Shown piece after piece: positions 1-54,704 of a stretch of DNA of 54,704 nucleotides. The DNA is from a virus (lineage: Duplodnaviria; Caudoviricetes), in IMG/VR virus record IMGVR_UViG_3300008448_000108, positions 1-54,704 of that record; one strand, given 5' to 3'. The notes under the pieces were generated by a model. The model searched no databases. It was not told where the DNA came from and worked only from the letters and a program-made list of their open reading frames with translations. Within the stretch, counting starts at the first letter, position 1. Each line of letters opens with the position of its first letter. The position numbers were made by a program, and so were the translations under genes.

Positions 1-555
1 TGCTGTTGCTGCTGGTGAGGATTCTTCTTCTTCTTCTACTTTTGGCTTTCTTCTAACAAGCGGAGAAAAAAGATTCATAGTTCCTCCCACCAAACCTCTT
101 CCTTGATAAATATTTTCTTCCCAAGGTCCAATTTCTTCAGGCTTAAGTTCATGCCTTCTTTTCCAGTTTTCAGCTATCTCAAACCATGACATTCTTTCAT
201 TTTCTTTTTCTTTCTTCTTTTTGGGATTGACTAATTCATTATATTTTTGTATTATTCTTTCTTTTATTTCTTCATATTCTGCTCTCTTAGGCCTTCCTCT
301 TCCAACCAAAATTACCTTAACCGCAGCCTTGTCAGCAACTGAGTCTGGAAATCTAAAATTAAAACCCTTAATTAGTTTAAATATAACCAGACTAATATCA
401 TCTACTCCAACCTTGCTACTTTCTATAGCCTCGAATATTTTTTTAGGATGGTAAGGATTGTCTTTTAAATATTCATAACATTTTTTGGTAGTCCAATTAT
501 GTCTATTAACGCCTTCAATTAGCTCTTCTATTTCTGCAGGGGTTCTAGCAGCCAT
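1..555 (-). CDS. Hypothetical protein, runs off the window edge (MAARTPAEIEELIEGVNRHNW...)
   Basis: ATG at 555-553 preceded by a GGTGG RBS; frame reads open to position 1; absent from the ORF track because it has no stop in the window. Confidence 0.75.
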   Translation of the reverse strand, partial: MAARTPAEIEELIEGVNRHNWTTKKCYEYLKDNPYHPKKIFEAIESSKVGVDDISLVIFKLIKGFNFRFPDSVADKAAVKVILVGRGRPKRAEYEEIKERIIQKYNELVNPKKKKEKENERMSWFEIAENWKRRHELKPEEIGPWEENIYQGRGLVGGTMNLFSPLVRRKPKVEEEEESSPAATA

Positions 556-564
556 ATTTCCACC

Positions 565-951
565 TTATTCTTCATCATATAAAATTGAGTCTATTGCTCG
601 CTCAATTTTGTAAGATAGCTTATGATTTAAAGAATCTGCAGCAAGATTTGCTAAAGAATGAAGTTCTTTTAAGAGGCTCTCTTTTGCAGTTTTATGATCA
701 TCATCTGTAATTTTATCTTTAGCCTTATCCTCATCTACAGCATTATCATCTGCGGCAGCAGTAGCCTTATTAGTATCAGACTGAGCCTTGGCAACATCAC
801 GAATAGATGCTGCAAGATCCCTATTTGCATCGGCTACCTGTTTGATTTGTTGAGCCTTATCTTGTGCTTCTTTTTTAAATATAGATTCTAGCTCCTTCAT
901 AACTTCGCTAGACTCCCAGACTTTATTATCCATATAGTCCCATTTAGACAT
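565..951 (-). CDS. Hypothetical head-module protein (128 aa)
   Basis: AGGAG RBS, co-directional with the head genes, carries the FKKEAQ motif. Confidence 0.75.
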   Translation of the reverse strand: MSKWDYMDNKVWESSEVMKELESIFKKEAQDKAQQIKQVADANRDLAASIRDVAKAQSDTNKATAAADDNAVDEDKAKDKITDDDHKTAKESLLKELHSLANLAADSLNHKLSYKIERAIDSILYDEE

Positions 952-1012
952 AATATTCTCCTTTATTTAAAAAATAATAATTAGTAAATATTAGCCTAAT
1001 TGAAAACTAATA

Positions 1013-1705
1013 TTATAGCCAGAGGAATTCTAGAGTTGAATTTGTAGAGGATGGAGGTCCAGTTACTACGGCAACACCAGGATGAGAAGTGGTTGGTTGT
1101 TTAGTAGTTAGCTTTCCATCTATACCTACATATAGCGTTGCATTTAGGGGATAATTTTGCCTGGTATCAAATTGATCCGTAGCATAAAATCCACGATTGT
1201 AATGAACTGTAACTCTACCACTACCAATAGTAGAATCATCTCCTGGCTGGTTGGCAATTCTATAAGTATAATTTACAATCACCTTAAATGAATCTAATAC
1301 ATCATCTCCATCAGAGTCATAATTAAGAGGTGTTCCAGCCGGAATTATTATTACACCATTTATTGGATTTAATACAACTGATATTGTAGATGTAAAACTA
1401 TTTTCTAACAGATTAGAGAATTGCAAGAACCCATAGGCATCTGCTGAGTTTACAATTTGTCCGCTACCATTTAATTCTGTTGCGCCACCTGAAACTTCAA
1501 CTATTTCATCAATTTGATTTTTGGTAAAAGCTTTGGTTCTAATATCATCAATAATACCAACAGGAGCTGTTCCGTCGCTTATTCCACAAATTATATCGTT
1601 ACCAATTACTTTTAATTGTGCAATCATCCCAGGCTCAAATTCAGCAGTTGGATCTAGGGGGAAACTAACAGGTAATGATGTTCCAGTATGAACTATTCTT
1701 AACAT
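1013..1705 (-). CDS. Putative capsid decoration/cement-like protein
   Basis: Beta-rich, Gly/Pro-rich 230 aa downstream of the protease-scaffold; FEPGMIAQL...GIIDD...GSGRVTV...YPLNATLYVGIDGKLTT resembles beta-tulip head decoration proteins (inference). Confidence 0.5.
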   Translation of the reverse strand: MLRIVHTGTSLPVSFPLDPTAEFEPGMIAQLKVIGNDIICGISDGTAPVGIIDDIRTKAFTKNQIDEIVEVSGGATELNGSGQIVNSADAYGFLQFSNLLENSFTSTISVVLNPINGVIIIPAGTPLNYDSDGDDVLDSFKVIVNYTYRIANQPGDDSTIGSGRVTVHYNRGFYATDQFDTRQNYPLNATLYVGIDGKLTTKQPTTSHPGVAVVTGPPSSTNSTLEFLWL

Positions 1706-1734
1706 TTTAACCTCTAAATTATAATAAATATTAA

Positions 1735-1764
1735 TAAAAAAGAGGGAGGTTTTAGCCTCCCTCT
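1735..1764 (-). terminator. Rho-independent terminator
   Basis: Perfect 9-bp stem AGAGGGAGG/CCTCCCTCT, 6-nt loop, U-tract on the minus strand, just after the 283-aa gene. Confidence 0.85.
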
Positions 1765-1793
1765 CTAATTTATACTTTAGTATAAATTATATT

Positions 1794-2645
1794 TTAGCCT
1801 TTTTTGATATTTAAAATGGTGGCCTGAATTATATCTCCGGTCATTCTGTCGCCTTCGGTATATGAATCCTTAGCCATTTTAACAAGCTCGGCTACTACTT
1901 GATATTTTCCTGCTGCCTTAACAATCGCTTCTTCCTTGATTTCTGAGGCGGTGATGGCAACCATATCTGCTGCGAAGCCATTTCCGCTACCTCTTAACTC
2001 TGAAGCAATTTTGCCAAGTTCAGCAACTACATACTTTGCCTTATCGTCAACTAATGAGGCAATATCACGCTCAACGGTCAACTTATTATTTTTTGCTTGA
2101 GAGGCATTCTTGATTTGTGCTGCTTCGGTTTCTACAACTTTTGCTGCACTGACTGCACCCTTTGCTCTAAGTGACTTGGCAACTTTTGATAACTCATTTT
2201 CTATACGCTTTGATTCTTTATCAAAAGCTGCATCATCTGCCTGGAAAGAATTGTTATCGAAGTTTCTTTGGCTTATTGCGTTATCTCTTGATTCTGAGCA
2301 TTTGCACTTTCTAGATTTGCAAGCTTTGCATACCTTGTCTTTTGCATAGCCAGAAACTTCCGACATACTATCGCAAGCTGCATTATTATCATGAGCATAA
2401 CCACAATAGGAGCAATTGTTATCATCAGAATGGTGTTCAATCTTTTTATCAAGCCCATGCGATACTTTTTCTTCTGCGCCATCTTCCGAGCTATCAACGA
2501 GGTAGTCTGCAGCCTCATCTTCAGAAATCTTGCTGGCTTCTTTCTTAATATCAGAGAAGTTGCTAGCTTTAGCTTTCTTTAGGGCAGAAACTCTTGCTTG
2601 AAAATTTTTAGCAAGCTCTTCTGCCATGTATTTATTGCCTATCAT
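1794..2645 (-). CDS. Hypothetical head/core protein with Cys-rich insert and helical repeats
   Basis: GGAG RBS; follows the protease-scaffold; repeated EL.K.A..LR..G...AA..V units; CSYC..H and CKAC...CKC clusters. Confidence 0.75.
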   Translation of the reverse strand: MIGNKYMAEELAKNFQARVSALKKAKASNFSDIKKEASKISEDEAADYLVDSSEDGAEEKVSHGLDKKIEHHSDDNNCSYCGYAHDNNAACDSMSEVSGYAKDKVCKACKSRKCKCSESRDNAISQRNFDNNSFQADDAAFDKESKRIENELSKVAKSLRAKGAVSAAKVVETEAAQIKNASQAKNNKLTVERDIASLVDDKAKYVVAELGKIASELRGSGNGFAADMVAITASEIKEEAIVKAAGKYQVVAELVKMAKDSYTEGDRMTGDIIQATILNIKKG

Positions 2646-2654
2646 GATAACTCC

Positions 2655-5600
2655 TTAATCCCAGAGGGAGGCGAGTGTTTTTGCGTCAACCTTGCCAGAG
2701 TTGGTGGTTGCATTGGTTTGTTCACCATCATCATTTAGTCCAATATTCAATCCAGAAACATCAGATGCGGTCTTTACGTGTGAGACGGTACCCTGGAAGT
2801 TTGCTACAGAGCGCTTGAATGCTTCAAATGCTTTGTCATCAAAGTCCATCATGGTATCAACCTGACGATCTAGAGCTGGACGAGATTGAGCAATCATGCC
2901 CTTTCTCTGCATTTCCATGGCAACGTTATAAGCTCTACGTAGCTTTACTCTGTAAGATTCGCGTTCTTCTTCTGCCTTCTTGTTGAGGAATGACTTTTCT
3001 AGAGCTTCTTTTACAGAATCTGCCTTATCTTCAGATTTATTCATGTGCATTTTATCTTTGCTCATGTGCATCTTATCCTTGCTCATATCGTCCTTAGCCT
3101 CATCTAGGGCCATATCCTCATCAGATTCATTATCGTCAGATTCGTCACCACCTAGGAATCCAAAATCATCATCCTCATCTCCCTCAAAACCTTCACCTTC
3201 TTCGTCTAGCTCAGATCCTTCATCTTCACCGACTTCATCATCTCCTTCATAATCTTCATCTTCATCGGCTTGATCATCAGTTGGCCACTGCTTACCAGAT
3301 CCTCTTGGGAAGTCGATATCATCATAGCTGCTAAATGACATATCTTGATGTGGTTTATATTCCATCTTGCTTCCATCAAGTACCTCGATACCGCTAGCAA
3401 CCTTTACCATATTTCTGCGAGCAACTTTTAACATCTCTAGTCTGCGAGCTTTTCTCATGCTTAAAGCTGCTGTAACTAGACCATCTGAAGCCTCATTACC
3501 TTCTTCATCATTAGCTTCATCATCAGCTAAATAAGAACCTTCTCCAGTTTCTGCTTCGAAATCCTCTGCACTATTATCAATACCATGACCATGCTGTGCT
3601 TTCTTAACTAGATCGCTATAAAGAGAGTTTGCAGCCTTGACTAAGGTACCAGACTTAGAAATGATGTTAGAGAATTCTCTTACGGCTTCTTTGGTTATGT
3701 TATTTAGATCTGCACGTTGCTTGGCAGTTAGAAGATTTCTTCTATCGTAGGTTTCGCATAGAAGAGCTAGCTCATCAGCTGAATCTTTTGACTCAGCAAG
3801 GGCAATCTTTAGATTGCTCATTAGCCTTCTTGATAGCGCCATCTTTTCTTCGCCACCAGCACCTTCTACATCTACACCTGGTTTGTTACCAACGTTTACG
3901 TTGATATCTACATCTTCACCACCAGATAGCTTATTGACTGCATCTCTAATTTTTTCAATATTGTCTTCCATAACAACTAGTGAATCTTCAACTACTTGCT
4001 TTGGAGCCTTGTCCTCTTCACCTTCGCCCTCTGCGCCTTCTGGACCCATATCTGGACCGCCTGGTGGTGGAGGTGGTGGTGCACCCATATCTGGACCGCC
4101 TGGTGGTGGAGGTGGAGGTGGACCCATATCTGGACCGCCTGGTGGTGGAGGTGGTGGTGCAGCCTGGCCGCGCTTGGTTAGTAAGCCACCAACATAATCT
4201 AGTCCGTTTTCACGAATCTGGGCGATAACTGCACGAGCATAATCCTTGCTGTTAATCCAATTCCAATTTTCTTCGAGTCTTGGGCCAAAAATATCTCTTG
4301 CAGTTGCTGCAATAACTAGCTTGTCGCCAGCAAAAACTTCAAAAGATGAAGCGGCCTTATTGATGGAGCCATTTGCTCCTCTCTTGTGCCTAAAGCGAGT
4401 AGATAGTGCTGGACCATTATATCCGGCACGCTTTTGCATTGTTTTTACCTTTTCATCACCAGGAAACATACCTTCGTCACCACCCATTGACTTGCCCTGG
4501 TGCATTTGCTTGTCATCTGCCCAGTATTTGTGGTAATCTTCTGACTTAAAGCCCTTTGGTTCTACACCCTCAGAACCACCTTGATGATAGGCAATCTTCT
4601 TTCTCATAGCTTCTAGCTTGGCTCTCTTTAGTTGCTCCTTGACCTTTTCATCGCCAGGAACCATACCTTCATCACCACCCATTGACTTGCCCTGGTGCAT
4701 TTGCTTATCATCTGCCCAGTACTTGTGGTAATCTTCTGACTTAAAGCCCTTTGGCTCTACGCCCTCAGAACCACCTTGGTGGTAAGCTAGTTTACGACGT
4801 AATGCAGCGCGCTTGCGCAATCTTGACTCATTCATAATTTCCTCCATAATGGAACTTAATTTAACGGTATTTGTGTCATCAATAGATGCAGTTGATAATT
4901 GATCATCAGAAAGATCTACACTTAGTAGATCTCCCTCTGGACTAAATGTATTTGGATGTGATTCAGTGATTCCACTGGTCACTCCAGACTCAGGAAAAGC
5001 AACATTAGAAATGCCTCTGAGAGTTGGATTAACTCCCTCACTATCCATTGAGGTAAAAGATTCTTCAATTGGATATTCTCTAGCAGATGCAATTTTTTCA
5101 ATTATATTTTCACCAAGCATCTTCTTTATTACACTAGACTTTTCTGGATCAGTTAGGGCGTTTGCAACTTCTACAGCCATAACAGCTTCTTCAAGGACAT
5201 TCTTTTTTGTTTTTAGGCTAGATGTTTTTGTAAAGCCATTGGTATTTAGATATCCCCTTACAATCTTTTGTCTTTGTTCTAGAGAGCATCCATTTTCTCC
5301 ACAGACAGATCCTAAAAGCATATCTAAATCATTAGCAGTCTTATCATCTAGTTTTTTATACAAAGTATCTGTATCTACACCATAAGATTTTAATTCTTCA
5401 TCGTGTTTTTGAATTGAGGCAAAGCATCTTAATAGTATAGCTCCAGGCTCTGCCGGCTGAACAACCAAGCTATATTCAATGGGGTTTAATCCAACGTTAA
5501 TTTCTCCCCAGGCTTGTTTCTTAGTAATATGGTCACAATATTGCTTTGGAGTAGAAGCTCTATTTCCGCACTCGGAGCAGATAGAGGTAGAAACTGCAGT

Positions 5601-6149
5601 ACCCATTGAGCCATATCTAACAACACCAGTCTGAACTTTTCTTGCAAGATCTGGATAATTTACCTTATCTAGTGCGCAGAGTCCAACTATTTGCTTAAGC
5701 TTCTCGTCATAGTGAGTATCAAGAATAACTCCTCTGACGCCATCTACTGAGTCAGACTTATGATCTACGCAGAGTGGTCTTCCAATCCAATTCCTTGCTG
5801 CCTTCTTTAATTCTGATTCTGGAAATATATCATTGTTATTATTTTTGTGTGGCTTAACATTTCCATGCCACTTCCAGTTATCATCAAAATGCCCCCAAGC
5901 ATTTTCTTTGCCAATCTTTTTAAGATTGCCATTATCATCTATAGTGCATACCTCTGCTGACTTTAAAAATATAATTGAGAAATAAAGAAAGTCATCAGAT
6001 CGTGGGGCGATTGCCTTAATTGTTTGAGCAAACTTATTTAATCTATCAGTGACCTCTGCACTTGCATGAGCTTCAAATTCTGAAGGTGAAATAGCTTGGA
6101 CTACGCTTTCATCTGTATGGCCGATTTTTAAAAAATTATGTGTTGACAT
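2655..6149 (-). CDS. Prohead maturation protease (HK97/assemblin-like SH clan) fused to a long scaffold-like region
   Basis: N-terminal NNDIF..EL, PLCVDH (His), YGSMG (Ser), CSEC...CDH zinc site, IEYSLVVQPA; C-terminal low-complexity acidic, Pro-rich and coiled-coil segments; lies downstream of the portal. Confidence 0.75.
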   Translation of the reverse strand: MSTHNFLKIGHTDESVVQAISPSEFEAHASAEVTDRLNKFAQTIKAIAPRSDDFLYFSIIFLKSAEVCTIDDNGNLKKIGKENAWGHFDDNWKWHGNVKPHKNNNNDIFPESELKKAARNWIGRPLCVDHKSDSVDGVRGVILDTHYDEKLKQIVGLCALDKVNYPDLARKVQTGVVRYGSMGTAVSTSICSECGNRASTPKQYCDHITKKQAWGEINVGLNPIEYSLVVQPAEPGAILLRCFASIQKHDEELKSYGVDTDTLYKKLDDKTANDLDMLLGSVCGENGCSLEQRQKIVRGYLNTNGFTKTSSLKTKKNVLEEAVMAVEVANALTDPEKSSVIKKMLGENIIEKIASAREYPIEESFTSMDSEGVNPTLRGISNVAFPESGVTSGITESHPNTFSPEGDLLSVDLSDDQLSTASIDDTNTVKLSSIMEEIMNESRLRKRAALRRKLAYHQGGSEGVEPKGFKSEDYHKYWADDKQMHQGKSMGGDEGMVPGDEKVKEQLKRAKLEAMRKKIAYHQGGSEGVEPKGFKSEDYHKYWADDKQMHQGKSMGGDEGMFPGDEKVKTMQKRAGYNGPALSTRFRHKRGANGSINKAASSFEVFAGDKLVIAATARDIFGPRLEENWNWINSKDYARAVIAQIRENGLDYVGGLLTKRGQAAPPPPPPGGPDMGPPPPPPPGGPDMGAPPPPPPGGPDMGPEGAEGEGEEDKAPKQVVEDSLVVMEDNIEKIRDAVNKLSGGEDVDINVNVGNKPGVDVEGAGGEEKMALSRRLMSNLKIALAESKDSADELALLCETYDRRNLLTAKQRADLNNITKEAVREFSNIISKSGTLVKAANSLYSDLVKKAQHGHGIDNSAEDFEAETGEGSYLADDEANDEEGNEASDGLVTAALSMRKARRLEMLKVARRNMVKVASGIEVLDGSKMEYKPHQDMSFSSYDDIDFPRGSGKQWPTDDQADEDEDYEGDDEVGEDEGSELDEEGEGFEGDEDDDFGFLGGDESDDNESDEDMALDEAKDDMSKDKMHMSKDKMHMNKSEDKADSVKEALEKSFLNKKAEEERESYRVKLRRAYNVAMEMQRKGMIAQSRPALDRQVDTMMDFDDKAFEAFKRSVANFQGTVSHVKTASDVSGLNIGLNDDGEQTNATTNSGKVDAKTLASLWD
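3042..3086 (-). repeat. 21-nt tandem repeat encoding (MSKDKMH)x2
   Basis: catgtgcattttatctttgct followed by catgtgcatcttatccttgct. Confidence 0.8.
4042..4158 (-). repeat. 3 x 39-nt tandem repeat encoding poly-Pro/GGPDMG units
   Basis: Near-identical units at 4042, 4081 and 4120. Confidence 0.9.
4444..4787 (-). repeat. Internal duplication (~145 nt, 195-nt period) encoding AYHQGGSEGVEPKGFKSEDYHKYWADDKQMHQGKSMGGDEGM.PGDEKVK twice
   Basis: Copies at ~4447-4592 and ~4642-4787; protein nearly identical, DNA differs mostly at synonymous positions. Confidence 0.9.
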
Positions 6150-6211
6150 TTTTTTCCTTGAAAATTCAAAATAGTTTATTTTATTAGCTGTTTCAAAAAT
6201 TGTGTAAAAAA

Positions 6212-8035
6212 TTAATCAGATAAAATTACCAAACCAAGTATATCTGAATTAATATGTTTTTTACCCTTATCTATAGATGATTTCAAATCTTCTATTGTTT
6301 TTTCGTAAGCGGTAGTTTTTTGAGTTAGGATATTTATAAATTCTGGGGATGTAATTTGTTCTAATAAATTAAAAACTTCATCAATTGAATCAGAACTAGA
6401 TTTGGCGCTGCTAGTTAAAGATTCAATAACCTGGGGAGTTATAGTGCTATCTTTAATATTATTTAAAATTTTTATAGAGTCTCTTAAGTCAATAAGTATA
6501 TTTTTAAACTTTTCACGATTGTTTTTACAAGATTGATTATACTGGCCCTTTGTATTTTTTATTGCTTCAGGATTCTTTTCATTTAATTTATTATACTCTT
6601 CTACATTCTTTTTTAGGCCATCCAGAGACTCATTGCTTAAGTTAAAGGCATTCTCTAATTTTTTATAAACATCCTTTGCCATGTTCTTGGTGTCATCTGG
6701 AACTGGCACTCCTGCTCGCTTGAGTATTGTAGGATCAGTATAAATCTTATAATCCTGATTGCCATATTTTTTTCTAAAAGAATTTATTATATCATTAGCA
6801 CCAGAGTCTTTTGGAATGGATTGAATCTCAAAGTTTGGATACTCTCCAAAATGAAGATTATATTTTGATGCAATAATTTCCTTTAAATACTTTGGATTAG
6901 GAAATCTTGTTACTACTATAGGCTTAGATTTTTTGTCATAAGAAACCTTTCTTAATGCAGAAAGCATCTTAAAATCATCATTAGATAATGTTTTCATAAA
7001 ATTATCTAAGCTTTTGTTTAGGCTAATAATAATTCCGGCGTCTTTCTTTAAGCCCTTAGACAAGATGGCTTCTACATTTAAATCTTTATATACTTCTTGG
7101 CCTGAGGCATTCTTAATAATAGAGGCTGTATGCCCACCAAGCTTTCTATAAGGTCTATCTACTTCTGTATCTTCAGATACTTTATAAACCCTAATGGTTG
7201 GTGACTGCTCAATTAATCCATCAAAATCAAATATATGAATTTCTTTTTTGGATGGCTTTAAAACATTAGAGATAAAATTAGAAAATATTCTATTTTTTGA
7301 TGCAGTCTTAACAATATTATTATTTACATTTAAAATTGGAAATGACTTCCAACTAGATACAGAATTATTTCCAAGTGTAGAATATTTTATAATGATATTT
7401 TTAGATCCAAAATTTTTTGATATTTTATTTAGTTCACCAATCTTCTTTGAAAATGCATCATGCTTACTAGAGAAGGAAACCCGATTCCCATGACAAAGCC
7501 CTAGTCTGTCAGATAATCCTCCGCATATTTCCAATACATTCTTAACGTCTGCACATCCAAACGTGGCTAGTGTTCCAGGTTGAATATTTCTATAAATCTT
7601 TTTTATTTTATCATTTTTATCTATAAATAAAATGTCTATAGGAAACTTTACAGAACCCATATGATATACAACATCTTCAGGTCTGGAATACTCAAAGACT
7701 AATCCAGCAGACTCAGACAAGTTATCATAAGTTTGCAGTCCTGCAATTTTTTGCTGCATAGTCTTTGCAATATCACAAGAAAATGTTGCAAGAATATCTT
7801 CATCGCTATAGATATCTACACTTAATGTCGATTCTTTTTTATCTTTATCTTTGGCGTAATCTTCCTGTGGTGGACTTATGATGCCACCACTACCATATCC
7901 AAATGGTTCTGGCATAGGATTATGAGATTCTCCTATGGCAAAAGTAGAACGTTCTTGAGAATCTTTTTCTCTAGAAGTTTCTGCACCCATTTCTTTTTCT
8001 TCTGATCCAATCCAAGGCCATGCTTTCTTTTTCAT
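6212..8035 (-). CDS. DUF192-domain fusion protein with HAD-like DFDG motif and C-terminal coiled coil
   Basis: DIAKT..QKIAGLQ...AGLVFEY...HMGSVKFPIDILFID...VLEICGG matches the DUF192 pattern; IHIFDFDGLI; helical C-terminus. Confidence 0.65.
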   Translation of the reverse strand: MKKKAWPWIGSEEKEMGAETSREKDSQERSTFAIGESHNPMPEPFGYGSGGIISPPQEDYAKDKDKKESTLSVDIYSDEDILATFSCDIAKTMQQKIAGLQTYDNLSESAGLVFEYSRPEDVVYHMGSVKFPIDILFIDKNDKIKKIYRNIQPGTLATFGCADVKNVLEICGGLSDRLGLCHGNRVSFSSKHDAFSKKIGELNKISKNFGSKNIIIKYSTLGNNSVSSWKSFPILNVNNNIVKTASKNRIFSNFISNVLKPSKKEIHIFDFDGLIEQSPTIRVYKVSEDTEVDRPYRKLGGHTASIIKNASGQEVYKDLNVEAILSKGLKKDAGIIISLNKSLDNFMKTLSNDDFKMLSALRKVSYDKKSKPIVVTRFPNPKYLKEIIASKYNLHFGEYPNFEIQSIPKDSGANDIINSFRKKYGNQDYKIYTDPTILKRAGVPVPDDTKNMAKDVYKKLENAFNLSNESLDGLKKNVEEYNKLNEKNPEAIKNTKGQYNQSCKNNREKFKNILIDLRDSIKILNNIKDSTITPQVIESLTSSAKSSSDSIDEVFNLLEQITSPEFINILTQKTTAYEKTIEDLKSSIDKGKKHINSDILGLVILSD

Positions 8036-8322
8036 TATAGCACCTTCATTAATTCGTTAATTACCATTCTAATAAAAACCTGATCTCTGCCATTTAAAAT
8101 ATTTTTTATTAGACCAATACTTACGCCAATAGCTGCACCGCCAGGATTTTTCTTGCTTGATATATCAGCCACTGGAAGCTTATACACTCTAGATCTAATA
8201 TTTGGATAAGCCTTATTTTTTGATTCAATAGACATTCTTCCAATAATAACATCTACAATGTCTCGAATTTGCTCTGCAACATATTTTGGATTATCAGGAA
8301 ATCCCCTTGCTTCTTTTTTCAT
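8035..8322 (-). CDS. Hypothetical protein (likely start MKKEARG at 8322)
   Basis: Internal ATG with GAGGGA RBS right after the previous stop; removes the overlap seen in the 118-aa track ORF. Confidence 0.7.
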   Translation of the reverse strand: MKKEARGFPDNPKYVAEQIRDIVDVIIGRMSIESKNKAYPNIRSRVYKLPVADISSKKNPGGAAIGVSIGLIKNILNGRDQVFIRMVINELMKVL

Positions 8323-8323
8323 A

Positions 8324-8848
8324 TTATCCCTCAGAAAGATATTGACTTGCTCTATGTAGCACCTTTTTATAAGCAGATCTTTTGCATTCATCTAGATTTT
8401 TGTTTCTCATATTTTCTAACAGAATGGTCCTACTATAAATTTTTGTTAGCTTCTTGATTACTTCATTGCTATCTGATATATCTGCTCTTTTTATTTTTAC
8501 AATTAACTTGTTAAATAATGATGTTGGGTTTTCATAAATTGTTTCTGCAAATTTTGCAATCAAAAAGTCTGTAAAATTTGCGAGTGCTTCTTCCCCATCA
8601 GAGTCCATTGAATCTCCTAAGGACACTAACACATTTAGGAGATCATCTTCATCAGACTTGTTAGAGATATTATCTGTATTTCTAGAGTTATCATTATTTG
8701 ACTTTGGGTTATCAAAAGATCCATATAACTCACTAAGAACTGGCCCTGCAGATACCATTCCAGTTGTAGATGTGGAGTAGCTGCCGTCTGCTGGTTTGGG
8801 CATACTTATCTCTGAAGCCTCACCACTATAGTAAGATATTTTCTTCAT
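8324..8848 (-). CDS. Hypothetical head-module protein (174 aa)
   Basis: Overlaps the upstream gene by 4 nt; L..LGD.MD..G....A.F.D pattern resembles the helical units of the 283-aa protein. Confidence 0.7.
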   Translation of the reverse strand: MKKISYYSGEASEISMPKPADGSYSTSTTGMVSAGPVLSELYGSFDNPKSNNDNSRNTDNISNKSDEDDLLNVLVSLGDSMDSDGEEALANFTDFLIAKFAETIYENPTSLFNKLIVKIKRADISDSNEVIKKLTKIYSRTILLENMRNKNLDECKRSAYKKVLHRASQYLSEG

Positions 8849-9045
8849 TTCTTATTCTCTTTCTTTTTTCCGAATGATGCGGACGAAACCTCGCCGCTTA
8901 AAGAATGAAGCTTATAAGGTTTTTTTGGCTTATAGCCCTGAACTATTTCTTGGGCAGAAAAAACCTTGCCACTAGAGTCTATATATCTAGACTGAGTAGA
9001 CGTTGCCTCCTGAGCTTTTTTAGATATAGTTTTTTTATTTGGCAT
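8845..9045 (-). CDS. Small basic hypothetical protein (66 aa)
   Basis: GGGGGA RBS, ISKKAQ motif, follows the portal gene. Confidence 0.6.
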   Translation of the reverse strand: MPNKKTISKKAQEATSTQSRYIDSSGKVFSAQEIVQGYKPKKPYKLHSLSGEVSSASFGKKKENKK

Positions 9046-9095
9046 AGCTATCCCCCCTAAAATAAAGTTTAATTAATTACCATATTTCAATAATT

Positions 9096-10832
9096 TTATG
9101 GGGGAGGTCCAGGTGGAGGACCACCTGGAGGTGGTGCGCCCATGTCTGGAGGACCGCCTGGAGGCCCACCAGGAGGCCCGCCTGGGGCTTCCATGCCAGG
9201 TAGCCCTGGAGGTGCTGCTCCGCCTGCTGCACCACCCTCAGGTGATTCTTGAATGACGCTATCCACATCAAGACCCTCAAGCTCTCGCAATCGCATAGTC
9301 TGTAGAGCTTCTGCTTGTTTTAGCTTTATTGTTTCATGAATTGCTTCTTCTTTTAGTCTACGTCTTTCTTCTTCATAGCTTAGTCCAAGGCTTCTGTAGA
9401 GCGTATGTAGAGATATCTGCTTATTTCCAACTAAGTTTGAAATGTTCTGAACATAATCACTCATATCATATAAATTCATATGATTAAAGTCTATAACTGG
9501 AACCTGCAATACTTTTTTACCATTCTGATAAATGAAAAAATCTTGCAACTCAGAAATGGGGGCAAAGATCTTTTGCTCCAGCCATTTCTTAATCATGTTT
9601 CTAAAGATATCATAACGCTGCCTTAAGACCTCTAGACCTACAGATGAGCTGGCATATGTTGCTCCTTCTTGATCCATTAGAGCTTTTGGCACCATAAGGC
9701 CAGCATAAAGATTAGCTAGAATATGCTCAACGTCTGTTCCTATCTCCATAACTCCGCCGTTATATCCTACACGCTCAATTGCAACTCCATCATGAGTTAC
9801 CAATTTAAAATCTTTATCATACTGGGCTTCTTCTAGAGCCATACGCATAGCTTCAATGTCACTTTGAGTTGGTCTATACTCTCCATTGCCAAGCTTAACC
9901 AAAGTCATTGGATTTATCATGCCATCGGCTTGGGCAAATTTAGATTCTCTTAGCTTATCATAAAGCATAAGATCTTTATAAACGGATACTATGATAGAGG
10001 TACCTCTAACATCATATGGTGAGCTTAACAGCTTAAGATGAGAAACGTTTATATTGTCTAAAGGAATGGTCTGGCCTTTTTTAACTGCATCAACAATATG
10101 GCTTGGTAATCTTTTCTTAAGAGTAATATCGGATGGCGCGCTGGAGTTAACCAATCTTTGTAGAGTAGCATCAGGTCTTAGTGATATTATAACTTGATCA
10201 CCAATTGCAGTTTTTTTAACATGAACGTAGTCAGGGTTTAATATAGTAATCCTTTTCCAAGATCCCAAATCTCTGTCTAGTTCTGCATATGGAAAGACCT
10301 CTCCCAACTTGAAGTATTCTAATGCCACACCATAAACTACAGAGTATAAATCTATTCTCTCTGCCATCTCCAAGAAGAACTCTTGAATTTCTTTTACAGG
10401 ATGAGAAATATTTATCTTACTAATTGGAAAGCTAGCATGTAAGTTTATAGCATTTCTAACTATAGGGTGTGTGTCATAAAATATTCTATTCCACGCGTTC
10501 ATTGTAACGCGATCTCTTGGGAGGTTTAGATTCGCAAGTTGAAATAGCGGAGAATAAACCTCTGGCCCCATCATATCTGTTAAGCCACGAGTTGTTGGAA
10601 GTGCAGAAGGACCTACCGTAGCCTTCTTTACCATGGCACCTTTAAAAGCAGGACTGTGTAAGATTGCTGCACCAGGTTTAGAGTTTTCTTCTGATGCTTC
10701 TTTCTTAATCTGAGCATCATGAATTTGGGCTCGTCGAAATTCAGATAATTTTTTCAAACTACCTGAAGATAAAGATTCCTGTACTGATTGTGCTGCAGAA
10801 TTAGATGGCCTACTAGTTCTTCTATCTGACAT
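9096..10832 (-). CDS. Portal protein
   Basis: Directly downstream of the large terminase; HPIVRNAINLHA, YFKLGEVFPY, ILNPDYV, HLK...PYDVRGTSII portal-like blocks; Pro/Gly tail. Confidence 0.8.
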   Translation of the reverse strand: MSDRRTSRPSNSAAQSVQESLSSGSLKKLSEFRRAQIHDAQIKKEASEENSKPGAAILHSPAFKGAMVKKATVGPSALPTTRGLTDMMGPEVYSPLFQLANLNLPRDRVTMNAWNRIFYDTHPIVRNAINLHASFPISKINISHPVKEIQEFFLEMAERIDLYSVVYGVALEYFKLGEVFPYAELDRDLGSWKRITILNPDYVHVKKTAIGDQVIISLRPDATLQRLVNSSAPSDITLKKRLPSHIVDAVKKGQTIPLDNINVSHLKLLSSPYDVRGTSIIVSVYKDLMLYDKLRESKFAQADGMINPMTLVKLGNGEYRPTQSDIEAMRMALEEAQYDKDFKLVTHDGVAIERVGYNGGVMEIGTDVEHILANLYAGLMVPKALMDQEGATYASSSVGLEVLRQRYDIFRNMIKKWLEQKIFAPISELQDFFIYQNGKKVLQVPVIDFNHMNLYDMSDYVQNISNLVGNKQISLHTLYRSLGLSYEEERRRLKEEAIHETIKLKQAEALQTMRLRELEGLDVDSVIQESPEGGAAGGAAPPGLPGMEAPGGPPGGPPGGPPDMGAPPPGGPPPGPPP

Positions 10833-10840
10833 TTATAACC

Positions 10841-12622
10841 TCAAGTTCTTAAACGGGGAATATAAGCTAAGGATGGCTTTGGCATAGCTGATAGCTCTTT
10901 TGTACCAGGTTTAATAGTAAAACCCTGTGTAGAATCAAACTTCCATGCCATATAGGCATACATCAAAGCCATTAAGCCGTCATTTGGAGTTGAGCCTTTT
11001 ACATAAGTTTTAACTTCTTGCCCCCCACGATTTTTAATTGCGACACCCATTGATGTACAATGGTCTATCAACCACTCTACATATTCATAGCTTTTCCAAG
11101 GAAATCTAACCTTTCCTTTTTTCATTTTATCAAACAATTCTTCAACCATTAAATCTTTATTATAGCTAATCATTAATTCATCTTCTCTATACTTTATTGG
11201 ATTTAGTAATGCTCCGCTACCCTGCGCACCAATAAATCTATCACCAAGACCATCTACCATCTGAACTTCTCGCACAACATCCTGCCCGAAGAAAAAGTCA
11301 GATACACCACGTCTTACAGAAAATCTTTTAAATAACTCATTAATAGTTGCTTTTTTATAAGCGAAAGTTCTTTCCTTCAAAATGTGCGCGTGCTCTATCT
11401 GTAATGTTCCACCACCAACATCAGAGAGAATAACCGCACAAGAATATGATTGCCCCCTAGAATCTTCCTCTGTTTTATCTCCCCAGTCTATACCAAGATA
11501 TGTTGGCCTATCTCGAGCTTCAATTTTTTTTGCAAATTCTCTATCTGGATCTTTACAGTAAGCCTCAATATGCGCTCTGGTTAAAGGCATGCCAACGCTA
11601 GCATAAAACTCACCTATAACTTCATTATTCCATACTCTTTCAGATTGATTTGGATTATTTTCTGGCATTAGAGAATTGATATATTCCCTATTAAGGTATG
11701 GAATATACAACTGATTTATATGAAATCCAACATATTTAGCCTCATCCTCATTTCTTGAGGCTACCCACTTACCCTTTTCTATAGCATCAATTTTATGTTG
11801 AACGAATCCACATATAGGACACGTTATGTCAAATCCAGATATCCAAATTTTCTTCCAGCCATCATCATTAGGCTGATAGAATGGAAATGTTTTTTCACAG
11901 TTTTTGCAACCTAAATGATAATATCTTTGATCGGACATCTCCCAGGTTACTTCGAACCAACTACCCTTTTCCTTTGGAGTCCCAAAGTATACTTGAACCC
12001 CCCTACCAACTGGACCATACTTTGCTGCCGTCAATGTTTTGGTTGCATTACCTATAGCAAGTCCCATCATATCTTGTATTTCGTCAAAAAAGGCAACATC
12101 AAGCGTCATACCACGAACTCGGTCGGCATCTGCGCCAATGCTTTCTACCCAAAGAGTTCCGGTATTGAATTGCTTCATGGTTAAGTTATCTACAGCATTA
12201 GATGTCTTTAACTTGTTTTTATTTACAAGATCATCTTTAGTGCTTCTTATTAAACCTTCTAATTTGTCCTGAGTAAATCTTTTAACCTGAGCTAGAGCTG
12301 GAAATAAATGAGCCACTCTAATTGGAGGATTTACAAAGAGGCCGCTGTTTGTAAAATATATATCTAAAGCACCAGCCATCATGGTTGCGCCAACCTGACG
12401 GCCTTTTTTGATTACAACAGGTTTGCCATCGCGTTTAGAAGCCTGAAGGGCAACGTATCTATATACGTCAGCCATAAACTTCCATCCATTTCCAATAATA
12501 CGAAAGGGCTCACCATCCAGAGTTAAATTGTTCTGAATAAAGTGAGCCGGATCATAGTCTAGGAATGTTGTCTTTAGCTGAGAGAATATTTTATTTTGTT
12601 CTTGCTTTACGTCAACTGCCAT
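10841..12622 (-). CDS. terL: Terminase large subunit (lambda GpA-like)
   Basis: KKGRQVGAT (Walker A variant), VAFFDEIQD (Walker B), FGTP coupling motif, CKNC/CPIC, nuclease LGIDWG and PNDGLMA. Confidence 0.9.
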   Translation of the reverse strand: MAVDVKQEQNKIFSQLKTTFLDYDPAHFIQNNLTLDGEPFRIIGNGWKFMADVYRYVALQASKRDGKPVVIKKGRQVGATMMAGALDIYFTNSGLFVNPPIRVAHLFPALAQVKRFTQDKLEGLIRSTKDDLVNKNKLKTSNAVDNLTMKQFNTGTLWVESIGADADRVRGMTLDVAFFDEIQDMMGLAIGNATKTLTAAKYGPVGRGVQVYFGTPKEKGSWFEVTWEMSDQRYYHLGCKNCEKTFPFYQPNDDGWKKIWISGFDITCPICGFVQHKIDAIEKGKWVASRNEDEAKYVGFHINQLYIPYLNREYINSLMPENNPNQSERVWNNEVIGEFYASVGMPLTRAHIEAYCKDPDREFAKKIEARDRPTYLGIDWGDKTEEDSRGQSYSCAVILSDVGGGTLQIEHAHILKERTFAYKKATINELFKRFSVRRGVSDFFFGQDVVREVQMVDGLGDRFIGAQGSGALLNPIKYREDELMISYNKDLMVEELFDKMKKGKVRFPWKSYEYVEWLIDHCTSMGVAIKNRGGQEVKTYVKGSTPNDGLMALMYAYMAWKFDSTQGFTIKPGTKELSAMPKPSLAYIPRLRT

Positions 12623-12633
12623 ACAGATTCCTT

Positions 12634-13338
12634 TTAGGAACGATGTGGCTCCGCATGATTATAATATTCGGCAATGTCTATCTTAGAATCAGTTAGAGAA
12701 TTAGAATCCATTGGGACGTAATAAATTAAATGATTATGATCATCATGACCAGCGGAAGAAATAAGCTTTTCTACAAAACTCATTAATTTTCCTTGATCAA
12801 TCTTATTGCTAATATTATTATACTTTAGCCCATCTACCTCTTTGCACCTAGATAGTACAGTCATGGGATCCAAGTGTGGTTGATCTTGAATCATGGATGT
12901 TATATAGTTTAAGATATTTTGCATGATTGCAATATCTTCTTTATTTTTTCCTTTTAATTTCTTTTTTGGACCATCTTTCTTGCTTGCAGTTTTGGTTTGG
13001 CAACCACAGGATCCTTCTGCTGCCTTACAGTTGCAGTCTCCTTTACATTTTTTACATTTTGTACCGCAACCACAACCTGTATCACCTTCTTTGGAGCTAG
13101 TCTTTTCGATTTCATTAACAATTTTTTTTGCTAAATCAAATCCAACTCGCTCTTTTATGTCTGCAAGCTTTTCTTCTATTGAGTTAAACTTTTTCTGTTT
13201 ATAATTTTTATTTATATAATCTTTCAAGTAATCGACATTGTGTGCTTTTTTATCTAAATCATGAGCAAATTCATATAGCCAAAAAGCGGTAGTCTTATTT
13301 GTCTCAACTTGATCATGGCGGGTTATTCTATTCTTCAT
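12634..13338 (-). CDS. Hypothetical protein with Cys-rich insert
   Basis: GCGCGTKCKKCKGDCNCKAAEGSCGC between KTSS and KTAS motifs. Confidence 0.75.
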   Translation of the reverse strand: MKNRITRHDQVETNKTTAFWLYEFAHDLDKKAHNVDYLKDYINKNYKQKKFNSIEEKLADIKERVGFDLAKKIVNEIEKTSSKEGDTGCGCGTKCKKCKGDCNCKAAEGSCGCQTKTASKKDGPKKKLKGKNKEDIAIMQNILNYITSMIQDQPHLDPMTVLSRCKEVDGLKYNNISNKIDQGKLMSFVEKLISSAGHDDHNHLIYYVPMDSNSLTDSKIDIAEYYNHAEPHRS

Positions 13339-13346
13339 GGTAATCC

Positions 13347-14459
13347 CTAGGCGAAATAATTCTTAATGAAATCAACGCCTTGAGCACTCTCATCTTTCTT
13401 ATCAGATTTACCAATAGTACCTCTATCCTTAAAGATTGGGTGCCCCATATCGCGGAGAATTTGCATGATTGCAAGCTCTTCTCTTTCATTTATAGAATAT
13501 TTTTTCTTTAAAAATTGATAAACATCTTCAAATGGTTTTCCGGCAGAAACCACAGCGTTAGTTAAAATGCCAGTAATAGCTCTTTCAAAAGGTGTCATTA
13601 CCATATTTATTTTTGGTGTTGATGCAACCTTGTTAAGTTCTGCAACCTTTTGCATCTCGGAGCCATCATCATCTTCTGATGCTCTTTTGTTTCTCTTTTT
13701 GTTAAGATGCTTTATGTGATCTTTTAACATGGCAACATCTTTTACTAAATTTACTCTAATATCCTCTAGTTTTGGAATATCAAGAATATCTTCCGAGTCA
13801 GCTCTTAAAGCTTCTGATATTTCTTTATTTAATTTATTTAAGAACATTACGGCTCTTTCACAACCAAGTGTTGAAGTGCCATCATGCTTTGGAATTCCAC
13901 CTGGATACTGATTGGATATATAAACCATGAATTGCTTTGGATCTCTATCGTTCTCCCAGTCAGTTTCCTTCTTTGAGTCCTCATCTTCTTCTGGTTCTTC
14001 TACAATGACAACATCAACACCGGGTAGCTTCTTACCAATTTCTTCTAGAACTTCTTCGGCATCATCACCTTCTATTACAACCTGCCCTTCTCCCACCATT
14101 TCACCATCTTCGGGGTAATCAAAGTGCTCATGCTCTACGGTTTCAAGGTAATCATCAGATTCGTAATCTTCAAGATCCTCTGAATAAACTCCAAGCTGAC
14201 CAACACCTCTGCCTTCACGACCCAATAAAAAATCTTTTGCATAGTCAGCATTTGATTCTGTATAATATACATCCATAGCACTATTAGACATGGCATCTGG
14301 AGATTCTGTGGCAATAACTCCATGACCTAACCCAGCATCACCCTCTAGAGGTAGATCTTCAGAATAGCCAACGTGTTGGGCAACTTTCTTTTTGGGCCTA
14401 TAAAAATATGAATCTTTATCCATAACTTCTTTATATTCTACTGATGTATACTTTGACAT
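13347..14459 (-). CDS. Hypothetical acidic head-module protein (370 aa)
   Basis: GGAGAG RBS; acidic N-half; several KVA/KRAS motifs. Confidence 0.75.
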   Translation of the reverse strand: MSKYTSVEYKEVMDKDSYFYRPKKKVAQHVGYSEDLPLEGDAGLGHGVIATESPDAMSNSAMDVYYTESNADYAKDFLLGREGRGVGQLGVYSEDLEDYESDDYLETVEHEHFDYPEDGEMVGEGQVVIEGDDAEEVLEEIGKKLPGVDVVIVEEPEEDEDSKKETDWENDRDPKQFMVYISNQYPGGIPKHDGTSTLGCERAVMFLNKLNKEISEALRADSEDILDIPKLEDIRVNLVKDVAMLKDHIKHLNKKRNKRASEDDDGSEMQKVAELNKVASTPKINMVMTPFERAITGILTNAVVSAGKPFEDVYQFLKKKYSINEREELAIMQILRDMGHPIFKDRGTIGKSDKKDESAQGVDFIKNYFA

Positions 14460-14467
14460 AAACTCTC

Positions 14468-14710
14468 CTATCCATAAAAGCTAAGTATTCCGGTCCAAGT
14501 TCTTGAAATATTATTATCTGCAGATTCTGTTTCTGGAAATTGATTTTGTGACATTGGCATAGCTGAGTTGGCTATCGTAGGTCCTATTACAAGTGGGCTT
14601 CCACCAAGTGGGATGCTTAGATGTTCTAACAACTCATCTAAAGTCATATCATACGAATCATTTTCCTCAAAATCCTCATCTTCTGAATAAGATATTTCAG
14701 TACTCTTCAT
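14468..14710 (-). CDS. Small acidic hypothetical protein
   Basis: GAGGA RBS; fills the gap between neighbours. Confidence 0.6.
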   Translation of the reverse strand: MKSTEISYSEDEDFEENDSYDMTLDELLEHLSIPLGGSPLVIGPTIANSAMPMSQNQFPETESADNNISRTWTGILSFYG

Positions 14711-14780
14711 TATTTCCTCATTATTATTAACTATTAGTAGTTGAATTACATATTAGAATGCTGATATTAATTTCAAAATA

Positions 14781-15542
14781 TTAATTTTTAAAATAATCAG
14801 CTAAGTATTTTTTAGCTATAAGCAGCTCTTTAAACCTTCCAGCCAAAGGCACACTGTTAAACAAATCTAATTCTTTTAAAGACTCTATTGTTTTCTTTTC
14901 ATTTTCTAGGAGTGCCTTGTTGAGCTTAACTGTTGCGTATTTATCTTTTATATTTTTTGAGCTAAATAACTCTTTATTTTCTTTGGCAAACTTTATTATC
15001 TCTGGAGCGATAGTAAAGTCATATCTAGCAGCAAGATTTATTGCTCTATATATTCTCCTAGGATCATCTCGAAATGTTATTTCTGGAGGAACTGGTGTTC
15101 TGACTATTCTATTCTTAATATCATTAAAGCCCATCTTAGTGGGATCAAATATTTTTCCAGTTCGAAGATCTTGATGTAGGGTATTCATAGTAAAGTCTCT
15201 ACTATAAACTTCCAGAAGCATGATATTATCTATCCGTTTAGATAAGTAGTTTTTAACTCCCTCAGAAATAAAGTGACTGGAGAAGTCTATATCATATTTA
15301 TCTGCGAAAACTGTAACGTGAGTATCCTCAGAAACTTCAAAAACTTCATTAATTTTATCTGCAAACAATATTCCTAGTCGCAAAGAATCATTAGAGTTTG
15401 TTGTAATGTCAACATCTGTTGTTTTTATATTTGGTATTTTAAGATAAATATCCCTAGGTACGCCACCAACAATATATGGCTTATATATTTTATATCTTTC
15501 AGCAAGTTCATATATTGTTTTTAGAATGTACTTTAAACTCAT
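14781..15542 (-). CDS. Class II tRNA nucleotidyltransferase (CCA-adding/poly(A) polymerase family)
   Basis: YIVGGVPRD...TDVDIT (catalytic DxD), SRDFTMN, DDPRRIYRA. Confidence 0.85.
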   Translation of the reverse strand: MSLKYILKTIYELAERYKIYKPYIVGGVPRDIYLKIPNIKTTDVDITTNSNDSLRLGILFADKINEVFEVSEDTHVTVFADKYDIDFSSHFISEGVKNYLSKRIDNIMLLEVYSRDFTMNTLHQDLRTGKIFDPTKMGFNDIKNRIVRTPVPPEITFRDDPRRIYRAINLAARYDFTIAPEIIKFAKENKELFSSKNIKDKYATVKLNKALLENEKKTIESLKELDLFNSVPLAGRFKELLIAKKYLADYFKN

Positions 15543-15551
15543 TTGTTAATC

Positions 15552-17204
15552 CTATGGTGTATTTCCTGGTGGAAGTGGCTCTGTTGTTGCTTGGCCCTGT
15601 GTTAATCCAGCCTGCTGAACTCCTTCCTGAGTTGCTCCGGGGCCCTTGCTTGCTTCTGGAGTGGTAGGTTGTGCTTCTCCTTCTTCGGCTGCGGCACCTT
15701 CTGTTGTTGCAGCATAAGCTTCGCCTTCTGCAATGCCTCGGTTAACTTCTTTCATAGTTTTACCAATCAGCTCTTTCTTCTTGGAATCAGAAATCTCCAT
15801 AATGCTCTTGCCGCTTGAAAGCATGCCTAACATCTTGGTAACGCGAGTTAGAGCATATGAGTAAGCATCAATGAGCTTACTTTGAGCTTCAGCAAGCTCT
15901 GGGAACATTGGAGCGATGCCAATCTTATCAAGTATGATATCGAATTCAGCCAATAGTCTAATTGTACGACGATCAGAAAGTCTGCTGGCTATATCCTCTA
16001 GCTTTGCAACGGCGTCGCCCAAGTCTAAATCTCCAGATAGCTCTGTATACTCTTCCTTCTTAGACTCTTTTATTGGGCTTAGTGCTCTTTCCAAGGGGGT
16101 TGCGCCTGCCTCTGCGGAAGGTGGAGCAGAAGCCTCTGGCGATGAGGGGGTAGCACCATCAGGAGTAGCGGCGGGAGCCTCAGCAGGGGCCGCTGGAGCT
16201 TCGGCAGGGGCAGCGGGAGCAGGCTGCGCAGGTGGTGCAGCAACTGCATCAACCTGGGACTGAGATTCTGCAGCTTGAGCATACTTATATAATTCTTGAT
16301 ATCCTTTATCAAATCCTAATTTTCTAAAGCGATCAGCATATTTATATGCCAAGTCTGATGCGGTTGAAACATTTCTTATTCCAACAACCTCTATTGAAAA
16401 TTGATGCAAAAGCTGGAGCAAATCTTTTTGTAACTTTGGATCTATATATTCTTCGCCATTTACTAGAAGTTTGTTTGCAGATCTAATTGCTCTATTTAAG
16501 CTATTTCTCCACTTCTTGTAATCTTCCAAGGACTTTGCAACTTCCTGCTCTGCCTCTTCGTCTTTTTCCTTCTCTTCTTGAATTGCATTACTCTTCTGCT
16601 TTGCATCTTGGAATACTAATGATGGGATTACTGCATTGGACTGATATGGACTGGCTGGAGGAGATACGGAAAACTGAAATGCAGTTTTTGAAATTTTACC
16701 CTTCTTGCTATATTTAAGATGCTCTCCAGTTTGATAGTACTTCACCCATCTTTTAAATTTCTCATCTTCGCCAGATTTAGTATCTAAAGTTTTTGAATAA
16801 TATTCTATTGCATCACCGAGATCCATTTTACCGGATCCATACTTATCATAAATTTTATAGACTAGCTCTGCCCATTTACTTATATCGTACTCTCCATCAA
16901 ACTCTAAGTTATCAATTCGTGGGTAGGCAACCTTTTTTAAGTTCTTAGATTCAGATAGGGCCGTAAACAATAGGTAAAAATAATCGTTCTTGTTAGAAAG
17001 ACTTGGGACGCCATCTCTTTTTAAAAATGCATTTTTAACCAAGTTAATATTTAGGCTATTGCCATATACAGATTCTGCAATGTTATGTAAATTTGCAAGA
17101 ACTTCCATATCCTTAGAAGAAGTTACTTCTAGATCAGGATATAAAATCATAACCTTTTTTACTTGGGCATTTCTATGATGGGCTGCTTGATTTTGCTTCT
17201 TCAT
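15552..17204 (-). CDS. Hypothetical (probable virion) protein, 550 aa, with Ala/Pro linkers
   Basis: Long ORF with LKKVAY, ISKTAF, LYKYAQ motifs and an APAAPAE linker. Confidence 0.75.
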   Translation of the reverse strand: MKKQNQAAHHRNAQVKKVMILYPDLEVTSSKDMEVLANLHNIAESVYGNSLNINLVKNAFLKRDGVPSLSNKNDYFYLLFTALSESKNLKKVAYPRIDNLEFDGEYDISKWAELVYKIYDKYGSGKMDLGDAIEYYSKTLDTKSGEDEKFKRWVKYYQTGEHLKYSKKGKISKTAFQFSVSPPASPYQSNAVIPSLVFQDAKQKSNAIQEEKEKDEEAEQEVAKSLEDYKKWRNSLNRAIRSANKLLVNGEEYIDPKLQKDLLQLLHQFSIEVVGIRNVSTASDLAYKYADRFRKLGFDKGYQELYKYAQAAESQSQVDAVAAPPAQPAPAAPAEAPAAPAEAPAATPDGATPSSPEASAPPSAEAGATPLERALSPIKESKKEEYTELSGDLDLGDAVAKLEDIASRLSDRRTIRLLAEFDIILDKIGIAPMFPELAEAQSKLIDAYSYALTRVTKMLGMLSSGKSIMEISDSKKKELIGKTMKEVNRGIAEGEAYAATTEGAAAEEGEAQPTTPEASKGPGATQEGVQQAGLTQGQATTEPLPPGNTP

Positions 17205-17463
17205 TATATTCCTCTAAAACTTTTAATGTATTTTCAATTTTTCTAATTCTAGATAACCATTTAGCTCTATCTATACTTCCATCTTTAGTATCTTGGACTT
17301 GTTTAGCTATAGAATTTATAAAAATTTCTAAATGAGAATTAGGAACATCCTTGTCTAGATAAAAGCTATTCATGCTATCTTTTATCCATTTCTTAAATGA
17401 TTGTTTTGATTCTAAATTTTGATATTTTAGTCTTTCAATATTTGGTTTAGAATTCTGAGACAT
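17173..17463 (-). CDS. Hypothetical protein (96 aa)
   Basis: Overlap-coupled to both neighbours on the coding strand. Confidence 0.55.
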   Translation of the reverse strand: MSQNSKPNIERLKYQNLESKQSFKKWIKDSMNSFYLDKDVPNSHLEIFINSIAKQVQDTKDGSIDRAKWLSRIRKIENTLKVLEEYNEEAKSSSPS

Positions 17464-18157
17464 CTATCACGTCCAGTTGCTTATATTGTTGATATTGGTT
17501 AGATCCATAATTCATATCTGATAATCTTGAGTTTATTTTTTCTATAAAAATAGGAACAAGTCGAGGATCCATTTGTTGCAAGATTTCAAAAACAATATTT
17601 TTTAGAACCGTAACTTGTTCATTTACAACATTTAAATTAATATTATGCTCAATCTTTTTATCAGCCACACCATCAACATATTTCTTCCAATCTTGTACCA
17701 GTCCACGCTGTGTGTTTAATAATTCAATGAACATTTTATCTTCTCTAATACTACCACCAGATTGTAGCATATTAAAATAATATTCTAATCTTGAGCTTAC
17801 AAGAGTCATCATCTCTAGTATTTTTCTATTAGCATCTAGTTCATTAGATACTATTTCATTTAGCTTTTGCTGATACGCAGATGATGCTGAAATTATAGCC
17901 CTGGCTTCTAATTCTTTGGAGTTTTGATCCTGATCCCTTCTTGCCGCCTTTATATTCTCAAGAACCTCCCCCTCTAAGTGAAGATGATCTTTTCTAAACT
18001 TTTGCAAAGTAGCATAAGAAATCCATAAACCTCTTTTCTTTGGATGCTTATTTCTAAGCCAGGCCTCAATATTTTTTACGGATTCACCATTTAAAAGCTT
18101 CTTAATAATCTCTTCTTTTTCCGGATGCTTGAATACCTTATTCGGCTGCTCACTCAT
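17447..18157 (-). CDS. Candidate terminase small subunit / HTH protein
   Basis: N-terminal HTH-like EEIIKKLLNGESVKNIEAWL...ISYATLQKFR followed by helical segments; lies upstream of terL; function is inference. Confidence 0.4.
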   Translation of the reverse strand: MSEQPNKVFKHPEKEEIIKKLLNGESVKNIEAWLRNKHPKKRGLWISYATLQKFRKDHLHLEGEVLENIKAARRDQDQNSKELEARAIISASSAYQQKLNEIVSNELDANRKILEMMTLVSSRLEYYFNMLQSGGSIREDKMFIELLNTQRGLVQDWKKYVDGVADKKIEHNINLNVVNEQVTVLKNIVFEILQQMDPRLVPIFIEKINSRLSDMNYGSNQYQQYKQLDVIDVSEF

Positions 18158-18167
18158 TTAATTCTCC

Positions 18168-18206
18168 AAAAACAAAATTAGCCCGCTTATTAGTGCAGGC
18201 TAATTT
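18168..18206 (-). terminator. Probable intrinsic terminator hairpin
   Basis: AAATTAGCC/GGCTAATTT 9-bp stem (18175-18206) followed by TGTTTTT on the minus strand. Confidence 0.6.
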
Positions 18207-18226
18207 ATTATACTATAAAAAAAATA

Positions 18227-18685
18227 TTATTCTCGATATAGGATATCAGTTTGAAGGTCTACACTTCCACCAAAAAATTTAGATCCATCATCAGAAGTGA
18301 ATCCTTCATTCCAATCATATTTTTTATTTGTAATTGGGTCTTGATAAACTCCATCAGAAACGCGCCTTGCCTGAACGCCTACACGATCAGGAGAGTATCT
18401 TGTAGATAAAGATCTGCTATATACCTTTGTAGATAAGTCAACATTTTTGTGATCTGGAAGTCCAACTCCATACAGCTCTTGAGTAGATGGTTTCCCGCCG
18501 CGCTCTACAGTCTTGTGTGGTTGAGTCTCATATGTTAGAACGTGACCAGCTCCATCTTGAAGCATGCTAGATTCTGCAGTCTTTATCATCTCTAGTAAAG
18601 ATTGCTTTCTTGCAGTTCTAGAATTGTTATTCACCTTTCCATCAAGGCTGCTTAGAATATTCCTTAATTTATTTACTCTTGACAT
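18227..18685 (-). CDS. Hypothetical protein (152 aa)
   Basis: AGGA RBS; MIKTAES motif; LSTRYSPDRVGVQARRV block. Confidence 0.75.
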   Translation of the reverse strand: MSRVNKLRNILSSLDGKVNNNSRTARKQSLLEMIKTAESSMLQDGAGHVLTYETQPHKTVERGGKPSTQELYGVGLPDHKNVDLSTKVYSRSLSTRYSPDRVGVQARRVSDGVYQDPITNKKYDWNEGFTSDDGSKFFGGSVDLQTDILYRE

Positions 18686-18693
18686 ATTTAATC

Positions 18694-20268
18694 CTAGCTA
18701 AATACTATGCGGCTACTAGAAATTATAGTATCCTGCACTTGATTTTCTGACTTGGTTCTACGTCCAGCTGGAATTGGCCTGCCCTTATCATCAAAAGCAA
18801 CTTTGCTTACTGGCAAGCCTAGGGATGGACAATATAGCTCAACAGAAGTTGGTACTTTGATTAGGTATCCCTTGTCAAAGGCTTCCTTGATTAAGCCATC
18901 TCTAGCTGAACCAGAAGAAGAATGCTTTAAGAGCTGTGTAAATTGATCGAAGGCTACGAGGTACTGATTTCCTCCAAACCTTCTCTGGATTACACTTAGG
19001 GAATCTTCTGCTAATCTATAGTCCTTATTAGCCACGCCATCAACCATTCTATCTAGAAGTTGCTGATATGACATGTCTGCCATTTCACCAGTATCTCTTG
19101 CAATTTTAATTGGAGTGCTATTTGCCTTGAGGCTTGATGCAAATCTAACAAAGCCTTCCTTGCTAAAATCATACACGATCTCTTCACTAGAAGTCTCTGC
19201 AGCAAATTTGCTTGGTAATGCAGCCATGCCATTATGAATTTCTACTGGAACTTTTATTTGGCTCTTACCAAGTTTGGTGGGAATATTTACAGAAAATAAA
19301 ATGGCCTTAGGATTAGATGAGGCAATCTTAATCTCTGCATTCTTAATCCCAAAGCTCCTAAGCTCAGAGTCTAGAGTTGCTATAGCTATATTGATATCGT
19401 TTGTTGAAAACTTTGAAGCTGCAGCAATTAGAGTATTTTCCATTTCGGTAAATTTCTTTAAGCTGTTTGGAACTACAGCCTTTGCAACTTCAACTTCTGG
19501 TTCGAGCCCATCTCTCTGGCTTGCAAACTTAACTTTGGAATTTGAGTTAGAATCCTTTTCGGCTTCTTTAATTGCAGTATAAAGTGATTCTTTATCTAAG
19601 TTAACTGCAAGACCGCCAAGAATTATGTGCTGAGGCTCTCTAGTAACTCCATCTGTAATTTGAACAGGGATTAGGGTAGAGATCTTATTAAACTTTGATG
19701 TCTTGTAGTTTGCAGAGCACAATACAAAGTGATCATTAGAGTGTAAGATATCAACTCCAGATGGAGCATGGCCTAATGAGCTAAGTTTTGATATAACGCT
19801 CTTTTCAACACTTTTATCTTGGCCGGGCTTGAATGATGCGAATGAAGCATTGCCACCCATAGAAAACAATACAGAGAAAGCATTAGAAAGCTCAGAGTCT
19901 TTATAGAGTGGTGCCACTCCTTTTTCTTCCATGGTTCTTAGTGAGGAGTTCTTATAGGCAACCTTTTGAATCTGCCTATCTGCAGGAAGTAAGTCCTCCA
20001 AGGAATTTCTAAAGCCAGTCTGGCCGCCAGAAAAACCATACATCTTATCATAAAGCATACCTATTTGCTTTTGAGTAATAAAATCATTATTGCTTGCAGC
20101 CTTAGAGATAACATCTCTCATATTTCCGATAAGATGATCCTCTGGATATCTTTCGGCTGCCTGCTCTAATCTGCTTATTACATAAGATGTTGGATAAGTT
20201 CTTCCATTTTCTATTCTATCAAGAACTTCTGTTGCTTCTTTTAGTATGTTTTTAACTTGCTTGCTCAT
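18694..20268 (-). CDS. Hypothetical (probable virion) protein, 524 aa, with two similar halves
   Basis: Repeated IPVQITDG / VPVEIHNG blocks; several K-x-A motifs. Confidence 0.75.
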   Translation of the reverse strand: MSKQVKNILKEATEVLDRIENGRTYPTSYVISRLEQAAERYPEDHLIGNMRDVISKAASNNDFITQKQIGMLYDKMYGFSGGQTGFRNSLEDLLPADRQIQKVAYKNSSLRTMEEKGVAPLYKDSELSNAFSVLFSMGGNASFASFKPGQDKSVEKSVISKLSSLGHAPSGVDILHSNDHFVLCSANYKTSKFNKISTLIPVQITDGVTREPQHIILGGLAVNLDKESLYTAIKEAEKDSNSNSKVKFASQRDGLEPEVEVAKAVVPNSLKKFTEMENTLIAAASKFSTNDINIAIATLDSELRSFGIKNAEIKIASSNPKAILFSVNIPTKLGKSQIKVPVEIHNGMAALPSKFAAETSSEEIVYDFSKEGFVRFASSLKANSTPIKIARDTGEMADMSYQQLLDRMVDGVANKDYRLAEDSLSVIQRRFGGNQYLVAFDQFTQLLKHSSSGSARDGLIKEAFDKGYLIKVPTSVELYCPSLGLPVSKVAFDDKGRPIPAGRRTKSENQVQDTIISSSRIVFS

Positions 20269-20271
20269 AAA

Positions 20272-20781
20272 TTATCCTTTTATAATCTTTTTAAATTCTG
20301 GAAATTCATTAACTAAAGCAACGCGCTTTGATTCTGGTTGTTCCAATAATACATCTTTAATAAATTTTTCGTCCTTAGTATTTTCCAATAGCGCACTCTT
20401 AAAGGTAAAAACATCATCATTTTTAAATCCGTATTTATCAGATGAGAATCTGGCAATAGGGATCTTCTTATATGCTAATGTAATATCTTTTTGATCATGG
20501 CTGGTGATGGCGGTCCACTCGCCTCTTGCCTCTAGAGATGGCTGAGGATCGGATGCTCTTACTAAATATTCTTTTCCATCTACGCTCTCAACATTCCATA
20601 GATCTCTATAGGGATCATTAGCGACTCTATAAACGTCAAAAGCTACCTTCTTAATTTCACCAGACTTTTCTAAATCACTGGAAAATGGAATCATATTTTT
20701 GTCGCCAGTATTCTTAGAATTTCTTCTAACAACATCTTCCAATATTCTGTCGATATTTGCTAAATATTTTTCTTTGCGCAT
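20272..20781 (-). CDS. Hypothetical protein (169 aa)
   Basis: Tightly packed ORF; IKKVAFD motif. Confidence 0.7.
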   Translation of the reverse strand: MRKEKYLANIDRILEDVVRRNSKNTGDKNMIPFSSDLEKSGEIKKVAFDVYRVANDPYRDLWNVESVDGKEYLVRASDPQPSLEARGEWTAITSHDQKDITLAYKKIPIARFSSDKYGFKNDDVFTFKSALLENTKDEKFIKDVLLEQPESKRVALVNEFPEFKKIIKG

Positions 20782-20835
20782 TTTGTACCTATCCCTTCTT
20801 ATTTTTCCAGGGTTATTAATAGAAATTGGAAGAAG

Positions 20836-21270
20836 TCACTCTTCAGCCTGAATCTTTGCTTCTTCTATTTTACATAGGAGGTCTTTTATCTTTTTATTAT
20901 TTTTACAAACCTTTTTCAGTTTTTTAATGATTCCACCATATCTCTTCTTATCATTCTTATAATCAATATTCCCGTGCATAGCCTTATGGACTGCTGATTG
21001 TGTAATTCCAAGATGTTCGGCAATTTCATTCTGTGTCTTACCCATAAGCCTCATTAATAATATTTTTTTCTGATGATCTGTTAAAAAATTACTATTAACT
21101 ACATCATATAGCTCATCAAGAAGGGAGTCCTTTAAGTTATCTATAGTGTCACTAACTGAACTTTCAGCAAGTATATAGCCTATTCCACGCTCTTCTGGGA
21201 AGTTATTTAATTTATTTTGTTCAAAAGATATTTCTACAATTTTGTATTGATAAAGCTTGCTCTTATTCAC
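20836..21270 (-). CDS. HTH transcription regulator (sigma-70 region 4-like)
   Basis: LTDHQKKILLMRLMGKTQNEIAEHLGITQSAVHKAM; GTG start with GGAGG RBS. Confidence 0.75.
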   Translation of the reverse strand: MNKSKLYQYKIVEISFEQNKLNNFPEERGIGYILAESSVSDTIDNLKDSLLDELYDVVNSNFLTDHQKKILLMRLMGKTQNEIAEHLGITQSAVHKAMHGNIDYKNDKKRYGGIIKKLKKVCKNNKKIKDLLCKIEEAKIQAEE

Positions 21271-22038
21271 TTATCCCTCCCAATTGGGTATATAGTCTTC
21301 TAATTGGTTGAGAAAAGAATCTTTTGTACCGCCTTGCGCAAAATATTCGTCAACATCCTTGCAGCCTTTTGGCAATAGTAAAAATCTAAGTTTAATTCCA
21401 TGATTGGAGTACTTAGAATAAATTCTTTTCATAGAATTTTCACCACCATCATCACGATCTAATATAAATGTAATCTTCGAAGTATATCGAGCTAATTTTA
21501 ATATATGATTCTTAGAGAATGCTGTACCGCAGATGGCTACGGAGTTTTTAATACCATTCTTATCTAACGCAATATGATCGAAATAACCTTCTACAACAAA
21601 AGCATTTTGTTCTTTTAATATTGCCGACCGAGAATTGTTTAAACCATAAAGATAATTAGCTTTCTTGAAAGAACTATTCTTGTATTTTGGTAAACCCAAA
21701 GCATTTCTCTGTTCTGTGGCTAAAAGTGTTCTACCACCTATTCCCACAACCTCTCCATATTCAGAATGTATTGGAAAAATCAAATAGAAAAACTCCGAAA
21801 ACCTACTGGTATCGGAGTAATCAATTATATTTAGCTTCTGCAAAATAGAAGAGGATACATAAGAATTAAGCTTGGAAACATTCTGTGGAAAATATCCAAT
21901 CTTATATTTCGATACAACTTCTTCATTTAAACCTCGCTGATTGTATATGTAATCTATACATTCTTCGGATTTTGAGAGATTAGAGTGGCAAATAGTTACC
22001 AATTTATCTAGTTCAACAGATACATCTTCTAAATTCAT
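21271..22038 (-). CDS. dnaG: DNA primase catalytic core (DnaG-type TOPRIM) lacking the N-terminal zinc-binding domain
   Basis: RGL...IGY, LIFPI..GEVVGIGGR, PKYKNS, VVEGYFD, ICGTAF, DRDDGG, KDVDE; no CHC2 motif. Confidence 0.9.
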   Translation of the reverse strand: MNLEDVSVELDKLVTICHSNLSKSEECIDYIYNQRGLNEEVVSKYKIGYFPQNVSKLNSYVSSSILQKLNIIDYSDTSRFSEFFYLIFPIHSEYGEVVGIGGRTLLATEQRNALGLPKYKNSSFKKANYLYGLNNSRSAILKEQNAFVVEGYFDHIALDKNGIKNSVAICGTAFSKNHILKLARYTSKITFILDRDDGGENSMKRIYSKYSNHGIKLRFLLLPKGCKDVDEYFAQGGTKDSFLNQLEDYIPNWEG

Positions 22039-22040
22039 AA

Positions 22041-22424
22041 TTACTCCATGTCTTCTGATTGGTCGATATTATCTGCCGGCTCAACGCTATCTTTTTGGTT
22101 TGAAACACTTTTCATAGCAAGCATTGTAAATTTAGTTACATTAAACTTACAATCCCCACTACATCCAACTCCAACCAATTTTGAATCATGTAGCATAGTT
22201 TGAGTTTTCTTTTTACAACTCAAACAATTAAATTGAAATGACTTTCTGTTATCTCTATTTAGCAAGTCACCCTGTTGCTTCATAGTTATTTTTACAAATT
22301 TAGAAACAGGGATCACCTCGTAACAAGAGGTGCAAACAGCTTCATCCTGATCAGGGTCTAAAGATGCGCTTGTGGTAACTTTTTTGCCTTTACATCCTGG
22401 TTTACAATTTACAAGCATTTTCAT
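22041..22424 (-). CDS. Cys-rich zinc-binding hypothetical protein
   Basis: CKPGC, CTSC, CLSC, CSGDC. Confidence 0.7.
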   Translation of the reverse strand: MKMLVNCKPGCKGKKVTTSASLDPDQDEAVCTSCYEVIPVSKFVKITMKQQGDLLNRDNRKSFQFNCLSCKKKTQTMLHDSKLVGVGCSGDCKFNVTKFTMLAMKSVSNQKDSVEPADNIDQSEDME

Positions 22425-22443
22425 ATCCTTTTATTAGTAGAAA

Positions 22444-23610
22444 TTATTCAAAAAGTTCATCTGCTGTTTCTGCAAACTTCTCTTCTCTACCCTCTCCATC
22501 GGTAGTTATATCTGCCCCCTCTAAATACGCTCTCCTAATATCTTCTTCTACTGCATTTTCATTATTCTTAACATATTCAAGAGCAGCCTCACGAGAAGAT
22601 AACTTTTCTCCATTTATGACATACGTTCTATTATTTGGCCTCTCAATTAAGCCATACATACATCCTAGATCTAGAAGCTGCTCATTTTTATAAGCTACGC
22701 CAGCAGTAAAGTTTATGAAAAATTCTGCATTTTTAAAAGGCTTGCCCATTTTATTCTTTTCTACTTTGATGCGAATTTTATGTCCATACTTTTCTTCATT
22801 CTTATCTTCCAGAACATTTTCCGCTCCCGACATTGGTGCAACCATTAACATAACGCTACATGCGTGCTTCCAGGCCGCTCCACCAGGTGTTGTTTCTGGA
22901 TTACCAAACATTACACCAACTTGAGTTTTTACATGATTGATTGCGATAAAGCATACGTTTGAATCGGCAACTGCGGGGGTTAACTTGCGTAGTTCCACAG
23001 TAAGGAATCTTGAAAGTGGTGCAACTTGCATCTTACCTACTTCAGAAGATACCTCTGCAGGAGCTGCCATTGCAGCAACAGAGTCTAATATAATTACGCC
23101 CATTTTTCCAAGGTTTAACTTTACACTCTTATTATTTACCTTATGAGTTATAACTGCACCGCTCTTAATCATTTCTAGCAGGCCTGGAGTAACAGTAGTT
23201 TTTCCAGTTGCCTTGTTAACTTTTGGTCGTCCAACCAGACCTTCAAAAATCTTTAAAGCTTCATTGGTTTTAATCAATAAGACTCTCTCATTGTCAACAC
23301 CTAGTCTAGCAGCCCAATCTGAATCATAAGTATATTCTGCATCAATAAAGCAGCAGCAGTTTTCAGGATCTCGAGATTGCCATTCTGCCATTGCAATCAA
23401 AGCCATGAAGGTTTTGCCAGAAGATGGCTTGCCAGCCATTTGATAGATTCTACCTCTAGCCCAACCACCAATTTGAAGTGCTCGATCTAGGGCAGGGCTT
23501 CTAGTTGTAAATACTGAAACCTTTTCCAACTCATCAGGGTGGCGAACAGTACCACCAAACATTTCATTAATATGTTCCCATGCTTGGGCTTCAGTCATTT
23601 CTTTAGACAT
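22444..23610 (-). CDS. recA: RecA/UvsX recombinase
   Basis: LDRALQIGGWARGRI, GKPSSGKT, FIDAE, ILDSVAA, ETTPGG.AWKH, VEKNK. Confidence 0.95.
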   Translation of the reverse strand: MSKEMTEAQAWEHINEMFGGTVRHPDELEKVSVFTTRSPALDRALQIGGWARGRIYQMAGKPSSGKTFMALIAMAEWQSRDPENCCCFIDAEYTYDSDWAARLGVDNERVLLIKTNEALKIFEGLVGRPKVNKATGKTTVTPGLLEMIKSGAVITHKVNNKSVKLNLGKMGVIILDSVAAMAAPAEVSSEVGKMQVAPLSRFLTVELRKLTPAVADSNVCFIAINHVKTQVGVMFGNPETTPGGAAWKHACSVMLMVAPMSGAENVLEDKNEEKYGHKIRIKVEKNKMGKPFKNAEFFINFTAGVAYKNEQLLDLGCMYGLIERPNNRTYVINGEKLSSREAALEYVKNNENAVEEDIRRAYLEGADITTDGEGREEKFAETADELFE

Positions 23611-23619
23611 TCATTCTCC

Positions 23620-25275
23620 TCAGTGCTTGTGGTTAAGTCCAGTCTCATTTGGTAATCTATATCCAGCAACAGGTTGCCAGCCAGATTGTCTATGTGGATC
23701 ATCAGCGATAACTGCATCAGTAGTTAGAAGTAAAAATGAAATGCTAAAGGCATTCTCTAATGCAGTTCTCGTAACTTTTTTAGGATCAATAACTCCCATG
23801 GTAATTAGATCACCATAAGATTCTGTCGCAGTATTATACCCATATTCTAGAGTTCCAACTTCTAAATCTCCAAGAATTGTTTCTGCGTCAAGACCAGCAT
23901 TTATAATAATTTGTGCCGCAGGTGCTTCGCAAGCGTCTAGCAAAACCTCTGCTGCAGGCCATTGCGATTCGGGCAACTCTTTCCACATTTTATGTCTAAC
24001 CTCACCTGCAGCCTGCCAAAGAGCAAAGCCTCCCCCTACAACGAATCCTTCATCAATGGCCGCCTTGACAGCAAATACCGCATCTTCAACCCTATCTCCC
24101 TTCTCCCTTAGCTCTAGCTCAGTTGAATAGCCTACTGTAATTACAGCAACCTTGCTGCTCAAAAAACCAAGCCTATCTCTAATATCTTTTAATTCTAGAT
24201 CTCCATGTGGATGCTTTAGAGACTCTCTATATAAAGCTGCTCTTTTTGATACTAAATCATGATTTTTATTTGGCCCGATAACCTTTGACTTATTTTCTTC
24301 AACAACAACTCTTGATGCTTGACCCATATGAGATAGGTCAAAGTCAGAGACTGGCAACCCAAAATCTCCACCAATAATTGTAGTATTTGTTAGTGCTGCA
24401 AAATCATATAGCCACTCTCGTCTGTTTTTTCCAAAGTTAGGAATCTTTACAGCACAAAGATTAAGCCTTCCAGCTTTAAAATTAGTTGAAAAGAATGCCA
24501 AACCTTCCTTCTTGAGATCCTTACAGAGCAACAAGATTTCGCCCTGATATCCTGATAGCTTCCTCATTGCATTTTGAAATTCTGTCTCAGCATGAGTGGT
24601 TATATCCCAATCGAAAATTATGATCCTTGGGTCAACCATTTCTCTTTTTGACTCGCCCTTATTTAAAAAGTCTTGAGAAATAAATCCTGCATCAAGCTCA
24701 ATGCCATCAACCAACCTAACAGAATTAGATACTCCTGGCATTGCCTCTGCTGTAACCATACCTTCTCTATCTACCATAATATATGCTTCTGCAATTACTT
24801 TTCCCAAATCGGAATCATTATTTGCAGAAATTGTTGCAATGTCATAGAGGGTTTGGTTATCATTCAATGGACGAGACATTTGGGACAAAGTTGCTACAAC
24901 ATTATTCTTAGCCCAATCCATACCAGCTCGGAATAGTAGTGGGCTATATCCGGAGTTCATTAACTCCAAGCCCCGTTTGAAAATAGAATGAGTCAAAACT
25001 GTTGCAGTAGTAGTACCATCTCCTGCAACAGCCGCTGTACGACCTGCAGCTTCTTTAACTAGCTGGCATCCCAATTCTTCAATAGGATCATCTAGGACTA
25101 CCTCTCTTGCAACAGAAACACCATCCTTTGTAATTGTTGGTGCTCCAATGGTACGTCCAATAATAACATTCCTTCCTCTTGGGCCCATTGTTACTTGCAC
25201 AGTCTTGGCTAGCTTCTCCACACCAGATAAGACCCTATATCTTGCGTCATTTCCATACTCTAATATTTTTGCCAT
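23620..25275 (-). CDS. groEL: GroEL-like chaperonin (phage-encoded)
   Basis: VTMGPRGRNV, ITKDGVSVA, AGDGTTTATVL, DRVEDA, VVGGG, GVIDPKKV. Confidence 0.95.
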   Translation of the reverse strand: MAKILEYGNDARYRVLSGVEKLAKTVQVTMGPRGRNVIIGRTIGAPTITKDGVSVAREVVLDDPIEELGCQLVKEAAGRTAAVAGDGTTTATVLTHSIFKRGLELMNSGYSPLLFRAGMDWAKNNVVATLSQMSRPLNDNQTLYDIATISANNDSDLGKVIAEAYIMVDREGMVTAEAMPGVSNSVRLVDGIELDAGFISQDFLNKGESKREMVDPRIIIFDWDITTHAETEFQNAMRKLSGYQGEILLLCKDLKKEGLAFFSTNFKAGRLNLCAVKIPNFGKNRREWLYDFAALTNTTIIGGDFGLPVSDFDLSHMGQASRVVVEENKSKVIGPNKNHDLVSKRAALYRESLKHPHGDLELKDIRDRLGFLSSKVAVITVGYSTELELREKGDRVEDAVFAVKAAIDEGFVVGGGFALWQAAGEVRHKMWKELPESQWPAAEVLLDACEAPAAQIIINAGLDAETILGDLEVGTLEYGYNTATESYGDLITMGVIDPKKVTRTALENAFSISFLLLTTDAVIADDPHRQSGWQPVAGYRLPNETGLNHKH

Positions 25276-25550
25276 TATACACCTCTAAAAATTTCAAGGT
25301 TAAATAAAATTATTTGTTGCGCTTCTTCGGGTAAAGAGTCAAATACTTCCTCTAGGGATTTATAATGTTTATTTTGATAAATCCAATCTCCGGCATAGCT
25401 GTCTAAAATTACCCCACAGGAAAATGTAATCTTTGTATGAAATTTTACATATCTGCTGCCGGTACTTGAGAGGACTATATTTGGCGGATATGCAGGATAC
25501 GCCATCGGAATTATTTCTATTTTAAATCCAGATTCAGATATTTCATCCAA
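25275..25550 (-). CDS. Hypothetical protein (91 aa)
   Basis: TTG start with GAGGA RBS; stop overlaps the groEL start; no GroES motifs. Confidence 0.6.
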   Translation of the reverse strand: MDEISESGFKIEIIPMAYPAYPPNIVLSSTGSRYVKFHTKITFSCGVILDSYAGDWIYQNKHYKSLEEVFDSLPEEAQQIILFNLEIFRGV

Positions 25551-25557
25551 GCTATCC

Positions 25558-26109
25558 TCACTTCGGCCTTTTCTTTCCCCTATCTAGAAAATAGCCTAGA
25601 GCTACTATGATGGAATCGGCTTCGTCGTAGGATTCCTTCTTGATATTACCAACCTTATTATTTGGCGTCAAAAAATTATTAAATGTTTTCTTACAGAAAC
25701 TCATAACATCTTCTTTGTCGCTTATATCACAATTAAAGTGATCTTTGACCAATTTTCTAAGAGTTGTTACTGGCATTCTAATTGGTTGTTTTTTTGAAAC
25801 TCTATATGCCGCCAGACCGCAAACCTCGTTGAATGAGGATAGTATAAGAATTGTATTTGCAGAGCTTTTACCTTTTGAAAACTTTTTTGCATAGTCTTCT
25901 ATGGCTATTACATCTGGATTTTCTTTTTTAACCAACTCAGTTATAGCATCAAAGGCATAATTTAACCTAAGAGAAAAGTTATCATCAGACTTCTTCTTTG
26001 AAATTGGTTTTATATTTCCATACTTAACAAGCGAAAAATTCTCTCCATCTGCTTCTAGTAAAGACCAGCCAATTGTAGCGGATGAGATATCCAAACCTAA
26101 TATAAGCAT
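25558..26109 (-). CDS. ruvC: RuvC-like Holliday junction resolvase
   Basis: ILGLDISS..IGW, VIAIED, YDEADSI acidic catalytic pattern. Confidence 0.85.
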   Translation of the reverse strand: MLILGLDISSATIGWSLLEADGENFSLVKYGNIKPISKKKSDDNFSLRLNYAFDAITELVKKENPDVIAIEDYAKKFSKGKSSANTILILSSFNEVCGLAAYRVSKKQPIRMPVTTLRKLVKDHFNCDISDKEDVMSFCKKTFNNFLTPNNKVGNIKKESYDEADSIIVALGYFLDRGKKRPK

Positions 26110-26152
26110 TTTAACTCCATTAGGTTTATATTACCAAATGAAAAGTTAAACT

Positions 26153-26695
26153 CTAAGACTCCCAGAAGATCTTATCGCTTCTTCTATAGTTTTTTAAATT
26201 CTCTCTGGCTTCTTCCTCTACAAAATGGAGATCTTCAAATATTAGATAATTATTTGGAAGTAAGGCAAATTGTCCAGAAAATAGATTAATTAAGTTTAAA
26301 GGTTTGTGCTCCTGGGGGTATCGACTATATCCATCTTTATAATCAATAATAATTCCAGTATGCCGACCCTCACTTTGAAAAGGCTGCATTATTTTGCAGC
26401 GTAGCCCCTCCAGGTATCTTGAATGAATAACATCCATATCTTCACCCATAGATGCCCAGGGCATGAGATCACTCTCCTTAATTGAAAAGTCTTGTGAGGT
26501 AGATAGGCAGTGGATTGGAATCCCGCTCCAATGAGCACCTGATTCAAGCATTACATGACACATAATTATTTGGCCCAATCTAGAATAACACCCCCACCAA
26601 ATACCCTTTGTTATTCCTGGTGGCATTTTAGGTCCTAAAAAACTATTATCAACATTAATGTAAAAATGATAAGGTAATTCTATATGCTTTCCCAT
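26153..26695 (-). CDS. Phage-type hypothetical protein (likely start MGKHIELP)
   Basis: GGAGAG RBS before ATG 26695; HVMLESGAHW...GQFALLPNN. Confidence 0.7.
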   Translation of the reverse strand: MGKHIELPYHFYINVDNSFLGPKMPPGITKGIWWGCYSRLGQIIMCHVMLESGAHWSGIPIHCLSTSQDFSIKESDLMPWASMGEDMDVIHSRYLEGLRCKIMQPFQSEGRHTGIIIDYKDGYSRYPQEHKPLNLINLFSGQFALLPNNYLIFEDLHFVEEEARENLKNYRRSDKIFWES

Positions 26696-26703
26696 AAACT
26701 CTC

Positions 26704-26756
26704 CAAAAAGAAACCCCCAAAACACACGCACGCACGCACGTATGAATCAGGGGCTG
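26704..26756 (-). terminator. Terminator-like hairpin enclosing an alternating purine/pyrimidine (GCAC)n tract
   Basis: AGCCCC...GGGGGTT stem followed by TCTTTTT on the minus strand, after the SSB gene; 23-nt alternating tract at 26722-26744. Confidence 0.5.
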
Positions 26757-26772
26757 TAATCTATTTTACTTT

Positions 26773-27453
26773 TTAGCTTTCAAAGTTAAAAAACTCATCA
26801 TCCTCATCTGCAGACTGCTTTGATTTTGAAGCACCCTTAGTTTCAGCCTTAGCCTTAGTAGCACTGGTTGCAGAAGCATCACCTTCGCCCCAGCCCATAA
26901 CCTCACGAACAGAGTCGGGAGATGCAGGCTGTGTTAGCTTGGACATATCTACACGATCATTGAACTTCTGGAATGCTTCCTTAAAAGTTCCTTCTAGTGG
27001 AGACTTTGGACGTGGAGTAACTCGATAAAGTGGTTGAGTACCAGGAGTTCCTCGTTCGATGGTGATGTCATAGCCGGTTACTGGACCCCAATCTTCATCT
27101 AGATAAAGAGTTTTAATTCCATTGTAAATTTGACTACCAATTTCTAGAAGCTTAAACTCATTGGTGGCACGATCAAGAACCTTGATTAGCCAACGTGGAC
27201 GACGCTTAAATCCAGTATCTTCAAGCTTACGAACAAGCTTCTGATCACTAATTGGAGAATTTACCTTTCGCTTCTTTCCATCTGGAGTGTCTAGCCAGTG
27301 AATATAAAACTGAACTGGGTTACCCATTACGCGAACTCGGCTCTTGCCTACATCAATTCGCATAAAGTCACTCTTAAGACTCTGACCTCCGCTACCATCA
27401 CTTACATCCCCTGAATTCCAATCAATTTCACCAAATACTACATCTGTACCCAT
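26773..27453 (-). CDS. Single-stranded DNA-binding protein (gp32-like)
   Basis: RVRVMG..FYIHW, VLDR...KLLEIG, GYDITIER.G, acidic/aromatic tail DEDDEFFNFES; recombination-gene context. Confidence 0.7.
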   Translation of the reverse strand: MGTDVVFGEIDWNSGDVSDGSGGQSLKSDFMRIDVGKSRVRVMGNPVQFYIHWLDTPDGKKRKVNSPISDQKLVRKLEDTGFKRRPRWLIKVLDRATNEFKLLEIGSQIYNGIKTLYLDEDWGPVTGYDITIERGTPGTQPLYRVTPRPKSPLEGTFKEAFQKFNDRVDMSKLTQPASPDSVREVMGWGEGDASATSATKAKAETKGASKSKQSADEDDEFFNFES

Positions 27454-27529
27454 GCTCTCTCCTTTGTTGTTGTTGTTGACTGATATGGCTTAATGCCAAT
27501 GGCGTCTTTACTTTTGTTTTGTTTTTTGG

Positions 27530-28117
27530 CTAATCCTGCCAATCAATTTCGCCACAAATGTCATCCTCGTCTCTTTCTTTTTCATCATCAAAACCAGGAG
27601 GACCATAACCCGACTGGCGACGTGCCGAGCTAACCTCTTCTTTATACCCACCGGACTGGTAATTTCCAAGCATTTCTAGAGAATAATCTCTCTTTAGGAA
27701 GGTCTTGAAGGCATAATGCCAGCCCGAAAAGTAATTTGCTTTATTTTCCAACCATCGTTTGGCAGCCTTAGCTACCGCGACTTCGTTACAGGCATCAATA
27801 TAATCATCGTCAGCTTGAGCGAACCACTCCTTGTTTTTTACAACCTTGTGTCCTGCTGCACCAGCTTTTGTTAGTGCGGCAGCAGTCCAAGCCTTGCTTC
27901 TTGCACCCTCCTTTATAGAAATCAAACGATCTATCTTAATAATAAGTTCCTGACAGGCATTCTGTGCGTGAAGGGTCAAAACCAAGCCACGCTCTGCAAT
28001 GTTGATGTCCATTACGCCATTTCGAGGAAGGCAATCAGAAAACTCATCAATTTCTGTTGTGTCAATATCTTCTACTGAAAAATTATCTACCCTGATCTTT
28101 TCTTTAAAAGTTCCCAT
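27530..28117 (-). CDS. UvsY-like recombination mediator (tentative)
   Basis: Helical; KEWFAQADDDY block resembles the UvsY pattern; adjacent to SSB. Confidence 0.4.
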   Translation of the reverse strand: MGTFKEKIRVDNFSVEDIDTTEIDEFSDCLPRNGVMDINIAERGLVLTLHAQNACQELIIKIDRLISIKEGARSKAWTAAALTKAGAAGHKVVKNKEWFAQADDDYIDACNEVAVAKAAKRWLENKANYFSGWHYAFKTFLKRDYSLEMLGNYQSGGYKEEVSSARRQSGYGPPGFDDEKERDEDDICGEIDWQD

Positions 28118-28131
28118 ACTTACTCCAACTG

Positions 28132-28437
28132 TTATCCATCTTTAGGAAAAATAACCTTTTCAAGAGCTTGAATTCGTGCATCCATCTTATCAAGCTTTTC
28201 TACCCAAGCATCAAGCTTTCTAAGCTTTTGATTGTGCATTACATTTAATAGAAAAAATATAAGAAGCATAGCAGTAGGCTGTGATGGTGATGGTGTAATA
28301 GCAATAATATGTCCATCTTCATTACTCTTAAATAAGCCAAGAAAGGCATCCTTCCCAAAATTTTTTTCCAAGTCTTGATAATATTCAAACTCTTCCTTTG
28401 TCAAATCTAGACGTTGGTTAGCTATTGCCTTTATCAT
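28132..28437 (-). CDS. Hypothetical protein (101 aa)
   Basis: ATGA overlap with the upstream gene; short hydrophobic stretch then coiled coil. Confidence 0.7.
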   Translation of the reverse strand: MIKAIANQRLDLTKEEFEYYQDLEKNFGKDAFLGLFKSNEDGHIIAITPSPSQPTAMLLIFFLLNVMHNQKLRKLDAWVEKLDKMDARIQALEKVIFPKDG

Positions 28438-28982
28438 GTTTCAGACCTTGTAACACCCCTAAATCCGCCACGCTTAAAAGGTTTTTGCACCTTTACTGGA
28501 GCTTGATCATTCATAACCCTTTGCTGATGAAGCCGACGCAATCTTTCAGCCTTTTGATCTATATCTTCGTTACCTTCGGATTCGTCATCTTCATCATCTT
28601 CTTGCGGAATAAACTCGGCAGCAACAGACCTACGGATATCTGATATATCATCTTCTTCAAATTCATTATCCACTTCATCATCTTCTGTGTGAGATACTTC
28701 ACGAGGTATAGATTTCCCAGAGCCTGACTTAACTAAATCCATTGCAATCTTTCCGAATCCATCTTTTAATTCATTAAATATAAACAAGGATAGATCGTAA
28801 ATTTGAGACTCGGAAAATCCGCTAGAAAATCGCTGTGAGGAAATCCTATTTTGAATCGAACCAATTATAGATGAATCACGACTAGAGAGTAATCCAGACC
28901 CACATGATGGGCAGATGTTTTTCATAAGTGCAAATCTCATCATCTCATTTACAGAGAACCCACATTCTTTACATTGAATCAT
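28434..28982 (-). CDS. Zinc-ribbon hypothetical protein with acidic C-half
   Basis: CKEC...CPSC; ATGA overlap with dnaE-C. Confidence 0.75.
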   Translation of the reverse strand: MIQCKECGFSVNEMMRFALMKNICPSCGSGLLSSRDSSIIGSIQNRISSQRFSSGFSESQIYDLSLFIFNELKDGFGKIAMDLVKSGSGKSIPREVSHTEDDEVDNEFEEDDISDIRRSVAAEFIPQEDDEDDESEGNEDIDQKAERLRRLHQQRVMNDQAPVKVQKPFKRGGFRGVTRSET

Positions 28983-30013
28983 ATTTTCTTCCCCAAAACA
29001 CCTTGTAGTAAAGCTAGAGATAATCCTCGTTGCCCCATGTATTCATCCACTTTGCAAATTGCTTTCATTGGCAGGCCATCACTTAAAACCGTCATATACT
29101 TCTCGTAATCATCCTGCCAAACTGTTAGTTCCGCTGTTGTTCCCTCTCCATCTTCAACTAAGTATTTGGCGAACTTTTTACCAATATTCTTACCGCGCTT
29201 AATCTTAAATTCTTTAACCAAGGATTTAATGATTACCTCTATTTTAATCTTCTCACCAACTTCTACGGAAGGAATTTTTCTTAGCGGAGTAATACTGGAA
29301 TCTTGCTTAAAGAACCCTTTAAATACTTCATGGAGAGATCCGCTGATTGTTCTTCCTAAAACCTCTCGCTCGTTAACCAGCAGATCCTTGCGTTCCCATT
29401 CATCATGGTACGTAGGGAGCTGAACCTGATCAATAGTTTTTCCTTTCTTTTTTTCCTTTTGAATTAGATCTCGGTAAGTGGCATAGTTGTCAAAGATATC
29501 TTTTCGGGTTCTACCTAGAGACTGAAACGCTCCAGCTTTTGCCATTGCTTCAATTACCCTTTTATTTACCACTCTAGCGTTAGTACGGTCAAAGAAATCT
29601 TCGATAGATTTATAGGGCTGCAGAGCTATAATCTCATCAATTGCAGTCTCTCCAACCCCTTTTAGTGCAGATAGGCCAGTAACAATTTCTTTGTCTTGTA
29701 ATGTCTTATATTTACCACCACTCTTATTCACATCTGGAGGAGTAATTACAATACCCATTTTAGAGCATTCATTTAGATACTCTAATGATTTATCGCTATT
29801 TGGATCCTCGCTATTAAGCAATGCGCACATAAATTGTGTTGGATAGTGACAGCGCAACCAAGCTGTATAGTATGAAATGTGAGAGTAGGAAACAGAGTGA
29901 GAGTTAGAAGTTAAAATACCATTTGACAAATAATACTGATGATCAGGATGCTCAACTTCTAGATCGTAAGTATCAGATTCGCTAACCTCTTTGATGGAGA
30001 GGATCTTTGCCAT
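28979..30013 (-). CDS. dnaE: DNA polymerase III alpha, C-terminal part (C-intein + HhH + OB fold)
   Basis: After 37 aa: SHSVSY..ISYYTAWLRCHYP, PPDVNKS, GLSALKGVG, VNKRVIEAMAKAGAF, EREVLG..ISG; own GGAGG RBS. Confidence 0.95.
   Translation of the reverse strand: MAKILSIKEVSESDTYDLEVEHPDHQYYLSNGILTSNSHSVSYSHISYYTAWLRCHYPTQFMCALLNSEDPNSDKSLEYLNECSKMGIVITPPDVNKSGGKYKTLQDKEIVTGLSALKGVGETAIDEIIALQPYKSIEDFFDRTNARVVNKRVIEAMAKAGAFQSLGRTRKDIFDNYATYRDLIQKEKKKGKTIDQVQLPTYHDEWERKDLLVNEREVLGRTISGSLHEVFKGFFKQDSSITPLRKIPSVEVGEKIKIEVIIKSLVKEFKIKRGKNIGKKFAKYLVEDGEGTTAELTVWQDDYEKYMTVLSDGLPMKAICKVDEYMGQRGLSLALLQGVLGKKI
29903..30013 (-). mobile_element. Split intein C-fragment (37 aa)
   Basis: MAKILSIKEV...TYDLEVEHPDHQYYLSNGILTSN|S: blocks F and G, terminal Asn, +1 Ser. 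Confidence 0.92.
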
Positions 30014-30027
30014 TATACCTCCGTATA

Positions 30028-30249
30028 TTATATTTTGATAAAGGCTGCCTCAGCAGTTCTAAGGCATATAGTTGCGCCACGAACTCGTACAACGACTGTA
30101 TCTAGTTTTGGGTTTATGGAAATGCACCTTATTATCGTACCAGGAATAAAACCCAATTCAAAAAGCCTTAGTCTAATCAAAGATTTAGGATCTATATTTT
30201 TAATAACAGCTTCAGCGTTCTCTTTCATTTCCAGCAAGCTGCCTTGCAT
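30028..30249 (-). CDS. feoA: FeoA-family SH3-like protein
   Basis: SLLEMKEN..AVI...RLRLFELGFIPG..I...VVRVRGATICLR..EA..I; AGGAG RBS. Confidence 0.85.
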   Translation of the reverse strand: MQGSLLEMKENAEAVIKNIDPKSLIRLRLFELGFIPGTIIRCISINPKLDTVVVRVRGATICLRTAEAAFIKI

Positions 30250-30736
30250 AAAACTCCTCAGATTCCTGTAAGGCTAAAATTAAAGCGACCCCTTCGGTAC
30301 TTGCATCACCTATTAAAGATCTAAACCATCCATCAGGCTTTAGCTCTAATTCCTCTCTGATACCTTCTATCACAGGAGAAACTACACCCCACTCCACCGA
30401 ATCATATCCATCAAAGTAGCAAAGATATACGGTTTCATCTTTGGCTGCAACTCTAATTAGCTGTAGTATAGCACCTAAAGTTGCTGGATCAGTAAGATCT
30501 GGAATGCAGCCAAAGGTTTCTGCAGTACACATATCACTTATATTTCTAATTCTAATCTCAGGCTTTAAATAATCTAACTTATCTGGGGCGCAATTTCTTA
30601 CGCCAAGCATTCCAGGGATCCATCTCCAAGACTTAAGCTTTACAGCCTTCTTGGCGAAATCGACCAATCGCTCATCCATCATCTTTGATTCCTCATGCTT
30701 TGTATATTGGCGGGAGGTTTTATAAGAAATATCCAT
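30212..30736 (-). CDS. Hypothetical phage protein (paralog of 32886..33233)
   Basis: AVK.K.WRWIPGM ... PDLTDPATLGAIL. Confidence 0.7.
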   Translation of the reverse strand: MDISYKTSRQYTKHEESKMMDERLVDFAKKAVKLKSWRWIPGMLGVRNCAPDKLDYLKPEIRIRNISDMCTAETFGCIPDLTDPATLGAILQLIRVAAKDETVYLCYFDGYDSVEWGVVSPVIEGIREELELKPDGWFRSLIGDASTEGVALILALQESEEFYARQLAGNERER

Positions 30737-30821
30737 CTAAGCCTCAGAATCACAAGGCTTAAAAGCCAAAGTATAAACTATAAAATTCGCATGATTTAAA
30801 TTATAAAGCACAGTCATTCTC

Positions 30822-31238
30822 CTAGCAGCCTTCCCAATTTTGATCTTCCAACCTGTAAACTGATATAATCGTTCCATCTTGTGGTGTAGTTACCAATCCA
30901 AAAAGTGGGGAAAAGTTTTGATTTAATGTAACGGTCAACCTTGACTCATTATTTACTTTTACTATCTGAGTAGAAATACTTCTACCATTTTGTGAATGAC
31001 CAGACTCGTTTAAAATCTGATTTAAATTTTGCTGAATATATTCGCAGGGAGATATATCGGACGCTTGGGAGTCGATTGTGGACGCAGCCCTGGCAGAAAG
31101 ATTAACCAAACCTAGTAACTGCTGTCTTTGGCTGAAATACCATCCATAATCAATTATTCCAGAGGATATAGATAAAAGGATTGGGAGTATCAATGCAAAT
31201 TCTACAGCTTGACTACCCCTTCTCTTCTTAATAATCAT
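30822..31238 (-). CDS. tadE: TadE-like pseudopilin
   Basis: Basic leader KKRRG|SQAVE (Glu at +5), hydrophobic helix FALILPILL, IIDYGWYF, SARAA. Confidence 0.85.
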   Translation of the reverse strand: MIIKKRRGSQAVEFALILPILLSISSGIIDYGWYFSQRQQLLGLVNLSARAASTIDSQASDISPCEYIQQNLNQILNESGHSQNGRSISTQIVKVNNESRLTVTLNQNFSPLFGLVTTPQDGTIISVYRLEDQNWEGC

Positions 31239-32494
31239 CTAACCACTCTCAATAGAGATATTAAAACTTCTTGATCTTCACAAGTGACATCATCACCTGA
31301 ATGAGGGACTCTGCTACCCTGACCTGCATCTAGAATTATATTATGATTGCCATTAGCCCTAATGCTTCTAGCCATAATTGTACCACGAAATTCTGCATTA
31401 CCATTTGGATAAACTTCTGATTCTGGCGCGTAAATATTTCCAGAAAAGGTTGTTCTGCCATTAATTCTTACAGTGCGTTCCCCTATAACTCTAATTTCAA
31501 AGCATTCTGGATGTGCAGTATTTCCAGTTACGCCACCACTCAAACTAACATTACCATTAACATAAATAATTGCAGGACTTACAATCCCTTGTGGGCTGGT
31601 ACATCCAGATGCTGCTCCTGAAATATTTATAGATTGGTTACTAGTCGTAGATAAGTCTCCATCTACAAAATAGCTTTCTCCAGAGTAAATAGTTGTAACA
31701 GTACCACCATTTCTTCCGCCTACTCTAACGCCATTAGGTAGGGCAGTATAATCATCAGGATATTCTACAGAGGGTAGAGTAACCTCTAAGCCCATTGGGG
31801 TTGTATCACCATTGAAAGTATAAGCACCGCCATGGGAATCAATACAGCTAATCCCATTGGTTGATTCGCAATCAGGCCCCATATGCATATCAATACCGTT
31901 CTGAACAGATAAGCTTCCACCAAGAGTTATAGATTCTGCATTCGTACATACAGAGCTATTTTCTAATGAGTAATTAATTCCAAGGCTAAAATTTCCTGTT
32001 AACTCAAGACTTTCTGAGGCAAACATAAGGCATGGCCATTCGTTTTCCATTACCGGAACACACTCGTTATTTCTAGTATAAACCTTTCCGGCTACAGATG
32101 ACGAAGATACATAGTAAGATTGATATCCAAAAAGTCCTCCAAAAACAGGAGGCAAGGATGGATTTGTAATTGTAACTTTTACATAGTCACCACTCTCAGT
32201 ATTCTCTACAAATCCACCATCTAAAGAAAAATCACCGATTTGAGTCTCGACTTGCTGATCTCTAATAAAGGAATTATAACTAATATGCATCCTAGCTAGA
32301 GAGGCTGACTCTCCATGCACTAGGGTAATATCATTTTCTTCTGAGTCTAAATATTCTGCAGCAGCTAATGCTGCAGAATCAGAAGCTAATTGAAGGTTTG
32401 ATTTCTCATAACCAATTAGGCTAAGATCAATAGCCAATGCTGCGAATCCTAAAAAAATTGGTAATGCTATTGCTGCATAAGTAGCTGTTCCCAT
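31235..32494 (-). CDS. TadG-like pilus-associated protein with C-terminal beta-solenoid/adhesin-like region
   Basis: Tad N-terminal pattern AIALPIFLGFAALAIDL...LQLASDSAALAAA; C-terminal YVNGNVSLSGG, FSGNIYAPES, FRGTIMA; several Cys. Confidence 0.75.
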   Translation of the reverse strand: MGTATYAAIALPIFLGFAALAIDLSLIGYEKSNLQLASDSAALAAAEYLDSEENDITLVHGESASLARMHISYNSFIRDQQVETQIGDFSLDGGFVENTESGDYVKVTITNPSLPPVFGGLFGYQSYYVSSSSVAGKVYTRNNECVPVMENEWPCLMFASESLELTGNFSLGINYSLENSSVCTNAESITLGGSLSVQNGIDMHMGPDCESTNGISCIDSHGGAYTFNGDTTPMGLEVTLPSVEYPDDYTALPNGVRVGGRNGGTVTTIYSGESYFVDGDLSTTSNQSINISGAASGCTSPQGIVSPAIIYVNGNVSLSGGVTGNTAHPECFEIRVIGERTVRINGRTTFSGNIYAPESEVYPNGNAEFRGTIMARSIRANGNHNIILDAGQGSRVPHSGDDVTCEDQEVLISLLRVVR

Positions 32495-32511
32495 GATTTA
32501 TTCCTTTTATA

Positions 32512-32838
32512 TTAATGTGTATTAGAATCCAAAGCAGCCCTAACTGCAGCATCCTTTGATTCTAGTAGCTTTCGGAGAGCAACTTCTGTCTCAGGGCTAT
32601 CAGGAGCACGTCGTGCTACCTTGTCTGCAAGCTCAGAAAATGGCTTTGAGACTTCTTGAAGGTGCAGTGGTAAATGATCAAACTTGAAATATTTCAAAGT
32701 TTTAGATAGCTGCAATGAGCTATAAACAACTGCCCCTACATAGTCAGGTACTGGCATAGAAACCATTACCTCGCCAGAACGAACTCTGACACATCCATTT
32801 GCCATACAATCTGGATTTGCGCAACAACATGTAATCAT
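32512..32838 (-). CDS. Small phage helical-hairpin protein (possible Acb2/Tad1-like fold)
   Basis: LKYFKFDHLPLHLQEVSKPF..LA...PDSPETEVALRKLLESKDAAVRA; AGGAG RBS. Confidence 0.6.
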   Translation of the reverse strand: MITCCCANPDCMANGCVRVRSGEVMVSMPVPDYVGAVVYSSLQLSKTLKYFKFDHLPLHLQEVSKPFSELADKVARRAPDSPETEVALRKLLESKDAAVRAALDSNTH

Positions 32839-32885
32839 AAAAACTCCTAAACCTATATTAAATATTAATAATTTGCAAAGTTAAT

Positions 32886-33233
32886 TTAAAAACTTTCAAG
32901 AGCTGTTAGTAATGCGTCTACCTCATTAGAATTCCTTAAGACTGTTGTGATCCATAGTTCAAAATTTCCAACACGCCATACATTTGCTCCTAAATGATAG
33001 GCAAATAAATCTGGTTTATTTGAGGAAAGTCTATTTAAATGTAATAAGCATCCTAATGTAGCTGGATCACTAAAATCTGGAATTAGTTCTGGAGGTAGAG
33101 AAAAATTAGCATCTACTCTTCCAGCTTCACCAGTTTCATAATCAACCCAACGCATACCATGTAGCCATTTCCAATTCTTACATCTGACCGCTCTCTGCCC
33201 TAGTTCTAATAACACTTCTAAAGGTAAATTCAT
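32886..33233 (-). CDS. Hypothetical phage protein (paralog of 30212..30736)
   Basis: AVRCKNWKWLHGM ... PDFSDPATLGCLL. Confidence 0.7.
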   Translation of the reverse strand: MNLPLEVLLELGQRAVRCKNWKWLHGMRWVDYETGEAGRVDANFSLPPELIPDFSDPATLGCLLHLNRLSSNKPDLFAYHLGANVWRVGNFELWITTVLRNSNEVDALLTALESF

Positions 33234-33236
33234 AGC

Positions 33237-33533
33237 TCATCCATAATGTTCACTATTTTTAATTGCAGTAATGGCATCTTCATAGGCTGCAGCACATAGA
33301 GGAATATCTGTAGAGTCCATCTTTCTCTTTAAGAACTCTAAAATTAATTTTCTTTCTCTCATTTCACCTAAGATTTCACTTGCTTCTGGATTCGGCCAAG
33401 ATGACCTATCTTCATAGTCTCGAATTATATTGTCTGCTTTGGCTACTAGTTGCCAAGCCCATTCTGCTGCAAATTCCTTATCCTCTAATCTGATAAAGAA
33501 TTCCTCAATAAAGTCATCTTTTGTATATAGCAT
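33237..33533 (-). CDS. Hypothetical protein (98 aa)
   Basis: GAGGA RBS directly after the dnaE-N stop; no nuclease motif seen. Confidence 0.65.
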   Translation of the reverse strand: MLYTKDDFIEEFFIRLEDKEFAAEWAWQLVAKADNIIRDYEDRSSWPNPEASEILGEMRERKLILEFLKRKMDSTDIPLCAAAYEDAITAIKNSEHYG

Positions 33534-33539
33534 ACTTCC

Positions 33540-36200
33540 TCACTTATTAACAACTATTTCTAGGTTATCTTCAATGATCTTACAGAGTGGTAACATCTCA
33601 CCTGTATTAGTTCTGAATTTATGATTAATTGTACATGTTACACTTGAGCCATTATCTAATTGTACTTCAAACACTTTTAGTTTTCCATGATAATGATTAT
33701 CTTTTACTTGAATAACTACATCTTTTCCGGACTCCTCATCTCTGCTACGAACCCAACATCCTGGCTGTACATTCTGAATTTCAACATCTTGCCAAAGTTC
33801 ACGCCCTGAAGAGTCTCTGGTCATGATGCTGATTAATTCATCAAACCTCAAGGAGCGGTTGAAGCCATATAGGCCAAATGGTTCAATTTGCTCATCCCAG
33901 ATTCTCTTTGCTTCTTCATATTTCATGCCAGATACTTTCATGCAATCTGCAATAAAATTAGCTTCTGTTTTAAGAACTAGATCTGGATCCTTACCCTTTA
34001 GCTTTGTAATTTTGCGAAGAGCATCTGCCTGGTTAAGATCCCAACCTGCACAATCCTTTGCGATTGTCATCATTCCTTCCTCATAAAGAGAGACGCCATA
34101 AGTTTTCTTTAGAGAGTTCTCCATTTTTGGATGAATATATTCAATATCTTCTACTCCAAGCTTTCTGTTGATATAATCATTTCTTTGATCTGGAGAACAG
34201 GAGGGGCGACCCAAGGCATTGATATCTGAGATTTCCTCAATGTTTCTTGGCTTAATCTTCATACAAAGTGGCGTTAGTGATGATTCCAACTGAAAGACAC
34301 CAGCAGTTTCACCTCGTCCAATCATCTTGAAGGTGTCTGTATCACCCAAGGGAATGTTATCAATCTCAATTTCTTCACCCTTGTTTTCTTTGATAATTCT
34401 AAAGGCATCATCAATAACATTTAAGGTATTCAAGCCAAGAAGGTCCATCTTGATTAGACCATTATCTTCACACCGAGTTTTTTCCCACTGAGTAACTACA
34501 AGCCCTGATTCAGCATCAATTCTTAGCGGAGCAACTTCATAAAGTGGACGATCACTAATAACTACACCTGCAGCATGAACACTCCAGTTTCTAGTTAGAC
34601 CTTGGAGCTTACAGGCGTTTTCATATAGCTCTGGATATTTTTTCATGTAGGCTGCAAACTCTTTGCTTTCTTTCATTGCCTGCTCTACGGTTTCTGAGTC
34701 GGGCATGATAGATGTTAAATGATTTGCAATTTTAAATGCTTCTGATTTATCACCACCTAATTCAAGGCTTCTGGCTACGTCTTTAATAATAACTTTTGGT
34801 GAGAGAGTAGACCAATTACTAATGGATGCAACCTTTTCTGCACCATATTTTTCTTTCAGATACTCTTTTACCTTTGCAGGGTCTGCGAAATCCGAATCAA
34901 TATCGGGGAAGCTTTTCTTCTCTTTATTCTGAAATCGCTCAAAAAGTAGATCATATTTTATGGGATCAACTGTTGTAATTCCAGTTAAATAGGCAACAAT
35001 CGAGCCTGCCGCGCTGCCTCTCGCGGGTCCGGTAGGCATCTTCTGATCTTTAGCCCAATTAATAAAATCTGCAACAATTAGCATATAAGAAGAGAAGTTC
35101 TTTTCCTCTAGTACGTTAAGCTCTTTTTTTACTCGATCCCAATATTCACGCTTCTGATCATCCGTTAAGTCTACTAGCTTCTCTTTAAATCCCATCATGC
35201 ATCGGTAACGTAGATAGGATTTATCCTCTTCTACATCAGGACAAGCCTTTGCACTCCAGCTTTTAAACTTCTGATAATCCTTTTCTTGCTGAATTGGAAA
35301 CTTTGGAAGAATAGCACCTTTTGGCTCAATATAAGTTGGATTGTCACAAGAATTTAAAATCTTGATAGAATTTTCCATTCCCTTCTTGGCAATATCTGGT
35401 CCAAAAAAGGATGTAATTTCTTCATATGTTTTAAGATACATATCTTGCACGCCATAACGAAATCTATCAGGATCATTCACTGGTTTCTTATCTTTGATGG
35501 CTAACATGAAATCGTGATACTTGGCGTGATCCTTATCTCGATAGTGTGCATCACAAGTGATAACGTATGGAATTTTTTTATCATGAGAAAGTCTAATCAT
35601 TGCTTCATTTAGCTTTCTTTGATTAACTTCCTTGCCATTCTTTCCTGTGGCTTGGAGATCATGTGGCTGGATCTCAAGGAAAAAACGATCTTTAAAAATA
35701 GCATTAAACCGATCAAGATAGCATAGGGCTTCTTGTTCGTTTTCTTCGGTAATTAGAGTTTTTGCAATCAGTCCATTAGAGCAGGCAGTAAGAGCAATAA
35801 CTCCTTGGTTGAATTGCTCAATATGCTCCCAAGAAAGTCGTGGGGTTTGCTTACCCATATAGCCAGAGACTTGATTCCGATAAGCCTCATAGTTTAGGCG
35901 AAGAATATTTCGATAACCTACTTCGTTTTGAGCAAGGAGAACCAAATGGTAATTCTTCTTATCAGCAAGATCTGGAGTGAAGTATGCCTCCATACCTGGA
36001 ATCAATTTAACTCCATGCTTCTTGCTAGCCTTCCAGGCATCAAAGATTGCAGTCATTGTACCGTGATCTGTAACTGCAACGCCAGGGTGATCTACCTCTT
36101 TTGCGCGAATAAATAAATCCTCTACATCATTCATACCGTCTAATGGAGAACCCAATTCGGTATGATTGTGCAAAGACACAAATGGTCCTGAAATTCCCAT
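33540..36200 (-). CDS. dnaE: DNA polymerase III alpha, N-terminal part (PHP + polymerase core + N-intein)
   Basis: SLHNHT, TDHG, GMEAY, CDAHY (PHP); GPARGSAAGS, FPDIDSDF, HAAGVVI, KMDLLGL, GVFQLES; extein ends ...LYGFNR. Confidence 0.95.
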   Translation of the reverse strand: MGISGPFVSLHNHTELGSPLDGMNDVEDLFIRAKEVDHPGVAVTDHGTMTAIFDAWKASKKHGVKLIPGMEAYFTPDLADKKNYHLVLLAQNEVGYRNILRLNYEAYRNQVSGYMGKQTPRLSWEHIEQFNQGVIALTACSNGLIAKTLITEENEQEALCYLDRFNAIFKDRFFLEIQPHDLQATGKNGKEVNQRKLNEAMIRLSHDKKIPYVITCDAHYRDKDHAKYHDFMLAIKDKKPVNDPDRFRYGVQDMYLKTYEEITSFFGPDIAKKGMENSIKILNSCDNPTYIEPKGAILPKFPIQQEKDYQKFKSWSAKACPDVEEDKSYLRYRCMMGFKEKLVDLTDDQKREYWDRVKKELNVLEEKNFSSYMLIVADFINWAKDQKMPTGPARGSAAGSIVAYLTGITTVDPIKYDLLFERFQNKEKKSFPDIDSDFADPAKVKEYLKEKYGAEKVASISNWSTLSPKVIIKDVARSLELGGDKSEAFKIANHLTSIMPDSETVEQAMKESKEFAAYMKKYPELYENACKLQGLTRNWSVHAAGVVISDRPLYEVAPLRIDAESGLVVTQWEKTRCEDNGLIKMDLLGLNTLNVIDDAFRIIKENKGEEIEIDNIPLGDTDTFKMIGRGETAGVFQLESSLTPLCMKIKPRNIEEISDINALGRPSCSPDQRNDYINRKLGVEDIEYIHPKMENSLKKTYGVSLYEEGMMTIAKDCAGWDLNQADALRKITKLKGKDPDLVLKTEANFIADCMKVSGMKYEEAKRIWDEQIEPFGLYGFNRSLRFDELISIMTRDSSGRELWQDVEIQNVQPGCWVRSRDEESGKDVVIQVKDNHYHGKLKVFEVQLDNGSSVTCTINHKFRTNTGEMLPLCKIIEDNLEIVVNK
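33543..33854 (-). mobile_element. Split intein N-fragment (104 aa, Ser1)
   Basis: Starts SLRFDELI right after YGFNR; IQNVQPG.WV; block B VTCTINHKF; stop after 104 aa. Confidence 0.9.
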
Positions 36201-36241
36201 ATTTCCTCCAGAATATTCTTTTGAAATTATTACAATATTCT

Positions 36242-36637
36242 CTAATCTATGTCTAGAATTATATTTTGATTGCCATAATGCCGTCTAGAACCTTTAGTTA
36301 TCATGGTAGTCTTACCAGCATTTAATGGCGGTCCAAAAGCAGAATATACTTTCTTTTTGAAAGTTTCATAACGATATTTAGCAAAGTACTGTTCAACAAC
36401 TGATTTATATGCAATAACGGTTTCATATCCATACCACTCTGCATATATAGCTTCAATTATTATTTTTGTTGTTTTGCCCACACCCCTATTTAGGCTTGGG
36501 ATATCGACATCTTTGTTTTCAAGAAAATGAGTAATTTTTTTAAATAACATCTCTCTAAATAAGGCAAGCCGCTGGATCTCCCAATCTTTTTGTGGAAGAA
36601 GTCCAGCGGCCTGATAGAAAGAGTCTATATCAATCAT
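36242..36637 (-). CDS. Hypothetical protein with isolated P-loop-like RGVGKTT
   Basis: Walker A-like motif in a protein too short for a full NTPase. Confidence 0.6.
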   Translation of the reverse strand: MIDIDSFYQAAGLLPQKDWEIQRLALFREMLFKKITHFLENKDVDIPSLNRGVGKTTKIIIEAIYAEWYGYETVIAYKSVVEQYFAKYRYETFKKKVYSAFGPPLNAGKTTMITKGSRRHYGNQNIILDID

Positions 36638-37050
36638 TCAACCAAATCGGCAATATTAGTATAGATATCAACCGATGCACTAATGTCAATGTCTTTTTTG
36701 AGTGCTCTAATGGCTAGATCAATTTCATCACGAGGAACGCCATTTTGCTTTGCATCTGAAATTAGCTGACGCTTTTCTTCAACGTGCTCATTTACAATTT
36801 CAACATATCCTTGAATTACTGCGCTATTGGTAATTGCATTCTTTCGCTCTTCTCGCAGCTGCTTAATTTCATCATCAATTCTTTGAATGTCATCATTTGA
36901 TAAGATAGCTTCTCGCAATTCTGATTTTGCTTCCTTGATCTTGGAAGAAATAGCTCCAAGATCCTTAACGAAATTTCTAACTGCAGTTTTGTCGGCTACT
37001 TTTGGTTCTGGACTCAAAGGATTAATTGCACCAATTAGTTCACTAGACAT
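36634..37050 (-). CDS. Coiled-coil protein, possibly GapR/DsbA-like DNA-binding
   Basis: GAGGAGG RBS; EEKRQLISDAKQNGVP..EIDLAIRALK loosely resembles that pattern; function weakly supported. Confidence 0.45.
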   Translation of the reverse strand: MSSELIGAINPLSPEPKVADKTAVRNFVKDLGAISSKIKEAKSELREAILSNDDIQRIDDEIKQLREERKNAITNSAVIQGYVEIVNEHVEEKRQLISDAKQNGVPRDEIDLAIRALKKDIDISASVDIYTNIADLVE

Positions 37051-37099
37051 TCAACCTCCTCAATTAAACAGTTTGTACATATTATAAACTTCGAACAAC

Positions 37100-40000
37100 T
37101 CAATCTTCAAATACTTCATCGCCAGGTAGTCCTCTAAATAAAACCGAGGAATCATCTGACCAATTAGCTAGGCCCTTGCGCCTATCCATTATCATACCTG
37201 GGAGTTTTTTGGACCTCAAAGAATTCTTATTAGAATCTTTGGCCTGGTGATCTAATACGTAATTTCTATCTTTAGAACCAGCAGCCATTTCTTCATACAT
37301 TGCTTCTATTTCCTCCATATTTATAGAGGTTATATAGTTCTTAGAATTTGATTCTAATGATTCAGCAATAGTTTTCAAATCGTGAGTCAATCCCATCTTC
37401 TCTGCAGAGGCTCCAAGGATAGCTTGGGTTCTGGCATTATTTGCCGCAGAAGAAAGGTCGTCAATATCCAAAACGGCATCATCAACGCCTTGTTGTGTAT
37501 ACATATATTGTATATAGCTGCCTGCATTATTTTCATCAGATCTAGATATGACATCAAAATATTCACCAGGTAGATTTAGCCAATCAGTCTTTGAAATAAA
37601 GCTATTGATTGAAGAAATAACATTTGGATCTAATCCGCTTGGAGTTAGGATATCCTCAATGCCTACCTTCATTCCGTTTACATTTAAAGCGTTCAGTATT
37701 GGCTGAAGGTTATATACCTTGGTTATAAATCTTTTTAATCTTTCTTTCTCAATATTACTAATCGAAAATCCTCGTATTTCTGGATTATTTATAATCATAA
37801 GTGCTTTATAGGGACTTACCAACTGTGTAGATAACATAGAGCAGGCGTCATTTGCCTTATAACCCTTAGGATCCTTTGGTAATGGAAGCTGTGATTTTGA
37901 GCTATCAAATGGTATGTAAGAGCTATTGCTATTAAGCATTAATTGCCTGGTTGATATTTTGTCAACCTCTGGCTGAATAGTACTCAAGAAATCTCTCTTC
38001 AAGATTGCTTCTGCCATTTTCAAATCTTTTGGACTAGAAGAATATTCAGCTCTAGCTTGCATTAGGCTAGTTTCATATTCCTTTTTTGCTTCTATAATTT
38101 TTCTTTCAGCATTTCTTATGTAGTCTATATCTTCTGGGCTTCTTCCTCTTTGTAGTAGTGGAGTTATATTTAATGGTGCCCCTTCAAAGTTAACTTCAAA
38201 GTTGTAATCAAAGATGGCAATATTTTTTGCATTACTTACCTCTTGTTTAGAACCGCCGGAATTATACTTTGAATCTTCTACTGGTAGTAGCATACCAACA
38301 TAGCCCCAAGCATCTGAGAATCCACCAGAGTCTGAGAATAATGTATTTTCCCATTCAATATCTGATCCGCACCATCTAGTTTGATCTTTTACCTTAGGTC
38401 TTGTTGCTCCGATTTGTAGCTTGCTATTGTTAAAGTTTGGATGCATAACCAGAGGAGGCTCCTCTGGTGGAGAAGAAAGACCAACCTCTAAGCTTTGAGC
38501 TGTTATTCCAGAACGTAGAGATTCTGGTAGAGTTAGCTTTACATAATAGGAGTTTACAAGAGACCCCGCTGTGACACCTGTAAGGTCATCAGACTCTTTT
38601 AGCGTAACTTTTGAACCATCAATATTTTTGCAAACTATTGCAAAATTTGTAATAGGAACATTTATAACTTCAATTATAAATTCTTGGCCAAAAGAAATTG
38701 AGGTATTAAATGATTTTATATCTACAAGATCAGCCTTGCCCTTACCCTTTAGACCTATTTTTGATACAGCAGGAGATCTAGAAGAGCTAACTAGGAAATC
38801 ATTATTTATTATTTCATATTTAATTATAGATCTATCCTTTGGCGATAAAGTTTGTGATAATTTTTCATTCTCTTTTGCCAATATTAATTCCGCTTCTTCT
38901 TTGGAATCAGAAGAAATATTATATAAAGTAATAATGTTAGGCTGCCTATTTGGAGCGACTGAGAACTTACCAGCAGACTCTATTATCTCATACCTAATCT
39001 GACCAACATCTGATGGGGATAGTAATCCGTTTAATCTGCTATTCTCTTCAAAAAGGATCCTTTCTGCCTGCTGCCTTGTTGGAGCGGACATCGTTGCAAG
39101 TACTATTTTTGATGGCTGCCTATTTGGAACAATAGAAAAAGACTTTACCCTTTGCAAATCACTAACGAAGGCATAGCTTTTTGATACATAAGGAATTCGC
39201 TGCCTCATTGGAGAACGTCTATTTGTTTTAGTCTCAGGATTGTTGGGGTCGCTAGACATTCTCATAGTTTTTGCAGGAAGATTTCTAGAGAGATTATTTA
39301 GAATATCTCTAATAGATTGACTTGGATTTGTATCTTTAATTCTGTTTGCTACATATTTCTTAGCTTCAATCAAAGCCTGAGGAGAGAATACTGTATTTTT
39401 GACATCAGCCAATCTAAGCATTAGCTCATTATACAACAAGTCCATTCTTATTGGATAAGCCTTGGAGCCAGGAACTATAGAGGGGAAAACATCTTCAGAC
39501 TGATCACCCTCTAGTAGGTCTTCCAGAATGGAAGAAGGAAGTTTACCTATAAGAGTTGTAATTCCACCTGCATCTGCTGGATTTAATAATATCTGTGGGC
39601 TAGAAAGATCTATATTTAAATCAAAACCAACGTAATCAAATAAGTTGTTTTTGTTAAAATATTTCTGATATAGTTGTGACATTACCTTGGCTAAAGCTAT
39701 TCCGTATGAAACTATTACGAGCCTACCGCCATACGCCCGTGTTTCAACATTTGATCTTTGTGCTTTAAACCAAGAGTCTCTAATTAGATAAGATATAAAA
39801 TCACTATCCTTCATCATGATAGCGGCAAATTGTGCTCCAACATCTTCGGAATTTCTACCGTCTGTATACTTCTTGAAACTTGGTATTTCATACAGAGTAG
39901 TATCGACAGCTTGTAATATCACTTTATATGAGACTTCTTTATCAATGCTTTCGATATTTATTCCCTCCGCGTCAACAATATCATTCATATTTTCTACAAC

Positions 40001-43000
40001 GGAAAGGATGTGCGGAAATATATTCTTGATCTCTTTCTTGAGAGAACCTTCTACTCCAGTAACAAACTGATTGAATTTATCTCCTAAGTTTGGAAGTGTA
40101 GCCTTAGTTGTTGATAAAATCAAATTTCTATAGTTTTGTATAAACCTATCAGATATATCTTGTTCGGCTGGTTGTGAGCTTACAGCATTGAGCATTGCAT
40201 TAGATGTTGCTGCCTTAGTATATCCATTAATAGTATTTAGGTACTTCCTTATAATTTCCATCAAGGCATAGTATTTTGGCCTTGTTTGATTTAAGAATAC
40301 CATCTTCCATCTTTTATTTCTATAATCGTAACTGGATCTTAAGGGTAGAACCTGTGTTCCTGGTAGCTGTCTGCCTTCAACAAGTGAGGCTTCTGATAGG
40401 CTATCATACTGTTCCCCATCCTTATTCTCACCAGAGGCTGATAGAGACTCAATTCCAGACTGTGTTGAGCCTTCCCCATCATCACCTTCTACATCCCCAA
40501 TGGAAATTTTTCCAGTGATACGTGGCTTTGTCACAGATATCTTTGAAGTATATGTCTCTGTTGATAACCAGGCAGAATCTCTAACGTTATGCTTCTTGCT
40601 TAAGAAGTAATTTTTAATTACACCATTTTCATCTGGAACTTCGAAAATTAATAATGCCTTAGAATAATCTGGATTTTCTTTTTCTGCAGATACAATCCTA
40701 GCAGCTTCAGGTACGTTTAGCCAATCTTTATAAACTTTAGCATTTTTGTATGGTATAGAGCCATCATATTCTTGCAAAATACCTGTTGAAATTAACCTAC
40801 TAGCATTTTCCAATCCAGTTGCTACAGAAACATTTAAAAACTTAGAAGATCTGCTTGGATCATAATGAACTGCAGAATAAGCCTCTCCAAATTTTAAGCT
40901 ATCTTCAATTTTAAATCTATGTCCAAAGGGGCATACTAGATATATTTTACCTAGAATTCTATTGAAGGTTTCTGCATCACTAAAACTACCAATACCCTTT
41001 GATGGCTTTAGAGGCTTTGAAGCATAAGCTATAATCTCTGAAACTTTATTAATCCTTTCTTCTGACCTATAATCAAATGCAATCTTTCTGACCTCATGAC
41101 TATATTTTGCAGAGGTTTTATTCATTGCATAGTACTTTTCTAAATCGGCATTAAGAGCCATAATATCTTGTGGATCCATGCCATTTTGAACTAGGTAGTT
41201 TAAGAACTTATAATAGTCCTGAGGTGAATCCTTAGCAGTAGATAATAAGCATTCTAATATAAATTGATTTCCAGCATTCTCATCTCTATTGAAGGAAGAG
41301 ATTGAGGTTGGTGCTGCGCAAACCATAAATGCAACTGTTCCATTAGGAATACTTGCTTGAGATCCATCAGGATTTGTTGGTGGCACGAAGCTGCCACCGC
41401 CAGAAGGTCCACCCTTTGATATTACAAGATTTCTATGAAGCTTTGAAGAATCTTTGTCTGGATTAGAAATATGACATGGGCATGCAAAAGTTAATGATGA
41501 AAATTTATAACCACTCCTTAATAACACAGAAGAGGAGGGGTCAACAGCATCGGTGCCTTGAGAGATTCTTGCTGGTACATCTTCATCCTTTAATGATCTT
41601 AGGCTTCCATTAAATTGGGGCTGAGAAGCAATTCTAGATGAAAGTATAGTACTCTTCACAGGACTTGTACTTGCACCACAATAAGATCCTGGAGAGCCTT
41701 GACCATTATAAACTGGAAGTGAAGGACACTTAACAGCCATTTCGTTAATACTCTTTCTTCTTGAGACTTCCTTGCCGCCTGCTCCCAATAATGCAGCAGC
41801 CCTTCTATGCCAGCCCTCTCTGTGCTTTTGAGAGTCAGAGCTTAGAACTAGCGCAGTAATTTCATCCCATGTATATCCTTGAGAGGCTGCGTCTTGATTT
41901 ACTAGCTTGTTCACAAATTCAAATTCTAACCTGGCATTACGATCTTCACTTGCAGAACTCTTTTCTTCTTCAAGCTCCTCTTCTTTATATCTTCTGCCAG
42001 TTCGAGGTTTAAATCTGTCCGCATATTTTTTTACAATCTTATATCGGACATCTTCTCCCTGTATATTTCGGCGCATACTATCATCTGTCAGAACTGTGAA
42101 TGTTCCATCAGATTCTTCTTTGACGGGAGATACTACGGAAACAGTAAATCCTCTTTCTTCTTTTGGAATAGATGTATTGTAGCCGAGGGTTGAAGGAATC
42201 ATCTTAAAACAAACTGGGCATGGTCTTAATCTATAATCAGTTTCTATGTTGTAGACCGATGATAATCCCATGTTTATTATATATTGGAATTTAAGGCTTG
42301 ATGCAGAAATGAAATTATCAATAGAGCCATTAAAACTTGGAGAAAGGTAATTTCCTAATTTATTATAAAATGATTTAACTGCGGCAGAGGATGATTCAGT
42401 TAAAATCTCATCGTACTCTGATGGCTGAACGCCATAGCCCATTGCCTTTATATACTTCTCTAAAGAGCTATATGCTGATGCTAAAGCTGAAGAATCTGCT
42501 TTAAGCTGACTTGTACCTGCAGCAAAGAACTTAGAAGAGCGACCGCCAGAAAGTGATAAGGTTATATAATATAGAATATATTTGATACTTTGATCTGCTA
42601 TGCCAGAAACAATTGCTGAATTATTAAGTATTCTATAAGAACAAGCTCTTTCTAAAAACTCTTCCTTTACCTTATCAATTTTTAATAACTGTGCAGCTTT
42701 TACTTCGCTTTCTTTTTGTGAAGTTGGGATTATGGATTCTATTCTAGATCTGTATTCATTTATAGACTTATGAGTATCAAGCTCTGCCTTCTTTACTGTA
42801 TACATTATAGAATTAAATTCTCTAGATAAGCCACCCTTATTTTCAGAACCAGAACCCTTGGAAGCTAGCTTATACATATCTACAATTCTAGAAATTATTT
42901 TTGTAGAAAAAGATTCCAAAGCGGGCAAATCTATGCTAGGAAGATTGCCTGCAGATAAGTCTTCAAAAGTTGCATTTCTATCTGGAAAGTCAATAAAGGC

Positions 43001-44005
43001 GGAGCTATTCAAGAAGGAGCCATACTGACTTTTAATTCTATTTTTAATGTTTTCATCAGCAAGATATGAACTCTCATAAATTGAGACTCTTGCTTTTGTT
43101 ACAGTTCCAGATGATACTTGCTTTTCATCCTCAGAATCTTCGTCTGATTCTTCTTTTACATCTTCTTTTGATACTGCAGAATCTTCTTCATCATCTGTAA
43201 TTTCTAAGTCAGAATCTAGCTCTGCCTCTTCGTCATCAAAGTCTTTAGAAATCCCAAGGCCATATTCCAGCAGGGTTGTGATTGATGATAAGAGTTCACG
43301 CTCTAAATTTTTTCTTGGTGATTTAAAATAATCTTCTGCAACATCTAACATGTTTCTAAATACAACTTTTAAAGTATTTTCAGTTAGACCTTTCTGCTTT
43401 GAATAATCTAAATCAATATTGGGAGAATCAGGATTGAAATAGGCTCTAAGATCTTCTATTGTAAATAGGTCAGATATAATTGCTGCCTTATCTGAAATTT
43501 TTGTAGCTCCTCTAATTCTACTTACCTTCTGTTCTAGATTTAGGGATGTTGTAACGGGGCTGGGACCAGACATGGGAGTGGCGGTTGGGGCAGGAGATGG
43601 TGGTGCAGCAGTCTCTGTTACAGCTCCGCCTATTGATTTTGAAACCGCTTCGTTAAAGAATGATCTTAGCATATCTAGAGAAGATGAGAAATCTAGTTCC
43701 GAACCTGTAAAAAGATTATGGCCAAGAGACTTTCCAAGTCTAATTAATAAGGTTCTATAATATACATCTGCTCCAACCTGATCTTCCACTATGGATTTCA
43801 GGGTGTATTCAAAATCTGATGGGGCGGGTGGCTGCTCCAAACTCTGAAAATCAGAATACATTGAAGTTAAGATTGATACGACCTTTGACTCAAAATCTTG
43901 ACCTGGGTTTCTGCTAGTTCTAACCAAGTCTTTAATATAGGATGATAAAATACTCTTAGTATTATCAGATAGTGGCCCTGTTGATGCAGTCTTATAGATA
44001 TTCAT
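37100..44005 (-). CDS. Very large (2301 aa) protein of unknown function with several Cys/His clusters
   Basis: Uninterrupted ORF; begins IYKTAS; CPVC, CPCH, CPFGH. Confidence 0.85.
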   Translation of the reverse strand: MNIYKTASTGPLSDNTKSILSSYIKDLVRTSRNPGQDFESKVVSILTSMYSDFQSLEQPPAPSDFEYTLKSIVEDQVGADVYYRTLLIRLGKSLGHNLFTGSELDFSSSLDMLRSFFNEAVSKSIGGAVTETAAPPSPAPTATPMSGPSPVTTSLNLEQKVSRIRGATKISDKAAIISDLFTIEDLRAYFNPDSPNIDLDYSKQKGLTENTLKVVFRNMLDVAEDYFKSPRKNLERELLSSITTLLEYGLGISKDFDDEEAELDSDLEITDDEEDSAVSKEDVKEESDEDSEDEKQVSSGTVTKARVSIYESSYLADENIKNRIKSQYGSFLNSSAFIDFPDRNATFEDLSAGNLPSIDLPALESFSTKIISRIVDMYKLASKGSGSENKGGLSREFNSIMYTVKKAELDTHKSINEYRSRIESIIPTSQKESEVKAAQLLKIDKVKEEFLERACSYRILNNSAIVSGIADQSIKYILYYITLSLSGGRSSKFFAAGTSQLKADSSALASAYSSLEKYIKAMGYGVQPSEYDEILTESSSAAVKSFYNKLGNYLSPSFNGSIDNFISASSLKFQYIINMGLSSVYNIETDYRLRPCPVCFKMIPSTLGYNTSIPKEERGFTVSVVSPVKEESDGTFTVLTDDSMRRNIQGEDVRYKIVKKYADRFKPRTGRRYKEEELEEEKSSASEDRNARLEFEFVNKLVNQDAASQGYTWDEITALVLSSDSQKHREGWHRRAAALLGAGGKEVSRRKSINEMAVKCPSLPVYNGQGSPGSYCGASTSPVKSTILSSRIASQPQFNGSLRSLKDEDVPARISQGTDAVDPSSSVLLRSGYKFSSLTFACPCHISNPDKDSSKLHRNLVISKGGPSGGGSFVPPTNPDGSQASIPNGTVAFMVCAAPTSISSFNRDENAGNQFILECLLSTAKDSPQDYYKFLNYLVQNGMDPQDIMALNADLEKYYAMNKTSAKYSHEVRKIAFDYRSEERINKVSEIIAYASKPLKPSKGIGSFSDAETFNRILGKIYLVCPFGHRFKIEDSLKFGEAYSAVHYDPSRSSKFLNVSVATGLENASRLISTGILQEYDGSIPYKNAKVYKDWLNVPEAARIVSAEKENPDYSKALLIFEVPDENGVIKNYFLSKKHNVRDSAWLSTETYTSKISVTKPRITGKISIGDVEGDDGEGSTQSGIESLSASGENKDGEQYDSLSEASLVEGRQLPGTQVLPLRSSYDYRNKRWKMVFLNQTRPKYYALMEIIRKYLNTINGYTKAATSNAMLNAVSSQPAEQDISDRFIQNYRNLILSTTKATLPNLGDKFNQFVTGVEGSLKKEIKNIFPHILSVVENMNDIVDAEGINIESIDKEVSYKVILQAVDTTLYEIPSFKKYTDGRNSEDVGAQFAAIMMKDSDFISYLIRDSWFKAQRSNVETRAYGGRLVIVSYGIALAKVMSQLYQKYFNKNNLFDYVGFDLNIDLSSPQILLNPADAGGITTLIGKLPSSILEDLLEGDQSEDVFPSIVPGSKAYPIRMDLLYNELMLRLADVKNTVFSPQALIEAKKYVANRIKDTNPSQSIRDILNNLSRNLPAKTMRMSSDPNNPETKTNRRSPMRQRIPYVSKSYAFVSDLQRVKSFSIVPNRQPSKIVLATMSAPTRQQAERILFEENSRLNGLLSPSDVGQIRYEIIESAGKFSVAPNRQPNIITLYNISSDSKEEAELILAKENEKLSQTLSPKDRSIIKYEIINNDFLVSSSRSPAVSKIGLKGKGKADLVDIKSFNTSISFGQEFIIEVINVPITNFAIVCKNIDGSKVTLKESDDLTGVTAGSLVNSYYVKLTLPESLRSGITAQSLEVGLSSPPEEPPLVMHPNFNNSKLQIGATRPKVKDQTRWCGSDIEWENTLFSDSGGFSDAWGYVGMLLPVEDSKYNSGGSKQEVSNAKNIAIFDYNFEVNFEGAPLNITPLLQRGRSPEDIDYIRNAERKIIEAKKEYETSLMQARAEYSSSPKDLKMAEAILKRDFLSTIQPEVDKISTRQLMLNSNSSYIPFDSSKSQLPLPKDPKGYKANDACSMLSTQLVSPYKALMIINNPEIRGFSISNIEKERLKRFITKVYNLQPILNALNVNGMKVGIEDILTPSGLDPNVISSINSFISKTDWLNLPGEYFDVISRSDENNAGSYIQYMYTQQGVDDAVLDIDDLSSAANNARTQAILGASAEKMGLTHDLKTIAESLESNSKNYITSINMEEIEAMYEEMAAGSKDRNYVLDHQAKDSNKNSLRSKKLPGMIMDRRKGLANWSDDSSVLFRGLPGDEVFED
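38805..39140 (-). repeat. Tandem ~58-aa internal repeat in the 2301-aa protein
   Basis: FS..PNRQP..I.L......AE.IL..EN..L...LSP.D...I.YEII twice; ggctgcctatttgga at 38940 and 39114 (174-nt spacing). Confidence 0.8.
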
Positions 44006-44006
44006 A

Positions 44007-45404
44007 CTATTCCCTCAATTCTAAACTGTTATATTCTTGTTTGATTTCCAAAATCTTAGATTTAATTATACTATTTATTTCAGAAAATCCTTCTTCTTCA
44101 GATCTTGTTTTTGCAGTAAGCGCTCTGGAATTACTAGAAATATTAATAAAACCACAATTGGTATTGTTAATTTTATTTATAATATCCTTATCCCCAGATT
44201 CCAGCTTGCCTGAGATTTCATCATTCAAGCCAATTAGATTACTTAAAATATTCTTACAGCCCTCGTCCCGCTTTGAGATGTCATACAGCTTCCATAATGG
44301 ATGCATAAGTAATGCTTTAAAGTATTCTTGTCCATAAATCCCATTTGCTTTTATGTTAGAGAGATCGTCAGAAAATAGATGGGAAATATTTTTATTATTT
44401 ATAAATATTTCTTTATGCAGAAGAGTCATTTTCTCATTACCTTCTCTTGGAATTGGCAACAATATTCCAAATATTTTATTTTGAATATTTCTTTCTGCAT
44501 CCTTTTCTGGACTTTTGACTATCGCCTTCTTGGACCCAAAAAATAAATTTCCAATCAACGGAGCATCTATATGAAACCCCGAAGTATTGGAAATTGGATT
44601 TGGATTGCATTTTTTATACTCTAAGCTTTTAAAATCCAGAATATTTTGCAGCTCATGCAATCTTTCAATTGCCTGATTTTCACCCATAGTATTTTTTAAT
44701 ATAGATGGCAAAATCTGGATTGCTTTATCAAAATACTTAAAAGCATTATTTTCTATAGAATTTATAACATTATCTAGCTTTAGCTCATAAGAGATTAACT
44801 CTTCAAGGGTCATCTCATCCCTATATTTAGGTAAAGATTCTTCCAGGTATGCGCCTATAGAATAGGTTGCCGCCTGACACCTTGCTCGTTTTTTTGCCAA
44901 AGTTATCGGCTCAATATTAAGAAGATATTTTAAACTTTTTTTATCTAAGAATTTTTTCTCTATATCAAATGAGCTATTGTTTTTTGTGCTCTGCCTTTTA
45001 ACTAGCTCATAATAAAGTTCAGAGTTTTGGACGTAATTAAACTCTTGAACTCTAGAATTCTTCATAGCTTGTGCATTATAATTTATAAAATTAATTTTCT
45101 TAATTATTTTATTAATCAATGCAGACTTGCTTATTGGTGCATGATCAATATTCTTAATTTTATAAATTTCAAAGAATTGAGATCTGGAAGTTCTATAAAT
45201 AGATATAGCAGCAGCAACATCAGCTATATCTTCAAAGCACATATCCTCTAGGGGCAGGTTTATAAATTCTTTCTCTATTGAGATAATTCTTTTCTGTGCT
45301 GGAGAAGGATCGTCGCTTCTTTCTAGCCTTGATATTTTATATCTTGCTATATCCTTCTCATTATGTATATATTTTAATATACTATCTTGCACTCCGGGAT
45401 TCAT
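44007..45404 (-). CDS. Hypothetical protein (465 aa)
   Basis: Long ORF coupled to both neighbours. Confidence 0.75.
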   Translation of the reverse strand: MNPGVQDSILKYIHNEKDIARYKISRLERSDDPSPAQKRIISIEKEFINLPLEDMCFEDIADVAAAISIYRTSRSQFFEIYKIKNIDHAPISKSALINKIIKKINFINYNAQAMKNSRVQEFNYVQNSELYYELVKRQSTKNNSSFDIEKKFLDKKSLKYLLNIEPITLAKKRARCQAATYSIGAYLEESLPKYRDEMTLEELISYELKLDNVINSIENNAFKYFDKAIQILPSILKNTMGENQAIERLHELQNILDFKSLEYKKCNPNPISNTSGFHIDAPLIGNLFFGSKKAIVKSPEKDAERNIQNKIFGILLPIPREGNEKMTLLHKEIFINNKNISHLFSDDLSNIKANGIYGQEYFKALLMHPLWKLYDISKRDEGCKNILSNLIGLNDEISGKLESGDKDIINKINNTNCGFINISSNSRALTAKTRSEEEGFSEINSIIKSKILEIKQEYNSLELRE

Positions 45405-46149
45405 CCTTCAACTCCAGCTCTTCATTTTCTTCGCTCTTATCTGCATCAGAATTTACATTGAATATATTTTTAATGCTTGTCTTGCTTGCCAGCTTCTTAA
45501 GCCTCATTGATGCTGCCCAACCTGAAAGACCTACTTCCTCAGCAGCATCCTTAATAGAGTAATCATCATAATACATTAGCTCTATAATCTTGCGTGTCTT
45601 TGCGTCTAGTTTCTCACAGGCGTTATCTAGGGAGGATTCGAAGTCGGACTTTTCTGTTCGATTCCTAATTAGAGAAGAATCATACCCTGTCTTGCCATCT
45701 TCAGAAATTGTATTCTCAAAAGGGACGCTTTGGGAATCTGAGTCGGTAGCAGGCTTAAATTGACTAAAGTATAGTTCCTCTCTAACCTTCTTGATTTTCT
45801 GTAAACTTGGTTCCTTATCCTTTAGGTTTAGGGCAAAGGCGTCATTAGACATCTTATTTTCACTACGAAGAAATGAAATCTTTTTATTATGAATATGCTT
45901 ATGCAAGAATGTAGATAGCTTAATCTCGCGGTGAGGATCGAAAGCTTTAATACCCTCAATAGCGATTATCGAAAGCTCACTTTTTGCATCTTCAAATTTA
46001 TAACCAGGAATATACATTGTTGAAGCAAACTTATTCAGCAGAGGATCAATTTTTGCCAAAACTTGATCAAACCCTTCGCCTGTATTGGTATCAACATAAT
46101 ACCTAGAATCATAAACTTCAACATAAGCACGATAACCTTTTTCTTCCAT
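45382..46149 (-). CDS. Sigma-70 family RNA polymerase sigma factor (likely start MEEKG)
   Basis: Region 2-like FEDAKSELSIIAIEGIKAFDP...LSTFL; region 4 LDAKTRKIIELMY...SIKDAAEEVGLS; GGAGG RBS at ATG 46149. Confidence 0.75.
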   Translation of the reverse strand: MEEKGYRAYVEVYDSRYYVDTNTGEGFDQVLAKIDPLLNKFASTMYIPGYKFEDAKSELSIIAIEGIKAFDPHREIKLSTFLHKHIHNKKISFLRSENKMSNDAFALNLKDKEPSLQKIKKVREELYFSQFKPATDSDSQSVPFENTISEDGKTGYDSSLIRNRTEKSDFESSLDNACEKLDAKTRKIIELMYYDDYSIKDAAEEVGLSGWAASMRLKKLASKTSIKNIFNVNSDADKSEENEELELKDESRSAR

Positions 46150-46159
46150 TTTGCCTCCA

Positions 46160-46891
46160 TTATACATCCCAACTGTTTTGACATAGACTTTGATAGTCGC
46201 ACCAATTACACAATATAGAAGGTTTCTTTTCCCACTCAACACTAGTATCTATAGACTTGCCAACTTTGAGTACCTTATTTATAGTATCTTGATAATGTTC
46301 ATCTTTAAACTCATAATCTAAGGTATCGCAGTTATTCTTCAATAGAATATAAGAACCACTTATTAATTCAGCATCTTTGTAGATTTCCTTTATAGCCAAA
46401 GCATATAGCAGCAGCTGAAAATTTGAAAGATACTTTGGATTTTTATTTGTCTTGTAGTCTACAACTTTATAATGACCTGGAGATACTTTATCTATCCGAT
46501 CAACAAATCCTCTTACAGTAAACTCGCCAATCTTAAAATCAAAATTTAACTCATTTGCAATTACCTGAGGTAAGCCACCTTGTAAAATTTTATTTAGATA
46601 AACTTGTAAAACATCTTTAAGCGCAGGAAGCTCTGGTTTTAATATATCCATATCAAATTCGGTAAGTGCAGACTTAAAAGATGATTTCATAATTCCAGAA
46701 TACTCAGCAGGATTTCTGACATTATCACAAAGATCCTTATGAAATAATTCTAAAACTCTATGGGCGCACTTTCCAAACTCTAAATGGCTCCAATCCTGCG
46801 GTGGGATCGGTGGCTTTTCAATATATTGATAATGGTATTTTTTAGGACACTTTTCATAAGTGCCGATAGAAGAAGCTGAAAGTTTTATCAT
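46160..46891 (-). CDS. PD-(D/E)XK RecB/Cas4-like exonuclease (likely start MIKLSAS)
   Basis: LSASSI..YEKCP, G..AH..LE, GFVDRID, VVDYKT, QLLLY, CNWCDYQSLC (4-Cys Fe-S pattern). Confidence 0.85.
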   Translation of the reverse strand: MIKLSASSIGTYEKCPKKYHYQYIEKPPIPPQDWSHLEFGKCAHRVLELFHKDLCDNVRNPAEYSGIMKSSFKSALTEFDMDILKPELPALKDVLQVYLNKILQGGLPQVIANELNFDFKIGEFTVRGFVDRIDKVSPGHYKVVDYKTNKNPKYLSNFQLLLYALAIKEIYKDAELISGSYILLKNNCDTLDYEFKDEHYQDTINKVLKVGKSIDTSVEWEKKPSILCNWCDYQSLCQNSWDV

Positions 46892-46901
46892 ATTAATCCT
46901 G

Positions 46902-47798
46902 TTAGTATAGCTTAGATTGTGCCCTATTTTCAATCCACCTAAAAACGAAGCTGCTTGGGGGAGATGCTGTTTTGGAAAGGTTTAAGGTCTTGATTTCTGT
47001 TTTCTGGATCGACTTGATCCACCGCCCCTCCCTGCTCTCCCTATAGTATAGCACGATTTTATCGGAATTGGGGTTAATCATGTACCTCACGAAATTGGAT
47101 GTAGTGACTTGCTGATTCTGAATGCCTCTAGCATAAAATGGGCTTACCAAATCCATTGTACCGTGTGGTCTATTTATAATCCTAACAATTTGATTGTCAA
47201 GTGCCTCAGGAGTAAATCCATCTATCACAATATAAAATGACTTTGGATCAAAATTTATATTGTTATTATTTGGAGAAGATACTATTGGCTTTTTTATAGA
47301 TTCTGGTTTCTCTGCAAAGTTTATGAAGTCTAAGGTAGTAGATCCAGATATATCCTCACCCTTGTAGTTTGCTGTTGAACCAATTAAATCTAACTTTTGA
47401 ATTGGAATAGTTGTGGCTTGAGCAATGTCTCCGTCTGAATTAAAAGATAAATTATCTATAGGAGTCTTGCCGGGAGGGAGGATGTTAATACCCTCCTTTC
47501 CTATTAGCCTAGTTTTATCTACTTTTGTTTGTTTTGTAAAATATGTTTTTTCTACAATTCCAGAGTAGTAAGTTCCACTTAAATCAACTACCTTAGCCAC
47601 AGCCTTTAGGGTTGTAGTCAAGCCAGTTGTTGGTAAAGTTATTTTGTTAACAAATATTTCTGAATCTTCATCTGGATCAGAACCATCTAATGTATAAAAT
47701 ATGGTAGATGGCAGTACACCAGTTGACAAGGTTATTGATTCAGGAAAACCAGAAATAATTTGGTCTTCGCTTTCCTCTAAGGTTAAAACTACAATCAT
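46902..47798 (-). CDS. Protein with FN3-associated/chitobiase C-terminal-like Ig domain (probable virion)
   Basis: ITLST...STIFYTLDGSDP...I.L...TTLKAVA. Confidence 0.6.
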   Translation of the reverse strand: MIVVLTLEESEDQIISGFPESITLSTGVLPSTIFYTLDGSDPDEDSEIFVNKITLPTTGLTTTLKAVAKVVDLSGTYYSGIVEKTYFTKQTKVDKTRLIGKEGINILPPGKTPIDNLSFNSDGDIAQATTIPIQKLDLIGSTANYKGEDISGSTTLDFINFAEKPESIKKPIVSSPNNNNINFDPKSFYIVIDGFTPEALDNQIVRIINRPHGTMDLVSPFYARGIQNQQVTTSNFVRYMINPNSDKIVLYYRESREGRWIKSIQKTEIKTLNLSKTASPPSSFVFRWIENRAQSKLY

Positions 47799-47844
47799 GT
47801 AGCCTCCAAACTATATAAATCATTATAATTATTAGATTTGGAAA

Positions 47845-49950
47845 CTATATAGAAATATAGGAGACTGAGCTTTCACTATTTACCTTGGTAATGTCTAGAA
47901 CGTCTGTAAACTTTTCCTTCAAGGCGTCATTATGTGTGATGACCAAAATTTTATATTTCTTCTCTAGAGACTTTATTACGTTAATAAATAGAGATTCTGT
48001 ACCCTGCCTATCTAGTGGTGAGTTTATTTCATCCAACAATAAGAATTCAAGAGCCGAACCACCATGCCTACTGGAGATTTCACTTAGAGCAATTCTAAGT
48101 GCTAAGGAAATTCTAAACTGCTCGCCTCCACTTAAAGACTTAAAGTTTTGAACTATTCCCTCTTTCTTAACTCTTAGGTCGAGAGTATCTACAACAGAAA
48201 TACCATCTGATCCTAATCTTTGAGTGTCTAAGAAAATATGAAATGGTTCATTACAAATTGACTTTAAAATTTCATTTGCTGTTTTCTCTAAATCTTCGAT
48301 AATCGCATTTAATAAAATAGTTTGAATTCCATTTTTACCAAGGAGCCGAACCATCTTTTCTAGAATTGTAACTCTCTTTTGCTTTTCAATGTATGTATTT
48401 TTGAACTCTTGCTTTTCATTAATTCTAGCAAGTAAGCTGGATGTTTTCTCTGTAAGAATACCTATATTATGATTTATCTTTTCAATATCTGAGTTTAGAT
48501 CTGCTAAGTCACTTTTATTATTATGAATGCTGTTTTGCAAAGCTTTAAAAGAATCATCCCTAAGTGAATCTAGAGCCTCATTGTTAATTTTAATATTGGC
48601 TTCGATTTCTATTATATCTTTTTTATATTTTTCAATTTCAGTAGCTAATTCCTTGGATCGCTCTTCAAGTATCCTCAACTCTGTTCCGATAGAGTTTACC
48701 TTGTTTGATGCTGCGTCTTTCTTCTTTTTGTTTTCTCTAACCTTCTCTAAATTTTCAATCTTTGATTCCAGCTCTTTTATTTTATTTTGATAGTAAATAA
48801 TATTTTTATTGTGCTGGCTAATCTCATCATTATGGTCGGAGTGTAGCTTATGATATAAGTCCTCGCTAATGGACTGGTGACAGATATAGCAATTATCTTT
48901 TGTAATCACCCGATTATTGAGAGACTTTATTAATTCTTTAGAAGTAGCAAGACCTGCTTTTAACTCTATAAGCTCTCTATTGGAGGTGTTTATTTTTTCT
49001 TCTACCTCCTCATCAATAATTAGAGACTCTACTTTTTTATTTATTTCTTGAATAAAAGTTTTTTTATCTCGAATTAGATTAAGGTAATCAGAATTACTTT
49101 TGTTTGCAGCTTCTAATTTTTCTGAAGAAAATTTCTTTTGCTTTTCAAGTTGACCTAGAGCTTCTACCGTTTTATCCCAACTACTGGTATCAATTTTAGA
49201 TTTCATTTCTTGATATTTGTTAGTTAGGCCTTCTAAAAGCAGACTTAGCTCAGCCCTGCTTTCTACCTTGACCTTTAGGGAATTATTACAGTTATCCAGC
49301 TCCACAGAAGATTCTGTATAATCCTTAAAAATCTGATCAAACCCTTCAATCTTGGACTCTATTATTTTAGATTCAGCCTTTAATTCTTTCAGGGATGCTC
49401 TGATTTGATCTTCGTATGCGTCCCATTTCGAGATATCAATGATTGACTTCAATATCTCCTTTTTTCTTGACGCATCAGTTTCCGTAAATTCTGAAATATC
49501 ATTTTGCCTAAAATACGCCGAGTTTATAAAGGTCTTATAATCAAATTTAATTGTTTTAATAATTTCATCATTCGTAAGACTTGGAGTAGATCCAGAGACA
49601 TCTATCCAAGCGCCAGATGAATCTTGCTTTGCAAACTCTACATAGGATGTATTTCCAGAGCGATATCTTTTCCGAATCACTCTGTATAGCTCATTAGAAT
49701 GCTTAAAGATAAAGGTAACCTTGCATCCTGATTCTCCCCAAAAGATGACATCATCCATAGAGGCTGCACGAGACTTATTAAACAAGCACCATAGAATACC
49801 TTCAAAAATGGCACTCTTGCCACATCCATTGGAAATATCATAATTGCCCTCTGTATTTCCAATTAGCAATGCAGACTCAAAAAGAGAGAAGTCTATAAAG
49901 CTATCCTTGTGAGAAAAGAAATTCTTAAGATCTAAAGAAACAGGAAGCAT
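47845..49950 (-). CDS. sbcC: SbcC/Rad50-like SMC ATPase
   Basis: LKNFFSH, NGCGKS, coiled coils with CYIC hook, LSGGE, LLLDE, VITH. Confidence 0.92.
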   Translation of the reverse strand: MLPVSLDLKNFFSHKDSFIDFSLFESALLIGNTEGNYDISNGCGKSAIFEGILWCLFNKSRAASMDDVIFWGESGCKVTFIFKHSNELYRVIRKRYRSGNTSYVEFAKQDSSGAWIDVSGSTPSLTNDEIIKTIKFDYKTFINSAYFRQNDISEFTETDASRKKEILKSIIDISKWDAYEDQIRASLKELKAESKIIESKIEGFDQIFKDYTESSVELDNCNNSLKVKVESRAELSLLLEGLTNKYQEMKSKIDTSSWDKTVEALGQLEKQKKFSSEKLEAANKSNSDYLNLIRDKKTFIQEINKKVESLIIDEEVEEKINTSNRELIELKAGLATSKELIKSLNNRVITKDNCYICHQSISEDLYHKLHSDHNDEISQHNKNIIYYQNKIKELESKIENLEKVRENKKKKDAASNKVNSIGTELRILEERSKELATEIEKYKKDIIEIEANIKINNEALDSLRDDSFKALQNSIHNNKSDLADLNSDIEKINHNIGILTEKTSSLLARINEKQEFKNTYIEKQKRVTILEKMVRLLGKNGIQTILLNAIIEDLEKTANEILKSICNEPFHIFLDTQRLGSDGISVVDTLDLRVKKEGIVQNFKSLSGGEQFRISLALRIALSEISSRHGGSALEFLLLDEINSPLDRQGTESLFINVIKSLEKKYKILVITHNDALKEKFTDVLDITKVNSESSVSYISI

Positions 49951-49958
49951 GAAATCTC

Positions 49959-51122
49959 CTACACCATAATCTTTTTTGCTTCGGATAAGATAACTAATTT
50001 TTCTTCTTCATCCATACTAGCTTGATCATCTATAAAGGCTTTAAACATAGAGTAGTCATCTTTATGATTTAGAATCGCCTCATCTCTAACCATCCTAGTA
50101 ACTATTGGCTCTACTGTCACTTTTGAAACATAAAAAGCTCCAGAGTTATATAGAATCTTTTCAATATCATTCTTCTTAATAAATGGAGCCAGATTATCTC
50201 TGATTATGATTCTAGCTCTAGTTATTTTATTATCTAAACTTAATTCAGATATCTTTTCCTTAAATAAATCAATAAAGTTATTGTGATCAGCATTCTCTAG
50301 CGTAATGGTAATATCTTCCAAGGGTCTTGATGGGCATTTTAAAACTTTGGTTCTCTTTGTTTGAGTGTCATAATCAATAAATACTTTATCTATATCCTGA
50401 TCTCCAAAGTTTAATTTTTCCATAGAGCCTGTATATATTGCAATTGGCTCCTTCTTATTTATAATCTTAAACTGATGATAATGACCCATAGCAACAAAAT
50501 CGCAGCCCTTGAAAGCATCTACTCTAGCCAAAACTTCTGCTCCACCATAATCATTATAGCTAGAAGTAAAATAAAAGTTATGGCCTATTGCAACCGTTGG
50601 GTTACTATCACATTGAGCTATTAAATCTTTAACTTCTTGTTCATATAGGAGGGAGTTGTCCTCTGTTGTTTTGCCTAGATACATTCTTTTATCTCTGTAT
50701 GGCAAAAGAACTAAATTAGCTCCAGGCTGGTTTATACCATGTAACTTTATTACCTCAGGGGTTAGAACAATTCTTACGTTTGGATAATCTTTTGCCGCGA
50801 GAGAAGAAATTGCACTTGTAAAGGTCTCTCCAGATCTCCTGTAATCATGATTGCCCATAATGATTACAGATGTAATATTTGCCATAGATAATCTTTTTAT
50901 AGCCTTACTTAGAACATTCATATGTTCTGGAGCTGGAGTTCTGGAGTCAAAAGCATCTCCAGTCTGTATAAATGCGTCAGCACCATTTTCTATCGCATAG
51001 GTTACTATATGATTTAGGGTTTTCTCATAGTCATCCACCCTGGTATTTCCACCATCTTTGGTTGCTTTACCCAATCCAAAAACAGCACCAATATGAGTGT
51101 CGCCACAAATGATAAGCTTCAT
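49959..51122 (-). CDS. sbcD: SbcD/Mre11-like nuclease
   Basis: GDTHIG, TGDAFD, MGNHD, GHN, MGHYH, YTGS. Confidence 0.92.
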   Translation of the reverse strand: MKLIICGDTHIGAVFGLGKATKDGGNTRVDDYEKTLNHIVTYAIENGADAFIQTGDAFDSRTPAPEHMNVLSKAIKRLSMANITSVIIMGNHDYRRSGETFTSAISSLAAKDYPNVRIVLTPEVIKLHGINQPGANLVLLPYRDKRMYLGKTTEDNSLLYEQEVKDLIAQCDSNPTVAIGHNFYFTSSYNDYGGAEVLARVDAFKGCDFVAMGHYHQFKIINKKEPIAIYTGSMEKLNFGDQDIDKVFIDYDTQTKRTKVLKCPSRPLEDITITLENADHNNFIDLFKEKISELSLDNKITRARIIIRDNLAPFIKKNDIEKILYNSGAFYVSKVTVEPIVTRMVRDEAILNHKDDYSMFKAFIDDQASMDEEEKLVILSEAKKIMV

Positions 51123-51664
51123 TTCTCATACCTTTCCTTTATAGTTTGCTCAATTTTTTTCAGAAGTAATTTTGCTTTATGGTCATCATTCTGTTCTATA
51201 TCCATAATATAATTATCAGAATGCTTCATAAGCTTATTTATCCATTTTAAATCATCCTTGTGAGATAAAATAGTTTCCCTAAAAAGGTTTGATATCTGCA
51301 AGAGGGTGTAGAAGTTATTAATTTCTACATTAAAGCTTTTTGAGCTTGAGCTTGGCTCAACCCTAGTTCTCAACTTAGATACAGCTTCTCCAAAGGTAAC
51401 GCCAGTACAAATCATATAGAAATCTATAGAGTTAGAACCAGCCCCACATCCAAAGCAGTAAAAATTATTTTTAACACTATCAATATAGAGAGAGCCAGTT
51501 CTTTCTCCACCATTTTTATGATTTGGAGAAGGACACCGGCATCTTCTATTGAAGTTTCCAGATGATACTTCCTCTGTGTCAATTCCAAATTCATCCGTTA
51601 AATCTAGAATCAAAACCCCAGAGGTAATATCTTCTTTAGAGATATATCCACTTTTCATATTCAA
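51119..51664 (-). CDS. Stand-alone CHC2 zinc finger (primase zinc-binding domain-like)
   Basis: CPSPNH...ERTGSL...FYCFGCGAG.NSIDF...TFGEAV..L. Confidence 0.85.
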   Translation of the reverse strand: MNMKSGYISKEDITSGVLILDLTDEFGIDTEEVSSGNFNRRCRCPSPNHKNGGERTGSLYIDSVKNNFYCFGCGAGSNSIDFYMICTGVTFGEAVSKLRTRVEPSSSSKSFNVEINNFYTLLQISNLFRETILSHKDDLKWINKLMKHSDNYIMDIEQNDDHKAKLLLKKIEQTIKERYEK

Positions 51665-51687
51665 CCCATTCAGCTAAAGTTTTGGAT

Positions 51688-51870
51688 TTATTTTTTAATA
51701 TCTAGAAGCTCGCGAAGCAATTTTCGTTGGGCGCAAGCCGCAAGATATAGTTTATCGCCACTTATATCTATACCGTACTGATTAGAAAAATCCTCCATGT
51801 CCCTTATAAAAGAATTTAAAGATTTTAGTCTTAGTAAGATGGCTTTTTTTAAATCTTCATCTTCAATCAT
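51688..51870 (-). CDS. Small hypothetical protein
   Basis: ATGA overlap with the upstream gene. Confidence 0.55.
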   Translation of the reverse strand: MIEDEDLKKAILLRLKSLNSFIRDMEDFSNQYGIDISGDKLYLAACAQRKLLRELLDIKK

Positions 51871-52244
51871 TCTTTCTCTTTGTCTTGCTTTTCTTGTCTC
51901 TTGAATCTTCTTTCAAGATCTCGGATTTTAACCTCTAGTTCTAAATTTTTATCTTTGAGAGCTAGGCTTGCCCTAAGTGAAAGAATAATTAGCCCAAAGA
52001 CTCCGGCGCCTGGATCTTGAGAGTCTAATTCGTCTGCAGCAACCATAAGCCTGTTAAAAATAGACATGGCATTTTTATTATATGATGCTGTTCTGTTTTC
52101 TGGGTGGACCTTATCTTCTAGAAGCGCCTTATATTCCTCTACTGCTTTTTCATATTTTGATAGCGGTGTTTCAGGTTTTTCACTGTTAGTATGGCGACTT
52201 CTATAATTTCCTGATAATTTAGGACGTTCTTCAGACACTTTCAT
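51867..52244 (-). CDS. Hypothetical coiled-coil protein
   Basis: GAGGA RBS; overlap-coupled. Confidence 0.7.
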   Translation of the reverse strand: MKVSEERPKLSGNYRSRHTNSEKPETPLSKYEKAVEEYKALLEDKVHPENRTASYNKNAMSIFNRLMVAADELDSQDPGAGVFGLIILSLRASLALKDKNLELEVKIRDLERRFKRQEKQDKEKE

Positions 52245-52572
52245 AATCCTCTTTTAAGATAAGCATTATCCAAATTCCACATTCCTTGTGCATTTTTATA
52301 AAGTTTTGAATACTGCTCAGTTTTTTTGAATCATATGCATCATAAATTCTATAAAGCATTGATAGTATGTTAACACACTTGTTGTGATCATTGGTTACAG
52401 AATTAAAAAGCTCACAGGTTGAATCTAAAAAATCTATAATTTTGGTATATTTTTCTTTTTCTAAGGCTTCTAGATCTAGGACTATGTTCTCTACTCCAGG
52501 ACACAAGCAAAACTCTTTAGAGCTGCAACCGTTACATCCCAACACAAGGTAAGCCTTGAGTTGCCCATTCAC
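52231..52572 (-). CDS. Hypothetical Cys/His protein
   Basis: CNGC and HKEC; GTG start. Confidence 0.65.
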   Translation of the reverse strand: MNGQLKAYLVLGCNGCSSKEFCLCPGVENIVLDLEALEKEKYTKIIDFLDSTCELFNSVTNDHNKCVNILSMLYRIYDAYDSKKLSSIQNFIKMHKECGIWIMLILKEDYESV

Positions 52573-52598
52573 CTATATCTCCAGTTAAATATAAAATT

Positions 52599-54329
52599 TT
52601 ATGAATAAGTATTCTTGATACCTCTACATATACAAGTTGCTATAGTTTGCGCGTTAGTAGTGCCAGATGGCGTAACATAGATAAACCATTGATTTGGATC
52701 ATACCCACTTGCCGAAGCATTTAAGGTCCATGTACAATTACCAGGATTTGATGAGGTAGATAGTGCTGTTGAAGCAAGTCCGGTATCTTCGATAGTTGGA
52801 ACACCACTATTATCCGCCGTAATTAAAAAATCTTTCTTGTATCCATAAGAGTTTACACTACCTACTTCTGAAACTAAAAACTCACAAGATAAATATATAG
52901 AGGTATTACTCGGTATAATTCCGGTTTGTGATATGGCATCACAATACAAGGTGACATTGCCTGATGTAGATGTGTTTATTAGCTTTGAGAAAATTAAATT
53001 AATTTCCTGAGTACATCCTGAAACACCAGATACTGTTTCTGCAGAAGAAAATGCTCTTTCTCCATATGAGATAGCTTTAGCATTTATTCCATGAGCCATA
53101 GAGTATGAGCCGGTAACTATATTATCTTTTCCACCAATAATTACACCATATTGCCCCGAAGATGTATTATTAGTTCCAGCGAGAATTGCAGAATTATTTA
53201 CTGAAGTTATTTCATTATATTGTCCGCTAATAATTGATGAATAATCTCCAGAAACTAGATTACCATATCCGCCTAAAATAGAAGAATATCCGTCTGCTGC
53301 ATCTATTTCGTTATCATATCCACCTAAGATGGCAGAATATACTGATTCAACTCTGTTATTATATCCAGAGCCAACAAAGCTGTAATCGCCAGCAGCAGAA
53401 ATAGAATTATCATATCCACTTGCTATAGAAGAATGGGATCCAAAAATAGCGTTACTATAACCTGAGCCTATAAAGCTATAATCAGCAGCAGCAGATATAC
53501 TGTTGTCCTCACCACCGGCTATAGATGCATGGCTTCCAGATATAGTGTTGGTATGCCCGCCTAGAATAGAGGAATAGCCATCTGGTGCATTTATTTGATT
53601 ATCATAACCGCTTAAGATAGTAGAGTATTCTGATTCAACTCTATTGCTGTAACCAGAGCCAATAAAGCAATAGTCACCTGTAGAAATAACAACATTCTCA
53701 AGACCACCTGCTATTGTAGATCCTTCCCCATCTGATCTGTTATTCTTTCCAAATACTGTGGAAAACTGACCAACGTTCGCAGTATCCCATTGACTGCCTT
53801 CCGCAATCCCACTTCTAAATGCACCTTTAGATTTATCAAAATAAAATCTTGAGTAATGATCTGAGTCTCCATCATCTTCTAGTTGATCTGAGCCAAAAAC
53901 AAAATCTTCTACTGCCATGTCTCCGGGGCTGTTAGAGATTACATCAGAGTCTCTGGCAAAAGCAAAGTCATCTCGTACTTTCGATAGATCTAGATAATAA
54001 TATTTATCTCCATCAATAAATCTATATTCTGGAATCGCATCATCTTGTGTGGTAGACTTAGCAACAGTTCTTGTATTTATGGCGCCATTAGCTATACTGC
54101 TATTTTGCAGTTTTCCAGTAACATGGTCGCTTAAATCAATCTTTTGTGCGTGACCATCCTGATGCTTACCATCGTGAATGTGGCCTGCTACCTGGGGATC
54201 TCCTTCTTCATATAAGGATCCATCTGGACTACCATAAAGTCCACCATACCAAGTATTGGCAGCCTCAGCCGTAATAATTGTTGAAGATGGGACATATTTA
54301 GTTAATTTTTTACTGCTAGTCTTTGCCAT
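52599..54329 (-). CDS. Tail fibre/adhesin-like protein with Gly-Asn beta-roll repeats
   Basis: GHIHDG knot-like motif; repeated YS.I.[GS]GY.N units similar to trimeric adhesin head repeats. Confidence 0.6.
   Translation of the reverse strand: MAKTSSKKLTKYVPSSTIITAEAANTWYGGLYGSPDGSLYEEGDPQVAGHIHDGKHQDGHAQKIDLSDHVTGKLQNSSIANGAINTRTVAKSTTQDDAIPEYRFIDGDKYYYLDLSKVRDDFAFARDSDVISNSPGDMAVEDFVFGSDQLEDDGDSDHYSRFYFDKSKGAFRSGIAEGSQWDTANVGQFSTVFGKNNRSDGEGSTIAGGLENVVISTGDYCFIGSGYSNRVESEYSTILSGYDNQINAPDGYSSILGGHTNTISGSHASIAGGEDNSISAAADYSFIGSGYSNAIFGSHSSIASGYDNSISAAGDYSFVGSGYNNRVESVYSAILGGYDNEIDAADGYSSILGGYGNLVSGDYSSIISGQYNEITSVNNSAILAGTNNTSSGQYGVIIGGKDNIVTGSYSMAHGINAKAISYGERAFSSAETVSGVSGCTQEINLIFSKLINTSTSGNVTLYCDAISQTGIIPSNTSIYLSCEFLVSEVGSVNSYGYKKDFLITADNSGVPTIEDTGLASTALSTSSNPGNCTWTLNASASGYDPNQWFIYVTPSGTTNAQTIATCICRGIKNTYS
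53100..53740 (-). repeat. Degenerate 15/17-aa (32-aa period) repeats in the fibre protein
   Basis: GDY.F.GSGY.NRVES.YS.IL.GYDN recurs 96 aa (288 nt) apart. Confidence 0.8.
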
Positions 54330-54339
54330 ATGACATCCA

Positions 54340-54630
54340 TTATTCTTCAGACATTTCTTTTAATATCTTTTTAATTACATTACTAGACTTAAACTTCAAA
54401 GACTTGTAAGGCTTTAAAACCATCTCTTCTTGAGTCTTTGGATTTCGAACAGGCCGAGGGGTATGTTCGTATAGATAGAATCTTCCAAAGCCTACAATAG
54501 ACACTTCGCCGCTAGACTTTAATTCTTCAATTAGGATGTCGAATAATTCTTCGACCACCATATTTGATTCTTTTTGATTTAAGAATGTTTTTTTAGCCAG
54601 CTTTTTAGCCAAGCCTTTTTTATTAAGCAT
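54340..54630 (-). CDS. HU/IHF-family DNA-binding protein
   Basis: NKKGLA..LA, VSIVGFGRF, RPVRNPKTQE, LKFKSS. Confidence 0.92.
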   Translation of the reverse strand: MLNKKGLAKKLAKKTFLNQKESNMVVEELFDILIEELKSSGEVSIVGFGRFYLYEHTPRPVRNPKTQEEMVLKPYKSLKFKSSNVIKKILKEMSEE

Positions 54631-54650
54631 ATTTATCCCAATATTTTATT

Positions 54651-54689
54651 CATACGCACATATGCATACGCACACATGCGTATGTGTGT
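54651..54689. repeat. 39-bp perfect purine/pyrimidine alternation with a direct repeat and a hairpin
   Basis: CATACGCACA at 54651 and 54665; CATACGCA/TGCGTATG inverted repeat at 54665-54684; just upstream of the HU gene. Confidence 0.75.
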
Positions 54690-54704
54690 TATATCGTATC
54701 ATCT

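Follow-up and report, generated by a model that had tools for sequence, protein, structure and literature searches.

The window, a 54,704-nucleotide stretch of DNA from a large uncultured phage, carries a dnaE polymerase gene that is broken by a split intein, and the gap between the two halves holds seven unrelated genes in place of the homing endonuclease found in most of its relatives. The best explanation, and in our judgement a likely one, is that this is a fractured dnaE whose ancestral endonuclease was lost and whose spacer then gained accessory genes.

A split intein in dnaE

The gene is cut at the conserved motif GFN(K/R)↓SHS (arrow, break), which leaves an 886-aa and a 344-aa ORF, both on the minus strand. 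The larger ORF (33540-36200) contains the N-half of the polymerase, residues 1-783, with PHP, NTPase/palm and finger domains (Pfam PHP, DNA_pol3_alpha, DNA_pol3_finger). Its C-terminal end is the N-intein, IntN (nt 33543-33851, residues 784-886, 103 aa). The smaller ORF (28979-30013) starts with the C-intein, IntC (nt 29906-30013, residues 1-36), and continues into the C-half with its HhH and OB domains (Pfam HHH_6). The break is exact, since both ORFs match one PHROG DNA polymerase profile, phrog_405, at abutting positions, 44-794 for the N-half and 793-1054 for the C-half. By these positions, the exteins together make up the full-length host protein. In 22 of 28 relatives, the site is uninterrupted and in one frame according to tblastn coordinates.

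Both intein halves were recognized by homology. IntN matches solved DnaE inteins (7qil, E 3.3e-9; Npu DnaE, ~1e-7), and IntC matches VidaL (E 2e-5) and the Npu DnaE IntC (E 0.017); the Pfam Intein_splicing match for the split intein, at E 0.027, is below the cut-off. Among solved inteins, IntN is closest to the cyanobacterial split DnaE intein (Npu/Ssp DnaE; 4kl5, 4lx3, 1zd7; E ~1e-7), which is also related to IntC. That intein has its split point (~100 + 36 aa), host protein and sequence motif in common with the window's intein. However, in cyanobacteria the two halves lie at unlinked genomic sites, whereas those of the window are 3.5 kb apart. The cyanobacterial intein is inserted in this motif three residues further upstream and has Cys1 and Cys+1 as its nucleophiles, where the window's intein has Ser1 and Ser+1. 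The window's dnaE appears to be a "fractured" phage gene, made as two polypeptides that the intein halves should join by protein trans-splicing.

Seven genes between the halves

The gap is 3,526 bp long, and ~95% of it is filled by seven co-oriented minus-strand ORFs of 98, 115, 108, 419, 138, 174 and 73 aa, with spacers of -38 to +85 nt. These are exactly the seven genes, at the same sizes, that an earlier note on this DNA had listed. Directly behind IntN is g98 (33237-33533), which encodes an acidic protein with no family match. It is followed by g115 (32886-33233), from a widespread family of small phage genes, and g108 (32512-32838), whose product has a Cys-rich N-terminus and a 60-aa helical phage domain. 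Next come the genes for a TadG-like pseudopilin (31235-32494) and a TadE-like pseudopilin (30822-31238), the start of the latter overlapping the stop of the former by 4 nt. The block ends with g174 (30212-30736), a longer paralogue of g115, and the gene for a FeoA-like SH3-type small protein (30028-30249), which overlaps the end of g174 by 38 nt.

This arrangement does not stem from misassembly: two other contigs have the same architecture, and most of the gap is also covered, at ~99% identity, by contigs from other studies' runs, one piece of which bridges IntN, g98 and g115. The shared orientation and tight packing of the seven ORFs make it probable that they are transcribed together with the replication genes; a scan for promoters and terminators gave no signal above shuffled sequence. 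The gap cargo is under purifying selection, with dN/dS of 0.03-0.21 and saturated dS.

The endonuclease is ancestral

A gap was measured in 47 related split loci, several of which are identical or near-identical, so the loci are not independent. A full-length, free-standing homing-endonuclease ORF was present in 32 of the 47. Of these 32, 28 were found with a profile built from three of them, two by six-frame search and two through PHROG, where gap ORFs of 661 or 685 aa matched homing-endonuclease families at 1e-47 to 1e-66. Endonuclease fragments were seen in four more loci, ten had gaps of merely 27-491 bp, and one (two contigs, 90% identical DnaE) held a different cargo of 4.7 kb. A free-standing endonuclease between the halves, which the earlier note had presented as common, is therefore the rule in this family. 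The relatives' gap endonuclease reached the Vsr-like nuclease family DUF559 of Pfam only at E 0.0023-0.04, below the cut-off, and a profile search of PDB sequences returned no nuclease. PHROG matched it at 2.3e-11 to 1.9e-66 as "homing endonuclease", "HNH endonuclease" and "intron encoded nuclease", names that disagree on the nuclease type.

On the DnaE tree, the window pairs with locus L019 (support 99). The two adjoin L039, which has no endonuclease, and L037/L042, one with and one without. Loci with an endonuclease occur in every major clade, and the intein-less L006 is nested beside the endonuclease-bearing L076 and L038. In L044, a distant relative from the other deep clade, the gap holds a 295-aa endonuclease next to IntN plus ~11 kb with ~20 small ORFs, a gap expansion independent of the window's. 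From the 47 loci and L044, it follows that the endonuclease is ancestral to the spacer, was lost in the window's lineage and was succeeded by accessory genes. The earlier note's view of the gap as a landing site with variable content is supported, but the note missed this polarity; the window's state is a derived one that came after endonuclease loss.

The available portions of Dassa, London, Stoddard, Schueler-Furman and Pietrokovski (2009; PMC2677866) describe fractured genes that include three dnaE loci broken by split inteins, report one locus without an endonuclease and propose a model in which endonuclease loss is followed by uncoupling of the halves. As in those genes, an essential phage-type replication gene is split here into adjacent, co-oriented halves, and most relatives of the window have the single free-standing endonuclease of the 2009 layout in the gap. 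The window differs from them in that its 3.5-kb gap lacks an endonuclease and carries seven unrelated genes; those portions of the paper mention no locus whose halves are separated by other genes. The window is thus a derived state after endonuclease loss, a step already predicted by the 2009 model as given there, and its cargo gap is a variant and late stage of the fractured-gene layout.

Variation and origin of the cargo

The cargo genes are accessory and lineage-specific. TadG, TadE, g98, g108 and the g115 family are absent from intein-less relatives that are 94% and 100% complete, and two of the cargo families, those of g115 and g108, are common elsewhere in phages. Within a syntenic neighbourhood of ~22 kb, no spot varies more than the gap, whose cargo differs in order and content among the window, the relatives closest to it and contigs of other samples. 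This bears out the suggestion of a variable landing site inside dnaE: when the gap contents of related contigs were compared, as the earlier note had proposed, the intervals differed and the window's held no endonuclease. Relative to the window, L005/L019 show a swapped gene order, a TnpB-like gene and a methyltransferase that replaces the TadE, g174 and FeoA genes. The TadE-like gene is absent from L005/L019 and from the records of four other relatives. The cargo resembles phage morons and hypervariable islands in that small, co-oriented, lineage-specific genes lie between conserved core genes and belong to families that recur in unrelated phages. It differs from them in lying inside the reading frame of an essential gene, which only a split intein permits.

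We propose that the ancestral spacer held a single free-standing homing endonuclease gene, whose product would have carried the element into intein-less dnaE alleles. Once that gene was lost in the window's lineage, the spacer would tolerate insertions, because the halves of dnaE no longer need to be contiguous. It would since have collected phage accessory genes, namely g115/g174, g108, a TadG/TadE pair of bacterial type, the FeoA-like gene and the orphan g98, presumably through illegitimate recombination or transposition. A TnpB/Cas12f-like gene in the gap of the closest relatives is a possible insertion agent.

The strongest competing explanation, which we consider unlikely, is that the intein-bracketed gap is an exchangeable cassette and that the block passes from phage to phage, either through homologous recombination in the conserved flanks of dnaE or through homing, with the endonuclease encoded in cis or contributed by a relative during co-infection. 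Gap content does vary among the window, L005/L019 and L106, but the differences between the window and L005/L019 are inside the gap, with the IntN/g98 side colinear at 82% nucleotide identity. Exchange through the dnaE flanks, as the earlier note had envisaged, is not supported by these internal differences, which resemble ordinary insertion and rearrangement. A contig from run X1 joins g98 to g108 without g115, and the 35 letters that replace g115 equal the L005 spacer (L005:12960-12994) at 34/35 by eye, which suggests that this one sample contains the two layouts side by side; this joint comes from one contig with just 28 letters on the short side and is flagged weak. Contigs from other runs part from the window at gene borders, at 32488 in X5 and at 32857 in X2. 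Intein-less and intein-bearing alleles are intermixed on the DnaE tree, which indicates recent homing, and L044 retains an endonuclease beside its 11-kb cargo. Nuclease genes have also been reported, in the available part of one study, to mark exchange boundaries between phages (PMC10448857). Against a cassette, the same cargo was not found with any other dnaE background. The 2.2-kb contig L106, which carries a TadG homologue, ends before dnaE, and the seven closest TadG homologues are all on short contigs.

A further reading, which we hold to be improbable, would make the split-intein spacer a mobile safe harbour. Its cargo would be kept by selection on the essential gene and copied into the intein-less dnaE of co-infecting phages whenever these alleles are cut by the element's homing endonuclease, whether present in cis (as in L044) or provided by a relative. 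Intein homing would then carry accessory and counter-defence genes along as hitch-hikers.

Search for an endonuclease in the window

No nuclease family was matched by any of the seven gap ORFs in Pfam (E<=0.1), PHROGs, PADLOC or NCBIfam. Profiles of the relatives' gap endonuclease, run against a six-frame translation of the whole window, gave nothing better than E 0.85. These searches agree with the earlier claim that the gap holds no homing endonuclease.

It is very unlikely that an ORF without assigned function is a new or highly diverged homing endonuclease and that the classical fractured gene persists here. By position, g98 is the best candidate, as it fills the spot directly behind IntN where the relatives' endonuclease lies. 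It is 87% identical and in the same position in L005/L019, is conserved like DnaE itself (dN 0.08 vs 0.06; dN/dS ~0.03, dS saturated) and has homologues confined to three sequences. Its Atlas model is poor (pLDDT 0.55), and it had no match in Pfam, PHROGs, PADLOC, NCBIfam, PDB or Atlas. However, g98 is 98 aa long compared to at least 295 aa for the endonucleases in relatives' gaps, and no metal-binding or nuclease motif was seen in its sequence. In L106, a 35% identical g98-like gene lies between the TadE-like and g174-like genes, away from any intein end. The models of g115 and g108 show no nuclease fold.

Conservation of the intein and dnaE

Active splicing of the intein is suggested by its conserved residues. 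IntN begins with Ser, after GFNR, and has the block-B motif T-x-x-H as T-I-N-H; in the six aligned IntN homologues, the block-B Thr and His are invariant and position 1 is Ser in five and Cys in one. IntC ends in ...GILTSN↓SHS, with a terminal Asn and a +1 Ser, and LTSN↓SHS is invariant in 6/6 homologues. That the split intein no longer splices and only holds the polymerase halves together, or that dnaE in its split form is inactive and the phage relies on a different polymerase, is scarcely credible: the window is ~16% of a genome, so a second intact polymerase gene could lie elsewhere, but every key residue is present and invariant or conservatively replaced in the homologues, the N-half of dnaE is under strong purifying selection (dN/dS ~0.04) and each of four partial records has a single dnaE.

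With the endonuclease lost and cargo gained, the window takes its place in a comparative series that leads from a newly fractured gene to complete separation of the halves. The series runs from intein plus endonuclease, through endonuclease decay (fragments, gaps of 27-491 bp), to cargo gain (3.5, 4.7 and ~12 kb), and its end state, fully separated halves, has long been known for cyanobacterial dnaE. A split intein can thus open the interior of an essential gene to gene gain, an unusual type of hot spot in phage genomes. The intein family is a source of many natural Ser1/Ser+1 split-intein alleles, and its gaps are a place to seek new phage accessory genes, such as the TadG/TadE pseudopilins found here on a phage and the domain of g108, which is very widespread.

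Individual cargo genes

The names TadG-like, TadE-like and FeoA, given in the earlier note, are backed by Pfam above curated cut-offs. The host-interaction role it gave the cargo is plausible only for the TadG/TadE pair and, weakly, for FeoA. No function has been assigned to the remaining four ORFs.

The products of g115 and g174 are 28% identical and have the motifs W-x-W-x-P-G-M and I-P-D-x-x-D-P-A-T-L-G in common in an alignment. The g115 family often occurs in tandem copies in phages, and 54 of its 56 viral loci have no dnaE within 6 kb. The AlphaFold model of g115 is alpha/beta (pLDDT 92.9) and had no credible PDB match. A 57% identical copy of g174 is present in L106.

The g108 product matches phrog_1761 at 7.4e-28 and is modelled as three helices. 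Its family is very widespread, with 288 relatives in viral contigs, and dnaE was within 5 kb in none of 78 loci (L166-L243; of 80 kept from the 288). An Atlas lead pointed to the Acb2/Tad1 hairpin family (feature score 0.91; 17-62% of cluster members carry PF24729). Pfam found PF24729 in 0/1 for g108 and in 2/34 family members, at a best E of 0.026, and no Acb2 or Tad1 was listed in the PDB profile search or fold searches.

The TadG-like ORF matches Tad (PF13400; 33.6 bits vs a cut-off of 22.3, residues 2-46) and, behind this N-terminal helix, DUF7305, a beta-rich domain (45.6 bits vs 27). Just 10 close proteins were found among 5.8 billion, and 4,898 distant relatives by profile. The TadE-like ORF matches PF07811 over the whole profile (39.1 bits vs 22.9, E 8.1e-10, positions 1-43 of 43) and has a G/SQAVEF stretch that we take to fit the prepilin-peptidase motif; a 52% identical copy follows the TadG-like gene in L106. 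Both proteins thus carry the N-terminal domains of the bacterial tad-locus pseudopilins TadE/TadF/TadG. The nearest cellular relative of the TadG-like protein, at 34% identity, is in a tadG-tadE-tadE-tadG(VWA) cluster of a proteobacterial MAG, and the window's pair has the same tadG-tadE order. Unlike bacterial tad loci, the pair is phage-borne, and it is 34-35% identical to its nearest cellular relatives. No tad pilus partner (pilin, peptidase, ATPase, secretin) was found with PHROGs among the 44 other ORFs of the window, a record 16% complete.

The FeoA-like ORF matches PF04023 (54.4 bits vs 23, E 1.3e-14, profile positions 2-71 of 74). Its NCBIfam equivalog score is 22.6 against a cut-off of 102, and it therefore belongs to the FeoA domain family but is not an E. 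coli-type FeoA equivalog. A word-based search of 5.8 billion proteins returned no close relative, and no feoB partner was found among the window's other ORFs.

A search for transposon ends and target duplications around the gap genes turned up neither, only a 25-nt direct repeat on the minus strand at 31329-31353 with a partner at 36252-36276, 24/25 identical. It had no copy at <=4 mismatches in any locus retrieved. The second copy is 9 nt from position 36243, where the homology to L005 begins and where contigs from runs X2 and X4 diverge.

A split dnaE gene with seven genes in its gap

The window is a 54.7-kb viral contig with an estimated completeness of ~16%, and so only part of a very large phage genome. 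Almost all genes are encoded on the minus strand, and a PHROG scan detected a portal, large terminase, prohead-protease-like domain, GroEL, UvsX-like recombinase, RuvC, SSB, SbcCD, primase pieces, and sigma factors. The gene for the alpha subunit of DNA polymerase III, dnaE, is in two parts on the minus strand. An 886-aa ORF (33540-36200) contains the PHP, NTPase, and finger domains, and a 344-aa ORF (28979-30013) contains the HhH and OB part. The polymerase is broken precisely, since the two ORFs abut on a single PHROG polymerase profile (positions 44-794 and 793-1054). Of the two intein halves, IntN makes up the final 103 residues of the first ORF and IntC the initial 36 of the second. IntN matched solved DnaE inteins (E 3.3e-9 to 1e-7), and IntC matched VidaL (2e-5) and Npu DnaE IntC (0.017). 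The intein residues, which are a Ser start after GFNR, the block-B T-x-x-H, and an LTSN end before SHS, are conserved in six aligned homologues. A blastn search with the 7.2-kb locus returned no match among 50,697 deposited phage records.

The 3,526-bp gap between the halves holds exactly seven co-oriented ORFs that cover ~95% of the interval, and these are the seven that the earlier note had listed. The 419-aa ORF has a Tad N-terminal domain and DUF7305 (TadG-like), the 138-aa ORF has a TadE domain, and the 73-aa ORF has a full FeoA domain. The other four are named by their length in amino acids. Two of them, g115 and g174, are paralogous; g108 matches a pair of PHROG families without assigned function, and g98 had no match in any family search. 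Searches of Pfam, PHROGs, PADLOC, and NCBIfam assigned none of the seven to a nuclease family; PADLOC gave zero matches of any kind and NCBIfam nothing further above its cut-off. When the whole window was searched with profiles of the endonuclease found in related gaps, no remnant was detected (best E 0.85). The observation of the earlier note, seven genes and no recognisable nuclease in the gap, is confirmed.

Family models of g115 (pLDDT 92.9) and g108 (pLDDT 80.2, with a confident three-helix C-terminal part) were compared with solved structures. For g115, there was no credible match (Foldseek best E 0.22; VIA best Z 4.5 over 90 residues with an rmsd of 5.3). Nor was there one for g108 (Foldseek best E 0.7; VIA best Z 8.8 over 72 residues, a value within the noise of helical bundles). 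No nuclease fold stood out for either protein, a result that does not by itself prove absence. PDB sequence searches with g108, with the g98 and g108 alignments, and with the relatives' endonuclease profile gave no meaningful match. In the ESM Atlas, g98 had no usable feature match, and its structure matches, from a poor model, were of low value. For g108, the same resource gave clusters in which some members carry the Acb2/Tad1 hairpin family; in Pfam, this family was matched by only 2 of 34 g108-family members, at E 0.026 or worse. As a lead only, g108 might be a sponge-like counter-defence protein.

Close relatives of the TadG-like protein are few, 10 among 5.8 billion proteins and every one metagenomic; distant ones number in the thousands. 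The seven closest (P0002-P0008) are on contigs of 1.2-18.6 kb. The nearest cellular relative of the TadG-like protein (34-35% identity) belongs to a proteobacterial MAG, where it is part of a tadG-tadE-tadE-tadG(VWA) cluster. Used alone as a pattern query, TadG matched nothing in viral contigs. A search with its alignment found two already known viral contigs, one 2.2-kb metagenome contig, and no genome contig. The TadE-like protein carries a stretch that fits a cleavage-type motif. Together with the TadG-like protein, it could alter or block a Tad pilus of the host, and no description of phage-encoded Tad pseudopilins was found in the literature searched, with subscription journals outside its coverage. 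The FeoA-like protein is a lone, very diverged domain, and a word-based search with it returned the query alone. The cargo had been described as host-interaction genes; this fits two or three of the seven at best and does not extend to the rest.

Gap contents of related dnaE loci

With the N-half as query, 28 loci were found in viral contigs, of which 22 read through without an intein and six are split at the same site (tblastn coordinates). A search with an alignment of the IntC region returned 72 loci, and this intein allele is present in about 50. The gap could be measured in 47 split loci. In 28 of these, it holds one full-length ORF matching an endonuclease profile that was built from the gap ORFs of three of the loci (L003, L026, and L028; the ORF of L003 is 360 aa long). 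Two more gaps (L068 and L080) contain the endonuclease and had been missed by the ORF filter. A 661- or 685-aa ORF matching PHROG homing-endonuclease families (1e-47 to 1e-66) is present in the gaps of L043 and L067. Four gaps hold endonuclease fragments (L035, L036, L050, and L052), and ten are only 27-491 bp long. Cargo was found in one of the 47, L033, which is on the same contig as L005 and has a twin, L019, on a second contig.

The gap ORFs of the relatives match PHROG families named homing endonuclease, HNH endonuclease, and intron-encoded nuclease, and their matches to Pfam DUF559 and the MucR zinc finger are below or near the cut-off. A PDB profile search with the relatives' gap endonuclease found no nuclease. 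Dassa et al. (PMC2677866) described Vsr-like free-standing endonucleases in fractured genes, including three dnaE loci. The relatives' gap ORFs would fit that description; the PHROG names disagree on the type of nuclease.

A DnaE tree was built from residues 420-783 with 53 rows, after 16 duplicate and five short rows were dropped. The window pairs with L019 (support 99), and next to them are L039, which has no endonuclease, and the pair of L037 (endonuclease) and L042 (27-bp gap). Every major clade has endonuclease-bearing loci, and L006, which lacks the intein, is nested next to L076 and L038, both of which carry the endonuclease. On the simplest reading of these sequences, the endonuclease state would be ancestral and lost many times, homing would be recent, and the cargo state would be derived. 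L037 and L042 have near-identical DnaE but differ in the state of the locus, and the same is true of L006, without the intein, and L038 and L076, with both intein and endonuclease. These two sets are candidates for recent loss and homing events.

In L004, the closest endonuclease-less relative, the 452-bp gap contains a 139-aa ORF (12574-12993) that matched nothing in Pfam, PHROGs, PADLOC, or NCBIfam, and that gap retains no trace of the endonuclease. Many relatives also have a second insert of ~1.2-1.3 kb at DnaE residue ~399, including L024, L025, L027 (~11203-12509), and L026 (7633-8824). This insert, probably another intein, is present or absent irrespective of the split intein at residue 783.

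A much larger gap was seen in L044, which belongs to the other deep clade and whose nearest relatives are 55-56% identical. Its dnaE halves (1-10000, with L244) are ~12 kb apart. A 295-aa endonuclease is kept beside IntN, and between the halves there are ~20 mostly small, mostly unannotated ORFs, including an AAA ATPase and a DUF2201/VWA protein. This expansion is independent.

Variation of the cargo among relatives and sequencing runs

The closest relatives, L005/L019, are 90% identical to the window in DnaE-N and 80.5% in DnaE-C, with a different gap of 4.7 kb. Its order is g98 (87% identical), g108 (84%), a g115-like gene (53%), a TnpB/Cas12f-like gene (13870-15084; Pfam Cas12f1-like_TNB 1.5e-19, PADLOC Cas12f 2.6e-26), TadG (55%), and an N6/N4 DNA methyltransferase (16516-17322; 2e-31). 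TadE, g174, and FeoA are absent from it. At the DNA level, the window and L005 are colinear at 82% from 36243 through g98; beyond g98, g115 and g108 have exchanged places and the similarity is patchy. L106, a 2.2-kb metagenome contig, has the order TadG, TadE, g98-like, g174-like.

In the whole records of five relatives, TadG, g98, and g108 occur in that of L019 alone and TadE in none; the record of L003 has one g115-family gene ~30 kb from dnaE. None of these genes is present in the 94%- and 100%-complete records of intein-less relatives. The g115 family is found at 56 viral loci, 54 of them without dnaE within 6 kb, and tandem copies are frequent. The g108 domain has 288 relatives in viral contigs, and dnaE was within 5 kb in none of the 78 loci examined (L166-L243, of 80 kept). 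The cargo genes with a comparator have dN/dS ratios of 0.03-0.21 (dS saturated), dN being much the lower of the two, and by this sequence measure they are working genes. In the surrounding ~22 kb, ordered counterparts in L019 exist for 12 of 14 flanking genes, compared with four of seven gap genes. The gap is a relative hot spot, and other variable places exist too.

Most of the gap is covered at ~99% identity by contigs from sequencing runs that belong to three studies: X1 (lake water), X2 and X4 (both from one subsurface study), and X5 (freshwater); stretches without cover in X2 and X5 were excluded as evidence. One X1 contig joins g98 to g108 and skips g115, at a joint flagged as weak by the tool (28-letter short side). 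The 35 letters that replace g115 agree with the L005 spacer at 34 of 35 positions by eye. This one contig, with its weak joint, is evidence that a variant lacking g115 exists in the same sample. Divergence at gene borders was also seen in other contigs, at 32488 (X5), 32857 (X2), and 36243 (X2 and X4).

The earlier note had proposed an exchangeable cassette, with cargo swapped by recombination in the dnaE flanks. The comparison of relatives upholds a variable landing site but not cassette exchange through those flanks.

Proposed route to a gene-filled gap

The dnaE halves would be translated separately and then rejoined by trans-splicing, which we infer because the catalytic residues are intact and DnaE is under strong purifying selection. 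The endonuclease that made the element mobile would have been lost. The spacer would then have been open to insertions without harm to the polymerase and may have filled with accessory genes. The TnpB-like gene in the sister gap of L005/L019 indicates that transposable elements land there. The accessory genes, tightly packed and co-oriented, are probably read together with the replication genes. A motif scan of 28400-36700 found promoter-like sites (25 vs 26.1 expected) and terminator-like sites (3 vs 5.0 expected) at or below expectation, and so does not speak for or against co-transcription. None of the sequencing runs found to contain the locus is an RNA run. The layout is a variation on the fractured-gene arrangement, and such a stage was foreseen by the 2009 model of Dassa et al. 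(PMC2677866). No description of non-endonuclease genes between split-intein halves was found in the literature covered, subscription journals excepted.

Other insertions and genes in the window

A 25-nt direct repeat (24/25 identical) is present at 31329-31353, in the 3' part of the TadG-like gene, and at 36252-36276, in the 3' end of a 131-aa ORF immediately upstream of dnaE. The encoded peptide is G-N-x-N-I-I-L-D in each case, and the second copy lies 9 nt from 36243, the breakpoint of homology with L005. No copy was found in any fetched locus with up to four mismatches allowed. The repeat may be a recombination scar.

The 131-aa ORF (36242-36637) has no family match and no counterpart in any relative compared. 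In both X2 and X4, contigs with this ORF occur together with contigs that diverge exactly at 36243, and it looks like a second polymorphic insertion beside dnaE. In one X4 contig, positions 33379 and 36393 are separated by 20 letters, an arrangement that the list of joints does not corroborate. If real, it would connect g98 with the 131-aa ORF and leave out the dnaE N-half. A 192-aa ORF between SSB and RuvC (26153-26731; phrog_3704, named ferredoxin, 9.8e-14) has no counterpart in L019, L005, L004, or L003 and is another lineage-specific insertion.

The DNA primase is encoded by two ORFs 29 kb apart (51119-51664 and 21271-22038), which match phrog_6444 at positions 45-93 (zinc-finger part) and 121-366 (catalytic part). 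A 2,301-aa ORF (37100-44005) has no PHROG match and is 26-34% identical to the corresponding giant ORF in relatives.
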